Origin: Mizuhopecten yessoensis
Lineage: Eukaryota
DNA length: 64,000 nt
Reading direction: 5' to 3'
NCBI RefSeq assembly: GCF_002113885.1
Contig: NW_018403525.1
Location: 5,894-69,893, forward strand
The notes below the pieces were generated by a model that saw only the letters and a program-made list of their open reading frames with translations, searched no databases and was not told where the DNA came from. The translations under genes and the position numbers were made by a program. How positions within the stretch are numbered: the stretch's first letter is position 1; every line of letters begins with the position of its first letter. Shown one piece after another: positions 1-64,000 of the stretch.

Positions 1-2143
1 GTTTATAGAACAGTGACTACATTACGGTTATATAGGTATCTAGTGTTTATAGGACAGTTACTACAGTACGGTTATATAGGTATCTAGTATTTATAGGACA
101 GTGACAACAGTATGGATATATAGGTGTGTAGTGTTTATAGAACAGTGACTACATTACGGTTATATAGGTATCTAGTGTTTATAGGACCGTGGCCACAGTA
201 CAGTTATATAGGTATCTAGTGTTTTTAGGACAGTGACTACAGTACGGTTATATAGGTAACTAGTGTTTATAGGACAGTGACAACAGTATGGTTATATAGG
301 TGTGTAGGGTTTATAGAACAGTGACTACATTACGGTTATATAGGTATCTAGTGTTTATAGAACAGTGACTACAGTACGGTTATAAAGGTAGGTAGTGTTT
401 ATAGGACAGTGACAACAGTACGGTTATATAGGTAGCTAGTCTTTATATGACCGTGACTACAGTACGGTTATATAGGTATCTAGTATTTATAGGACAGTGA
501 CAACAGTATGGTTATATAGGCGTGTAGTGTTTATAGAACAGTGACTACATTACGGTTATATAGGTATCTAGTGTTTATAGGACCGTGGCCACAGTACAGT
601 TATATAGGTATCTAGTGTTTTTAGGACAGTGACTACAGTACGGTTATATAGGCAACTAGTGTTTATAGGACAGTGACAACAGTATGGTTATATAGGCGTG
701 TAGTGTTTATAGAACAGTGACTACATTACGGTTATATAGGTATCTAGTGTTTATACGACAGTGACTACAGTAAGGTTTTATAGGTGTGTAGTGTTTATAT
801 GACAGTGACAACAGTACAGTTATATATGTAGATAATGTTTATATGACAGTGACTACAGTACGGTTATATAAGTATCTAGTGTTTAGAGTACAGTGACTAC
901 AGTAAGGTTAGATAGGTATCTAGTGTTTATATGACTGTGACTATAGTACGGTTATATAGGTATCTAGTGTTTATATGCCAGTGACTACCGTACGGTTATA
1001 TAGGTATCTAGTGTTTATAGGATAGTGACTACAGTAAGGTTATATAGGTGTGTAGTGTTTATATGACAGTGACAACAGTACAGTTATATAGGTAGATAAT
1101 GTTTATATGACAGTGACTACAGTACGGTTATATAGGTATGTAGTTTTTATATGACAGTGACTACAGTACGGTTATATAAGTATCTAGTGTTTAGAGTACA
1201 GTGACTACAGTAAGGTTAGATAGGTATCTAGTGTTTATATGACTGTGACTATAGTACGGTTATATAGTTATCTAGTGTTTATAGGACAGTGACAACAGTA
1301 TGGTTATATAGGCGTGTAGTGTTTATAGAACAGTGACTACATTACGGTTATATAGGTATCTAGTGTTTATATGCCAGTGACTACAGGACGGTTATATAGG
1401 TATCTAGTGTTTATAGGATAGTGACTACAGTAAGGTTATATAGGTGTGTATTGTTTATATGACAGTGACTACAGTACGGTTATATAGGTGTGTAGTGTTT
1501 ATATGACAGTGACAACAGTACAGTTATATAGGTAGATAATGTTTATATGACAGTGACTACAGTACGGTTATATAGGTATCTAGTGTTTAGAGTACAGTGA
1601 CTACAGTATGGTTAGATAGGTATCTAGTGTTTATATGACTGTGACTATAGTACGGTTATATAGGTATCTAGTGTTTATATGACAGTGACTACAGTACGGT
1701 TATATAGGTATCTAGTGATTATAGGACAGTGACTACAGTAAGGTTATATAGTTGTGTAGTGTTTATATGACAGTGACTACAGTACGGGTATATAGGTATC
1801 TAGTGTTTATAGGACAGTGACTACAGTAAGGTTATATAGGTGTGTAGTGTTTATATGACAGCTACAGTACGGTAATATAGGTATCTAGTGTTTATAGGAC
1901 AGTGACAACAGTACGGTTATATAGGTATCTAGTGTTTATAGGACCGTGGCCACAGTACAGTTATATAGGTATCTAGTGTTTTTAGGACAGTGACTACAGT
2001 ACGGTTATATAGGTATCCAGTGATTATAGGACCGTGGCCACAGTACAGTTATATAGGTGTGTAGTGTTTATAGGACAGTGACTACAGTATGGTTATGTAG
2101 GTATCTATTGTTTATAGGACAGTGACTACAGTACGGTTATATG
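1..2143. repeat. 44-bp minisatellite array (runs off the window start)
   Basis: Consensus GTTTATAGGACAGTGACTACAGTACGGTTATATAGGTATCTAGT repeated head-to-tail, about 49 copies. Confidence 0.95.
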
Positions 2144-2620
2144 AGGACGAGTGCAAAGGGAGACACAACAACCAGGGTCATACGAGGACGCGTGCCTAGA
2201 GGAACACAACAACCAGGGCCATACGAGGACGCTTGCCTAGAGGAACACAACAACCAGGGTCATACAAGGACGCGTGCCTAGAGGAACACAACAACCAGGG
2301 TCGTACGAGGACACTTGCCTTGAGGAACACAACAACCAGGGTCATACGAGGACGCGTTCCTAGAGGAACACAACAACCAGGGTCATACGAGGACACGTGC
2401 CTAGAGGAACACAGCAACCAGGGCAATACGAAGACAGGTACCTAGATAGACACAATTACCAGGGCCATACGTGGGCGCGTGCCTATTGAAACACAAAAGC
2501 CTGGGTCAAACGAGGACGTTTGCCTAGAGAAACACAACAACCAGTGTCATACGAGGACGCGTGCCTAGGGAGACACAACAACCAGGGTCATACGAGCACG
2601 GTGCATCGAGAGACACAACC
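2143..2620. repeat. 41-bp minisatellite directly abutting the 44-bp array
   Basis: Unit GAGGACGCGTGCCTAGAGGAACACAACAACCAGGGTCATAC, about 11 copies, degenerate at both ends. Confidence 0.93.
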
Positions 2621-3019
2621 AGGCGAGACATATCAATCCGAGTCTCAACAGGCGAGACATATCAATCCGAATTGCTTGTAAGCTAAAAGCATTGTATGTT
2701 TTACCATAATCTATATATGCCTGCTATTTTTTCATTAATAGATACCATCCATTTGTTTTTATTATAAGATGGTAGCAGATGTAAATGTACACTGAAATGT
2801 ACACTACGGTATTTTGGAAAATATTGCGGACTTAGCTATCAATATCAACAATAAGATATAAATAATTAAAATTGCATAGTCACGAGAAGTTCTGATTAAC
2901 TTTCTTCTCCATACTAGCATCTTTGAAAAAAATATTAAACTTCTGAAAATGATATCATAATACACAGAATCGCACGACACGTTAATTAAGATTTTTACAA
3001 TGTAATTATGTTTATAACT

Positions 3020-3245
3020 GCAGGTTCGAGCCACGGCACGGCGCTGTGTTGTATCTGAGTACGTGGTCGGGAAGTGCTAGAATCGTTGAATGCTAGCTGC
3101 GAGCACCGAAATGGAAGCATCGGCTGTATGCTCCCCAGGGAGTCGAGAAAGATATTGGCCGGCCCTAAAACCACGGATAATAATTTGTGAACCGCTTTCA
3201 GACGACCTACGAATTCGGACTAGGTAATGATAAAGCGGTATATGA
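3020..3245 (+). mobile_element. tRNA-derived SINE fragment, probably Nin/Deu-domain type
   Basis: B-box-like GGTTCGAGCC, central GCTGTATGCTCCCCAGGGAG motif recalled from Nin/Deu SINEs, and an L2-like tail (GTGAACCGCTTT...GATAAAGCGGTATA). Confidence 0.6.
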
Positions 3246-3289
3246 TTACATTTAAACTGTACGTGTAATCCTAATCACTAGCCACTTAA

Positions 3290-3544
3290 ATATAATATAA
3301 ACTTTATTTATTTTACAAAAATTATGAAGCAAGTTATTTCAACTTAAATTAATCACACTTGTTGGCCCGAAGGTTAGCGCGCAGGGGTCTTAGTGTGGGA
3401 GGAAACCGGAGTACCAGGAGAAAACCCAGGTGGTCAAGCAGGTGACCCCATACCTTTTAAAGTGCGATAGGGGAACCGAACCCCGGCCGCCTTGGCGAAA
3501 GGCAGGTGCGCTATCCACTGAACCACTGAACAACCCGACCACCC
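3290..3544 (-). mobile_element. tRNA-derived V-domain-type SINE with 14-bp TSD
   Basis: Minus strand shows A box TGGTTCAGTGG, B box GGTTCGGTTCCC, central GGGTTTTCTCCTGGTACTCCGGTTTCCTCCCAC and an AT-rich tail. CACTAGCCACTTAA is duplicated at 3276-3289 and 3545-3558. Confidence 0.8.
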
Positions 3545-3558
3545 CACTAGCCACTTAA

Positions 3559-4781
3559 GGACTTTCCACCCTTCGTAATACACATGTTTTTCTTGTCGTA
3601 TTTTCGTGTCGTCATTTCCGTATCGGGCATTCCATTACCGTAGTGTAAATCATAGTAACACCGGGTAAACAATAGTACACGTGCGTGACAATGATATATC
3701 AACACCCGATATCGAGACTTAACTTGGAAATGTGTAATCACACGTACTTCAGAAATAAAGCTGATGATACAAAGACATTAATTAACTAACGGGAAAACAC
3801 TGACATACGATCAGACGACTTCAAGAAGGTCGTATATGAGGCGCATGGATGCATACTGGTGTTTTGTGTTTACCAACCTCACCTGTACGTATCAACGACA
3901 CGTGATAACAGAAGTTCACAAGCTCTTGGTCGCTTCGACTTTTGTTGTCGAGCGAGTTACGCTCTGTCAGTTAAATCGGTTCACAAATGCAATAACAATA
4001 ACTGTGTGAAAATAGTGGTTTGTAAAATATCAAGATCCCTATAAAATGCAAGTGCATGTGCGTGCACGTAATAACGGCATACCATGCGTTAGCCTAACCT
4101 GACATATGTTAATATACCATGCATGCGTAAGCGGGCTATGGAATGATGTCCAAAGTGTACATGATTGAGAGTAATTTTGTTCCATAAAAGAACAGTAAAT
4201 TGACATTTAAATATTGTAATTTAATTTATTTCGGTCGTTTTTGGAATAGTAAAGAAAATAAGTGTCATTGTATAAATTCTATCCCTCGGCAAAAAGTTCC
4301 GATTTTGTTCAAGGTAGACAACTCTCACCAGGATCAAAATTATTGTAAAATGTAAAATAAGTTATTTATACAGACTTTGTGTGTATTTGGTTCAATTTTT
4401 CACTCTTTTTGAATGAAACTATGTGTCCTGTTAGCTGTTAGCTTGTATTTAGTAACTTTTATCCATACAATTTCAATAAAAAAAACGCTTTTTGTAACAT
4501 GTTGTTGATATTTCATGATAAATAAAATATTTGTAGGGTTAATTAGCAACGTTTCTTTTCATTATTATATTGTTGTTATAGTTTTAAACAATACAACACG
4601 CTCAAAAAATGTGAAAGTGTTGAATTTGACAAAAATTCAATTTTTTGGTATTTTTTACCAAAAAATCCCCAGTTTATCGGAATGCTGAGATTTTCATAAA
4701 ATCATCTCTACATAGTGACATAACCATTATGTGAAACTTTCATTGAATTTTTCTGGCTAATTGCAAAAGGGTAGAGCCTCC
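3559..4781. mobile_element. Non-autonomous DNA transposon, TTAA TSD, GG..CC termini (Kolobok-like), copy 1
   Basis: TTAA at 3555-3558 and 4782-4785. Imperfect TIRs GGACTTTCCACCCTT / GGAGGCTCTACCCTT. A second copy lies inverted at 7481-9058. Confidence 0.75.
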
Positions 4782-5111
4782 TTAACACTCCATACAGGTA
4801 AATTGGCATACAAAGTATCATCGAGTGAAGATAACATACAGAAAATTACTCCTTTGCACTGCGCGACAGTTTCGTGAGCCGTTTTGAGGACTGTGACGGT
4901 ACTTGTTGCTGTGTATAATATATGCAGTATAGACGTCGGTCAAAACTTACTCCCAAGCCCGTTACAGATGATACACTTTCTACATAACGATTTCATTCCC
5001 TGAATTCCCTTGTCAGGTTATAGCTTATTTCCCGTTAAAATATGAATGGTTGTAAATTGGTTATAAAGGGTCTTGGGGGCAACTTTACCCTGGTATCTGT
5101 TCCCTCTTCCG

Positions 5112-5384
5112 CATCCTCGATATCCCTGGAATATGTCATAGCAAAATCGAAGGCACGGAGACAGCTGTTTGATTGGTTTCATGTAAAAAAAACTGACCAA
5201 TCGCTAGGCTGATACTTGTCCTTTGAAAATTACAGAGGAGCGACACCCGACTTCAAAGCCACTCAATTTTACCGTTACGCGACCGCGATATTCCTTTGAT
5301 GTACATCAAAGGATCAATCTAGTCACACTGAGCCTTTGATTTTACATATTCCAGGGATGCAGAGAGCAGAAATGAACGTAACCC
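5112..5384. mobile_element. CATCCTCGAT-TIR MITE, partial copy
   Basis: Same family as 29663-29953 and 30863-31583, sharing CTGGAATATGTCATAGCAAA...CCTTTGATGTACATCAAAGG. Confidence 0.75.
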
Positions 5385-5427
5385 TCACTTTGATTTTTTA
5401 TTACACTTCATTGAAGAAGTCACCTAC

Positions 5428-5557
5428 CCGCTACAGCCGTTTCCGGTAGATCTTGTGCGTCCCGGAAATGTATTTCGGTTCCAGCATCCACAAATCTAGT
5501 ACTCTCCACTGTCCCATAAAGGACTATAGCCAAACCCAGCAACACAAGGCGATTCAT
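5428..5557 (-). CDS. Candidate first coding exon of a secreted protein
   Basis: GAAAATG start context; MNRLVLLGLAIVLYGTVES looks like a signal peptide; the exon ends at a G|GTAGGT donor. No downstream exon was identified. Confidence 0.45.
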
Positions 5558-6009
5558 TTTCGAGGCATATACTGTTCGTCTTCCTTCACAGATAATATTT
5601 CTCGTTATGAACAATTTTAATGCCTATCAACTTTATAGAATCCCTTAATGGCTCATTTGGCAAACAGGATCGGTGGTATATTATTTTAACCTGGACAATT
5701 GAATCTATTATCTACCGAACTATACAGCTGTATAAGCTCAAGGGCAACTACGTAAGTGGTTGTGTTATATTAATAAGCCGCTGGCATTATTTGAAGAACC
5801 AGGAACGCTTAACACTAATGACTAAGTATATAACACAAAGGTGTACAAACATATGAAAATTATAATTCAATATCAATATGAACTGGAGATTGCTGTGGAA
5901 CACGAGGACGCATTAATAGCGAATATTTCTCACGACTTTGACTTCACGAGCACGACACGTTTAGGGTCATTTGCCAAATCGTCTCGATCAGGCTTTCAAA
6001 CGTTGAAGG

Positions 6010-6245
6010 GTTGTCGGATTGCGCAGTAGATAACCCACTCGTCTTTCACTAAGTCGATCTGGGTTCGATTCCATAATCTGACGTGAACAGGTTTAGGGTC
6101 ACCTGTCTGACTACATGCGTTTTATCCGGGTACTTCGGTTTCCACCAACATTAAGACCCTCCCCCCTTCCGTGCTAGCTTCGGAACCAACATGAGTGCTT
6201 GATATAAGTTGAATGATTTGTTTTATAATTAGTGTAAAATAAAAA
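6010..6245 (+). mobile_element. Diverged V-domain-type SINE copy
   Basis: GGGTTCGATTCC B box, then GGGTCACCTG...TCCGGGTACTTCGGTTTCC...TAAGACCC, colinear with 3290-3544. Confidence 0.7.
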
Positions 6246-6661
6246 CAGTTAATATAGCGTTGAGGTCCCAAGGCACCAACGGCTATTTCCTTTATATTTA
6301 TATCAATTAAGTAATTTGCTTAATGCAGCTATAACTTCACTTCACCTATGTCACTGAACGGTCAATATTTAGCCTACTATGAATCAATTCTTACTCACAA
6401 TTTGTTTTCTTGCAACGATTTGGAGACAATGTATTTCTAGCTTATATGCACTTATAGAGACATACGGGAGTAAGCCACAGTAGAATACAGGAGAAAAATC
6501 ACGTGGTCGGTCGGTTGGTTATGTATGGTCATTTAAGGACATGTCACGTGGTAGGGCAGGTGACCGAATAGGAGTTAACAAGTTAAGTGGTACCACAAGT
6601 CCTTTTTTTCATACAATATTCTGGTAGTGTTACATGAGTCAACATTGATTGTCTCCCCCCC

Positions 6662-6898
6662 NNNNNNNNNNNNNNNNNNNNNNNNNNNNNNNNNNNNNNN
6701 NNNNNNNNNNNNNNNNNNNNNNNNNNNNNNNNNNNNNNNNNNNNNNNNNNNNNNNNNNNNNNNNNNNNNNNNNNNNNNNNNNNNNNNNNNNNNNNNNNNN
6801 NNNNNNNNNNNNNNNNNNNNNNNNNNNNNNNNNNNNNNNNNNNNNNNNNNNNNNNNNNNNNNNNNNNNNNNNNNNNNNNNNNNNNNNNNNNNNNNNNN
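6662..6898. other. Assembly gap (N run) flanked by C tracts
   Basis: 237 Ns, with poly-C on both sides. Confidence 0.99.
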
Positions 6899-7106
6899 CC
6901 CCTCCACCTTGCCCCCTCACCACCCCCCTTGACTTGATGGCAGATATTATGAAACCTCAAACTACGTACTTCATCACCTGATGAAAGAACGTTTTTTTTA
7001 CCAACATACTTGAATATAATCTTTATGAGAAATTATTGTGGTAACGTTGATGAATTACCTCCCTTGACTTGATGACTCATAAACCTCAAGCTATGAACCT
7101 TATCAC

Positions 7107-7292
7107 CACAGGGACCTGAACATTTATGGACCTAAACTAAGGTGTTTAGAGTAATTTTACTCCACTATATATGATCATTGTAGGTGTCATTTTCACCGAA
7201 AATCGATCTGAACCCCTAAAACATGTAAAAGATACTCTGAACACCTTAGTTTAGGTCCAAATATAGATGTAACAAATGTTCAGGTCCATGTG
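7107..7292. mobile_element. Small MITE with CAC..GTG termini, inserted in a local tandem duplication
   Basis: CACAGGGACCTGAACATTT...GGACCTAAACTAAGGTGTTTAGAGTA is mirrored at the right end. It interrupts the second copy of an ATCACCTGATGAAAGAACG-containing unit. Confidence 0.65.
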
Positions 7293-7480
7293 CGCATCAC
7301 CTGATGAAAGAACGTTCTTCTTAAACAATTTTAAATAATATCTTTATGAGAAATTATTGTTGACGTTGATGGATTGCCTCCCTTGACCTGATGAGGAACA
7401 CTTGAAATATCAAGTTTACAGTCATTGTGACCACATGCGAGCCCTTACCTTCTTCAACAGACTTGGAACTTCAGACTTAA

Positions 7481-9058
7481 GGAGGGTCCACCCTTTCACA
7501 TTTAACTCGCAGAATTCAATGAAAGTTTCACACAATGGTTGTGTCACTATGTGGAGATGATTTATGAAAATCTAAGCATTCCGATTAACTGGGGATTTTT
7601 TGGTAAAAAATGATTTTTTGTTTAATTTAACATTTTCACATTTTATGAGTGCTCAAAAGTATAACAACAATAAAGTAATAAAAAGCTAATCAACCCTACA
7701 CATATTTCATTTATCATAACATATTTGTAACACGTTACACAAAATGATTGTTATTGATATTGTATGAATAAGTTAGTTATACAAGCTAACAGCTAACAGG
7801 ACACATAGGTTCATACAAAAAGTGTGCAAATTGAACCAAATATACACAAAGTCTTTATAATTCATTTATTTTACATTTTACAATCATTTTGATCCTGATG
7901 AGAGTTGTCTACCTTGAAAAAACGGAACTTTTTGCAGATGGGTAAAATTTATACAATGCCAGTTGTTTTCTTTACTATACCAAAAACGATGGAAATAAAT
8001 TAAATTATGATATTAAAATTGTCAATTTACTGTTCTTTAATTTATGGAACAAAATTACTCTCAATCATTTACACTTTCGACATCATTTTATAGCCCGCTA
8101 ACGCATGCTATATTTACATGTCAGGTACATGTCAGGTACATGTAACCATAGACTATGGTATGCCGTTATAACGTGCACGCACATGCACTTGCATTTTATA
8201 TGGATCTTGACATTTCACTAAACTGCATTTGTGAAAAGATTTACCTGACAGAGCGTAGCTACCCCGAGCTTGTGAACTAGTGATGTACAGGTGAGGTCGG
8301 TTAACAAAACACATCAGTCTGCAATTCATGCTCCTCATATACGACCTCCTTGAAGTCGTCTGACACTATGTCAGTGTCTTCCCGTGTGTTAATTTATGTC
8401 TTTGTGTCATGCGCTTTATTTCAGAAGAACGTGTGAATACACATTTCCAAGTAAGTCTCGATATCAAATGTTGACAATTCTTCGTCACGCACGTGTACCT
8501 GGTGCTACTTAGTCTCGTTCAACCAGACGCTTGATCACTTGTAATTCAAGAGTCTGGACAAACACAGTACTTTAAAATTACCATCACCAGAGGGCAGTGT
8601 TTTTACTTTCGTTTCCGGACGTTATGTCAACGCCATGAAACATTTCAATGAATATAGAAATTTATGAAAGAAATTACCTATAAATGCATTCATGAAGTAC
8701 CCGTGTATTCACTTTTATCGAGAACAATGTAAGAAAATGTGTCAAATCTCCAGAATAATGCCATATATTTCCATTAAATAAAGCATAATTAAGCACAAAG
8801 CCAACAGGGCTGAATGAAGCTGGAAAAAAGCATGCAAAGCAAGTGAGATTTTACCTGTACACCATTCAAAACACCTTCAAGATCTCACTCAGGTAATCTA
8901 TTCGGCGTAGCTTGCGCAGGCAACAAGAGTCTGGTTGAACGCGACTAGGTGCTACTATAATTTACACTACGAAATTGAAATGCCTGATACGCAATACGGA
9001 AATGACGACACGAAAATACGACAAGAAAAGCATGTGTATTACGAAGGATGGGAAGTCC
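7481..9058. mobile_element. Kolobok-like non-autonomous element, copy 2 (inverted relative to copy 1, with a nested insertion)
   Basis: TTAA at 7477-7480 and 9059-9062. Reverse-complement colinear with 3559-4781. Confidence 0.75.
8510..8947. mobile_element. Non-autonomous DNA transposon, TAG..CTA termini, 9-bp TSD (AcademH-like)
   Basis: 24-bp TIR TAGTCTCGTTCAACCAGACGCTTG (2 mismatches). GGTGCTACT is duplicated at 8501-8509 and 8948-8956. Copy 1 of the host element shows the empty site. Confidence 0.8.
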
Positions 9059-10480
9059 TTAAATCATCTGGGCCATTTTCGTTTAAACGGCCAAACCGGT
9101 CGGACCACTGTTGTTCGTTTATTAAATAAGGTCGGACCTAGCAATAATGATGCTGCTTTCAGGCGAGCCTTGATAAAGCCTTGCAAGGCCTGCATAAACA
9201 TGTGCAGGTTCGCCAGGATTTATACCCGAAATTGTTACATTTATAAACTGTCAAACCGGTTGTCTTATCCTAGTCAGCATGGATTGTCTCCCTTGACTTG
9301 ATGACGGCGACTTCGAAGCCTCATGTTACTCTGTGACCTAATGGGATCTTAAATATAAACAGTACGTCCTTCACCATCAGGTCTAGACGTATACAAGTAT
9401 TGTAGATAACATAGATAGATAATCACGTCATAACTGTCTTAAATTCGGGAAGATATCAGAACGCGGTTTATCATAGACCCAGGTTAAATACTTGGGTGTC
9501 ATTGTTTACTCATGTTGATCATAAAAAATCGTTGTTTGTTGTGACCTTTTATAAGCATTACATGGTACGTTTCCTTGTATATGTGTACCTGTAGTATATA
9601 TACCTTTGTTAATCAAATACTCTGACTAGTTTATAAGACGATGTATGTGTAACAGGGATGATTCAGAGTTGCTTCCCCTGTTACTTGTACATGATGTCTA
9701 TCATGATTGTTTTGTAATTAGTGTGATGGAACAAAATTATATCTAGATTGAGTGTTTTGTAGAATACAACTCATGCTATTATCTAAATGTATAGAATACT
9801 GTAATAGAGAATGAAGAATACAATAAATAGATCACTTCTTTTTGTACATAATGCAATATTGAATAGGCATTTAGGAATATAATGATAACGTTTGTAACAG
9901 AATTTGACAAAGTTCTAGCTTTGACCCCGAGCAAAGATAGGAATGAGTTGCTTATTACTCGTACCCGTTAGGTTCTGCAATTGACTTTTGTGTAATAGGG
10001 AATCTTTTAAGGGGTCTTCTGCTAATAAAGTCGAAGTTGTGACATTTACATTGAGAGTTCTCGTGGTAGCGTTGCCGAGAGGAACCTGGCATGGGGTGAC
10101 AGTGGGACTTGGAAAGTGGGAGAGTCCAACCCTGTGACATAGGAACCAATCCATCCAACGCTATAACGAAGTGCCACAGTACATCTGGTCTTGTCTATCA
10201 ACACTGCCGATATCGATTAAAAATGTCCTTTTCATTTATTGCAATATTTCAACATATTTTATCATAATTTATGAGTGAAAACAATCTAAGTAGCAAATAT
10301 TTTAGTCGAGTAAAGTTCCATATGAGGTATAATAATAAATGAAGATTTTCATGATTAATCCAACTCGTTGCAATAAGAATGATTCCAGAATCACCATGTT
10401 GGAGGCCACACCGTACGCCTTATGCAGATCATTGATTAAAACTGTTAATTATAGGCAAACAATATAAATGTACTATCAAA

Positions 10481-10611
10481 GTTTTACTTTCTACACAAAC
10501 AATGTACGTATTAAACGTGTCGCAACGTTTCAGTCATTGCTTGACAAAGGGAACAGTCTTGAAACGTTGCAACACGTTTAATACGTGCATTGTTTGTGTA
10601 GAAAGTAAAAC
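10481..10611. repeat. Palindrome with ~50-bp arms (possible Penelope-like terminal remnant)
   Basis: GTTTTACTTTCTACACAAACAATGTACGTATTAAACGTGT... followed by its reverse complement. A related degenerate copy lies at about 41771-41868. Confidence 0.7.
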
Positions 10612-10934
10612 CTAAATATCACATATTTCAAACTGATGAATCGAACTAAGATAATATTTCTGTACGTATGTTAAGCACTCTTAATGTTAATTCCTCTTAA
10701 CACCTAAACATGTTGTAAAATGAGAATGTAAGACTTTTATTAAAAGGAAACTGAATATTCAAACAATTTTACTCCCGTTACGTACTTACACCAAAAAGAT
10801 ATGCTTATTACAATATATTGCAACTGGAAAGTACTCAAGTTTATTAAAAACTGGAGTTACCTCCCATTACTCATAACTACCTTTCGTCAGATATATGTTT
10901 TATGTATATTTTATTGTATCATGGTATACATGTA

Positions 10935-11385
10935 TTCTGTTCCGCAACCTTCTCTTCCGTGTTATGGTCCTATAACACGGAACAGGATTGCAAACAAGTT
11001 GACTAACGCCCTAACGCACCATGGGATTATTTTTTCTGCAATCCTAAACCGTGATAGGACCATAACACGGAACAGAAATTGCCCACGGAATGTTGTCTCG
11101 TGACTTTCCCCGTAAAAAAATAGTTCGTAAAAAATATCGATACTATTTCCATAAATTAATCAATCCATAAATTTAATATTTACATTTTATAATAGTTTTT
11201 CATAAAACGGTGAATATTATTGAATCAAATGTATTGGGTTATTTTGCTTATCCACTTACTAGTGCGGAGGGGAATAGCGATCTTGCAGTTAGTAGAATAC
11301 GTGTAGATATCACTACGCCTGTGTTTTGGTCTCATAACACGGAACTGGCTATGGTAGTGTTATATAGTGGCAATGCAGAACAGAT
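10935..11385. mobile_element. Probable MITE with repeated ATAACACGGAAC motif
   Basis: Short inverted termini TCTGTTCCGCA / TGCAGAACAGA and three ATAACACGGAAC motifs. Confidence 0.4.
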
Positions 11386-11414
11386 GTAAATATACTATAA
11401 ATACCTTTTTTTTT

Positions 11415-13925
11415 TAGAAATACACCATTAGGAACCTCACAGTATATGCCCTACCAAGACAAACCCCATTAGGTCCCTCACAGTATATACATGTACCTTA
11501 CATTAAAATACCCCATTAGGAACCTCACAGTATAAACCTTACCAAGACAAACCCCATAAGGAACCTCACAGTATATACCTTACATTAAAATACCCTATTA
11601 GGAACCTCACTGTATATACATTACATTAAAATACCCTATTAGGAACCTCACTGTATAAACCTTACCTTAAAATACCCTATTAGGAACCTCACTGTATAAA
11701 CCTTACCTTAAAATACCCTATTAGGAACCTCACTGTATAAACCTTACCTTAAAATACCCTATTAGGAACCTCACTGTATAAACCTTACCTTAAAATACCC
11801 TATTAGGAACCTCACTGTATAAACCTTACCTTAAAATACCCTATTAGGAACCTCACTGTATAAACCTTACCTTAAAATACCCTATTAGGAACCTCACTGT
11901 ATAAACCTTACCTTAAAATACCCTATTAGGAACCTCACTGTATAAACCTTACCTTAAAATACCCTATTAGGAACCTCACTGTATAAACCTTACCTTAAAA
12001 TACCCTATTAGGAACCTCACTGTATATATCTTACTTAGAAATATTCCATAAAGAACCTCAATATATATATCTTATTTAGAAATACCCCATTAGGAACCTC
12101 ATTGTATATACCTTACCTTAAAATACCATATTAGGAACCTCACTGTATAAACCTTACCTTAAAATACCCTATTAGGAACCTCACTGTATATATCTTACTT
12201 AGAAATATTCCATAAAGAACCTCAATATATATATCTTATTTAGAAATACCCCATTAGGAACCTCATTGTATATACCTTACCTTAAAATACCCTATTAGGA
12301 ACCTCACTGTATAAACCTTACCTTAAAATACCCTATTAGGAACCTCACTGTATATATCTTACTTAGAAATATTCCATAAAGAACCTCAATATATATAACT
12401 TATTTAGAAATACCCCATTAGGAACCTCATTGTATATACCTTACCTTAAAATACCATATTAGGAACCTCACTGTATATACCTTACCTTAAAATACCCCAT
12501 TATGAACCTCACGGTATATACCTTCCCTATAAATACCCCATTAGGAACCCCACTGTGTATTTCTTACCTAGAAATAACCCATTAGGAACCTCACTGTATA
12601 TACCTTACCTTAAAATACCCCATTAGGAACCTCACAGTATATACCTTACCAAGAATACCCTATTAGGAACCTCACTGTATATACCTTACTAACACATACC
12701 CCATTAGGAACCTCACTGTATATACCTTACCTTAGAATACTCTATTAGGAACCTCACAGTATATACCTTACCTAGACATACCCCATTAGGAACCTCACTG
12801 TGTATACCTTACATAGAAATACCCCATTAGGAACCTTACAGTATAAACCTTACCTAGAAATACACCATTAGGAACCTCACAGTATATACCTTACCAAGAC
12901 ATACCCAATTAGGAACCTCACTGTATATATCTTACCTAGAAATACCCCATTATGAACCTCACGGTATATACCTTCCCTATAAATACCCCATTAGGAACCC
13001 CACTGTGTATACCTTACCTAGAAATAACTCATTAGGAACCTCACAGTATATACCTAACCTAGAAGTACCCCATTTGGAACCTCACTGTATATACCTTCCC
13101 TATAAATACCCCATTAGGAACCCCACTGTGTATACCTTACCTAGAAATACCCTAGTAGGAACCTCATTCCCAGCCAGCACGCTGATATCGGGCCGATTTC
13201 GGTTAAAGAGCGGAATATCGGCTAAATATGCCGTTATTGGGCCGACGTCGGGCCGTCATCACTATTTATATATATGTTATTCAATGTTATTATTTCTAAC
13301 AATTATTTCAGTTATTTAAAAGAAAGATTATGCTGCTTTTAATGTTTAATTGCCAAAATAAAATAATAAATACATAAACATGACAAAATTATATCGGCCC
13401 AATAGCGGGCCGATTTCACCAAAACCATATAACTCGGTTACTAGTCTTATGAATTTTCAATACATCGGGCTGATATCACTCCGATGTTGTATCAAAAAGA
13501 AATAATATATGGACATAACTTTATCCATCTATCTCATGTATTCATAAAACTGAATTCAACTAAAAATACACCATTAGGAACCTCACAGTATATACCTTAC
13601 CAAAAAATACACCATTAGGAACCTCACAATATATGCCTTACCTAAAAATACCTAGACATACCCCTTTATAGGAACCATACAGTATGTACCTTGCCTAGAA
13701 ATACCCCATGAGGAACCTCACGGTATATACCTTATCTAGAAATATCCAATTAGGAACATTACTGTATGTACTTTACCTAGAAATTCCCAATTAGGAACCT
13801 CACTGTAGAAATACCCCATTAGGGACCTCACTGTGTATACCTTACATAGAAAACCTTACTTAGAATTTACTTTACATAGAAATACTCCATTAGGAACCTC
13901 ACTGTATAACATTACCTAGAAACTA
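11415..13925. repeat. 41-bp minisatellite, interrupted at 13169-13560
   Basis: Unit AAATACCCTATTAGGAACCTCACTGTATAAACCTTACCTTA. Near-perfect core at about 11630-12020, with degenerate edges. Confidence 0.95.
13169..13560. mobile_element. One-ended DNA transposon fragment (CCCAG terminus, EnSpm-like) inside the satellite
   Basis: CCCAGCCAGCAC start with repeated ATCGGGCCGAT subterminal motifs. No right TIR was found. Confidence 0.45.
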
Positions 13926-16489
13926 CTTTCGGTTTGGAAGGACGCAAACTTTTAAACGGGATCACAATAATACAAGGTATGTATTAAATTGTGTTATTTT
14001 ATTTACGACAATCACCAGTCATACATACACACACCCTCTTCATAGTTATTTTTTCCCCATTTGCCCATTCGTTCGTGCTTCAGTCTGCTTACAATTCTTC
14101 GACAAACTCGTTAAGCCTGTCTTTCAGTCAAAATCCCTGTCATAACGCTAACAGCGGTATCTCTTGACACATTTCAACGAATCATTACATGATGTTCAAC
14201 ACATGTCGTGTAAAATTAATAAGGCAAGCTCAACCCTTAATTGTATATTATACGCCTACTAACTCCATGCCGATATGATTGGTTTATAGTAATTAGAAGC
14301 ATAGTCGAACGATACTCCTGATTTTGATGTAACTACATATTACTTGCATTTATTTACTATCGCTTGTTATTGTGAATTCAGCAACGAAGATCGGACGATA
14401 TACTAATTAACAAAACACTTCTCCTTTACAATTATATTTTTCAATGTCGAACGGTCCATGCACGCTTTGTTAAGTAGAGCAAACTAAATCGATAATCATG
14501 TTATTTGATCGCGTTGAGTTGAATGCGGGTCTCCTACAATGTCTTCCTGTTTGTAAAATGTCTGTATGTGAGGTCCCGTAAGGGGTAAGTGTCTTGCTGA
14601 CTAGTTTATATCACTAATGATGTAGGTATTAACACCAAGTACTTAGGATATAAGGATTGGATAATTATATCAGGGAGTATGATTGGAAAACTCTTTTTAA
14701 GTCGCTCTTGGCGAGAGCCGAGCGGCTTATTAATTCTGTCCAGAGAACGAAATGACAGACCCACTTCCGTTCGGGGTGCGTGGGCATACTTCAGTCTTGC
14801 ATGCTTCCGCTATATAGTTTCGTTATCGCAAATAGAAAGTAGAATCTCTGACACTCACCTGTGGGTTACATAAAGTCTTCTGATACTCCTCTCCAAATAA
14901 TCATCCTTACTTTAAATAATTGCTGGAAAAAAAGTTTATCTCCGGTGCATTCTACGAGTGTTATGGTGGTGAAATTCGTGCACTAAGTTTGAGCGTTTTA
15001 GCAACTCGGTTTGCGGTCTGAGGAGTGTTACGCGTGTGAAACACATATGATTCGAGAAAGCACATGTGAAGACTGTCAAGCATTGACGCTGTCTGTAGAA
15101 GGAAGAAGTAAATATATATACTTATAAACCGTATGAGTGATGAAGTATACCCTCTATTTTGATGTTTGAAACGGGAACGTAACATGACATATCGTGCTTA
15201 GGTTGACAACGGTAATGGCTCGGAGACGAGACGATATGTGAACTGTGTATGCTTATCAAACATTTCTGTAACACAGCATGCTATTTCTGGTATATTGATT
15301 TATGAAAGTGTAACAATTTAAGAACATGACACAACAGCCGCTGCTGTTTGACAAGAATTGGCGCCGTGTCAAAATAATATCCAATTCGGTGTAAGGGAAA
15401 TAACTCTTACGTTGTTAAAGATACATTGAGAAATATAATTCAAATATATTCGAAGAACATTTGTAAGATTTTGTATATTCAATGACGGTAAATATAGTCG
15501 CTACATATATCAATAATTATAATTAATATGAATAAAAAATAAATAAAAATAAAAGGAGTACAATGTCTCTTTTCTCCATGCATGTTTTCCCACTACTGTT
15601 AATTATCCTTCATTTCACAAGCACAAAATGCACCTATTCTTTATTATCCATTCACCGATTGCCATTCTGCACGTAAATGCTCATGTAACATCATTGGAGG
15701 ATGCTAATTAATGAAAATTACAGCAATGCATCACACTTAAAGAGGGTGAAAAAAGAGGAGAGGGAGAAATGTTTTTAAGGCATCATTTAAGAGGCGATTG
15801 ATTTTGAATATCCCAAAGGCAACATCATCACATGACCTGATTTTCAATTAGCAGAATACAGAACACATATATGAGGTATTATAGTAGATATTGATGCTCA
15901 ATGTGTTACTGAAGCAATTAAATTTAAAGTGGTGAGCGGCTGTAATGTCATACTGACATAATTCTAGTTGCCAATTGTAATTCAGTTGATTCAGCCAGTG
16001 AACAATTTACCAATGTTTACCTTGATTTAGCCAAATACAGATGTTACCATTAGGCCTTAAGATAAGCCATGGATGAGTTCTGTTTTGGGGGAAAATAACG
16101 TGATGAAATAAGAAAAATAGCAATAAATTAAAAACTTTCAATGGACATTTTTATTAAAAATAAGAGAAATAAGGTAGATAACACGAGAAAAACATGTAAG
16201 AGTATCAGAGTATAATGTAGGTGACACTATTCATTACTATACAGAAGATCCGAATAGCTATTGGGGACCAATCAAGAGACTAATAGGTATAACTTGGACT
16301 ACAGATCCAAACTATGTGGTCCTCTATTTGTCGATGACAAAAGCAAAACAAGTATTTTGAACGAATGTTTTTGTAGTATACTAATATTGATGATAGTTAT
16401 TCTGTGCGCCTATTTTAGAACCCTACACAAATAGCTCTATTAGCTTAGAAAAGCCTCGGGGAGGATTGAGTTATTCATCAAATACTTAA

Positions 16490-17345
16490 ACAAAACGCCC
16501 AGAGTATCGCTCACATGTTTTTGTTTTTGTAACATGAAACTGACAAATGGGTAACTTCAGACCAAATTTGGTAACTAGAACACAAAACATTTTAACATCT
16601 CTTAAAGTTCACTTTTGATCTTATTACCGTACCAAAGAAAATGGTTCAAACAGCTGGTCTACATAACATACCCAAGTATCATGACTCTAACCCAAATGGT
16701 TCTTAACATATTTTTGTTTGAAGTTTTGACATATGTGATCCTTATGACCTTGAAAGTAGGTCAATGTAATTTTTATATGGACCATAATATCCCAGGTATC
16801 TACTGGCCATATATCATGACATTGGGGCTTATGTAGCTTGAGAAGAAGATTGTTCAAGCTTTTAACCCATGTTGACCTTAGTTCCCCGACTAGCACGTAA
16901 AGTGGACCTTTGACCTCATAACTGTAACAGAGAAAACAATTTGCACAGCTGGTCTTTATAACATATCCAAGTATTATGACTCTAGTCCAAATAGTTCTTA
17001 GGCTATTGTTGTTTGACGTTTTTAATATATTTGACCCCTGTGACTTTGAAAGTAGGTCAAGGTCAATTAAATGAGAAAACTTGAAAGCACTTCATCTAAG
17101 GGACCATTCTATTCCAAGGTACCTACTGGCCAAATGTCATGGCCCTGGGCCTAATGGGACTTGAAAAGAGATTGTTAAAACATTGAACCTATGTTGACCT
17201 TTGACTTCCAACTAGCACTTAAACTTTGACCTCAATACTGTAATCAAGGAAAATATTCACACAGCTGGTCTCCATAATATACCGAAGTATTGTGACTCTA
17301 GTCCAAATGGTCCTTGGGATGTTGCTGTTTGAAGTTTTTTGATAA
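16490..17345. mobile_element. Helentron/HINE-like non-autonomous element with ~300-bp internal duplications
   Basis: GTATCGCTCAC start and TGACCTTGAAAGTAGGTCA motifs. CAGCTGGTCT...CAAGTA-TGACTCTA occurs three times. Confidence 0.45.
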
Positions 17346-17482
17346 ATTTAAGGGAAACTGCGACATCAATTTATTTCTAACGTATTTGTAACTAAGATAT
17401 ATATCATTATCATGATCTGTCTAGCATATTATCTTTGACTGTATCTCATTTTGACAGTTATTCCTCTGTCACTCGACCTCCT

Positions 17483-17793
17483 ATGGCTTATTCGGCGAAA
17501 CAACAGACTCTCCGTGGCTCTCCTCTTGTGGACGGAGTGATTAATTCACTACCTACGCGTGACTGGCAAACTGGTAAATCTTTGACTGAAAGTTTGAATC
17601 ACATCCTCACTAATGAAGTTGGCAGTGACGTCACGTTCCTTGTCGGCACGAACGGGAAGAAAATTCCCGCACACAAACTGATTCTCACCAGCCGCAGTCC
17701 TGTCTTCTTTGCCATGTTTAATGGTCCCATGGCAGAAACTGGAGATGTAAAGCTTCCGGATATCACAGAACAGGCGTTCACTCCATTTCTGAC
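17483..17793 (+). CDS. BTB/POZ-BACK protein (BTBD2/3/6-like), first identified coding exon
   Basis: DWQ...SDVTFLVG...IPAHKLILTSRSPVFFAMFNGPMAE is a BTB motif. Acceptor TTGACAG| ends at 17457; donor AC|GTAAGT is phase 2. The true start could lie in an upstream exon. Confidence 0.9.
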
Positions 17794-18043
17794 GTAAGTG
17801 CATCAACTTCTGTAGGACAACAATCAAAACGCACGCTACTTCAGTAAACTGATTTGCCTTGAAGTGATCTTAACGGTACAATGTCTTTGAATGCGCGTAC
17901 ATTACGTCACCGCTCAGAATCTTATTATGTTAATAATTGCAACGGGTGCTAGAGTTACTATCCCCTAACAGTCATATTAACATACATGTATTCTAATTGC
18001 GTAAACTTTATTGTTACAAAAGTGTGTCATTATTTTCTTACAG

Positions 18044-18416
18044 TTACATGTATACAGACCAAATAGCCCTGACTGTCCAGACGGTTGTTCCAGTATTCAA
18101 TGTCGCCCGGAAGTACTGTGTAGACGTCCTTGTTACGGTGTGCTACAACTTCCTACAAACAAATCTTTCGCCAGCCAATGCCTGTTTCCTTCTCGAGCAA
18201 TCTCACGCCTACACTGAGGATCAACTAATGGCAGCGTGTCTAAAAGTTATTGGAGAGTCGCCTGAAAAAATAATAAAATCAGAATCCTTTGTTGACCTGT
18301 GTCCGAGCTGCCTGACTTGTATTACTAGATCGGATGAGCTTGGTATGGATGAGAGTCACGTATACAAGGCTGTTATGAATTGGGCGGAAAAGGAATGTAT
18401 TCGGAAAAAAATTAAG
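18044..18416 (+). CDS. BTB-BACK protein, exon 2
   Basis: Acceptor TTCTTACAG|T restores FLTYMYTD. Contains ARKY and BACK motifs (ESHVYKAVMNWAEKEC). Donor AAG|GTAATT is phase 0. Confidence 0.9.
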
Positions 18417-18534
18417 GTAATTATTTATCAAATATATATCCATTTTTCGCCATACCTTTTCGAAATTTCACAAACACACTGTAACATTCCGTACCCGAAA
18501 GAACATTTGTACACAACAGCTTTAAACTTGAAGA

Positions 18535-19870
18535 CGCTATGAAAACTATCACGCCGAATAGACCTTACCTTACTCGATAACACTATGCAAACTAGCCAAT
18601 CGGTCAGAAAAAGTCACCTTAGGGTGATAAGCCAAAAACTCGATGACGTTTTGTAAAATAGCTCGCTGGCTAGAAAACGTAACATATCATAAATATAGGA
18701 TCTTACATGAGTTTCCATGTCATATGAGATTTATTAAACGAGTCCAACAACTTTTCCTTTTAGCGAGCCTCTGTCATTATGAAAACTAGCCCGCCGACTA
18801 GATGACATTACCATACAAAAGCTCAAAACTCGATGACGCAATGAAGACTAGCCCGCCGACTAGATGACATTACCATACATAAGCTTAAAACTTGATGACG
18901 TTATGAAAGCTAGCCCGCCGACTAGATGACATTACCATACATCAGCTGAAAACTCGATGACGCTATGAAAACTAGTCCGCCGGCTAGATGATATTACCAA
19001 ACATAAGCTGAAAACTTTATGACGCTATGAAAACTTGCCCGCCCGCTAGATGACATCACCTTACATCAGCAGAAATATCAATGACATTTTGAAAATAAAC
19101 CCGCCAGTTAGATGACATTACCTTACATGATGACTCAACTCAATAGGACAACATTTTCATTGATATAGATATTATGTATGATGAACTAGTTGCACCGATT
19201 CATTGAGTGTCCATAATATAAAAGAACTGTGTTTACTAGAAAAAATCATCTATGAGGCAAAAGAAAAAAGGTATAACAATGGAATATGATTGTCTTCATT
19301 ATCTGTATATTGTCCATGATTTGTGTATAATATGTATTGTATACTGATGGGCCAATGCCCTTAAGTTCGAAAAAAACTTGAAAAAAAAAAAAAAAAAAAA
19401 AAGAATATATAAGCTGAACAATTGATGACTCTATGAAAGCTAGCCCGCCGGCTAGATGACATTACCTTTCATACGCTGAAAGCTCGATGACGCTATACAA
19501 ACTAGTCAATTGGCTAGATGACATCACCTTATATATGCTGAAAACTCAATGACTCTATGAAAACTAGCCCGCCGGCTAGATGACATTAACTTTCATACGC
19601 TGAAGGCTCGATGACGCTATACAAACTAGCCAACTGGCTAGATGACATCACCTTATATACAATTGCATGCTGAAAACTCAATGACGCTATGAAAACTAGC
19701 CCGCCGGCTAGATGATATTATCTTACATAAACTTAAAACCCGATGACGTTATGAAAACTATCCCGTCGGCTAGATGACATACGCTGAAAGCTCGATGTCG
19801 CTATGAAAATGAGTACGCAGGCTAAATGACGTTACCTACATTAAGCTGAAAATTCGATGACGCCGTAAAA
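18535..19870. repeat. 62-bp intronic minisatellite, interrupted
   Basis: Unit ATGAAAACTAGCCCGCCGGCTAGATGACATTACCATACATAAGCTGAAAACTCGATGACGCT; period 62 at 18779, 18841 and 18903. Confidence 0.88.
19129..19402 (+). mobile_element. Poly(A)-tailed retroposed fragment inside the 62-bp array
   Basis: Non-repeat sequence ending in an A-run at 19381-19402. The array resumes in register afterwards. Confidence 0.55.
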
Positions 19871-20202
19871 GGATGACGCCAACTTCGCGGTACTCATAAC
19901 ACAATTTCTGCAACGCCATCTAAATTAGGTTTTACTAACTTTATGACGTCATACATTTGTTACCCCGAACTGACGCCATAACCTACTGAAAACATCACAA
20001 ATGTGTTGTAGATGTGATGTAATTATAACTACAAATTTATTTGACGTCAAATTAAATAATTGGACGGCAGACATGTTGTCAAAATAGCGATAAGAAGATT
20101 TTTTCCCCAATATTTGCATACCATCACGAAAGATTGATATAATAATCTTGAATCGTTCTCGTCTTATGGATATCATAAAAAATCAAAATTGATTTATTGC
20201 AG

Positions 20203-20481
20203 AAAACGGGCGCCAACAAGAGAGTCGTGCTAGGAAATATTCTCTACACCATTCGGTTCCCGATCATGTCTCAAGATTTTTTCCTGGACAAAGTATGTAC
20301 GGATAAGATACTAACGAGTGATGAGATTGTCGACATCCTCATGTTTATCCGCAAAAAGTCTACAGCTCTTGTCACTAGCTTTAACACAGGGTGTAGGAGA
20401 GGAAAGCATGGTCACCATGGTGGCACCTATGGCGCGAATATGAGTCGGGCTTTCAGAGGGAAAACCAGTTTCTATGAATAA
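20203..20481 (+). CDS. BTB-BACK protein, terminal exon (about 320 aa in total, no PHR domain)
   Basis: Acceptor TTATTGCAG|, then LGNILYTIRFPIMS (end of BACK), TAA at 20481, and an AATAAA about 75 nt downstream. Confidence 0.85.
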   Translation, partial: KTGANKRVVLGNILYTIRFPIMSQDFFLDKVCTDKILTSDEIVDILMFIRKKSTALVTSFNTGCRRGKHGHHGGTYGANMSRAFRGKTSFYE

Positions 20482-20865
20482 CACTACGCCTTATGATATG
20501 ATTCTGGTCACCAATGTCTTTCTGGTATCTGTTCTACTTGTCTACCAACTTGAAATAATAAAACAGAGGTATAGTTGTTTGTATTTAACAAGTATATACC
20601 AAATTGGCTTAACGAAGAAAGTGATCAAGCGATTATCGCAGACCTGTTGTATCGTACTCGTTCTTGTATGTTATACTTGTGTCACTGTAGGGTCTTCTTT
20701 ACTCTATATAATAGAGACTAAACATGTAACTATATTGGTTGTTCATGACGTGTAAGCTTGACCCGACAACAGTATACAAAATCCATTTTTTTTTTATTGT
20801 ACCTGGATTCCCAAACAATTATCACATTTACAATTAAATTGAATTTGACTTAACTAATAAGAAGA

Positions 20866-23632
20866 TTCTTTCAATAAACATGATTTGTGTACTAAGATAC
20901 ACACTCTTACTTTGTATAGTCTTTCAATGAACATGATTTTTGTACTAAGTTACACACTCTCACATTGTAGAATCTTTCAATGAACATGATTTGTGCACTA
21001 CCATACAGACTCTTACTTTGTAGTCTTTCAATGAACATGATTTGTGTACTACGATACACACTCTTACTTTGTAGAGTCTTTCAATGAACATGATTTGTGT
21101 ACTAAGATACACACTCTAACTTTGTAGAGTCTTTCAATGAACATGATTTGTGCACTACGATACACACTCTTACTTTTAAGAGTCTTTCAATGAACATGAT
21201 TTGTGTACTACGATACACATTCTTACTTTGTAGAGTCTTTCAATGAACATGATTTGTGTACTACGATACACACTGGTACTGTGTGGAGTCTTTCAATGAA
21301 CATGATTTGTGTACTACGATACACACTCTTACTTTGTAGAGTCTTTCAATGAACATGATTTGTGTACTAAGATACACACTCTTACTTTGTAGAGTCCTTC
21401 AATGAACATGATTTGTGTACTAAGTTACACACTCTTACTTTGTAGAGTCTTTCAATGAACATGATTTGTGAACTACGATACACACTCTTACTTTGTAGAG
21501 TCTTTCAATGAACATTATTTGTGTACTAAGATACACACTCCTGCTTTGTAGAGTCTTTCAATGAACATGATTTGTGTACTAAGATACACACTCTTACTTT
21601 ATAGAATCTTTCAATGAAAATGATGTGTGTACTACGATACACACTCGTGCTTTGTAGAGTCTTTCAATAAACAAGATTTGTGTACTAAGATACACACTCC
21701 TACTTTGTAGAGTCTTTCAATGACCACGATTTGTGTACTAAAATACCCACTCTTACTTTGTAGAATCTTTCAATGATACACATTCTTACTTTGTAGAGTC
21801 TTTCACTGAACATGACTTGTGTACTAAGATAAACACTCCTACTTTGAAGAGTCTTTCAATGAAAATGATGTGTGTACTAGGATACACACTCTTACTGTGT
21901 AGAATCTTTCAATGAACATAAGGGGGGTACTACGATACACAGTCGTGCTTTGTAGAGTCTTTCACTGAAAATGATTTGTGTACTAGGATACACACTCGTG
22001 CTTTGTCGAGTCTTTCAATGAAAATGATGTGTGTACTACGATAAACACTCGTGCTTTGTCGAGTCTTTCAATGAAAATGATTTGTGTACTAGGATACACA
22101 CTCGTGCTTTGTCGAGTCTTTCAATGAACATGATTTGTGTGCTTCGATACACACTCGTGCTTTGTAGAGCCTTTCAATGAACATGGTTTGTGTACTAAGA
22201 TAAACACTCCTACTTTGAAGAGTCTTTCAATGACCACGATTTGTGTACTAAAATACACACTCTTACTGTTAAGAGTCTTTCAATGAACATGACTTGTGTA
22301 CTAAGATAAACACTCCTACTTTGAAGAGTCTTTCAATGAATATGATTTGTGTACTAAGATAAACACTCCTACTTTGAAGAGTCTTTCAATGACCACGATT
22401 TGTGTACTAAAATACCCACTCTTACTTTGTAGAGTCCGTTAACAAACTTACTTTGTAGAGTCTTTCAATGACCACGATTTGTGTACTAAAATACCCACTC
22501 TTACTTTGTAGAGTCTTTCACTGAAAATGATTTGTGTACTACGATACAAACTCTTACTTTGTAGAATCTTTCAATGATACACATTCTTACTTTGTAGAGT
22601 CTTTCAATAAACATGATTTGTGTAAGTCTTTCAATGAACATGATTTCTGTACTACGATACACAGTCGTGCTTTGTAGAGTCCTTCAATGAACATGATTTC
22701 TGTACTACGATACACACTTGTGCTTTGTAGAGTCCTTCAATGAACATGATGTGCGTACTACGATACACAGTCGTGCTTTGTAGAGGCTTTCAATAAACAA
22801 GGTTTGTGTACTAAGATACAGACTCCTACTTTGTAGAGTCTTTCAATAAACATGATTTGTGTACTAGGATACACACTCGTGCTTTGTCGAGTCTTTCAAT
22901 GAACATGATTTGTGTACTAAAATACACACTCTTACTTTGTAGAATCTTTCAATGAACATGACTTGTGTACTAAGATACACACTCTTACTTTATAGAATCT
23001 TTCAATGAACATGATGTGTGTACTACGATACACACTCCTACTTTGTAGAGTCTTTCAATGAACATGATTTGTGTACTAAAATACACACTCATACTTTGTA
23101 GAATATTTCAATGAATATGATTTGTGTACTACGATAGACACTCGTACTTTGTAGAGTCTTTTAATAAACATGATTTGTGTACTTAGATACACATTCTTAC
23201 TTTGTAGTCTTTCAATGAACATGATTTGTGCACTACCATACAAACTCTTACTTTGTAGAGTCTTTCAATGAACATGATTTGTGTACTAAGTTGCACACTC
23301 TAACTTTGTAGAGTCTTTTAATAAACATGATTTGTTTACTTAGATCCACATTCTTACTTTGTAGTCTTTCAATGAACATAATTTGTGTACTACGATAGAC
23401 ACTCGTACTTTGTAGAGTCTTTTAATAAACATGATTTGTGTACTACGTTACACACTCTTACTTTGTAGAGTCTTTCAATGAACATGATTTGTGTACTAAG
23501 TTACACACTCTAACTTTGTAGAGTCTTTCAATGAACATGATTTGTGTACTAAGATACACACTCTTACTTTGTAGAGTCTTTCAATGAACATGATTTGTGT
23601 ACTACGATACAAACTCTTACTTTGTAGAGTCT
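20866..23632. repeat. 53-bp minisatellite
   Basis: Unit TCTTTCAATGAACATGATTTGTGTACTACGATACACACTCTTACTTTGTAGAG, about 50 copies. Confidence 0.95.
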
Positions 23633-24559
23633 AGATTACTGGTTACATTATGGTATATACTATAGATATATAGAAGCTAATTGGTTGCAGAGTCAACCGG
23701 GTTTTTGATCTCATATACAGACCGATTGTAAAAAAAAAAAAAAACCATTCTGCCGAGGAAAGACGTTACTGATAGTGGTCGGTAGTTTAAATGTCACTAT
23801 TTAACCCATTACGTTATATAAAGCATGGACATTTTTTTTACCTTTACCGGATCTTTTTGAATTTTATCAACTCTGTCTGCTTCCTTTTAGGTAATTTGAT
23901 CAAATAATTATACCCCACTCAACGAAGTTGGCGGAAAATATACAAATTGGTCCGTCCGAGTGTGGGATGCATCTGGGTTAGCTCTACTAATTGCATGTTG
24001 CAGATTCTGAAATTGACCTACATTTTACGCTGCAGTGTATTAGTTAAGAACAATGGTCACTCTTATAATCTCCATAAACATCTTACTACAACTGTTACCC
24101 CTTCCGTACTTTAATGATTAATGCATCTGAGTTAGCTCTACTGATTGTATGATGCACATGCTTCACTAGACCTACATTTCACGCTTTGGTGCCTTGGTGA
24201 CCAACAATGAGTAACAGAGAATATCGATGACGGCGTCTTCTTGTTATGCTCGTTATAACAGTTAATAACATTAAACATACAACCTTTATTGTTCCTGGTA
24301 GTTTATTTCCGTTAGATATGCTTAGCAATGGCGAGGTAGCGATGGAAACAGCATACTGCCCTGATAATCCCATATCCATATTTTATACTATACCACTTCT
24401 CCACACCTTTATCCACAAAATCCCACTATTCAATCCCTTATCCATACCAACTCTATCACAGACCGAAACCAAACGTATTTACATGTCCAATCACTATTCG
24501 GTTACCCACAAAACCCCTAAAACTTTATCCTGCTTAATGTTCAGCATTTAAGGGAATAC

Positions 24560-24785
24560 CAACAACTGGTTCAGTATAATGTGACCGGGCAGAATACTGT
24601 GTTGGTGTCTTCGGCATGGTATTTCAGTGAGATAGTACTATTAAGTCGGCATCAGATCCGTGCTAACACAAGGAGGCAATCAGCATACCTACACAAATGC
24701 ACTCATACACAACACACATGGAGGCATATCCCTAAATGTCCTTAGCTGTTGGTAGAGCGTTGAACCCTCTACAACCAACTAACTT
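24560..24785 (+). mobile_element. SINE 3' fragment (Meta/CORE-like bivalve SINE)
   Basis: CAGTATAATGTGACCGGG...TCAGTGAGATAGTACTAT...GCTGTTGGTAGAGCGTTGAACC followed by a CAAC tail, recalled as typical of mollusc SINEs. Confidence 0.4.
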
Positions 24786-24939
24786 TATCCAACAACTCGT
24801 ATTCACAAAATATCTTTGACGGTTTTTTACCCTGAAACTGTTACCCACATAATCCTTAAATGTCAAACATTCAGCATCACAATCCGATCTGAACGCCTTT
24901 GTATCAGGGAAGAGTTCGTAAGTACCTGGTGGACGAAGT

Positions 24940-25425
24940 GAAGGGGTAGCAGCGGTACTAAGATATTCATGGACGTAACCAATTCATCTTTACCTATTTA
25001 ATATAATATACATGTGACCAATTTTTCTTCACCAAGTCACTGAAGCGTAAAATGAAGGTCAAATTTAGCATCCTTAATATGCAATAAGTAGAGCCGACCC
25101 GGATACATCGGTCATCAACGTTTCGAACGGGTAGCAGCTGTAGTAAGGTGTTTATGGACGAAACCAATTCGCCTTCACCTGTATAATATGCATGCGACTA
25201 TTTTTTCTTAATAACGTCACTGAAGCGTGAAATGTAGGTCAAATAAAGCACCAGCATGCTACTAAGAAGTAGCAGCTGTAGTAAGGTATTCGTGGACGAG
25301 ACCGATTCTTCTTAACCTGTTTGATATGCACGCGACCATTAACCTGTTTGATATGCACGCGACAATTAACCTGTTTGATATGCACGCGACCATTAACCTT
25401 TTGATATGCACGCGACCATTAACCT
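24940..25425. repeat. Local ~140-185-bp duplications ending in a 27-bp x4 tandem
   Basis: GTAGCAGC...GGACG.AACC.ATTC occurs three times; TTAACCTGTTTGATATGCACGCGACCA occurs four times. Confidence 0.7.
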
Positions 25426-27529
25426 TAGCCAAAATAGTGGAGATAAAATAGTATCCGTTTGCCGCTTTTTTCTTGGTTGCGAATTATGACAACTATCTAA
25501 AACAGAATTAATTTAACTAAAACGTGCTCAACTTTCATTTCGTGAAATCAATTCAAGGTGCAAATGCTAACACCAGAACCGATATGGCTATCACATGAAT
25601 TGGATTGACATCCGGCGCAGCGCACATTGCTACAAGAAAAGTTCTGTTCCTTGGCCGACTTGGTAGAATGAACCTATTTGACCCAAACGTTATTTCCGAA
25701 ACGTCTTTTGCATTGTTTGTATATTTTTGTCTTTATGGTTTTATTCCTGATATTGTGAGGATATACATGCATACTTTGTAAATATAATGTATTTGATTGT
25801 GTACTTAAGGATGTTTCAGATGCTGTTTTTCAGAGTATGAATGGGAGGAACTGCTGATGTAATAGCGACTCGGAGTTTACAAAATGTTTGCTAATTTAGA
25901 ATACAATGCGTCCACATCTTATTTGGAAATGACCGTTGCAGTAACTTAAGCACCTGATTAGGATAAATTATGTAGCACGGTTGTGCGTCGACATCAGATC
26001 TACCAATGCCATTGAGCTGTGGCATTGTTTGGCGGTATGTTTGCACGTCGACATTACAACACACGTTGTCTTCCTTTGTAAAAAAAAAATGAGAAACGAT
26101 GTTTCGTGTCTTATTTGCACTGACTTTTCAATTGAGTTAATTGTTTACTCTTTACTATATTACGATATGATTAACGAACAATGTACTCATTCGAAGGATC
26201 CTCCATTACAGGTTAATGTGAATTAAATTTTGCAAACTTTGAATTGCTTTGTGCCATTTTTGTTGATGAAAGGACACAATTATAACAGCGGGAAGATACA
26301 GTACATATCATAAAACGCATGTATTTACCCTAGTCACAGCTAAAATTTTGATCAGAGACCAACGATGTTTTGTTTGTTTATGTTAGACAAACGATTCGTT
26401 ACATTTTTACCGGCGAAATATTGAAAATTATTTTTCGATAAAAGTGATATTTTTTCACCGAGTGAAACATTTCTCTTTTGCTGATTTGACCAATCTTTAC
26501 ACCGATTACAAACTACCATGAGAACAATTACCGATCAGATCGCCTGATATTATACAAATGGCCCACATTTTCAAAGCCTGGTTAGCTTAACGATACACAG
26601 TCCTCGTAAAAATCCGTCTGAGATATCAGCCCGTTCTACTGTTAAGGCCAGCAATTCTAACTATTATTGTTTGATGGGAGCGATCTCGTGAAAGATGTAG
26701 GATATCCTGGATGTCTTTGCTTATCTATGTTCCATGTTCATTTTTGTATTTATATCTTTATATCTATATTATGAATTGACCATTAATCAACTTGTATACA
26801 CGTTCTTGTAACTCTTCAAATTAGAGGAAATAAACTCACTGCGTATACTGCTATAGTTGTAATACTTTTTATTGTATTCTCATTTAGGTAGTTTGTGATT
26901 TTATTAAACGATAAATATAAATTTGATGTATGCTTTGTGAGGCATCCCAGTATTTACTAATAATATGTTAAAATTAAATATTTACACATGGAAGATGTAA
27001 TACTGATGATAAGTAATTTCTAAAAGCGTTATACATTTCAAACCAGAAACATATCCAAGCTACGGAAGTGGGTAGCTATAAACAAAAACAATAAATAGTG
27101 AAATTGCACAAAAACGAGGAAACTAGGGTAAAGGATTGAACTTTAGAAATACATGAAGATGACGGGGATCCATGAAAAGTACAAGTTAAATAGGACCACG
27201 TCCTCCGGACGGATTAGCGTTTTCAGCTGTGTCAAAGATATCCGCCAAGACAAATCTGTTTCGTATATCAAAGTAGTGACTGAATGACAGGGACACTAAA
27301 TGTATGGGGTGCATAAATTTACCATAAAAAGTCGAAAGTCATTTCCGGGTGACACACGAGAATTTGAGAACAATAACTTGATTGTCATTGCTACCATATG
27401 AACTGGTTTTCTCGACCTGTAATGATAGAAGTTCACATAACGTTGTACGTTGTTTTGGCGTTAGGTCGATAACTCACAATGAGTCAGTGAGTCAAAAAAT
27501 GTTTAAGTGACATTCACAATGGTAACTGT

Positions 27530-29030
27530 GTGCTACCACGATGTAGATCAAACTTGACAACCTACCACGCTGTAGATCAGTCTTTACAACCTACCACACT
27601 GTAGATCAATCTTTACAACCAACCAAGCTATAGATCAAACTTTACAACTTACCACGCTGTAGATCAATCTTTACAACCTACCACGCTGTAGATCAATCTT
27701 TACAACCTTACAACTTTACAACCTACCACGCTGTAGATCAAACTTTACACCCTACCACGCTGTAGATCAATCTTTACAACCTACAACTTTACAACCCACC
27801 ACGCTGTATATCAAACTTTACAACCTACCACGCTGTAGATCAATCTTTACAACCTACCACGCTGTAGATCAATCTTTACAACCTACAACTTTACAACCCA
27901 CCACGCTGTATATCAAACTTTACAACCTACCACGCTGTAGATCAAACTTTACAACCTTACAACTTTACAACCTACCACGCTGTAGATCAATCTTTACAAC
28001 CTACTCATATGTAGATCAAACTTTACAACCTTACAACTTTACAACCTACCACGCTGTAGATCAAACTTAACAACCTACCACGCTGTAGATCAAACTGTAC
28101 AACCTACCACGCTATAGATTAAACTTTACAACCGACCACGCATAGATCAAACTGTACAACCTACCACACTGTATATCAATCTTTAAAACTTACCACGCTG
28201 TAGATCAATCTTTACAAATTACCATGCTGTAGTTCAAACTTTAAAACTTACCACGCTGTAGATCAATCTTTACGACCTACCATGCTGTAGTTCAAACTTT
28301 AAAACTTACCAAGCTATAGATCAATCTCTACAACCTAACTTCGCTGTAGATCAATCTTTACAACCTACCACGCTGTAGATCAAACTGTACAACTTACCAC
28401 GCTGTATATCAAACTGTACAACCTACCAAGCTGTATATCAAACTGTACAACCTACCACGCTGTAGATCAAACTGTATAACCTACCACGCTGTATATCAAA
28501 CTGTACAACCTACCACGCTGTAGCTCAATCTTTACAACCTACCATGCTGTAGATCAAACTGTACAACCTACCACGCTATAGATCAAACTTTACAACCTAC
28601 CACGCTGTAGATCAAACTTTACAACCTACCACACTGTAGATCAAACTTTACAACTTACCACGCATAGATTAAACTTTACAACCTACCAATCTATAGATCA
28701 ATCTTTACAACTTACCATGCTGTAGATGAAACTTTACAACCTACCACGCTGTAGATCAAACTTTACAACCTATGACGCTGTAAATCAAACTTAACAACCT
28801 ACCACGCTATAGATCAAATTTTACAACCTACTACGCTGTAGATCAAACTTTACAACCTACAACGCTATGATCAAACTGTACAACCTACCACGCTGTAGAT
28901 CAAACTTTACAACCTACCACACTGTATATCAATCTTTAAAACTTACCACGCTGTAGATCAATCTTTACAACCTACCATGCTGTAGTTCAAACTTTAAAAC
29001 TTACCAAGCTATAGATCAATCTCTACAACC
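27530..29030. repeat. 29-bp minisatellite
   Basis: Unit ACAACCTACCACGCTGTAGATCAAACTTT, about 50 copies. Confidence 0.95.
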
Positions 29031-29662
29031 TCCAAAACCGTATCTTACTCATAAGGGAAAAAAAATCCCGGATATGTATGTCATTCCGGTCAGTGTGTAT
29101 CCTGTGTTTGTGTCTGACACGAATTGAACTGTAATGATGTACGTGATATCTTCTGTGATGTACTTGTTACCATATCTGACATGCTAACGTCAACATTACA
29201 TATCCACTTTATGATATTGCACCTCTTACATCTTGTTTTTTTCGACCCGTCGGATAACGACTCCTTGCGGTGCTGTACTATAAAATCCTGTTTATTACGA
29301 AAATCTGGCCATTTATTATTTATCGATTTCTCATAGTGTGTTCCTTAAGGTTGAAACTTACATACTGGTACAGTACAAGCGTAGGTGTTAACTAAAATAA
29401 GGCTTCATATTCTCTAGACTGTAAAGATGTCAAGTCAAGTGCGTAAACAAGCAGATGGTATTTACGTTATCACATCGTTCGTATGTCCGTCCGACGTTCC
29501 GTCTGTCTTTTAACCCAACTTCTGACTGCAACTAGTCCCATAGTTTTGATACAAATCTTTTGAGTTTTGATGTGTGTATCTAGAATCATATGAAAATGCT
29601 CGAATTTTACGACAGTTAATGTCCGATAATTTTTGAAATTATGGAATGATTTTGGATATGGG

Positions 29663-29953
29663 CATCCTCGATATCCAGTGGTTACGTTCACTTTCGCTCT
29701 CTACACCCCTGGAATATGTCATAGCAAATTTGAAGCGCGAAGATAGCTGTTCGATTGGTCTCAGTTAAAAAAACCTGACCAATCGCTAGACTGATACCTG
29801 TCCTTTGAAAATTACAAAGGAGAGACGCACGACTTCAATTCCTGTCAACTTTTACCATTACGTGACCGCTAGATTCCTTTGATGTATATCAAATGATCGA
29901 ACCAGTCTCCTTGTCTCATCAGCAAGGTCCTTAGTCCCTGAATATCGAGGATG
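29663..29953. mobile_element. CATCCTCGAT-TIR MITE with exact 9-bp TSD
   Basis: TIR CATCCTCGATAT / ATATCGAGGATG. GGATATGGG at 29654-29662 and 29954-29962. Confidence 0.85.
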
Positions 29954-30862
29954 GGATATGGGCAAAGGGAGTTAATTCAATTAGATATGTAGCAGCTGAA
30001 AACAAACGCTTGTGAGGTGATTTAACTTGTTTTAATTGAAGTTCAAAGATAGTTTTGCCTTTATTACATTTCAATGAGTATTACACCTTGTACTTATTTC
30101 AAACTATAAATACACTTGAAGATGTTTTTGAAAGTGTCTTGGTTGAAACCATGCGGCTTCAAAAAACCTGAATCATTTCCAAAGGAACTCCACTCTCCTG
30201 AAGGCGTCGTTGACATATGTCGAGTTTTTCTTACATACATTGTCAATGTATGGTGATGTCATACAATGCTCCGCTAGGCGGCGCCCTTGTAAGCTTTCTG
30301 TACCAATAGAAAACATACTGACGTATTGTCTGTATTGCGATTGTGATTGTTGTGTATCGTAAAGCTGACCTCTACAAGCCTCTATAAATAGTATACGTGC
30401 TTTGCGTGTATATTATGTCGCAACGTCAGTCAAGCGTTTGAAATGCACCTGTTGTGAAGCATCAGAGTGACCTAGCATAAAAAGCATCCCAGACAGCTTT
30501 GATAATTTCCGGCTATGTATCTGACAGTTATGGGGAAATTTGCCATTTGATATTGTCCTTTTGGAACCAGGACAAGAGGCTTTAGCTCTCCATATACCAG
30601 CTCAGACGTTCACGCGACCATTCAGGATCATGAGACAACCAACAGCAAATATCGCTCAACATGTTCTGAAGAAATAGAACGTATGGAAGCGTTTATGGCA
30701 CGATATAATAACGCAGTATTAATTTCAACTGTAGGCAAGGGATGGGGCAGGGGAGGGGGAGGGGGGAGGTTGGCTTAGATAATGAAACAAAGAAGCATAA
30801 TGTAACCTTCGTTTAAATAAAAACCAAAAAACCTGTTGTTACGGACTGATCATAATGATGCC

Positions 30863-31262
30863 CATCCTGGATACCCAGGGGTCACGTCATCCTCGATACC
30901 CAGGGGTCTCCTCATCCTCGATACCCAGGGGTCACGTCCTCCTCGATACCCAGGGGTCACGCCATCCTCGATACCCAGGGGTCACGTTATCCGGGATACC
31001 CAGGGGTCACGTCATCCTGGATCCCCAGGGGTCAAGTCATCCTCGATACCCAGGGGTCACGACATCCTCGATACCCAGGGGTCACGTGATCCTGGATACC
31101 CAGGGGTCACGTCATCCTGGATACCCAGGGGCCACGTCATCCTCGATACCCAGGGGTCACCTCATCCGCGATACCCAGGGGTCACGTCATCCTCCATACC
31201 CAGGGGTCACGTCATCCTCGATACCCAGGGGTCACGTCATCCTCGATACCCAGGGGTCACGC
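30863..31262. repeat. 25-bp minisatellite (16 copies)
   Basis: Unit CATCCTCGATACCCAGGGGTCACGT. Confidence 0.95.
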
Positions 31263-31583
31263 TCACTTCCGCTCTCTACACCCCTGGAATATGTCGAAGG
31301 AAAAGCGAAGGTTCAATGTGCAGCACCTTGTCGGTGAGACGAGAAGACTAGTTAATCCTTTAATGTACATCAAAAGAATCTCGCGGTCGCGTAACGGTAA
31401 AAATTGACAGGCTTTGAAGTCGGCCGTCGCTCCTTTGTAATCTTCAAAGGACAAGTAGTGATTGGTCAGGTTTATTTCACCTGACACCAATCAAGTAGCT
31501 AGCTGCGTGTCTTCAATTTTGCTATGACATATCCCAGGGGTGCTGAGAGCGAAGGTGAGCGTAACCCCTGTTAGTCGAGGATG
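30863..31583. mobile_element. CATCCTCGAT-TIR MITE whose left TIR is amplified into a 25-bp tandem array
   Basis: TSD AATGATGCC / AATGATGCG. The interior is inverted relative to 29663-29953. Confidence 0.85.
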
Positions 31584-31649
31584 AATGATGCGTGAATTAG
31601 ATCAACTTCTGATAAAGCTTTTTACGATGCCAAAGTGGTTATTTATATC

Positions 31650-32132
31650 TGTAGCCCCTTGCCCCTCAAATTATAAGACGACAGGCTTGGATGTTTTATC
31701 TTGTTTATTCCCGTAGGAAAAACCTGTAATATTAACAAACGAATACAATAGATACATTTGATAACACATTGACCTGAACTTACATACATCGAATTGAATA
31801 CAAAGACGCGAGTATACAAGACGGTAAATTACAAACGTACAATGACAATGTGAACATTACAGACAGACTTACCAGGGCTGATACGGATGGATGTTGACTC
31901 CTACGAGTCCTGAAGAGGAATGGCTGGAGAGAGTTGGGTTGGGACGTGACAGGACTCCGGTCTGCCCGTGCATTCCGTTTATACTCCTCACCCCATTCAA
32001 CCAATCATACGCACGCACGTACATACTGACATGTATTTACTTATGTAAGAATGACAATGTTATGCACGTGATAGATGATGTGTTAGTGCAGTGAACCTAG
32101 TACACATGGGGTACAGGGTTACATGGGTTACA
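31650..32132 (-). repeat. 3' LTR (483 bp)
   Basis: Direct repeat of 39796-40278. The ORF-track peptides are identical at an offset of 8146. Confidence 0.97.
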
Positions 32133-32143
32133 CACTCCCCCGG
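32133..32143 (-). other. Polypurine tract
   Basis: Minus-strand CCGGGGGAGTG immediately precedes the TG of the 3' LTR. Confidence 0.75.
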
Positions 32144-32966
32144 TTTGATGAAAGCCTCCTGGCGCTACATAAAATCATATTAACATTTATTACATAGGTT
32201 ATTGATTATATGAAAACTTATTGCACTAGTAACAATAACACATTATCACTGTCATAAAACCTGTTGCCTCGCTACCCACAAGGTTTCATTAAACAGTAAT
32301 AACACGACCAGAATTATGATGTATGGACTATACAGATATAGAATGTACCAAAAAACGAGTAGATTTATTAACAAAGATCTTCCGCAATTATGGTAAAGAA
32401 TATGCTTATATGCATATATTATCTTGTATAATGTAGGTCACCTTTACAGGTGATCTATCCACACCAGTGAATACAAATTCACTATAACTATATATAGGAC
32501 ACCTGCAGGATCTTGACAACTATTTGCACATTGTCACATAACGCTGCATAAGGGTTGGTCCAAATAGACATCCTCGACACCCGATCCATTCAATGTAGAT
32601 AATGATGATACATGCTTCTGCAAGCAATGGGTTTTCTGATCAACGAACTGAATGGTTTGGCCAATCCATACCAATCCAGCACGTTGATCCAAACACATTG
32701 ATGATATGATGGTAAAACAATACTGGATGATATGTATAAAACATTATATTAATAACTATACTTGTAATGAAATTGCTAGTCACCTGTTTAGGTCGTCCCT
32801 GAGGTTTGGCCTATCCATACCATCAAGGCTATAGACCATCACAGATCACGTTAAAAATACTTTAAAATACCTCAAGGAATCACCTCGACATATGTTAAAA
32901 ACAATGACATGGATTTTAAAAAACTAGTGTTCGGTGTTGATACAACTTCTTGTTGACAGGTTTACA

Positions 32967-35900
32967 TCAGACTTTTGAATGACTTTGCAGGAGAAAAACC
33001 CAATGCCCATACAGATCAGGTGGTTTACGTACACGTCCTGTACGTCTAGGTTCTTGAACCTCAGGACCACCTGGATCCGTCTGATGAGAGCTAGGTGAGC
33101 TCAAATCAAGGCTTGGCACAGACTCCCGCTCTCGCATAGAATTATGAAGCCCTGACTCAGGCTCATGCACACTGGAGTCACCTGTAGACTCCAGTAACTC
33201 AACTAAGTCAGAACTTTGACCCAGCTCACTCTCAGTGATAATGGTATTTGGTTCGTATCGAGTTAACGGTGTCTCATGTGCAGGGGTTATTCTTTTCGTC
33301 CTGCGTCGCGTGGAACGCCTCGGGTTATAAGGGGGTGATAACTTAGTCTCCATGCTGGAGTCTGAAGATGAAGATGAGGTTTCAGAGTCTGTCTGAGCGA
33401 CACAAACTGTCCGTTTCTCACGTCTGTCCTTGCGGTCAGACGCTGTAGGGGGAACCTCCACCGGAATGGAGTTGAAAGGAAGCAACATGTTTCTATGCAG
33501 GGTACGTTTTCGTCCCCTTGCACCATCATGTGCAACTTCATACACAGGAATATCACTGTTGGGGATGTTAATCACCACACAGGGTTCCTGTTCCCACCTA
33601 TCGGCCAACTTGTTTTTACCCTTGAGCCCTACCTTTCTTACAAGGATACGGTCTCCAACCTCAAGCTTTGAATCCCGAACCTTCCGGTCATACCGGGTTT
33701 TGTTCTGTTCGGATTTCTTCTTAGCTTCATTTCGAGCTGCCTTATACGCCACCTCCATCCTAGTCTTAAGTTTGCTGACATAGGAGGAGGGATCTACTGT
33801 ACCCTGCTGTCCAGGGTCAGTACCCAAGAACGCGTCCACTGACAACCGGGGGTGCCATCCAAACATGAGGAAATGGGGAGAGTACCCCGTGGCATCACTC
33901 CTGGTTGCATTATAGGCCTGGACCATTGGTGCGACATAAGATCTCCAATCCTTTTTCTTGGACTCATCAAGTGTGGCTAGCATACCAATGAGTGTTTTAT
34001 TGAACCTTTCCGCTGACCCGTTTCCCATCGGATGATATGGAGTGGTTCTAGATTTCCTAACCCCGGCCACCTTACAGAGTTGTTTAATGACACCACTCTC
34101 AAAGTTACGGCCCTGATCACTATGTAGCCTTTCAGGAAAACTGTAATACACTATAAATTTCTCATAGAGAGCTTTGGCTGTAGTGTACGCCTTTTGACTC
34201 TTACAAGGCACAGCTTGGGCATACCTGGTAAAGTGATCGGTTATCACTAGAATGTTTTCAAATCCGTCAGACGACCTTTCTAGACCGAGAAAGTCGATAC
34301 ACACCAACTCCATCGGTCTAGTCGTCTGTATGGGTACTAAACCAGCGGTAGGTTTGATAGGAGATTTCCTTCTTATGCAGCGACCGCAGGTCTCAACCTT
34401 TTCGTTTACATCTTTCTCCATACCTGGCCAGTAGAAACGCTGCCTAGCCAACCAAAGTGTTTTCTCCTTTCCCTGGTGACCAACATCATCGTGGATACCC
34501 CTCAGGGCGAGGGAATGGTACTGCTTTGGAAGGACAAGCTGTTTGATTTTCTGACCGTCAAGAGAAGCGGTTCTTAACAGGACACCGTCGTGTAAACTCA
34601 AGGTATTCCAAGTTCTAAGCATTTTCTGGACATATCGAGTTTCATCCTTGAGCCGTTTCCCCCTGGGATTAAAACCGGTTCTCTTCAGGTGTGAAACCCG
34701 CGCAATATCCGAGTCCTGACGCTGCTGTTTCACCCAGTCAATAGTCGCAAGTTTATCCGTTGACTCTGCACTCTCACTGGCCAGATAAGGCACAGAATCG
34801 TCAGACACACTTTCCGCTAGTGGGGCGACAATGACTGCTGATTGGCATATAGCCTTGACAACGTCAGTACTAACCTGGGATATGCGTGAGAGACCGTCCG
34901 CGTCAGCGTTATTTTTCCCAGCACGATACGACAAGGTGAAATCATAATTTGCAAGAGCAGCAACCCACCTGTGGCCGGTGGCATCCAGCTTGGCTTTTCC
35001 AAGCACATAAGTAAGAGGATTGTTGTCGGTCACCACTTCAAATGAATTACCATAGAGGTAGTCATGAAGTTTGTCCGTAACTGCCCACTTAAGTGCAAGG
35101 AATTCCATCTTATGTGCCGGATAATTCCGCTCACTTGGTCGTAGCCCACGACTAGCATATGCAATCACTTTCTCGCCATCTTCATGTTTCTGATAAAGCA
35201 CAGCGCCTAGTCCTAGGCCGCTGGCATCAGTATGGAGGATGAATGGCTTAGTGAAATCAGCATATGCCAGAACTGGGGGATTCATCAGTCTCTCCTTCAA
35301 GGTCTGAAAGGCGACCTGCTGGGACTCTTCCCAGACCCATTCAGCCTTTGCCTTAGGTTTTTTCTTAGATTTAACCTTCGGTTTGACCTTAGATTTCTTA
35401 TGCAGATCATGACCTTGCAAGAGTTGATTCAGGGGTTGTGCTATTGCAGCGTAATCTTTGATAAAACGCCTGTAGTACCCACTGAATCCTAGAAACTGAC
35501 GAAGCTCCTTTACATTCTGTGGTCGTGGCCAATCTTTAACGGCAGACACCTTTTCAGGGTCCGTAGCTATACCGTCTTCAGACACGACATGCCCCAAATA
35601 TGTCACAGATTTCTTAAAAAGCTCACATTTGGAAGGTTTTAATTTCAGGCCATGTTGGCTTAGTCTGGCAAAAACCGATTCCAACCTAGTCAAGTGCTCG
35701 TCAAAAGTACGAGAGAAGATAAGGATATCATCAAGGAAAATGAGACATTCTCTCAGATGCATGTCACCCATACACTTTTCCATCATTCTCTGAAAAGTAG
35801 CACCAGCATTACAAAGACCAAACCCCATTCTGTTAGTCTCCCAGAAACCCAGGTTACCAACAGAAAAGGCTGTTTTTTCTTTGTCTGCTTCGTCCATCTC

Positions 35901-37190
35901 GATCTGCCAGTATCCTGATCGAAGGTCCAACTTAGAAAAGTATTTTGACCCAATCAATGTGTCTACTGTGTCATCGAAACGTGGCAACATATACGCATCT
36001 TTACGGGTTCGCTTATTAAGCATGCGATAATCTATGCAGAATCGTAATGAACCGTCTTTTTTTCGAACCAGCACAACGTTCGATGAAAAAGGACTGTTTG
36101 ATTCCCTTATCACACCCGCTTCTAACATTTCCTTTACGTGCTGACGGACCTCTTCGTATATACCGGGTGGTACCTTACGATACGGCTGTTTAAAAGGCCG
36201 GTCTTCTAAAAGCTCAATTGTGTGCTTCACGAGGTCCGTGCATCCTATATCAAAAGCGCTGGTGGAAAACGCATGTTTCCAATTCCCTAGCACCTGACGC
36301 ACCCTAAGTAGTTGCTCATCACTAAGGTTCTCAGTATTTATCTGTATCCCAAGCTCTTCAGGAATTGATTTTGTTGCCTCAGTAGCTGGCAGGTTTGAAG
36401 CCAAGTTGTCAACGACCTGTACCTGATTTACTGAGCAAAGCAATGATCTCGGTGATATAATGATAGGCTTAGCCGTAATATTACAGATTTTAACCGGGAT
36501 CTTCACGCTTGACACATGATTTTTAAGTTTGAGAACCCGTGGGCAAACTGTATACTTTAGGTTGGAATAGTCGAAGTTGTTTTCTGTTACTATGTTGTCG
36601 ATTTCGGGATCTAATCCTCTGACCATACCGTTAACTACTGCAGACTCGTACGGAGCAACCTTGAAGGGTTTACGGTTAATGGACCGCACACCGTACGTGC
36701 ATGTTATGCTATCTACAGCGGTTTTCCACATGGCTGGCATTTCTAACTCCTCTGATGAGTCTTTTACAAGCCTAATCACATTTGTACCCAACAAAACAGG
36801 GCACTTTTTGTTGTAATCCGTATCCGGCACAACTATCGCCAATATACTAAAGTTTGTTTCTCGCATAAAAGGTATTTGGACATCACACTCTATAAATCCT
36901 AAATAATTCAGAGCAGACCCATTTGCCACAGTGATATCCAGACCTAATAAACTCAGATCATTCATCTCTGGTTTATCTTCTAACCTGTCATAGAATGACT
37001 CTGCTATAGTGGATACCTGTGACCCACTGTCTATAAGACCTTTGACTTTTTGACCTTGAATGTAGACTATTCCTTCGTTCGAAACACCTAATAGCCTATC
37101 CAACACATCCGCTTGGCCATTTGATTGTTCACCAGCCTCTGGTTGGCCTACAGCAGAGACGGTTATTCTTTTGGGCTTTTCTGATTTTTT
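32967..37190 (-). CDS. pol: Pol polyprotein (aspartic protease, RT, RNase H, integrase), entered by -1 frameshift
   Basis: Motifs LIDSGS; RFCIDYR, LDLRSGYWQ, FLDD; TDASG, VTDNNPL; HDDVGH..CGRC, CIDF, HSDQG, ERFNKT. The frame stays open about 28 codons upstream of the track's start and overlaps the end of gag. Confidence 0.96.
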   Translation of the reverse strand, partial: KKSEKPKRITVSAVGQPEAGEQSNGQADVLDRLLGVSNEGIVYIQGQKVKGLIDSGSQVSTIAESFYDRLEDKPEMNDLSLLGLDITVANGSALNYLGFIECDVQIPFMRETNFSILAIVVPDTDYNKKCPVLLGTNVIRLVKDSSEELEMPAMWKTAVDSITCTYGVRSINRKPFKVAPYESAVVNGMVRGLDPEIDNIVTENNFDYSNLKYTVCPRVLKLKNHVSSVKIPVKICNITAKPIIISPRSLLCSVNQVQVVDNLASNLPATEATKSIPEELGIQINTENLSDEQLLRVRQVLGNWKHAFSTSAFDIGCTDLVKHTIELLEDRPFKQPYRKVPPGIYEEVRQHVKEMLEAGVIRESNSPFSSNVVLVRKKDGSLRFCIDYRMLNKRTRKDAYMLPRFDDTVDTLIGSKYFSKLDLRSGYWQIEMDEADKEKTAFSVGNLGFWETNRMGFGLCNAGATFQRMMEKCMGDMHLRECLIFLDDILIFSRTFDEHLTRLESVFARLSQHGLKLKPSKCELFKKSVTYLGHVVSEDGIATDPEKVSAVKDWPRPQNVKELRQFLGFSGYYRRFIKDYAAIAQPLNQLLQGHDLHKKSKVKPKVKSKKKPKAKAEWVWEESQQVAFQTLKERLMNPPVLAYADFTKPFILHTDASGLGLGAVLYQKHEDGEKVIAYASRGLRPSERNYPAHKMEFLALKWAVTDKLHDYLYGNSFEVVTDNNPLTYVLGKAKLDATGHRWVAALANYDFTLSYRAGKNNADADGLSRISQVSTDVVKAICQSAVIVAPLAESVSDDSVPYLASESAESTDKLATIDWVKQQRQDSDIARVSHLKRTGFNPRGKRLKDETRYVQKMLRTWNTLSLHDGVLLRTASLDGQKIKQLVLPKQYHSLALRGIHDDVGHQGKEKTLWLARQRFYWPGMEKDVNEKVETCGRCIRRKSPIKPTAGLVPIQTTRPMELVCIDFLGLERSSDGFENILVITDHFTRYAQAVPCKSQKAYTTAKALYEKFIVYYSFPERLHSDQGRNFESGVIKQLCKVAGVRKSRTTPYHPMGNGSAERFNKTLIGMLATLDESKKKDWRSYVAPMVQAYNATRSDATGYSPHFLMFGWHPRLSVDAFLGTDPGQQGTVDPSSYVSKLKTRMEVAYKAARNEAKKKSEQNKTRYDRKVRDSKLEVGDRILVRKVGLKGKNKLADRWEQEPCVVINIPNSDIPVYEVAHDGARGRKRTLHRNMLLPFNSIPVEVPPTASDRKDRREKRTVCVAQTDSETSSSSSDSSMETKLSPPYNPRRSTRRRTKRITPAHETPLTRYEPNTIITESELGQSSDLVELLESTGDSSVHEPESGLHNSMRERESVPSLDLSSPSSHQTDPGGPEVQEPRRTGRVRKPPDLYGHWVFLLQSHSKV

Positions 37191-38362
37191 TTAGATCCAT
37201 GGCCTTGATACTTAGAGTTTCCTTGCCCACGACCTTGACCTTTACTCTGACCTTGACCCTTACTCTGACTTTGACCTTGACCTTTGTGGTATGACTTTTG
37301 ACTGTTTAGTTTTTCAAGTATTTTGTCAAACTTAGAGTCAATCTGAGAGACAACCTTCTCCTCCAATAGTTTCAACTTTTTGTCAAAGTCTTTCGAGATG
37401 TCACCTACGCTCAGTTGATCAACCTCGACTGAAACTGCTTGGTGCTGACCTTTTTTCTTTTGAGTAGTGTTGTTGGCCAATTCCAACTCGCTCTCCACTG
37501 TCCTGATCTCTCGTAAGAGTGAATCGTAATCAGTCAGGGTATCATACTTGTGACGAGTTTGACTCTTTAATTTATCAGAGTGTAGTGATGTCCAAAACTT
37601 ATGCCTAAGAAGATCATTTTTGGCGGATTTTGGTAATGACCCATTCTCAATCGCGATTTGCAATACTTGCTCTAATCTACAACCAAAATTGGTAGCTGGC
37701 TCATCAGGTTTTTGTTTGGAGTTAAAAAATTCTTGCATAATCATGCCATGTGTAGCTATATCTCCAAATAGAGCGTCTAGCTTGGTTAAAATCTCCTGTG
37801 GAGTGGCCTTCTCTCCCAAATGAACCAATGTCCTTCTGGCAACACCCCGCAATGAGCGGCGTATTGCCTGAACCACCGTACTCTGGGATAATTCCTGGTC
37901 TGACATGAGACAACGAATCTCATACCTCCAATCAGAGTACAGGACATCCCCTTTCAAAGGAGGGTTCTCACCTGAAAACAGAGGTGGTTTAGGGGTTTGT
38001 TGAGGCCTTGAGTAAAAACTGGCCTCCGAGAAACTATGATCGCCTGCCGCGATTGAGCTAGTTCTCGGCCTAGTATAGGCGTCCTCCTCCACTGGTGAGA
38101 GTATACTCACCCTAGGTTTAGGAGCAACAGCGGGGGAAGTACGAGAGCCATCCCGTTGCTTAGGGATAATAATATAGTTCCCCATAGCTTTTAGAGATTT
38201 GATCAGCTCTTCCTCACTCATACCTTTGACTTCCCCGTCCTCTTTTTTTAGGTCCTTAGGATCAATCCCTAAATTGCTTATCGCCTCTGTATCCTTCAAA
38301 GGAGGGGGTAATTTATACTGGGATTCTCCATCCTCTGAAGTTAGAGCATTTTTTTCAGCCAT
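37163..38362 (-). CDS. gag: Gag, PNMA-like capsid (399 aa), no CCHC knuckle
   Basis: PLFSG...YSDWRYEI...IRRSLRG...LDALFG...FFNSKQKPDE...RLE pattern typical of PNMA/Gypsy capsids; lies directly upstream of pol. Confidence 0.88.
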   Translation of the reverse strand: MAEKNALTSEDGESQYKLPPPLKDTEAISNLGIDPKDLKKEDGEVKGMSEEELIKSLKAMGNYIIIPKQRDGSRTSPAVAPKPRVSILSPVEEDAYTRPRTSSIAAGDHSFSEASFYSRPQQTPKPPLFSGENPPLKGDVLYSDWRYEIRCLMSDQELSQSTVVQAIRRSLRGVARRTLVHLGEKATPQEILTKLDALFGDIATHGMIMQEFFNSKQKPDEPATNFGCRLEQVLQIAIENGSLPKSAKNDLLRHKFWTSLHSDKLKSQTRHKYDTLTDYDSLLREIRTVESELELANNTTQKKKGQHQAVSVEVDQLSVGDISKDFDKKLKLLEEKVVSQIDSKFDKILEKLNSQKSYHKGQGQSQSKGQGQSKGQGRGQGNSKYQGHGSKKNQKSPKE

Positions 38363-38411
38363 GTTTGATCGAACTGGATTTCTCTTTTTTTTTTTACTTG
38401 AAATAGATAGA

Positions 38412-39125
38412 TCAAATACAATCGGAGAAAATCTTCTCCGTCAGGCGTTTCATCCAATACCGAGCTAATAACTCGGATGGATGGATCCCGTCCTTAAATA
38501 GATCGTAGGCGACGGTACGATTGCGCCGACGGCTTGAGTACCTCAATACATCGAGGTGAAACCTTAAGGAGGTGACCCCTACTTTCTCGTTAACCCGACG
38601 GATGTAGGAGTTTAAGAAGTCTATCCGACCAACCAATATCTCATCCTGTTCAATAAACTGCTCAGGGTTTTTATGTCCCTTGCATCTGTTCCATATCCCT
38701 ATACTATAAGGGGGAATCTCCAGGAATGTAAGTTTGACAGTTGGAAAATTTTGTAAAAAAACAACAATGGAGTCTATACTGCTCCTGACATACCCCTCAC
38801 ACTCTAAGTCTGAGGTATGTGCTAGGTTAATGTACCTTCCTACCTTGGTGGTAAGATCGCAGGTTCCCAACCAAACATATAAGACAATATTTTTATGTCT
38901 GCGCACTCGCTCAGGTAAAAAACATTGGAGCCAATGCAGTGCCTGACCAAAAGTACCCCCTGCCCTACACTGAAATTCCAGATTATAACCTAAATTTTTG
39001 ATGATATCCTCATTTCGTTTCAAAAAATAGCCTTTACTACTGGTCACAAGAATGGGATATTTATTCAGAAAATGGGGTGGGGTAACAGGCTTTTCTATAT
39101 ATTTGGTTAACTTACTTACACTCAT
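38412..39125 (-). CDS. SGNH/GDSL hydrolase-fold accessory protein (237 aa, ORF0)
   Basis: Correctly ordered blocks: I ILVTSSKG, II CRAGG, III VWLGTCD, V KDGIHP. Intact ATG to TGA, inside the LTR element. Confidence 0.8.
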   Translation of the reverse strand: MSVSKLTKYIEKPVTPPHFLNKYPILVTSSKGYFLKRNEDIIKNLGYNLEFQCRAGGTFGQALHWLQCFLPERVRRHKNIVLYVWLGTCDLTTKVGRYINLAHTSDLECEGYVRSSIDSIVVFLQNFPTVKLTFLEIPPYSIGIWNRCKGHKNPEQFIEQDEILVGRIDFLNSYIRRVNEKVGVTSLRFHLDVLRYSSRRRNRTVAYDLFKDGIHPSELLARYWMKRLTEKIFSDCI

Positions 39126-39781
39126 TTAGAAATATTCATGACTAAACACATGTGTACTAGGTTCTGAAAGTGCAAATGCTTTGAACTTACCTTGCATTCA
39201 TGTGCTTGGGAGACACTCAGGAAGGGATACGGGATATGGGAAGGTTTTGCTACTCATGGTAATTCTGGTGATGGTGATGATTATGACAACGATGATGATG
39301 ATGAATGCAGAAACGAGGATTAATGATCCCTGGTAAGACAAAAATTACGAATAAATATTAAACAATAAACATGTATAACGTACTAAATGTTGAAGTTGCT
39401 CAAAACAATTTTTTTTTTTTTTATAAATAAATTCAAATTTTTGGCAGTGTCCAAACTGGTTTCGGCATAATTTTCACACTTAGACGAAATCACATATGAT
39501 AAAGAGTTCTCCAGGTCAGTCGACTGGCGTTCACGCCCGTGTCCACCATCTTAACTGTCCTCTTTTCCTCCTTAAAAACCCTTAGGATTGACCTGCCGAA
39601 CCTTTTCCCAGGTCAGGTCCATCAACACCTCCACGCCATCATTTCCCCATGTAGGTAGTGTTCTCTTACTCTGGTTCCTTAGCGAACCGGAAGTCGCCGG
39701 TGTGACCTTCACCTTTGCGGGTAGGAGGGAATTCCGGAAAAACCATACACACAGGTTCGACGGCTGGCCCTGGTTTTATTT

Positions 39782-39793
39782 ACGTGGGCGCCA
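39782..39793 (-). other. Primer-binding site, tRNA-Lys-like
   Basis: TGGCGCCCACGT begins 2 nt after the 5' LTR and resembles the tRNA-Lys(CUU) PBS TGGCGCCCAACGT. Confidence 0.75.
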
Positions 39794-39795
39794 TT

Positions 39796-40278
39796 TGTAG
39801 CCCCTTGCCCCTCAAATTATAAGACGACAGGCTTGGATGTTTTATCTTGTTTATTCCCGTAGGAAAAACCTGTAATATTAACAAACGAATACAATAGATA
39901 CATTTGATAACACATTGACCTGAACTTACATACATCGAATTGAATACAAAGACGCGAGTATACAAGACGGTAAATTACAAACGTACAATGACAATGTGAA
40001 CATTACAGACAGACTTACCAGGGCTGATACGGATGGATGTTGACTCCTACGAGTCCTGAAGAGGAATGGCTGGAGAGAGTTGGGTTGGGACGTGACAGGA
40101 CTCCGGTCTGCCCGTGCATTCCGTTTATACTCCTCACCCCATTCAACCAATCATACGCACGCACGTACATACTGACATGTATTTACTTATGTAAGAATGA
40201 CAATGTTATGCACGTGATAGATGATGTGTTAGTGCAGTGAACCTAGTACACATGGGGTACAGGGTTACATGGGTTACA
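39796..40278 (-). repeat. 5' LTR (483 bp)
   Basis: TG..CA ends; adjacent to the PBS. Confidence 0.97.
40124..40151 (-). promoter_or_regulatory. LTR promoter: CCAAT element plus TATAAA
   Basis: Minus strand reads ATTGG...GAGTATAAACGG. An AATAAA lies at 39850-39855 near the LTR end. Confidence 0.55.
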
Positions 40279-42394
40279 TATCCTTTTTTTTAGGAATAAT
40301 AAATCGAAAAGAAGTTTACTTCACATAGTTTTATTTTATAACATGCCGTTCTTAAATAAAATAAATTAATATATCAAACAAACTGTGCGTTATCAATATA
40401 ATTATAAATAGAGAGGTCAGCATTTTGCATATTGATAATATTAATCATTATAGAAATATACTTTAAAGTGAAAGTATTTGATTTCCTGGTAACCTCCTAT
40501 GTGTTTTGTCATAGTAATATCGAAACATCATGCTTAGTTAACTTCTCCTTTCCCGCATGCCTTGATAGCTGAATTCAGACAAAGCTAGTTATCTCCTAAT
40601 TCGTTTATTTGACTATATTTGAAGAAAAAGTTTTTAAAAAAATCCAAGTTTGCCCATCCCACTTCACTGCGCATTTTTTCTTACTCGTATACACAGTTAA
40701 CTCCCCTTAATTTCGTCTTTTAGATAGTTTGACCAGGACATTGCGCGTGTATAACAATCTGAAATCAATGGTTGAAGTTCCCACCTGGATTTTACATTTA
40801 CTGTCGTTGGTTACATTTTGTTTATATAACCTTCATCGTTTTTCTTTGAAGTCCCGCAAGGTATGGTGTCTGTTTTCACAAATAGTTTATTATGGCAACA
40901 TATAAATCCTGCCCAACAGTTTCCTATGCGTATCAACGGGTTTGACATTGCTACGGGGATCACTTATTCATCAAATCGTGTTTTTTTTTGTGCCAGACAT
41001 ATATATACATGTTTGTGCGTTCTTAGTTTGAAACCTGGCACGTCCTTAAATGACCAAAGCTATTAATAGGACGTCGGACACAAACGAACCCAAACCAAAG
41101 CAATCTTAGGTTGGAGTGGCCATTGACACTCACCATCACACACTTGTACACCATATACGATGTAAAATGGTTGAGTTTTGAAGAAAAACCGCTGCGTCAC
41201 AATAAGCATTTGCTCATTTACCCCTGAGGACACATTTTAATTCGTCCAAATCAGAGGTTGGAATACTTCATTATGTAATTTCATGGGTGATCGAGTTAAC
41301 CAAATCTCCCGGATATGTGACACACGAGAGGGATTCGGATCGTACATTAAACAGTCATAACGACACAATAGATACATAGGTCAAAGACCACTGCTAATAT
41401 ACAGTGACGGTCACCGTTAGGACGAGAACCATACTTAGAAAAGGCCATTAAACCACTTCACACGTCAACCTCTGATAAAGTCCCGTCCACCCACGCATTG
41501 TACATGTGTACCGAACAGTAACCAGTGCTGACCGGTGTCCGGAGCGTTAATTTAACTGTAAATATCACCCTCGAACAGATCTATGTGATGTTAACCTGAT
41601 TGATGGAAGAGCCATATACACGAACGATAGGGAACCTAAAGGATAGCTACACTTACAGCGGAAGTGGGTCTGCACTCTGACAGTGCAACCTGCGCGAGGC
41701 AGAAATAGTAAAACGATCATATTAGGTATCTTAAATCAGATTCATCTGTTTGGAAAGATGTGATGTCAAAGTTTAACTTTCTTCACACGCAATATACGTA
41801 GTAAACATGTCGCATACGTGTAATGTTTAATACAATGTACGTACATTGTTTGTGTAGAAAGTAAAACTGAGAGATCCTATTAGGTCGTGTATAAGGACTT
41901 GGAAAACAAAGGTTCAAGATTTATACTGAAGTCTGGAAAGACCATAGATTTTTTACAGAAGCTTACCCTTTGCTGGTTACAATTAGTTTAAACCCTTCTG
42001 TATTCGTGCCAATTATAAAACATGTACATTCACAAAAAAACCCCATTTCATTCTGATGATTGAGAAACAAGAACTTTTGTACTTATACATAGTTCTTCTG
42101 ATGGTTACAATTACTAATAGGAAGGTTATAATAAAAAATACTGACTTTTCACACATATGGAGCTTTCCAATCCTGTAAAATGTATTGTCTGCAATTTCTG
42201 TGCAATATTTGGAGTCTTAAACAAGGTAAACTCAATTTGGAGCTCAGTCTATAGTCATTCCTTGTAGTGTGATCCCTTCAGCGATCAAAGCTATAGACAA
42301 CTTGGAAAATATTAACAAGACTCGCGGCTGTATAGAAGATATACATGAGATAATATTAAGATAATGCGCTGGTCTTAGCCGTAAGTAATTGAGA

Positions 42395-44380
42395 GAATAA
42401 TAAAGTTCGGCTCGCCGATTTCTAAGTTTAAATAATAAAGTTCGGCTCGCCGATTTCTAAGTTTAAATAATAAGGTCGGGCTCGCCGATTTTGAAGTTTA
42501 AATAATGGTCGGGCTCGCCGATAACTAAGCTTGAATAATAAGGTCACTTTGCCGATATCTAAGGATTAATAATAAAGTCGGACTCGCCGATAACTGTGCT
42601 TGAATATTTAGGTCGTGCTCGTCTATATCTAAGCTTGAATAAAAAGGTCAATTTGCCGATATCTAAGGTTAAATAATAAGATCAGGCTTACCGATATCTA
42701 AGCTGGAATAATTAGGTCAATTTGCCTATATAATTGTAAGGTTAAATAACTCATTGAATCTTACCGATATCTAAGCTTGAATAAAAAGGTCAATTTGCCT
42801 ATGTCTAAGTTTAAATAATAAACTGAGGTCTACTGATATCTAAGCTTGAATAAAAAGGTCAGGCTCGCCGATAACTAAGCTTGAATAATAAGGTCGGACT
42901 CGCCGATAACTAAGCATGAATAATTAGGTCAGGCTCGCCGACAACTAAGCTTGAATAATAAGGTCGGGCTCGCCGATATCTAAGCTTGAATAATAAGGTC
43001 GGACTCGCCGATATCTAAGCTTGAATATAAAGGTCAATTTGCCGATATCAAAGGTTAAATAATAAGATCAGGCTTACCGATATCTAAGCTGGAATAATTA
43101 GGTCGGGCTCGCCGATAACTAAGCTTGAATAATTAGGTCGGGCTCGCCGATAACTAAGCTTGAATAATTAGGTCGGGCTCGCCGATATCTTAGCTTGAAT
43201 AATAAGGTCGGACTCGCCGATATCTAAGCTTGAATATAAAGGTCAATTTGCCGATATCAAAGGTTAAATAATAAGATCAGGCTTACCGATACCTAAGCTG
43301 TAATAATTAGGTCGGGCTCGCCGATAACTAAGCTTGAATATAAAGGTCAATTTGCCGATAACTAAGCTTGAATAATTAGGTCAGGCTCGCCGATAACTAA
43401 GCTTGAATATAAAGGTCAATTTGCCGATAACTAAGCATGAATAATTAGGTCAGGCTCGCCGATAACTAAGCTTGAATATAAAGGTCAATTTGCCGATAAC
43501 TAAGCTTGAATAATTAGGTCGGGCTCGCCGATAACTAAGCTTGAATAATTAGGTCGGGCTCGCCGATAACTATGCTTGAATAATTAGGTCGGGCTCACCG
43601 ATAACTAAGCTTGAATATAAAGGTCAATTTGCCGATATCTAAGGTTAAATAATAAGATCAGGCTTACCGATATTTCAGCTGGAATTATTAGGTCAATTTG
43701 CATACATTATTGTAAGGTTAAATAACTCATTGAATCTTACCGATATCTAAGCTTGAATAAAAAGGTCAATTTGCCTATGTCTAAGTTTAAATAATAAATT
43801 GAGGTCTACTGATATCTAAGCTTGAATAAAAAGGTCAGGCTCGCCGATAACTTAGCTTGAATAATTAGGTCAGGCTCGCCGATATCTAAGCTTGATTATT
43901 AAGGTCAATTTGCCTATATCTAAGTTTAAATAATAAATTGAGGTCTACTGATATCTAAGCTTGAATTAAAAGGTCAGGCTCGCCGATAACTTAGCTTGAA
44001 TAATAAGGTCGGACTCGCCGATATCTAAGCTTGAATAATAAGGTCAGGCTCGCCGATATCTAAGCTTGAATATAAAGGTCAATTTGCCGATATCTAAGGT
44101 TAAATAATAAGATCAGGCTTACCGATATCTAAGCTGGAATAATTAGGTCAATTTGCTTTTATAATTATAAGGTTAAATAACTCATTGAATCTTACCGATA
44201 TCTAAGCTTGAATAAAAAGGTCAATTTGCCTATGTCTAAGTTTAAATAATAAACTGAGGTCTACTGATATCTAAGCTTGAATAAAAAGGTCAGGCTCGCC
44301 GATATCAAACTTTGTATAATAAGGTCAGGCTGGCCGATATCGAAGCTTGAGCAATAAAGTGAGACCCGCCGATATCTAAG
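42395..44380. repeat. ~35-bp minisatellite with higher-order blocks
   Basis: Unit AATAATAAGGTCGGGCTCGCCGATAACTAAGCTTG. An ordered run of variant units recurs three times. Confidence 0.93.
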
Positions 44381-45049
44381 CTATGGGTAAGTCGGAGAAT
44401 ACAAAGTCCAGATTTTCCACTGTATCTATGGGAACCTGACAACAGTCGGTAGATTCTATAACATCCTCGTTATTTGACATGTCGTCAGAAACTGAGGAAC
44501 CGTGGATGCGAGACGCGTGAAATGGATAGCGTTTGAAGTGAGTGATCTTGCGACGGAGCACAGGCTCGTTACAAATGTCTGAACTGTTTATGTGTGCTGT
44601 GACTCATATCAGTAGGTCTGTAACATATGTGTCAGTAGGTCTATAGAATATGTGTATTTCAGACATTCGTAACGAACCCCTGTTGATCAGTGCAGTGTAA
44701 CAGACGATATTTCTGATAAATTGCATGAGCGTTAAAATTGTTTCCATTGCCGGCATATTTTTTTTATTTTGCATATAAATTTACAATGACATTGTCAAAT
44801 CTCACAATGCCCAGCGACATTTCAGCAGCCGGCATGTTTATTTATATTGGATATTGTAGTTCCGGTCAGTGTTGTGTTAATACGCTAATAATTTTGTCTC
44901 ATGATGCATGGTAAACAAAGTCCCATCAACGACACAGCTTTCAAAGAGGCTATATAGTGACAATGCCATGCAAATGTTAATATATAGTTTATGAGCTATC
45001 TATTGGCTAAAACACTGAACGCGAAATGACGTCATCTGATAGCTAACCA

Positions 45050-45960
45050 GGTAAAGGAAGCGTTGTTTGCAGTGTATACCAAGATAAGAAATATTCCTTT
45101 ACCTATTGACTTACAACTTAAATTGTTTGATTCGCTAGTCTTTCCAATGTTATTCTATGCATGTGAAATCTGGGGATTTGAAAATGTAAGTATCATTGAA
45201 AAAATTCATCTGCAATTTTGTAAGAAAGTTTTACATGTTCGAAGAAGTACACCAAATTTTATGGTGTATGGCGAACTGGGCAAATTTCCAATAGAAATAG
45301 AAATTAAAGTTAAAATGCTAATGTTTTGGCATAAGTTAATAACAGGAGGAGATAAGGTATCTAGTGTATTCTATCGCCTAATACTAAAAATGCAAGAAAA
45401 TAAAACTGCAGAATTTAAATGGCTTGGATATATACAATCATTACTTAATAACACAGGGTTTACTAATATTTGTATATACCAAAACACATGTACAATGAAT
45501 AGATCACTCTTCAAAAATTTGCTTAAAAAACGTTTATGTTATCAATTTATTCAAAATTGGTTCTCTATTATTGACTCTTCGTCTCGTGGACAGCTCTGCT
45601 CTATCTTTAAAAACCAGTTTAATTTTGAATCATATCTAGTTAAGCTTAATTCCAGCGAACGTATAATTATCAGCAAATTTAGAATGTAGAACTTAAAATT
45701 ACCCATTGAAACTGGTAGATGGGTTGGTATACCACGTAATAATCGTACTTGTTTGCTATGTAATAATGGTATTGGGGATGAATATCACTATACATTTCAA
45801 TGTAATAATGCTACGATAACTAACTATAGACATAAATACATCGCACATTACTTTTATATTAATCCAAGTTTAGCTGAAGTGAGAGGTATGTTTGAAATTT
45901 GTAATCGACCCTTATTATCCAGAGTGAACTACTTTCTTAAAATGTCAAAAAAAAAAGTAT
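45050..45960 (+). mobile_element. 5'-truncated non-LTR retrotransposon ORF2 C-terminus (RTE-X-like), disabled
   Basis: LFDSLVFPMLFYACEIWG...HLQFCKKVL...VYGELG, an in-frame TAG at 45687-45689, then LPIETGRW...CLLC...DEYH...C zinc knuckle. Confidence 0.85.
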
Positions 45961-46452
45961 TTCACGCTGATTATTGTCATACAATTGCAGTTCATTCTAT
46001 AATTGCATAAATTTGTTATTCATTACCTTTACATGCTTATAATTTGCAAGCAATCATTATTATTCTTGAATGTGTTACTTTAATGCGTATTTAAAATAAT
46101 TATTCATATGTTACAATATTTACATTCTGTGTTGCATTTGCCTATATGTCGTTAGTAAACCAAATTGCTGTATATGAGACTGTATGCTACAATTTACAGT
46201 GATACGGCCAGTGTAGGAATACAGCTGGTACAAGGTAATCAAACATGGCCGCCCGATATTTTCGGTATCAATAGGCCTATAGTCGGAAAACATTCTGGGT
46301 TCGTTAGCATTTAGCAATATAGGTCATCGCAAAAAAATAAAGCAACTTGACAAATTATGACAATGTAAATTTATTATAAGATGTGTAGGTACCACAAAAT
46401 TATTTAAAGCGCCATTCTAGATACGAATTTACCAATTTTGTTAACGTCATCA

Positions 46453-46651
46453 CACAGGGGATCGGTTTCGAAATTTTGAGTTATGCATAACATCAGTGAA
46501 TAACCACAACACTAAAATTCAGCATTTCTAAAACCTTGTAAAAGTCGAGGGTATCGACAAGGTTTTAGAATGTGTATAAATACCTTTTTAAGTGTTGTGG
46601 TTTTTCAGTGATGTCATCCGTTACTCAAAATCACGAAACCGAGCCCCTGTG
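46453..46651. mobile_element. Foldback MITE, CACAGGGG termini, imperfect ~9-10-bp TSD
   Basis: Almost fully palindromic. Flanks are AACGTCATC and AACGTCGTC. Confidence 0.7.
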
Positions 46652-47178
46652 AACGTCGTCTGCTAGCGATGCTAATCTGACCGATTAGACATGGAATCTA
46701 TTTCAAACGAATTGTCATTGGAATCGTTATCACCTACTGAAAGGACCACTTTAATTAAACATTTCCGAGTACATATGCTTCTGAAAATAACGTAATATTC
46801 CAGTCGAAGGAAACATAAGTGTTTCCGAGGAAACAATCAAGTCTGTTCAGTGCCGCATCACTTCAAATTACATGTAATCTATCAATGCACGAAAAACAGC
46901 TTTAATTTTAAACAAGCAGAAGTTATGCAATTATTAACAATTTTTCAACATATACACACTCATATGAAATAAATAATAAAGTTAAGTTTGTGTTCAAACC
47001 ATTTTATGTGTGTGTGGTTTTCAATGACACGAGGGACTATATTATTTCTTCTGGAAATGTCGTCTGTTCTGGGATTTGAACTTACTGACGTCACTGATAT
47101 GATAAGCGGGAAATTCATACGTATTTTTGCTTCAGTTACTATAAAAAACAAACTATATACATGTAAATGTAAATATAA

Positions 47179-47335
47179 GCATTGAACTGTTAGCAGATGC
47201 AGGATACAGTCGAGATGAATCCAATTTGGGTAACAGATAAATATTCATGTCTCCCTAACCGGCAACATTCTATTTATCTGTCACACAAATTGCATTCATA
47301 TCGACTGTATACTGCCTCTGGTAACAGTTCAATGC
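47179..47335. repeat. Inverted repeat with ~65-bp arms
   Basis: GCATTGAACTGTTAGCAGATGCAGGATACAGTCGA... is mirrored by ...TCGACTGTATACTGCCTCTGGTAACAGTTCAATGC. Confidence 0.8.
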
Positions 47336-48050
47336 GTAAATGAACTTAGAAACTGTATAACCCTGTCTGCCGTATATGTTGTTTTGAATTTTTGACCTCT
47401 TGTTACACACACAAGTGTGTCAAGAGTGTAATACAGAATCTGAATATGATACTATTACATAAATGCAACGCTAATGTATCTTGCGCTTTTCACTGCAAAT
47501 TCCACATCTAATGTACAAACAATTACTTTAAAAACGAAGGGCGGGTTTCCGTCACACTAACAGTTGTCGTGAGAGACACACATTTTGCCTTTTTCGAGAT
47601 TAGTTATGGTCACGTTTGTCTTGCTGTTCATTAACTAAGACACTCAGTAATAAAGTTTTTTTTTCTTTCGCGTGTTTTTATATGTTGCTTCCTTCAACGT
47701 TTTCCTCTCCAACTTTTTTTCTCTATTTTTCTTTTTTCCCCTTTTTTGTTAATATGTGAAATTAAAATGGTAACCAACCATCAACTCTCGTTAAACTTAC
47801 ATCAAGATAAGTTTGGTATGAATGGGATTTCTCTCTCTCTCTCTCTCTTTATAAAAAATGATAACGTCTTACAAGAAGGATTTAATTTCAATAAAGCTTG
47901 CATACAGAAGTTTTTTTAATAACTCTGGCATACCAAGACGAGTTTCTGACTGGATCACGGATCGTGACGGTCATACAGTCATTGAACAGTAAGAAAGTCG
48001 ACTTTGTTGTATGACATTGCACTCAGTACCTCACAGTGTCGGTTTATCAG

Positions 48051-48057
48051 TATAAAA
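48051..48057 (+). promoter_or_regulatory. Possible TATA box of the secreted-protein gene
   Basis: TATAAAA about 700 nt upstream of the signal-peptide exon. The evidence is positional only. Confidence 0.25.
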
Positions 48058-48749
48058 CAGTCCGCTGATCACCACGGTTGAATGCACAGGCCAGCTGGTG
48101 ACCGTGAATCAGCGTCCTAACATTGACACATCTTTACAAAGAATACGTACCAATACAATGCTTGACCAATCGCGTGATTGATGATCGATGACACATCATC
48201 GAAGGAAAACAACGGACCGGTATGCGAACACTAAACCATTGTTCAATATCTAACCGAAAAGAGTTCGTGTGTTTCCGTAATAATCGGAAACACCCGACGG
48301 CTAACGGAAATACACGACTGGACGAGTCAAGGCCATTTATCTCAATCAAGGTTCATTTGACAGCCGGCCTTGTCTTCATAGCGACATTAATAGTGAGCAT
48401 CGTCGGGCTGTTTTTGCTATGACTTTGGTCAGTCATAAAAATCACAAAGACTTATGTGAATTCACCGGAATCCTCTGAGGCCATAGAACGCTACTTTCGG
48501 TCACGAGAAACGTCGGTGCCGCTTGTCTCTGAAGAAAAGTTTAACATATTCCGCAAAAATATGCATCAAAACTGAAGAGAAAATCCGGCACTTGATGAAA
48601 TATTGTACTTATTTCAAACGAGCGGCTGATTAATCATCGGTTTGGAACATGGACACTTTAATGCTGTAATACGATCGGAACCATGACAACCTGTTAAAAC
48701 TTAGAACTATAGACTGTTTTTATTTTGTTACGTATTTAAACATAATTCA

Positions 48750-48971
48750 ATGGAAGTGGATGGAATCAGAACCTCACTGACAAAGTTTAAATGTCGGATG
48801 GCATTGTGGATATTAATGTTGGTGGTCGCTCTATTTTTACCGGGTGGAGTATTTGCTAACCATAGACCCTCCATTGATGAACGGAACGGGATCAGTGCAC
48901 GTGACAGCGGCGCAAATACCCGGATGTCGAGTAGAAATACCCGAAATAGAAGTGGATCCCAACCTGCAGCG
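48750..48971 (+). CDS. Signal-peptide exon of a large secreted low-complexity protein
   Basis: MALWILMLVVALFLPGGVFA hydrophobic leader followed by R/S/N-rich residues. Phase-0 donor GCG|GTAGGT matches the phase-0 acceptor at 58759. Confidence 0.7.
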
Positions 48972-51900
48972 GTAGGTATTTCAGGATTATATTAAAAAGT
49001 TAATTCGTTTGTTTGACGTTAAAAACATAAATCATGTAAATGTTATTCGGTTTAGGAATACAATGTAGATATAGGTGAGATTGTATAAGGTATTTGAGAT
49101 CGAAGTTGAATAAAGGAAATATTAATTAAGATTAAACCTGTACACAAATTCAAAAAGTTATAAATTCTGGCTGGCAGGATCGTAAGTACATTGTAGGCAG
49201 GATTCTGACAGACCTTAAGTTTAATCACTCTCCTCTGATCAGAGATACAACAGGTGTATAACACATCGCCTTTGCCTGTATATACGTCTATATATATATC
49301 CTGTATGCCTGTATCTCAAATCTCGCGAGTCTCACGACTGTGATGGGTGTCAGGGGTTATGTCTATGTATTCCGTCTTTAATGTATGCATTTTTGTTATC
49401 ATTTTTATCGTTTTTTAAATAATTGATAAATTCAGAAAAATAATGATCTATTGACATATTCTAAGTATGACCCAAATTTTAAATGCAATGTTGACTCATG
49501 TCAGTAAATATATGGACAAAAAGTTAGTGTCTTCATTTCATTTTAATGCTTTATATTGAAATCAATAAAACGAATGCATACTTTCAGATCTACTTTAACG
49601 GTAAACAAAATCGCTTTTGGGGATATATTCCATATTTTCATTCTAAACTGCATGAATGAGATACAGGTTAAACAAGACGGGTATGCTCCATACAAACTTC
49701 AAATATGAAAATTACAAGTTTAATTGAATGTAAGGAATTCTATAAATGAGAAATAAGTATCTTTAATTTTCTCGTAGCTTTATTTCAAGAAAAACAATAA
49801 TAATGAAAGATATTTTTTTTCGAGAAGTTGGTGTCCATTTATAGACATCGTTCTGTTTATTGTCAATAAATCTGTACTCCAGTCCTATTATATAAACCTG
49901 TTTGTATGCAGTGTACTGAACACATCTAGATATCACACTGGGGGACAATACGTCAAAGATCATATTATTTTACGTCGCAAACATATTTCAATCTTAACAT
50001 TGACATCGTAATTAGCATGAAGACACACAATACATCACAAAAGAAACGCTATATCTTATTATGACACCTACATCAGTTATAAGTTTAAATAAAGAAAACA
50101 ACAAACGTGGTTATATACCCGTTACAGTTGGGAATCAAGAAAGAGGTCCTTGTGGTTTTCAAAATGTTTGGTGAGAGAGGGGGGATCGAGTGGTTGTTCC
50201 CAAATAGGGGATTTCAAAATTAATATAATGTGAAAAACTTTTGACTTACATTTTTTTTAAAAATAAGATTAAAAAATAGAAAAGCAAATGAAATATAGAT
50301 ATAGCACATCTTTTGTTAGCAGCCTTTGTTTCGCCCTCACTCACTAACCACCTTATCTATGACCCGGGGCTCTTTCACTCCACATCTGTTTTCATAAATA
50401 CATATACATAATATCTGGATCTCTTAACGATGACGTTTTATAGTTAAATAATTATCTAATACTACTTTGTACTTCGTCCGAACATGTGAAGTTACATACA
50501 GTTGGTCTATCCAGAAAAACCGTCCTGTCCGGAGGATTGAAACTGTCATTGTCAAATAAATTCCGTTCACACATTCATACTATAGGGGCTCGTCATTCTG
50601 TCAAGACAATAACGTAAAATTCAGATATAATTCGCTATTTACGTAAACAAATTAAAAAGATTTCGGGAATTAATATATAAACCTGTAATATAAAATGAAA
50701 AATAAGTCCAAAGAATGATAGTTCTTGGTAAATAAAGCATACAAGCCCTGGGAAATCTAGGGCCTGTGATTGTCCTTACTGACTGAATTGTTGAAGAGCC
50801 GTAAAACTGTCCAAACAAAAAAAGGTTCTGGAAATATAAAAAGAAAAAAAGAAAAATACTTGAAATAAAAACTCTGGGTCTGGGGAAAAAATCGAAGTCA
50901 TTAAATATGATTATACCATACTAAAATCCCTAGAAATAAGACTTGATACCCCCTGAACTTAAACATATGTCGTGGTAAGTGCTTATAAAACGTACGTTCC
51001 AGGCAATAGAAAGGAAAACATCATAGAAGTTCCGGGAAATGTAGGTAGAGTGACAAAATCATAGAAGTTTCGGAAAATGTAGGTAGAGTGACAAAATCAT
51101 AGAAGTTTTAAAAAATATAATTTCCCGGAAGGAATCCTACAATTTTAGGGAAACTTAATTAAGTTAATGTATATAACTCTTTGTAAGAACAAAAGTGCAG
51201 GAAAATTTAGGTCATTGAAAAGAATTAGATAAGTCAAATTAAAGTTGAATTAAATCCGTAATAATTCAAATATCTAAGTTCCTGGAAAAGATAAATTCTT
51301 GTAAATAGAATGTATTTGATATCACATAAAGTTACACAAAGAGATATGTTTGTATTTCATCGAGGACCATAGACATTCTTTCTGGCTCTGCCACGGACAT
51401 GGAAACTGATGATAATTTTTATTTGGCATGAAACATGAAAGACGTCAAAAATGCAACTAAGTACCGCCGAATTAAGACAAACATCTGGAATTAATGTCAT
51501 ATGTTCTTAAAGATAAAATCAAATCAAACACATGGTGGAAAGAACAAAGCTGACAAAGGGTTACAAAATGTAACACCTAAGGTCACTCTTGGCTAGGAGG
51601 GCACGCTCCTCTCCGACGGTGTGTTACGTCATCTGCCGGGATTGTCCGATAAGTTCCGATCACATGTCACGACACGTTAATTATTATATACAAACATGGA
51701 GTAACACCAACAATGCACGCTTACCTTTGTGTCAATGACGTAATCAACAACATGACCCATTCATACCTGCCGTTATCGTCAATGACGGACTGACACGCAG
51801 AAATCATTACGTACACCACAAGGATCAGTGACGTAATCACTAGATATTATGACAGATGGAATTGTCAGACCTGTTGCACGTACTGACCAAATGAGCGTTC

Positions 51901-52487
51901 CCCGTAATGAATTCAGCGGGATGATATTTCTTAGTTTATGTTATACCTTCAAGGAAAACATTCTTTTTGAAATGTTTTTATGTAGATGTGCATTTTAACT
52001 TACTATAGACCCGACATTTCTAGTCGATTTAAACATATTTTATTGATATAATCAAATGAATTGGGCACAAGTAATAACAACATATAGAAGCCCTCTCCTC
52101 AACTATAATATTACATTGACAGTGATAGCGACATATACCAATCAAAATAATTGTATGAAAACAAGGAACATAGAAGAAAAAATATAAAAAAATAAAAAGA
52201 GAGTTTCGAAAGACAGAAGAGATCAAAGAGATGAGCAGAGTATATTTCGAATGATACAAAAGGTTCATTCAAAGTACGAATATTTTGAAACTACTTAACC
52301 TTAAACTACTGCATGGCACGCACTAGCTACACATTCTTTTCACATCAGCTATTCGTTTGTCCATATAAAACACATTCCTTAGAATCTTTCCTGGAGTCAT
52401 TCCTGTTCCTTCTAGGTAACATAACAAAGTGCCATGCAGCGGAATTATTTCAATTTGAAAACCTTTCTAGTTAACTGTTATCATCAA

Positions 52488-55400
52488 GTCTACTGGAGGA
52501 TCGTACAATCAGTTATTACAGGCTGCTGGAGGATCGTACAATCAGTAATTACAGGCTGCTGGAGGATCGTACAATCAGTTATTACAGGCTGCTGGAGGAT
52601 CGTACAATCAGTTATTACAGGCTGCTGGAGGATCGTACAATCAGTTATTACAGGCTGCTGGAGGATCGTACAATCAGTTATTACAGTCTGCTGGAGGATC
52701 GTACAATCAGTTATTACAGTCTGCTGGAGGATCGTACAATCAGTTATTACAGTCTGCTGGAGGATCGTACAATCAGTTATTACAGGCTGCTGGAGGATCG
52801 TACAATCAGTTATTACAGGCTGCTGGAGGATCGTACAATCAGTTATTACAGTCTGCTGGAGGATCGTACAATCAGTTATTACAGTCTGCTGGAGGATCGT
52901 ACAATCAGTTATTACAGTCTGCTGGAGGATCGTACAATCAGTTATTACAGGCTGCTGGAGGATCGTACAATCAGTTATTACAGTCTGCTGGAGGATCGTA
53001 CAATCAGTTATTACAGTCTGCTGGAGGATCGTACAATCAGTTATTACAGTCTGCTGGAGGATCGTACAATCAGTTATTACAGGCTGCTGGAGGATCGTAC
53101 AATCAGTTATTACAGTCTGCTGGAGGATCGTACAATCAGTTATTACAGTCTGCTGGAGGATCGTACAATCAGTTATTACAGGCTGCTGGAGGATCGTACA
53201 ATCAGTTATTACAGTCTGCTGGAGGATCGTACAATCAGTTATTACAGTCTGCTGGAGGATCGTACAATCAGTTATTACAGTCTGCTGGAGGATCGTACAA
53301 TCAGTTATTACAGGCTGCTGGAGGATCGTACAATCAGTTATTACAGTCTGCTGGAGGATCGTACAATCAGTAATCACAGGCTCCTGGAGGATCGTACAGT
53401 CAGTTATTACAGTCTGCTGGAGGATCGGACAGTCAGTTATTACAGTCTGCTGGAGGATCTTACAGTCAGTTATTACAGTCTGCTGGAGGATCGGACAGTC
53501 AGTTATTACAGTCTGCTGGAGGATCTTACAATCAGTTATTACAGTCTGCTGGACGATCGTACAGTCAGTTATTACAGTCTGCTGGAGTATCGTACAGTCA
53601 GTTATTACAGTCTGCTGGAGTATCGTACAGTCAGTTATTACAGTCTGCTGGAGGGTCGTACAATCAGTTATTACAGGCTGTTGGAGGATCGTACATTCAG
53701 TTATTACAGTCTGCTGGAGGATCGTACAATCGGTTATTACAGGCTGCTGGAGGATCGTACAATCAATTATTACAGTCTGCTGGAGGATCGTACAATCAGG
53801 TATTACAGTCTGCTGGAGGATCGTCCAATCAGTTATTACAGTCTGCTGGAGGATCGTACAATCGGTTATTACAGGCTGCTGGAGGATCGTACAATCAAGT
53901 ATTACAGTCTGCTCGAGGATCGTACAATCAGTTATTACAGGCTGTTGGAGGATCGTACTGTCAGTTATTACAGTCAGCTGGAGGATCGTACAGTCAGTTA
54001 TTACAGTCTTCTGGAGGATCGTACAATCAGTAATCACAGGCTCCTGGAGGATCGTACAGTCAGTTATTACAGTCTGCTGGACGATCGTACAGTCAGTTAT
54101 TACAGTCTGCTGGGGGACCGTACACTCAGTTATTACAGTCTACTGGAGGATCGTACAATCAGTTATTACAGGCTCCTGGAGGATCGTACAATCAGTTATT
54201 ACGGTCTGCTGGAGGATCGTACAATCAGTTATTAGAGGCTGCTGGGGGATCGTACAATCAGTTATTACAGGCTGCTGAAGGATCGTACAATCAGTTATTT
54301 CAGGCTGCTGGAGGATCGTACAATCAGTTATAACAGGCTGCTGGAGGATCGTACAATCAGTTAATACAGGCTGCTGGAGGATCGTACAATCAGTTATTTC
54401 AGTCTGCTGGAGGATCGTACAATCAGTTATTACAGTCTCCTGGAGGATCGTACAATCAGTTATTACAGGCTGTTGGAGGATCGTACTGTCAGTTATTAAA
54501 GTCTGCTGGAGGATCGTACAGTCAGTTATTACAGTCAGCTGGAGGATCGTACAGTCAGTTATTACAGTCTTCTGGAGGATCGTACAATCAGTAATCACAG
54601 GCTCCTGGAGGATCGTACAGTCAGTTATTACAGTCAGCTGGAGGATCGTACAGTCAGTTATTACAGTCAGCTGGAGGATCGTACAGTCAGTTATTACAGT
54701 CAGCTGGAGGATCGTACAGTCAGTTATTACAGTCAGCTGGAGGATCGTACAGTCAGTTATTACAGTCAGCTGGAGGATCGTACAGTCAGTTATTACAGTC
54801 AGCTGGAGGATCGTACAGTCAGTTATTACAGTCAGCTGGAGGATCGTACAGTCAGTTATTACAGTCTTCTGGAGGATCGTACAGTCAGTTATTACAGTCT
54901 TCTGGAGGATCGTACAGTCAGTTATTACAGTCTTCTGGAGGATCGTACAGTCAGTTATTACAGTCTTCTGGAGGATCGTACAATCAGTAATCACAGGCTC
55001 CTGGAGGATCGTACACTCAGTTATTACAGTCTGTTTGAGGATCGTACAATCAGTTATTACAGGCTGCGGGAGGATCGTACATTCAGTTATTACAGGCTGC
55101 TGGAGGATCGTACAGTCAGTTATTACAGGCTGCTTGATGATCGTACAATCAGTTATTACAGTCTGCTGGGGGATCGTACAATCAGTTATTACAGTCTGCT
55201 GGACGACCGTACAATCAGTTATTACAGTCTGCTGGAGGGTCGTACAATCAGTTATTACAGGCTGTTGGAGGATCGTACTGTCAGTTATTACAGTCTGCTG
55301 GAGGATCGGACAGTCAGTTATTACAGTCTGCTGGAGGATCGTACAATCAGTTATTACAGGCTGTTGGAGGATCGTACTGTCAGTTATTACAGTCTGCTGG

Positions 55401-56256
55401 AGGATCGTACAGTCAGTTATTACAGTCTGCTGGAGGATCGTACAGTCAGTTATTACAGGCTGCTGGAGGATCGTACATTCAAGTATTACAGTCTGCTGGA
55501 GGATCGTACAATCAGTTATTACGGTCTGCTGGAGGATCGTACAATCAGTTATTACAGCCTGCTGGAGGATCGTACTATCAGTTATTACAGGCTGCTGGAG
55601 GATCGTTAAATCAAGAATTACAGTCTGCTGGAGGATCGTACAATCAGGTATTACAGTCTGCTGGAGGATCGTACAATCAGTTATTACAGTCTGCTGGAGG
55701 ATCGTACAATCAGTTATTACAGCCTGTTGGAGGATCGTACTATCAGTTATTACAGGCTGCTGGAGGATCGTACAATCAGTTATTACAGGCTGTTGGAGGA
55801 TCGTACAATCAGTTATTACAGTCTGCGGGAGGATTGTACAATCAGTTATTACAGGCTGCGGGAGGATCGTACATTCAGTTATTACAGGCTGCTGGAGGAT
55901 CGTACAATCAGTTATTACAGTCTGCGGGAGGATTGTACAATCAGTTATTACAGTCTGTTGGAGGATCGTACATTCAGTTATTACAGGCTGCTGGAGGATC
56001 GTACTGTCAGTTATTACAGACTGCTGGAGGATCGTACTGTCAGTTATTACAGCCTGCTGGAGGATCGTACAATCAGTTATTACAGTCTGCTGGAGGATCG
56101 TACACTCAGTTATTACAGTCTGTTGGAGGATCGTACAATCAGTTATTACAGGCTGCTGGGGGATCGTACACTCAGTTATTACAGGCTGCTGGAGGATCGT
56201 ACAATCAGTTATTACAGTCTGCTGGAGGATCGTACAATCAGTTATTACAGACTGCT
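52488..56256. repeat. 33-bp intronic minisatellite (about 114 copies)
   Basis: Unit CTGGAGGATCGTACAATCAGTTATTACAG(G/T)CTG. Confidence 0.97.
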
Positions 56257-56780
56257 TGTGGATGCCGGGGCAATACTAACTACTATTTAATATCTTTACA
56301 TGTTAGGCCTTAAGTCCTTAAGATCCAGGACATTCAAATACTACAATACAAAATACAATTAAATGATCAAGGTGAAAATATATGTATACATATTTATATT
56401 AACCGAATGCGCCGCTAAAAGAAAATCTGCAGATATTTAACTAGAGTGTAGCTCTTACAAATTGTTTCATGTAATACTATAGGTGAATGGACACATTTTA
56501 AAGGCTACATTTGAAATCATTTCTGAAGGGAAATGTTAAAATATACTGAAAAATGGTAACACACTATAGCCCTGGTTTCCTAAAAGACAATACAACCTCT
56601 ATCATCCAATAGTATTGTTATATCTCCTATTATTCATAGAATATTGTCTGCACTCAAAAGTGTATATAAATGTAACAAGACTATACTTAACAGGTCCCAT
56701 TATACTACATGCAATATCTACAAACTTGAAGTCAAAACGGCGTTAAATAAATGGGGGTAATTATAGTTGAAGAAATCTCA

Positions 56781-56968
56781 ATTCCGTCTTTGCGTGTTGC
56801 AGAGTTATCTTCTCTTGTGAGCAGGTATTGATTGTTACGTCATTGGTTTGTAAGAGTAACGTCATCAATTTTTGAGAAAACGACATAATTTTCTCACACA
56901 AACCAATGACGTAACAATCAATACCTGCTCACAAGAGAAGATAACTCTGCAATACGCAAAGACGGAAT
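56781..56968. mobile_element. Foldback MITE with near-perfect ~70-bp arms
   Basis: ATTCCGTCTTTGCG...ACGTCATTGGTTTGT followed by its reverse complement. Confidence 0.8.
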
Positions 56969-57049
56969 AGGACCAGGCAAACAGCAATGTCTGTTTATTG
57001 TATAAAGTATACTATGTAAAATTTTCATTCGCTCCCATTGAAGCTGTGT

Positions 57050-57435
57050 AAACCGTGACTGCGTATACATTACCGTATACGCAGTGAGATTTCTTGGAGA
57101 CCATCGTTTCCTATTGATGACGTAATTTACATTGTGACGTCATAATGGTAACGTTGGATCCATCGCTGCTCGCAGGCTGTAGGCTGTTCATTTGTTTGGA
57201 TTTACACAAGTTACGGAAGCTTTGTACCATTATAAAAGCAAATGTATTGGAGTTAGCTTTATTCTGAGTGTATCATCATAGTACGAAAATATGTAAATAA
57301 AAGAATTGATCTTCAGTTTGACTGCGTATACGGTAGTTCTTTATGGAGCGCTAACGCGCTCCTTAGAATATGTTCGTTGCCAACTGTGTTCATACTACCG
57401 TATACGCAGTCAAAATGAAGGTCAATCCTTAAATG
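57050..57435. mobile_element. Palindromic non-autonomous element (Crypton-like, tentative)
   Basis: TTGACTGCGTATACGGTAG / CTACCGTATACGCAGTCAA inverted pair, with a CAATCCTTAAAT end. Confidence 0.4.
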
Positions 57436-58049
57436 TATTGAGGTCCTTAAATAATAACAAATATATAGAATATTTGCAAACAACGCCGTTTCCTAAGTTC
57501 CTACCCTTATTTACTTTATGGTTCATACACGTCAATTTAAAAAAAAAGCATTTATGGATTATTTTTTTCTATTTACTGTGTTGGAATATATACTGATTGA
57601 GATATCTATACGTTTATTGCTGGTTTGGCGGGCTTTGAAAATAAAAATGTCTATGATTTTGTACGACAGATAATAAAAGGAAAGGCACAAACAAATCTGT
57701 GACCATTCCTTATGCGCTTCTGGTAGTAGCCTTTCAGTTATAAAATACTCAATCAAAGTCACATTGACGTTTGTTTTATTACATTCTGCCAATAAGTATC
57801 AGATAGTATTATTCACATCGATTGACATAAGACACCAGCTAGGCGCCGAGTAGACACGACGGACGGTTGTTATTAATATGTATGTTAGCAGGTGCAGATA
57901 AAATAGAACATGATGTAGCGAAAATCAAACTTCGTATGTTGGGCTATGACCTATATACATAATCTCAATCAGACAAGCGTTTAATTGAAATGACCAAACA
58001 TTAGTTGTCTCATGAGGCAGAGTAATTATTATAATTAAATATTTTAGTT

Positions 58050-58400
58050 TATTTAAGGATTAAATTGAATATATTTCTTATGTTATGGAGGTATAACACA
58101 AAAACCCCGAAGTGTACTCTAAATAAACCGCGAAGCGGTTTATGATTAGTGTACACTCCGTTTTTTTTCTGTTATAACTCCATAACATAAAGAATATATT
58201 TAAGTCAATCCTTATAATTTAATTTACTATACACAATCCCTGCGAAATCCACTTTTATTGATGGACTCTTTTTTCTTAGAAATAATTACGCCGCTGCATC
58301 AGCCAATCAAAAGCGACGCTACAAACAGCGACGTCACAAACAGCGACGTCACAAACTGCGACTTTTTTTTTTTTCGTTATGGGATGATAACATATATTTT
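58050..58400. mobile_element. Palindromic non-autonomous element (Crypton-like, tentative)
   Basis: TAAGGATT...ATGTTATGGAG...AAACCGCGAAGCGGTTT...CTCCATAACAT...AATCCTTA hairpin. Confidence 0.4.
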
Positions 58401-58759
58401 TAAGCCAATGCAAATGCTTGTTACAAGCAAGCTTAAATTATTCATTGATTTTCTGATGTAGCATTGATTAAAAAATCTCGAGCTTGTGAGAAATATTTTA
58501 ACTCTTGTCATTCGTATAAGAATCTATAAGGTTAAAAAACAAGTATCAATAGCTTACCTTGTTAGAACCGGCGTTCTGTAAAACATTTTGCAGCTTACAC
58601 TTGATACTCTTGCTTATCAACCTTCTATCTGAATAATATCTATTCAATTTTTTGTAGAAAAAGGTATATGTAGTAAATATGTAGTTTTATATATGTGTTT
58701 TTTTCTTATTTCTGAGTGGATTTCCAAGCATTATTATGAACCCTTTTGTATCTTCATAG

Positions 58760-61700
58760 AGTCCTAGCCGAGTGATTGCTACGGATCAAAGGAACCGACT
58801 GTCCGAAAGATGCGTACCAGGCCGTACATGTGACCAGTCTCTGAGCAACTCAAGGTCATCTGTCAGGACTCAAGGTCGTGCTGTCCCCACCTCCCAAGAT
58901 TCACAAAGAAGGGGATCCTCAAGGTCATCATCATTATTGTCGTCGCGTGCCAGGACGCCATCTCGATCCAGCGTGCCATCTCGTCCAAGCGTGTCATCAC
59001 GCTCTAGACCGGTTGCACGTGCCAGTGAAACATCGCGGACCAGTGTACCACCACGTAACAGAGCCATACCGCGCACATCTGTAGCCGTACGGGATCGTGT
59101 TGCGTCACGCGCTAGTGGGTTATCTCGTGCAAGTGTTCCTACTGTGTCTTCACGTGACAGTGTGGCGTTACGTTCTAGTGGGTCTTCTCGTGTAGGTGTG
59201 TCTTCTCGTACAAGAGTGCCGTCACGTGTGTCGTCACGTGCAGGTGGATCTTCACGTTCGACAAGTTCGACACGGAGTAATGTACGTAGCCCATCACCAT
59301 TAGGAGTTGCTTTGCGCAATTCGTCATCTTCATCTGGAACGTCATCGCGTGGTTCTAATCGTGCTATAACGCGTGGAACATCACGGGGGTCAACTCGAGG
59401 TTCGTCTTCAGGGGTTGGCATACCAACAAGAACGTCAGCAAGAGGGACGTCAAGAATTGCCTCCAGAGGTAGTTCTGGAGGAGTCAGCCGGGCGACATCT
59501 CGATCTAATTCGGGGAAAACATCCACACGCGGTACCACTGGTCAGAGAACAAGATCTAGCAGAGTACAACAGACACCAATACCATCGATTACAAAAAGAG
59601 TCAAAGCAGTACCAAACAGTGAACTCCGAAGTCGTTCAAATAACCGCGGCGGAAGTGCCAACCGTGGAACTGGTTCAGTAGTCAATAATGCAATGCCTCC
59701 TTCTGTAAATAGATTTTTAAACGAACTAAAATCGTCTATGCCTGGATCGGTCGGCATGGGTGTCGGAATGAGTATGGCAAACGGACCGAAACGTGCAACA
59801 AATACCAGACAGCCATCAAGAAGCAGGCCAACTTCATCTAGTGCACGTCCTGCTGCTCGTAGGGACAATGCAGTCAATCAACGCCAGACCGGAAGTAGTT
59901 CAAGGAGGATGCCATCTGACCAGAGGCTAGGAAGTCTAGGGTCGCAGCGCACGGTTTCTGTGGACAGGGTACAACCAATAATTCGGCCAACATTCCAGGA
60001 CAGTGGGATAGGAATCGATAATCAACCATTTGTAATTCGGGACAATTTACATGCAGATCCTTTTATTGCTAATGATTTTTTCATTGACCCGCAGGGTTCG
60101 TCATTGTCTGGTAATGACCAAACAAGTTTTGTTGACAATCAACGTGGAACCCCAATAGCAATCAATGACGGTTTGTCACAAAATTCGTTGGATATTCCTG
60201 TATCTGTGTCTAATATGAATCAAGGAATTATTCAAAATCTTGACCAATTTGTTCCGCATCAGCAGAACCAATTTGGCCAAGACAGCATTGTCCCACATAC
60301 CCAAATACAAAACAGTGGTTTTACCCAAGGCCAGGCGCAGCACGATCCGATTATTCGAGGAACAAGTCAGCTTTCACACGGTCAGATTATTGGTGTTCAG
60401 GACCAAGGGAGTACCGGCAGGACAAGAGGTGTTGTCGGGAACGACAATATACAACCAAATGATCAGAGAATTGTTATGGACATGCATGGGATACAAACTC
60501 AAACACGAGCAGTCGAGCCAATTATTGGTATTAACCAGAACGTGGTAAACACAGGACAAGGTCAATCAGGACAGATCCAAGGTCAATCAGTCGCCGTTGA
60601 TCCTATCATTAGAAACCATCAATTCATTCAAGGGAATACAGTGGGAAATGTATTCGGGCGAGTAAGTGTACAGAGCCAAGGTCACTCCCCGATTCAGCAG
60701 GTACAACAGCCGACTGAACAGATACCAATTCACACTTTACAGCATCAGCATCAACTGAACCAATTACCAGTGCAACAAGTATCTAGTCAAGTCCAGGCAC
60801 AAATCGTTGGAGTAAATAATCAAGTTGTTGCTGGTACACAAAGTCAGATTCCAATTGATCAGCCGACATTTATCAATAGTAACACACAGAAAGTTATTCA
60901 ACCTTTAATAGGTTCAAACACAATGCAAATTCCACAACAGCGTGTTAGCCCCCTAGCTTTGATTCCGGATATTGCCTTACATGACACGACAATGGTCCGA
61001 CAACCGACACCCCAATCCAACATCATAATGACGTCAAACAACCAGGGAGGTGTTGGCCAATCAGCAACCACGAGAGGAGGTATTGCGATACAGAACACAG
61101 CGATTAATTCTCCGATACAACACAATGGACAAGCACAACAGCACATTGGTGCACATGATCAACATCAGCAAGCTGTCGGAGTATCCCAAACCCAGTTCTT
61201 GGACCCTGTCCAAACCGTCAATCATAATCAGTTTTCCACTAGCATTAATGGTATGCAACAAAATTTTCCCATCCCTAATGCGCCAATACAAGATCATAGT
61301 CAAGTTCAAAGTCAAGTTCAAGGTCAAGGCCAAATGGTCCAGGATCAAACGGCCTTCGCAAGTTCTGGTACAATTGGTCAATTTGTTACTCCGCAACCAT
61401 TGGATCAATCACATCTTAATGCAAACAGATTCCAACATAACATAATACAAACGTCTGGCGTTATCCACCAAAATCAGAATGTCCATCCAGTGATCAGTTC
61501 ACAACTGACTGGACATCAGGGTCAAGGATCCATGTTTAGTCACAATGGAGGAATACAAATACAACAACCAATATCTCAAACGGCACACCAAGATGGCAAT
61601 GCGCATGGAGGACAAATTAATGTACAGACGCATCAAAGTGGCTCAACACAGCCGTTACATCATGCAGTCGATCACGTTAATCAACCAATAGCCGCTGGCG

Positions 61701-64000
61701 GTTCCATCGCCATCAACCAACCGTTATTACAAACAGTGAATCATCAGCCAGTTAACACTAATAATAATCCACAGCATTTCAGTGCAATAGGAGGACAAGT
61801 ACTAAACAACATACAACATGCTCAGACCATCAACCAGATTAACGATATACTTAATAGCCAACAGACGAACGTTGTTGCCACGAATCCTTCCTCCGCCGGT
61901 TCTGTGGGAACAATCGGTGGTCAGACCTTCCAGGGGATCGCATCAGCTGCTGTCCCTGTACAAAATCTTCCCACGAACCCAGTTCATGCAGTCGATCACG
62001 TTAATCAACCAATAGCCGCTGGCGGTTCCATCGCCATCAACCAACCGTTATTACAAACAGTGAATCATCACCCGGTTAACACTAATAATAATCCACAGCA
62101 TATCAGTGCAATAGGAGGACAAGTACTAAACAACATACAACATGCTCAGACCATCAACCAGATTAACGATATACTTAATAGCCAACAGGCGAAAGTTGTT
62201 GCCACGAATCCTTCCTCCGACGGTTCTGTGGGAACAATCGGTGGTCAGACCTTCCAGGGGATCGCACCAGCTGCTGCCCCTGTACAAAATCCTCTCCTGA
62301 ACCAAGTGACGCCACCGCCCAATGGGTTATTTGGTAGCATAACCACGGCAAACCCAAAACGAATGCTGATCCACATTGATTCGAACTCTAAAGGCGTGAA
62401 GATCGTCCCAGACGGAATGGGCGGTGTAAGAGTGATAAGTCTGCGAGAGGCTGTGACCATAAGTCCATTTGGTAATGGAAACGAGACAGGACTAATGGCC
62501 TTACTTGACACAGCTGCCACACAGAGTCCAGTATCACCTATGTCTGTTCCCCTCGGGTCGGCCATTATCAGCCAATCTATTCTTCTCAATACATTAAATT
62601 CAAACAAAACAGCGGAAGGGTTAAATAAAAAGCTGACAACAAAGAGGCCTTTTTTTGGGGAACCAGAAGTAACTGAAAAAGAAATAACATTTACCGGAGT
62701 AACTGACATCCCCGAAGAACTTGAGATTAATGGAACAAGTCCTGACGGGACACCTCCGAACGCCGGTCTTGACGCAGGCGCAATACCGACAACAAAGCCC
62801 ACATCCGCTGCCTTATCACGTGTAACTCAGGCAGCAACGTTCATGAGTTCTGCAGAAATATTAGCGACAACACAAAAGACGCCTGTAACCAACCTACCGG
62901 TAACTGATATAAACCTTTCTGAACACATGTTAACAACTCAAAAGAAATCTCAGGATGATGAAGAAGATAATAGCTCTGATATCTTTAACACAGTTAATAT
63001 TATAGATCATTTTTATGGAGGGATGCGGCAGGAGCTGGTGCGGAACACCAACATAATACAGGAACTCATCAACAAACTGGCAGTCATTGAGTACAAGAAG
63101 AACAAACAAGCGATCGACAAGACAACCAAAGATAACCAAAGTTCAGATTTATTGATGAACAGCGTACTGAATGAATTAGTAAAGCTCGAAAACACGAAAG
63201 CTAAGGAAGTGACCACCGTTCACAATATCTTTAATAAAAGATCAACTTCGAGTACAACGCGTTGGGCAGGAATTACACAGAGAGTAACAACGACTTCGAC
63301 TCCGGTGGTCACCACAGCTTCTACTGTTCAGAGCGGTTATCCTTTTACATGGAATACTGGTACACCAGCTACTGTAAATCACAGTACAAGTAGGAAACCC
63401 TTGTCTATTGAGGATATTCACAAATTTTTACATTCATTTCCTAACAGTAATGATATACTAAAGAGACTAGCAGATATATTTGCTAATAACAAAACATACC
63501 CTGCCTCTGCTATTTCGAACGTAACACAAACACCAAGTCCAAAAACCGAAAGTGGACTTAGAATATCAAATATTTTGTCCTCTTCGATAACTAAAACAAC
63601 TAAAAGGCGCGTGACTCAAACAAGTGGTGTAACAGAACCCACGACAACGGTTGTTACTACAGCTTATCCGGTACCAAGAGCGACATCAGCTATCGGTCTA
63701 CCTGCTAGAATGACAATGACGTCAATTAACGGGGACATCAGTTTCGGGGACGAATCTGCTCATCGTCTGAATAAATTGCGACAACCTGTACATGTTTACA
63801 ACGGAAAAGTTAGAACACGACATAACAATCAGAGATCAAGAAACGAATTTTTGAAAACCAGTCGAAAAAGCAATCAATTCACAACAACAGAAAGAAATGT
63901 TATTGTACCAGATCCATACTCTGCAGTCTTCAGTTTGAAGAATGGAAACAGACATAGCAATGTGGCCGTGTATGGTACACAAGTCGTTAGGAACAGAAAC
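58760..64000 (+). CDS. Giant coding exon (at least 1747 codons, runs off the window): R/S-rich, then Q/H/N/I-rich, then T-rich
   Basis: Acceptor CTTTTGTATCTTCATAG|AGT. I translated this frame by hand to 64000 and found no stop (SPSRVIATDQRNRLSERCVPGRTCDQ...YGTQVVRNRN). The ORF track omits it, presumably because it has no stop in the window. Confidence 0.9.

Follow-up and report, generated by a model that had tools for sequence, protein, structure and literature searches.

The window analysed here is a 64,000-nucleotide stretch of Mizuhopecten yessoensis DNA (contig NW_018403525.1, positions 5,894 to 69,893). It contains a complete Ty3/Gypsy LTR retrotransposon in which an additional gene, ORF0, precedes gag. 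The features of this element, in window positions and in the order of the element, are as follows.

31650-40278, minus strand: complete Ty3/Gypsy LTR retrotransposon, 8,629 bp, bounded by the LTR pair and the target-site duplication
40279-40282, minus strand: upstream copy of the target-site duplication, GATA in element orientation, read out from the flank
39796-40278, minus strand: 5′ LTR, 483 bp, with TG..CA ends
39783-39793, minus strand: primer-binding site (PBS), TGGCGCCCACG, 2 nt past the 5′ LTR
39126-39782, minus strand: long leader from the PBS to ORF0
38412-39125, minus strand: ORF0, 237 aa from ATG to stop, stand-alone SGNH-fold esterase-like protein, pI 9.5
38363-38411, minus strand: spacer between ORF0 and gag, 49 nt long and free of ATG; 49% of it is A, including a run of A11
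37163-38362, minus strand: gag, 399 aa; its capsid domain is PNMA-type, Ty3-like (Pfam PF14893, E = 9.6e-11)
32967-37190, minus strand: open frame of pol, shifted to −1 with respect to gag, with which it shares 28 nt
36774-37067, minus strand: pol protease domain, a weak Pfam aspartyl protease match
35586-36068, minus strand: pol reverse transcriptase (RT) domain, Pfam RVT_1
34944-35333, minus strand: pol RNase H domain, Pfam RT_RNaseH
33900-34529, minus strand: pol integrase domain, Pfam Integrase_H2C2 and rve
32133-32966, minus strand: 3′ untranslated region, 834 nt, ending in the polypurine tract
32135-32141, minus strand: polypurine tract, GGGGGAG, just before the 3′ LTR
31650-32132, minus strand: 3′ LTR, 483 bp
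31646-31649, minus strand: downstream copy of the target-site duplication, GATA, read out from the flank

ORF0, gag and pol are three uninterrupted ORFs. Translation confirmed the complete 237-aa minus-strand ORF described at 38412-39125 in an earlier note on this DNA, and the coordinates agree with its placing of the ORF between the PBS and gag, on the same strand and ending 49 nt before the gag ATG. The ORF0-gag-pol architecture proposed there was borne out by the Pfam domains of gag and pol, those of pol following the Ty3/Gypsy order of protease, RT, RNase H and integrase. The two LTRs, said to look identical, match at 483 of 483 positions (100%) and are accompanied by the GATA duplication; counted along the 5′ LTR, TATAAA is found at position 150 and AATAAA at 424. 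Assignment to Ty3/Gypsy was based on the LTRs with their 4-bp duplication, the PBS, the polypurine tract, the capsid domain and the order of pol. The element is intact and was inserted recently, and recent activity is also seen in the many near-identical full-length copies present in Mb-scale contigs. No tRNA gene was found within the window when a partner for the PBS was sought. Similarly, the 834 nt after pol contained no env-like ORF, the longest ORF being 54 aa. Judging from its sequence, an A-run at the opening of the pol frame is a candidate −1 frameshift site, at which programmed frameshifting may occur.

The distance from the LTR to ORF0 is 670 nt and includes 15 upstream ATGs; the short ORFs that begin at them do not exceed 26 codons. 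Because of these ATGs, simple cap-dependent scanning to ORF0 is questionable. As a 237-codon ORF stands ahead of gag, translation of gag is also left unexplained, and the arrangement raises the question of how gag-pol gets translated from such an RNA; in the scheme proposed below, the route of gag translation downstream of ORF0 is one that we infer. In related elements the spacer measures 49-623 nt, with neither its length nor the A-run conserved. We considered whether the A11 run might be what is left of a poly(A) tail, or else a translation signal under conservation; given its absence from relatives and this range of their spacer lengths, neither reading was kept.

Homologues of ORF0 were collected by sequence search (79 homologues, E = 1e-15 to 5e-81) and by profile search, which gave 1,628 cluster representatives; ORF0 is therefore not a chance reading frame. 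Family members are stand-alone proteins of ~240 aa. Nearly all of the best 150 representatives measure about 230-260 aa, ORF0 ends in a conserved C-terminus, and the family protein is always separate, without fusion to gag or ORF1. Median pI was 9.46 (181 full-length members). All named hosts are bivalves, with no rotifers among the named matches, and no relatives were found in the IMG/VR viral contigs scanned.

Structure was predicted using AlphaFold2 (pLDDT 95.5, pTM 0.90), giving a model which, together with its Foldseek matches, has a three-layer α/β/α fold with a parallel central sheet. Foldseek comparison of this model with the PDB returned 139 matches at E ≤ 1e-3. Of the 50 listed, at E = 3e-8 to 2.6e-5, all but a few were GDSL/SGNH esterases or acyltransferases, so that the SGNH fold suggested earlier from motifs was matched at E = 3e-8. 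Many GDSL/SGNH structures were matched with a probability of 1.00 and TM scores of 0.5-0.7 at a sequence identity of 12-18%, and a search of a viral structure library with the same model returned phage SGNH esterases. The ZfL2-1 esterase structure, 4c1b, was absent among the 50 matches listed. The Pfam GDSL match of ORF0 was weak (12.9 bits versus a gathering threshold of 32.9, E = 0.16), and among 39 family members weak matches to Lipase_GDSL and Lipase_GDSL_2 were obtained for six and five, respectively (best E = 2.2e-4). A sequence search of PDB chains, carried out with ORF0 and with the family profile, yielded nothing at E ≤ 10, 4c1b included; the SGNH fold is visible by structure comparison only. 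The family has an N-terminal helix of its own and a long helix at residues 154-181, and ORF0 has neither a signal peptide nor a transmembrane segment.

Codons of the putative active-site residues of ORF0 are located as follows.

39036-39038, minus strand: Ser30
38958-38960, minus strand: Gly56
38859-38861, minus strand: Cys89
38490-38492, minus strand: Asp212
38481-38483, minus strand: His215

All SGNH blocks listed in the earlier note (S30-K31-G32, G56, G87-T88-C89-D90 and D212-G-I-H215) were present, and the four motifs are the most conserved columns of the family alignment. In the 181 full-length members, the block I serine, which follows strand 23-28 in a D/S-S-K-G motif, is 99% conserved, the block II oxyanion glycine 96%, and Asp212 and His215 of block V 97% each. 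Placement relative to the predicted strands is canonical, with S30 after β1, G56 after β2, GTCD after β3 and DGIH before the last helix. In the SGNH superfamily, block III (GxND) supplies the oxyanion Asn. Here block III reads G-T-C-D rather than GxND, with Cys at position 89 in 98% of these members and Asn in 2%. Because Cys replaces the oxyanion Asn in 98%, the chemistry may differ from that of classical SGNH esterases. At the level of sequence, this invariant oxyanion-position Cys marks a distinct SGNH subfamily.

The missing canonical Asn and the basic pI of 9.5 would also suit a non-catalytic scaffold, in which an SGNH-fold domain binds RNA or protein and chaperones element RNA without hydrolysis; the OSK domain of Oskar is such an SGNH-fold protein without an active site. 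The retention of Ser30, Asp212, His215 and Gly56 at 96-99% among members down to ~33% identity is hard to explain without catalysis, and the Asn has been replaced by an invariant Cys, not by drifting residues. Moreover, no binding to oligo(A) RNA was seen for the ZfL2-1 esterase (PMC3905857). We consider a scaffold improbable and, because the catalytic residues are conserved, a purely RNA-binding, OSK-like role the least likely of the functions put forward in the earlier note.

Selection on ORF0 was estimated from two independent pairs of relatives, resulting in dN/dS values of 0.18 and 0.20, not near 1; the pair L001 versus L002 was left out, as its dS was saturated. In sister elements ORF0 is present and intact, at 38-54% identity, and it occupies the same position in Gypsy elements of which pol is 41-69% identical to the window pol. 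Across relatives, identity to the window element varies roughly in parallel for ORF0, gag and pol. In a neighbour-joining tree, the Gypsy-A ORF0s form one clade, with moderate clade bootstraps (67%, 43% and 40%). No LINE sequence or internal duplication was found flanking ORF0.

These data bear on the possibility that ORF0 is a role-less passenger in a single copy, either a host gene that was captured or what is left of a nested element such as a LINE 5′ end. Such an origin could be read from the A11 run of the spacer, if taken as a relic poly(A) tail, and from the existence of LINEs headed by homologous ORFs. It is contradicted by the relatives without an A-run, by the constant position of ORF0 across Gypsy elements with divergent pol, by purifying selection and clustering by element lineage, and by the lack of LINE sequence or internal duplication beside ORF0, and we regard it as hardly tenable. 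As dN/dS is 0.18-0.20 and ORF0 co-diverges roughly with pol, ORF0 is a selected, integral gene. A separate nested insertion, named in the earlier note as a possible objection, likewise does not agree with the position that ORF0 keeps among relatives.

The family is shared by several types of element. The order ORF0-gag(PNMA)-pol was found in four loci (L001, L002, L028 and L029); two more carry ORF0 with pol of the type of the window element, one of them without gag (L016) and one (L018) recorded for ORF0 and pol. Gypsy relatives with a PNMA-type gag also occur in fish and frogs, with an RT identity of 50-57%; the nearest pol relatives include bivalve-host contamination in symbiont bins. In a second Gypsy lineage, ORF0 precedes a gag with a PEG10/Ty3 capsid, followed by pol (L006, L019 and the P0074 contig); the pol proteins of the two ORF0-bearing Gypsy lineages are only 25-31% identical. 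LINEs of the order ORF0-ORF1-APE-RT were found at L005, L008, L010, L012, L014, L015, L021, L023-L025 and, in Mytilus edulis, L027. The ORF1 behind the ORF0 family gene measures roughly 700 aa in these LINEs, and that of L005, the sole ORF1 scanned, contains a PHD finger. The link to LINE esterases drawn in the earlier note was thus upheld and proved closer than supposed, the ORF0 family itself heading bivalve APE-type LINEs. Finally, one independent locus each was found for a homologue adjoining a BEL/Pao-type pol end and for one adjoining a Mutator-like transposase gene (L003); terminal inverted repeats that would put the L003 homologue inside a Mutator-like element were not found. In short, one accessory enzyme is common to unrelated mobile elements, namely Gypsy elements and bivalve LINEs. 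Being the first ORF in APE-type LINEs and in two Gypsy lineages, the ORF0 family behaves as an exchanged module.

Such a distribution would also be expected of a host-interface or counter-defence enzyme, which deacylates a host molecule (for example a restriction factor, a signalling lipid or a modified glycan or nucleic acid) and not the particle of the element, thereby lifting a barrier common to mobile elements. One family serves capsid-forming Gypsy elements of two lineages, with pol only 25-31% identical, as well as capsid-less APE-type LINEs, and ORF0 is always a separate protein, without fusion to gag or ORF1. Several of the closest structures among the matches listed (de)acetylate sugars (sialate O-acetylesterases, PatB), and homologues also adjoin the Mutator-like transposase gene and the BEL/Pao-type pol end. 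The latter associations, each known from a single independent locus, could however be mere adjacency, and a basic pI equally suits binding to membranes or nucleic acids. We consider action on the host possible, with a clear minority of the probability. An extension of this idea, that an 'S-G-C-H' esterase is a free-moving cassette which disables or bypasses a common host barrier and has been passed repeatedly among unrelated element classes, seems to us speculative and rather doubtful. Its carriers would be the two Gypsy lineages and the APE-type LINEs with a PHD-finger ORF1, possibly with BEL/Pao and Mutator-like elements. If true, the cassette would be to eukaryotic transposons what the anti-defence genes that phages exchange are to phages, and its cysteine-assisted chemistry would be one that has not been seen among classical SGNH enzymes.

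The explanation that we prefer, to which we assign a probability of about 0.6, is that ORF0 encodes an integral accessory SGNH hydrolase, exchanged between retroelement classes, which aids particle or RNP assembly. It builds directly on the anatomy, the predicted fold, residue conservation, purifying selection and distribution. ORF0 would be an accessory gene integral to a Ty3/Gypsy lineage with PNMA-type gag, neither passenger nor nested insertion, and the module would have been swapped between retroelement classes and then inherited vertically inside each lineage. According to the model, its product would be a small, basic, cytosolic SGNH-fold hydrolase of ~240 aa with a Ser30-His215-Asp212 triad and Gly56 in the oxyanion hole. 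Enzymatic activity, substrate and membrane binding are what we infer, by analogy with the ORF1p esterase of the ZfL2-1 LINE (PMC3905857). Following this example, the protein would be translated from full-length element RNA, may use its positive surface to bind membranes or lipids of negative charge, and may hydrolyse or transfer an acyl ester, a step that could aid assembly, localisation or trafficking of the element particle or RNP. Since no PDB sequence was matched, 4c1b included, this analogy rests on fold and context and not on close kinship. The likeliest role would be that of a basic cytosolic lipid/acyl esterase for particle or RNP assembly, or one acting on a host factor.

Why an esterase is found in some retroelements has been a standing question since 2003, the year in which Kapitonov and Jurka reportedly described an esterase domain in the ORF1p of CR1 and L2 LINEs. 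So far, one zebrafish LINE protein has been the object of study, and rotifer elements were noted to carry such an enzyme. To these the present analysis adds a large and well-conserved family, of at least 1,628 clusters, with the enzyme as a protein of its own. As the family is found, within the same animals, both in Gypsy elements, which form capsids, and in LINEs, which do not, its role is narrowed to a need of both life cycles. Many intact, recently active copies are offered for expression and structural study of the family.

The ORF0 element was compared with known systems. Vesta LTR retrotransposons of bdelloid rotifers carry a GDSL esterase/lipase ORF3 that they have in common with Athena Penelope-like elements (Rodriguez, Kenefick and Arkhipova 2017, PMC5408684). 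The term 'undescribed system' used in the earlier note was consequently too strong. Bdelloid rotifers already provide examples of esterase ORFs in LTR elements, and it is the placement ahead of gag that differs, the Vesta ORF lying 3′ of pol (PMC5408684) and ORF0 5′ of gag. Both are stand-alone SGNH/GDSL-type enzyme ORFs of env-less LTR retrotransposons, with intact catalytic residues, without a coiled coil or transmembrane domain, and with a second retroelement class that also has the enzyme. As compared by description, Vesta retains intact S-G-N-H residues whereas the ORF0 family has Cys for Asn; rotifers and Penelope-like elements are the host and partner class of the former, bivalves and APE-type LINEs those of the latter.

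Type IV ORF1p of CR1 and L2 LINEs has an esterase domain, for example in zebrafish ZfL2-1 (Schneider et al. 2013, PMC3905857, PDB 4c1b), and in one study esterase ORF1s were confined to vertebrate CR1 and L2 subgroups (PMC4120745). Like ORF0, the ZfL2-1 domain is an SGNH fold encoded at the 5′ end of its element, before the polymerase gene. CR1-like ORF1s have also been reported with a PHD finger, as in the ORF1 of the L005 bivalve LINE, and the top Foldseek matches of ORF0 include 3p94, which a study of L2 esterases reported as their best structural template (PMC4120745). In contrast, the ZfL2-1 esterase is an ORF1p domain fused to a coiled coil and keeps the oxyanion Asn195, whereas ORF0 is a separate 237-aa ORF with Cys at that position; sequence similarity of 4c1b to ORF0 or the family profile was not detected at E ≤ 10.

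Extra ORFs of Ty3/Gypsy elements, such as errantivirus env and the aORFs of plant elements, are usually situated 3′ of pol or in antisense (PMC13524379, PMC7264820). These resemble ORF0 in being extra, lineage-specific Gypsy genes kept by selection, but encode envelope or unknown proteins, whereas ORF0 encodes a predicted enzyme on the sense strand, ahead of gag. Cellular and bacterial SGNH/GDSL hydrolases (4iyj, 4ppy, 4hf7, 3p94, the sialate O-acetylesterase 6njc and PatB 8tlb) resemble ORF0 in overall fold and in how blocks I, II, III and V are ordered and placed; they differ from it in sequence (12-18% identity) and in the block III Asn where ORF0 has Cys, ORF0 being carried by transposable elements.

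Translation confirmed ORF0 where the earlier note had read it, at exactly 38412-39125 on the minus strand, with 237 codons. The gene lies in a complete LTR retrotransposon, the parts of which are as follows (all on the minus strand unless marked otherwise).

31650-40278: complete LTR retrotransposon, 8,629 bp, with an LTR pair and a 4-bp duplication
39796-40278: 5′ LTR, 483 bp, TG start, CA end
2 nt past the 5′ LTR: primer-binding site, TGGCGCCCACG
39126-39795: leader, 670 nt, upstream of ORF0
38412-39125: ORF0, 237 codons, ATG to stop
between ORF0 and gag: spacer, 49 nt
37163-38362: gag, 399 aa, PNMA-type capsid (Pfam, E 9.6e-11)
open from 37190 to 32967: pol, domain order as in Gypsy elements: protease, RT, RNase H, integrase (Pfam)
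directly ahead of the 3′ LTR: polypurine tract, GGGGGAG
31650-32132: 3′ LTR, 483 bp, every base identical to the 5′ LTR
both flanks of the LTR pair (no strand): target duplication, 4 bp, GATA

One TATAAA and one AATAAA were found in the expected order in the LTR, and none of the three genes carried a stop or frameshift. No env-like ORF was present in the 834 nt 3′ of pol. Because the LTRs are identical and the genes intact, the insertion must be recent. Two tandem arrays were located just beyond the 3′ LTR (30863-31261, 16 copies of a 25-bp unit, and 28035-29031, 34 copies of a 29-bp unit), and the element thus sits beside satellite-like DNA. The RT region of pol had its nearest named relatives among frog and fish Gypsy elements (P0220-P0230 and similar matches, 50-57% identity), in some of which a PNMA-type gag is fused to pol.

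Relative to gag, pol is read in the −1 frame; the two share 28 nt (37163-37190), and pol opens within a run of eight A. Such a −1 overlap opening in an A-run is the usual look of programmed −1 frameshifting, and the run is a candidate slippery site. The leader is unusually long, with 15 upstream ATGs ahead of ORF0; on the genomic RNA, no other long ORF would precede it. With this 237-codon ORF ahead of it, gag must depend on splicing, internal entry or re-initiation for its translation; re-initiation between the two ORFs is known from LINEs.

Elsewhere in the window, BTB and BACK domains are encoded by an open frame at 17997-18542, which likely represents an exon from a host gene of kelch-like/BTB type. 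A 208-aa open frame at 45063-45689 showed weak similarity to LINE RT (30% over 77 aa against that of L005, a LINE locus with an ORF0 homologue) and is probably an old LINE fragment. In the GC-richer region 52434-56279, both strands carried long open frames that overlap one another (614, 515 and 414 aa), for which no Pfam match was obtained. Positions 6662-6898 are 237 N in a row (assembly gap or masked stretch).

The Pfam Lipase_GDSL_2 match of ORF0 by itself was sub-threshold (E 0.16; 12.9 bits, cut-off 32.9), and a PDB sequence search returned no match. An AlphaFold2 model was built from an alignment of 38 relatives (mean pLDDT 95.5, pTM 0.90) and matched 139 solved structures at E≤1e-3 using Foldseek (probability 1.00, E down to 3e-8, TM 0.5-0.7). 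The 50 matches listed were, with few exceptions, GDSL/SGNH enzymes, including the Bacteroides acylhydrolases 4iyj, 4ppy, 4hf7 and 3p94, sialate O-acetylesterases and the peptidoglycan O-acetyltransferase PatB. In a viral structure library, phage SGNH esterases were the sole matches. The interpretation put forward in the earlier note was supported in its structural part. Neither translation nor model revealed a hydrophobic N-terminus or a membrane segment, and the protein is basic (pI 9.5; family median 9.46).

The motif blocks occupy the positions known from the superfamily: S30-K31-G32 right behind predicted strand 1, G56 behind strand 2, G87-T88-C89-D90 behind strand 3 and D212-G-I-H215 ahead of the last helix. 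Conservation was counted over 181 full-length members, whose identity to the window ORF0 goes down to ∼33%.

S30: 99%
K31: 97%
G56: 96%
G87: 98%
T88: 97%
C89: 98%, Asn in the remaining 2%
D90: 90%
D212: 97%
H215: 97%

The catalytic triad and glycine being kept across the family argues for an enzyme. The conserved cysteine takes the place of the 'N' of SGNH and sets the family apart as a distinct 'S-G-C-H' subfamily.

A word-indexed search yielded 79 relatives (33-54% identity, nearly all 230-260 aa), and a full profile search 1,628 cluster representatives at E≤1e-3, 259 of them at E≤1e-30. Almost all of the best 150 of the 1,628 were stand-alone proteins spanning the whole profile. Host names on family members were limited to Mytilus edulis, Mytilus coruscus, 'invertebrate metagenome' and lucinid-clam symbiont bins, the last evidently containing host contigs; one UniRef entry was auto-named 'SGNH hydrolase-type esterase'. 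Going by these relatives, the host of the window element is probably a bivalve. In several 90% clusters, near-identical copies of full length numbered in the tens and lay on Mb-scale contigs, which means that the carriers have been active recently.

For 32 fetched locus ids (L002 and L007 being the same contig), genes downstream of the ORF0 homologue were classed. ORF0-gag-pol order was found in Gypsy lineage A, which has the PNMA-type gag of the window element (L001, L002/L007, L028, L029), while L016 (without gag) and L018 combined ORF0 with the same type of pol. The order recurred in lineage B (L006, L019 and the contig of match P0074), with a PEG10/Ty3-capsid gag and a pol 25-31% identical to that of the window. 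ORF0 also headed APE-type LINEs, followed by a ∼700-aa ORF1 and then APE endonuclease and RT.

L005:1554-3692: LINE with ORF0 ahead of ORF1
L027:9861-11954: LINE with ORF0 ahead of ORF1, Mytilus edulis
nine further LINE loci: L008, L010, L012, L014, L015, L021, L023, L024, L025

The ORF1 of L005 contains a PHD finger, a domain that CR1-like LINEs reportedly carry next to the esterase. Given this finger and the separate first ORF, parts joined in the reported CR1-like ORF1 proteins are split over two ORFs in these bivalve, hence invertebrate, LINEs. At L003:1354-5248, an ORF0 homologue (35% identical) is followed after 445 nt, on the same strand, by the gene of a 911-aa protein that combines Mutator-like transposase and YqaJ/alkaline-exonuclease domains; the protein is identical in L003 and L004, which were taken as one observation. 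No terminal inverted repeats were found around this pair. On a Tara ocean metagenome scaffold (L032:48-3862), an ORF with DUF5641, which typically marks the BEL/Pao pol end, lies ∼1.35 kb upstream of the homologue. BEL/Pao could be a third LTR superfamily with an esterase gene, in 5′ or 3′ position; both the Mutator-like and the BEL/Pao neighbours may be mere adjacency.

ORF0 was uninterrupted in the window and 16 distinct fetched loci, split once in five (L013, L018, L021, L024, L026) and partly seen in seven (L014, L015, L016, L020, L022, L023, L025). The gag of L002/L007 was split once, L018 had one split each in gag and pol, and the L028 pol was called in pieces.

Within lineage A, the position of ORF0 was constant as pol fell from 69% to 41% identity with that of the window element; ORF0 identity fell from 52% to 38%, ORF0 and gag diverging roughly in step with pol, in not quite the same rank order. 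In a neighbour-joining tree of 52 ORF0s (100 bootstrap replicates), all five lineage-A members formed one clade without any LINE or lineage-B member (bootstrap 67%), and 98 of the 100 replicates split them from the LINE and lineage-B sequences. LINE-borne ORF0s grouped apart with weaker support; those of lineage B took no settled position. The dN/dS of two independent lineage-A pairs was 0.18 (dS 0.67) and 0.20 (dS 0.40). Around the window ORF0, neither an internal duplication nor a LINE remnant was detected, and the A11 run of its spacer was absent from relatives (spacers of 49-623 nt). On these comparisons, ORF0 is integral to the element and under selection, not a passenger. The earlier note had set three outcomes against its own reading: lack of an SGNH fold match, absence or decay of ORF0 in sister elements, and its separate nested insertion. 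Given the Foldseek matches, the kept position, the lineage-A clade, the low dN/dS and the lack of duplication or remnant, none was borne out.

The product would be a cytosolic, basic acyl-esterase. A lipid- or membrane-directed role, accessory to particle or RNP assembly or trafficking, is the single most likely function by analogy, though far from established: the authors of work on the only studied analogue, the esterase of the zebrafish LINE ZfL2-1, suggested that the RNP is targeted to membranes in a Gag-like manner (PMC3905857), and an auxiliary role of the same kind has been proposed for rotifer LTR elements (PMC5408684). Its main rival, an enzyme acting on a host molecule, is attractive because the family serves elements both with and without capsids and, among the best 150 of the 1,628 representatives, never occurs as a fusion with their structural proteins. 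With catalytic residues conserved at 96-99%, a role in RNA binding alone, as for OSK, is a poor fit.

Full-text literature searching returned no paper on a Gypsy element with an esterase gene ahead of gag, nor does a recent survey of metazoan Gypsy elements mention one. Accessory esterases common to retroelements are already known, and the window case is a variant of that kind. By description, bdelloid Vesta LTR retrotransposons provide the closest precedent: their ORF3 is a GDSL esterase that is shared with Athena Penelope-like elements, and esterases were noted as well in Neptune-type elements from fish and molluscs (PMC5408684). ORF3 lies 3′ of pol, whereas ORF0 lies 5′ of gag in a different host, its family is partnered with LINEs instead of Penelope-like elements, and the Cys-for-Asn change sets it apart by description. 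Compared with LINE type IV ORF1 esterases, which are domains of ORF1p, ORF0 is a separate ORF without detectable sequence similarity to any PDB chain, 4c1b of ZfL2-1 included, and its family occurs in invertebrates; one survey found esterase ORF1s only in the vertebrate CR1 and L2 groups (PMC4120745). For transposon biologists, the ORF0 family matters in that it ties LINE and Gypsy esterases into one family, with many intact copies usable for descriptive follow-up.
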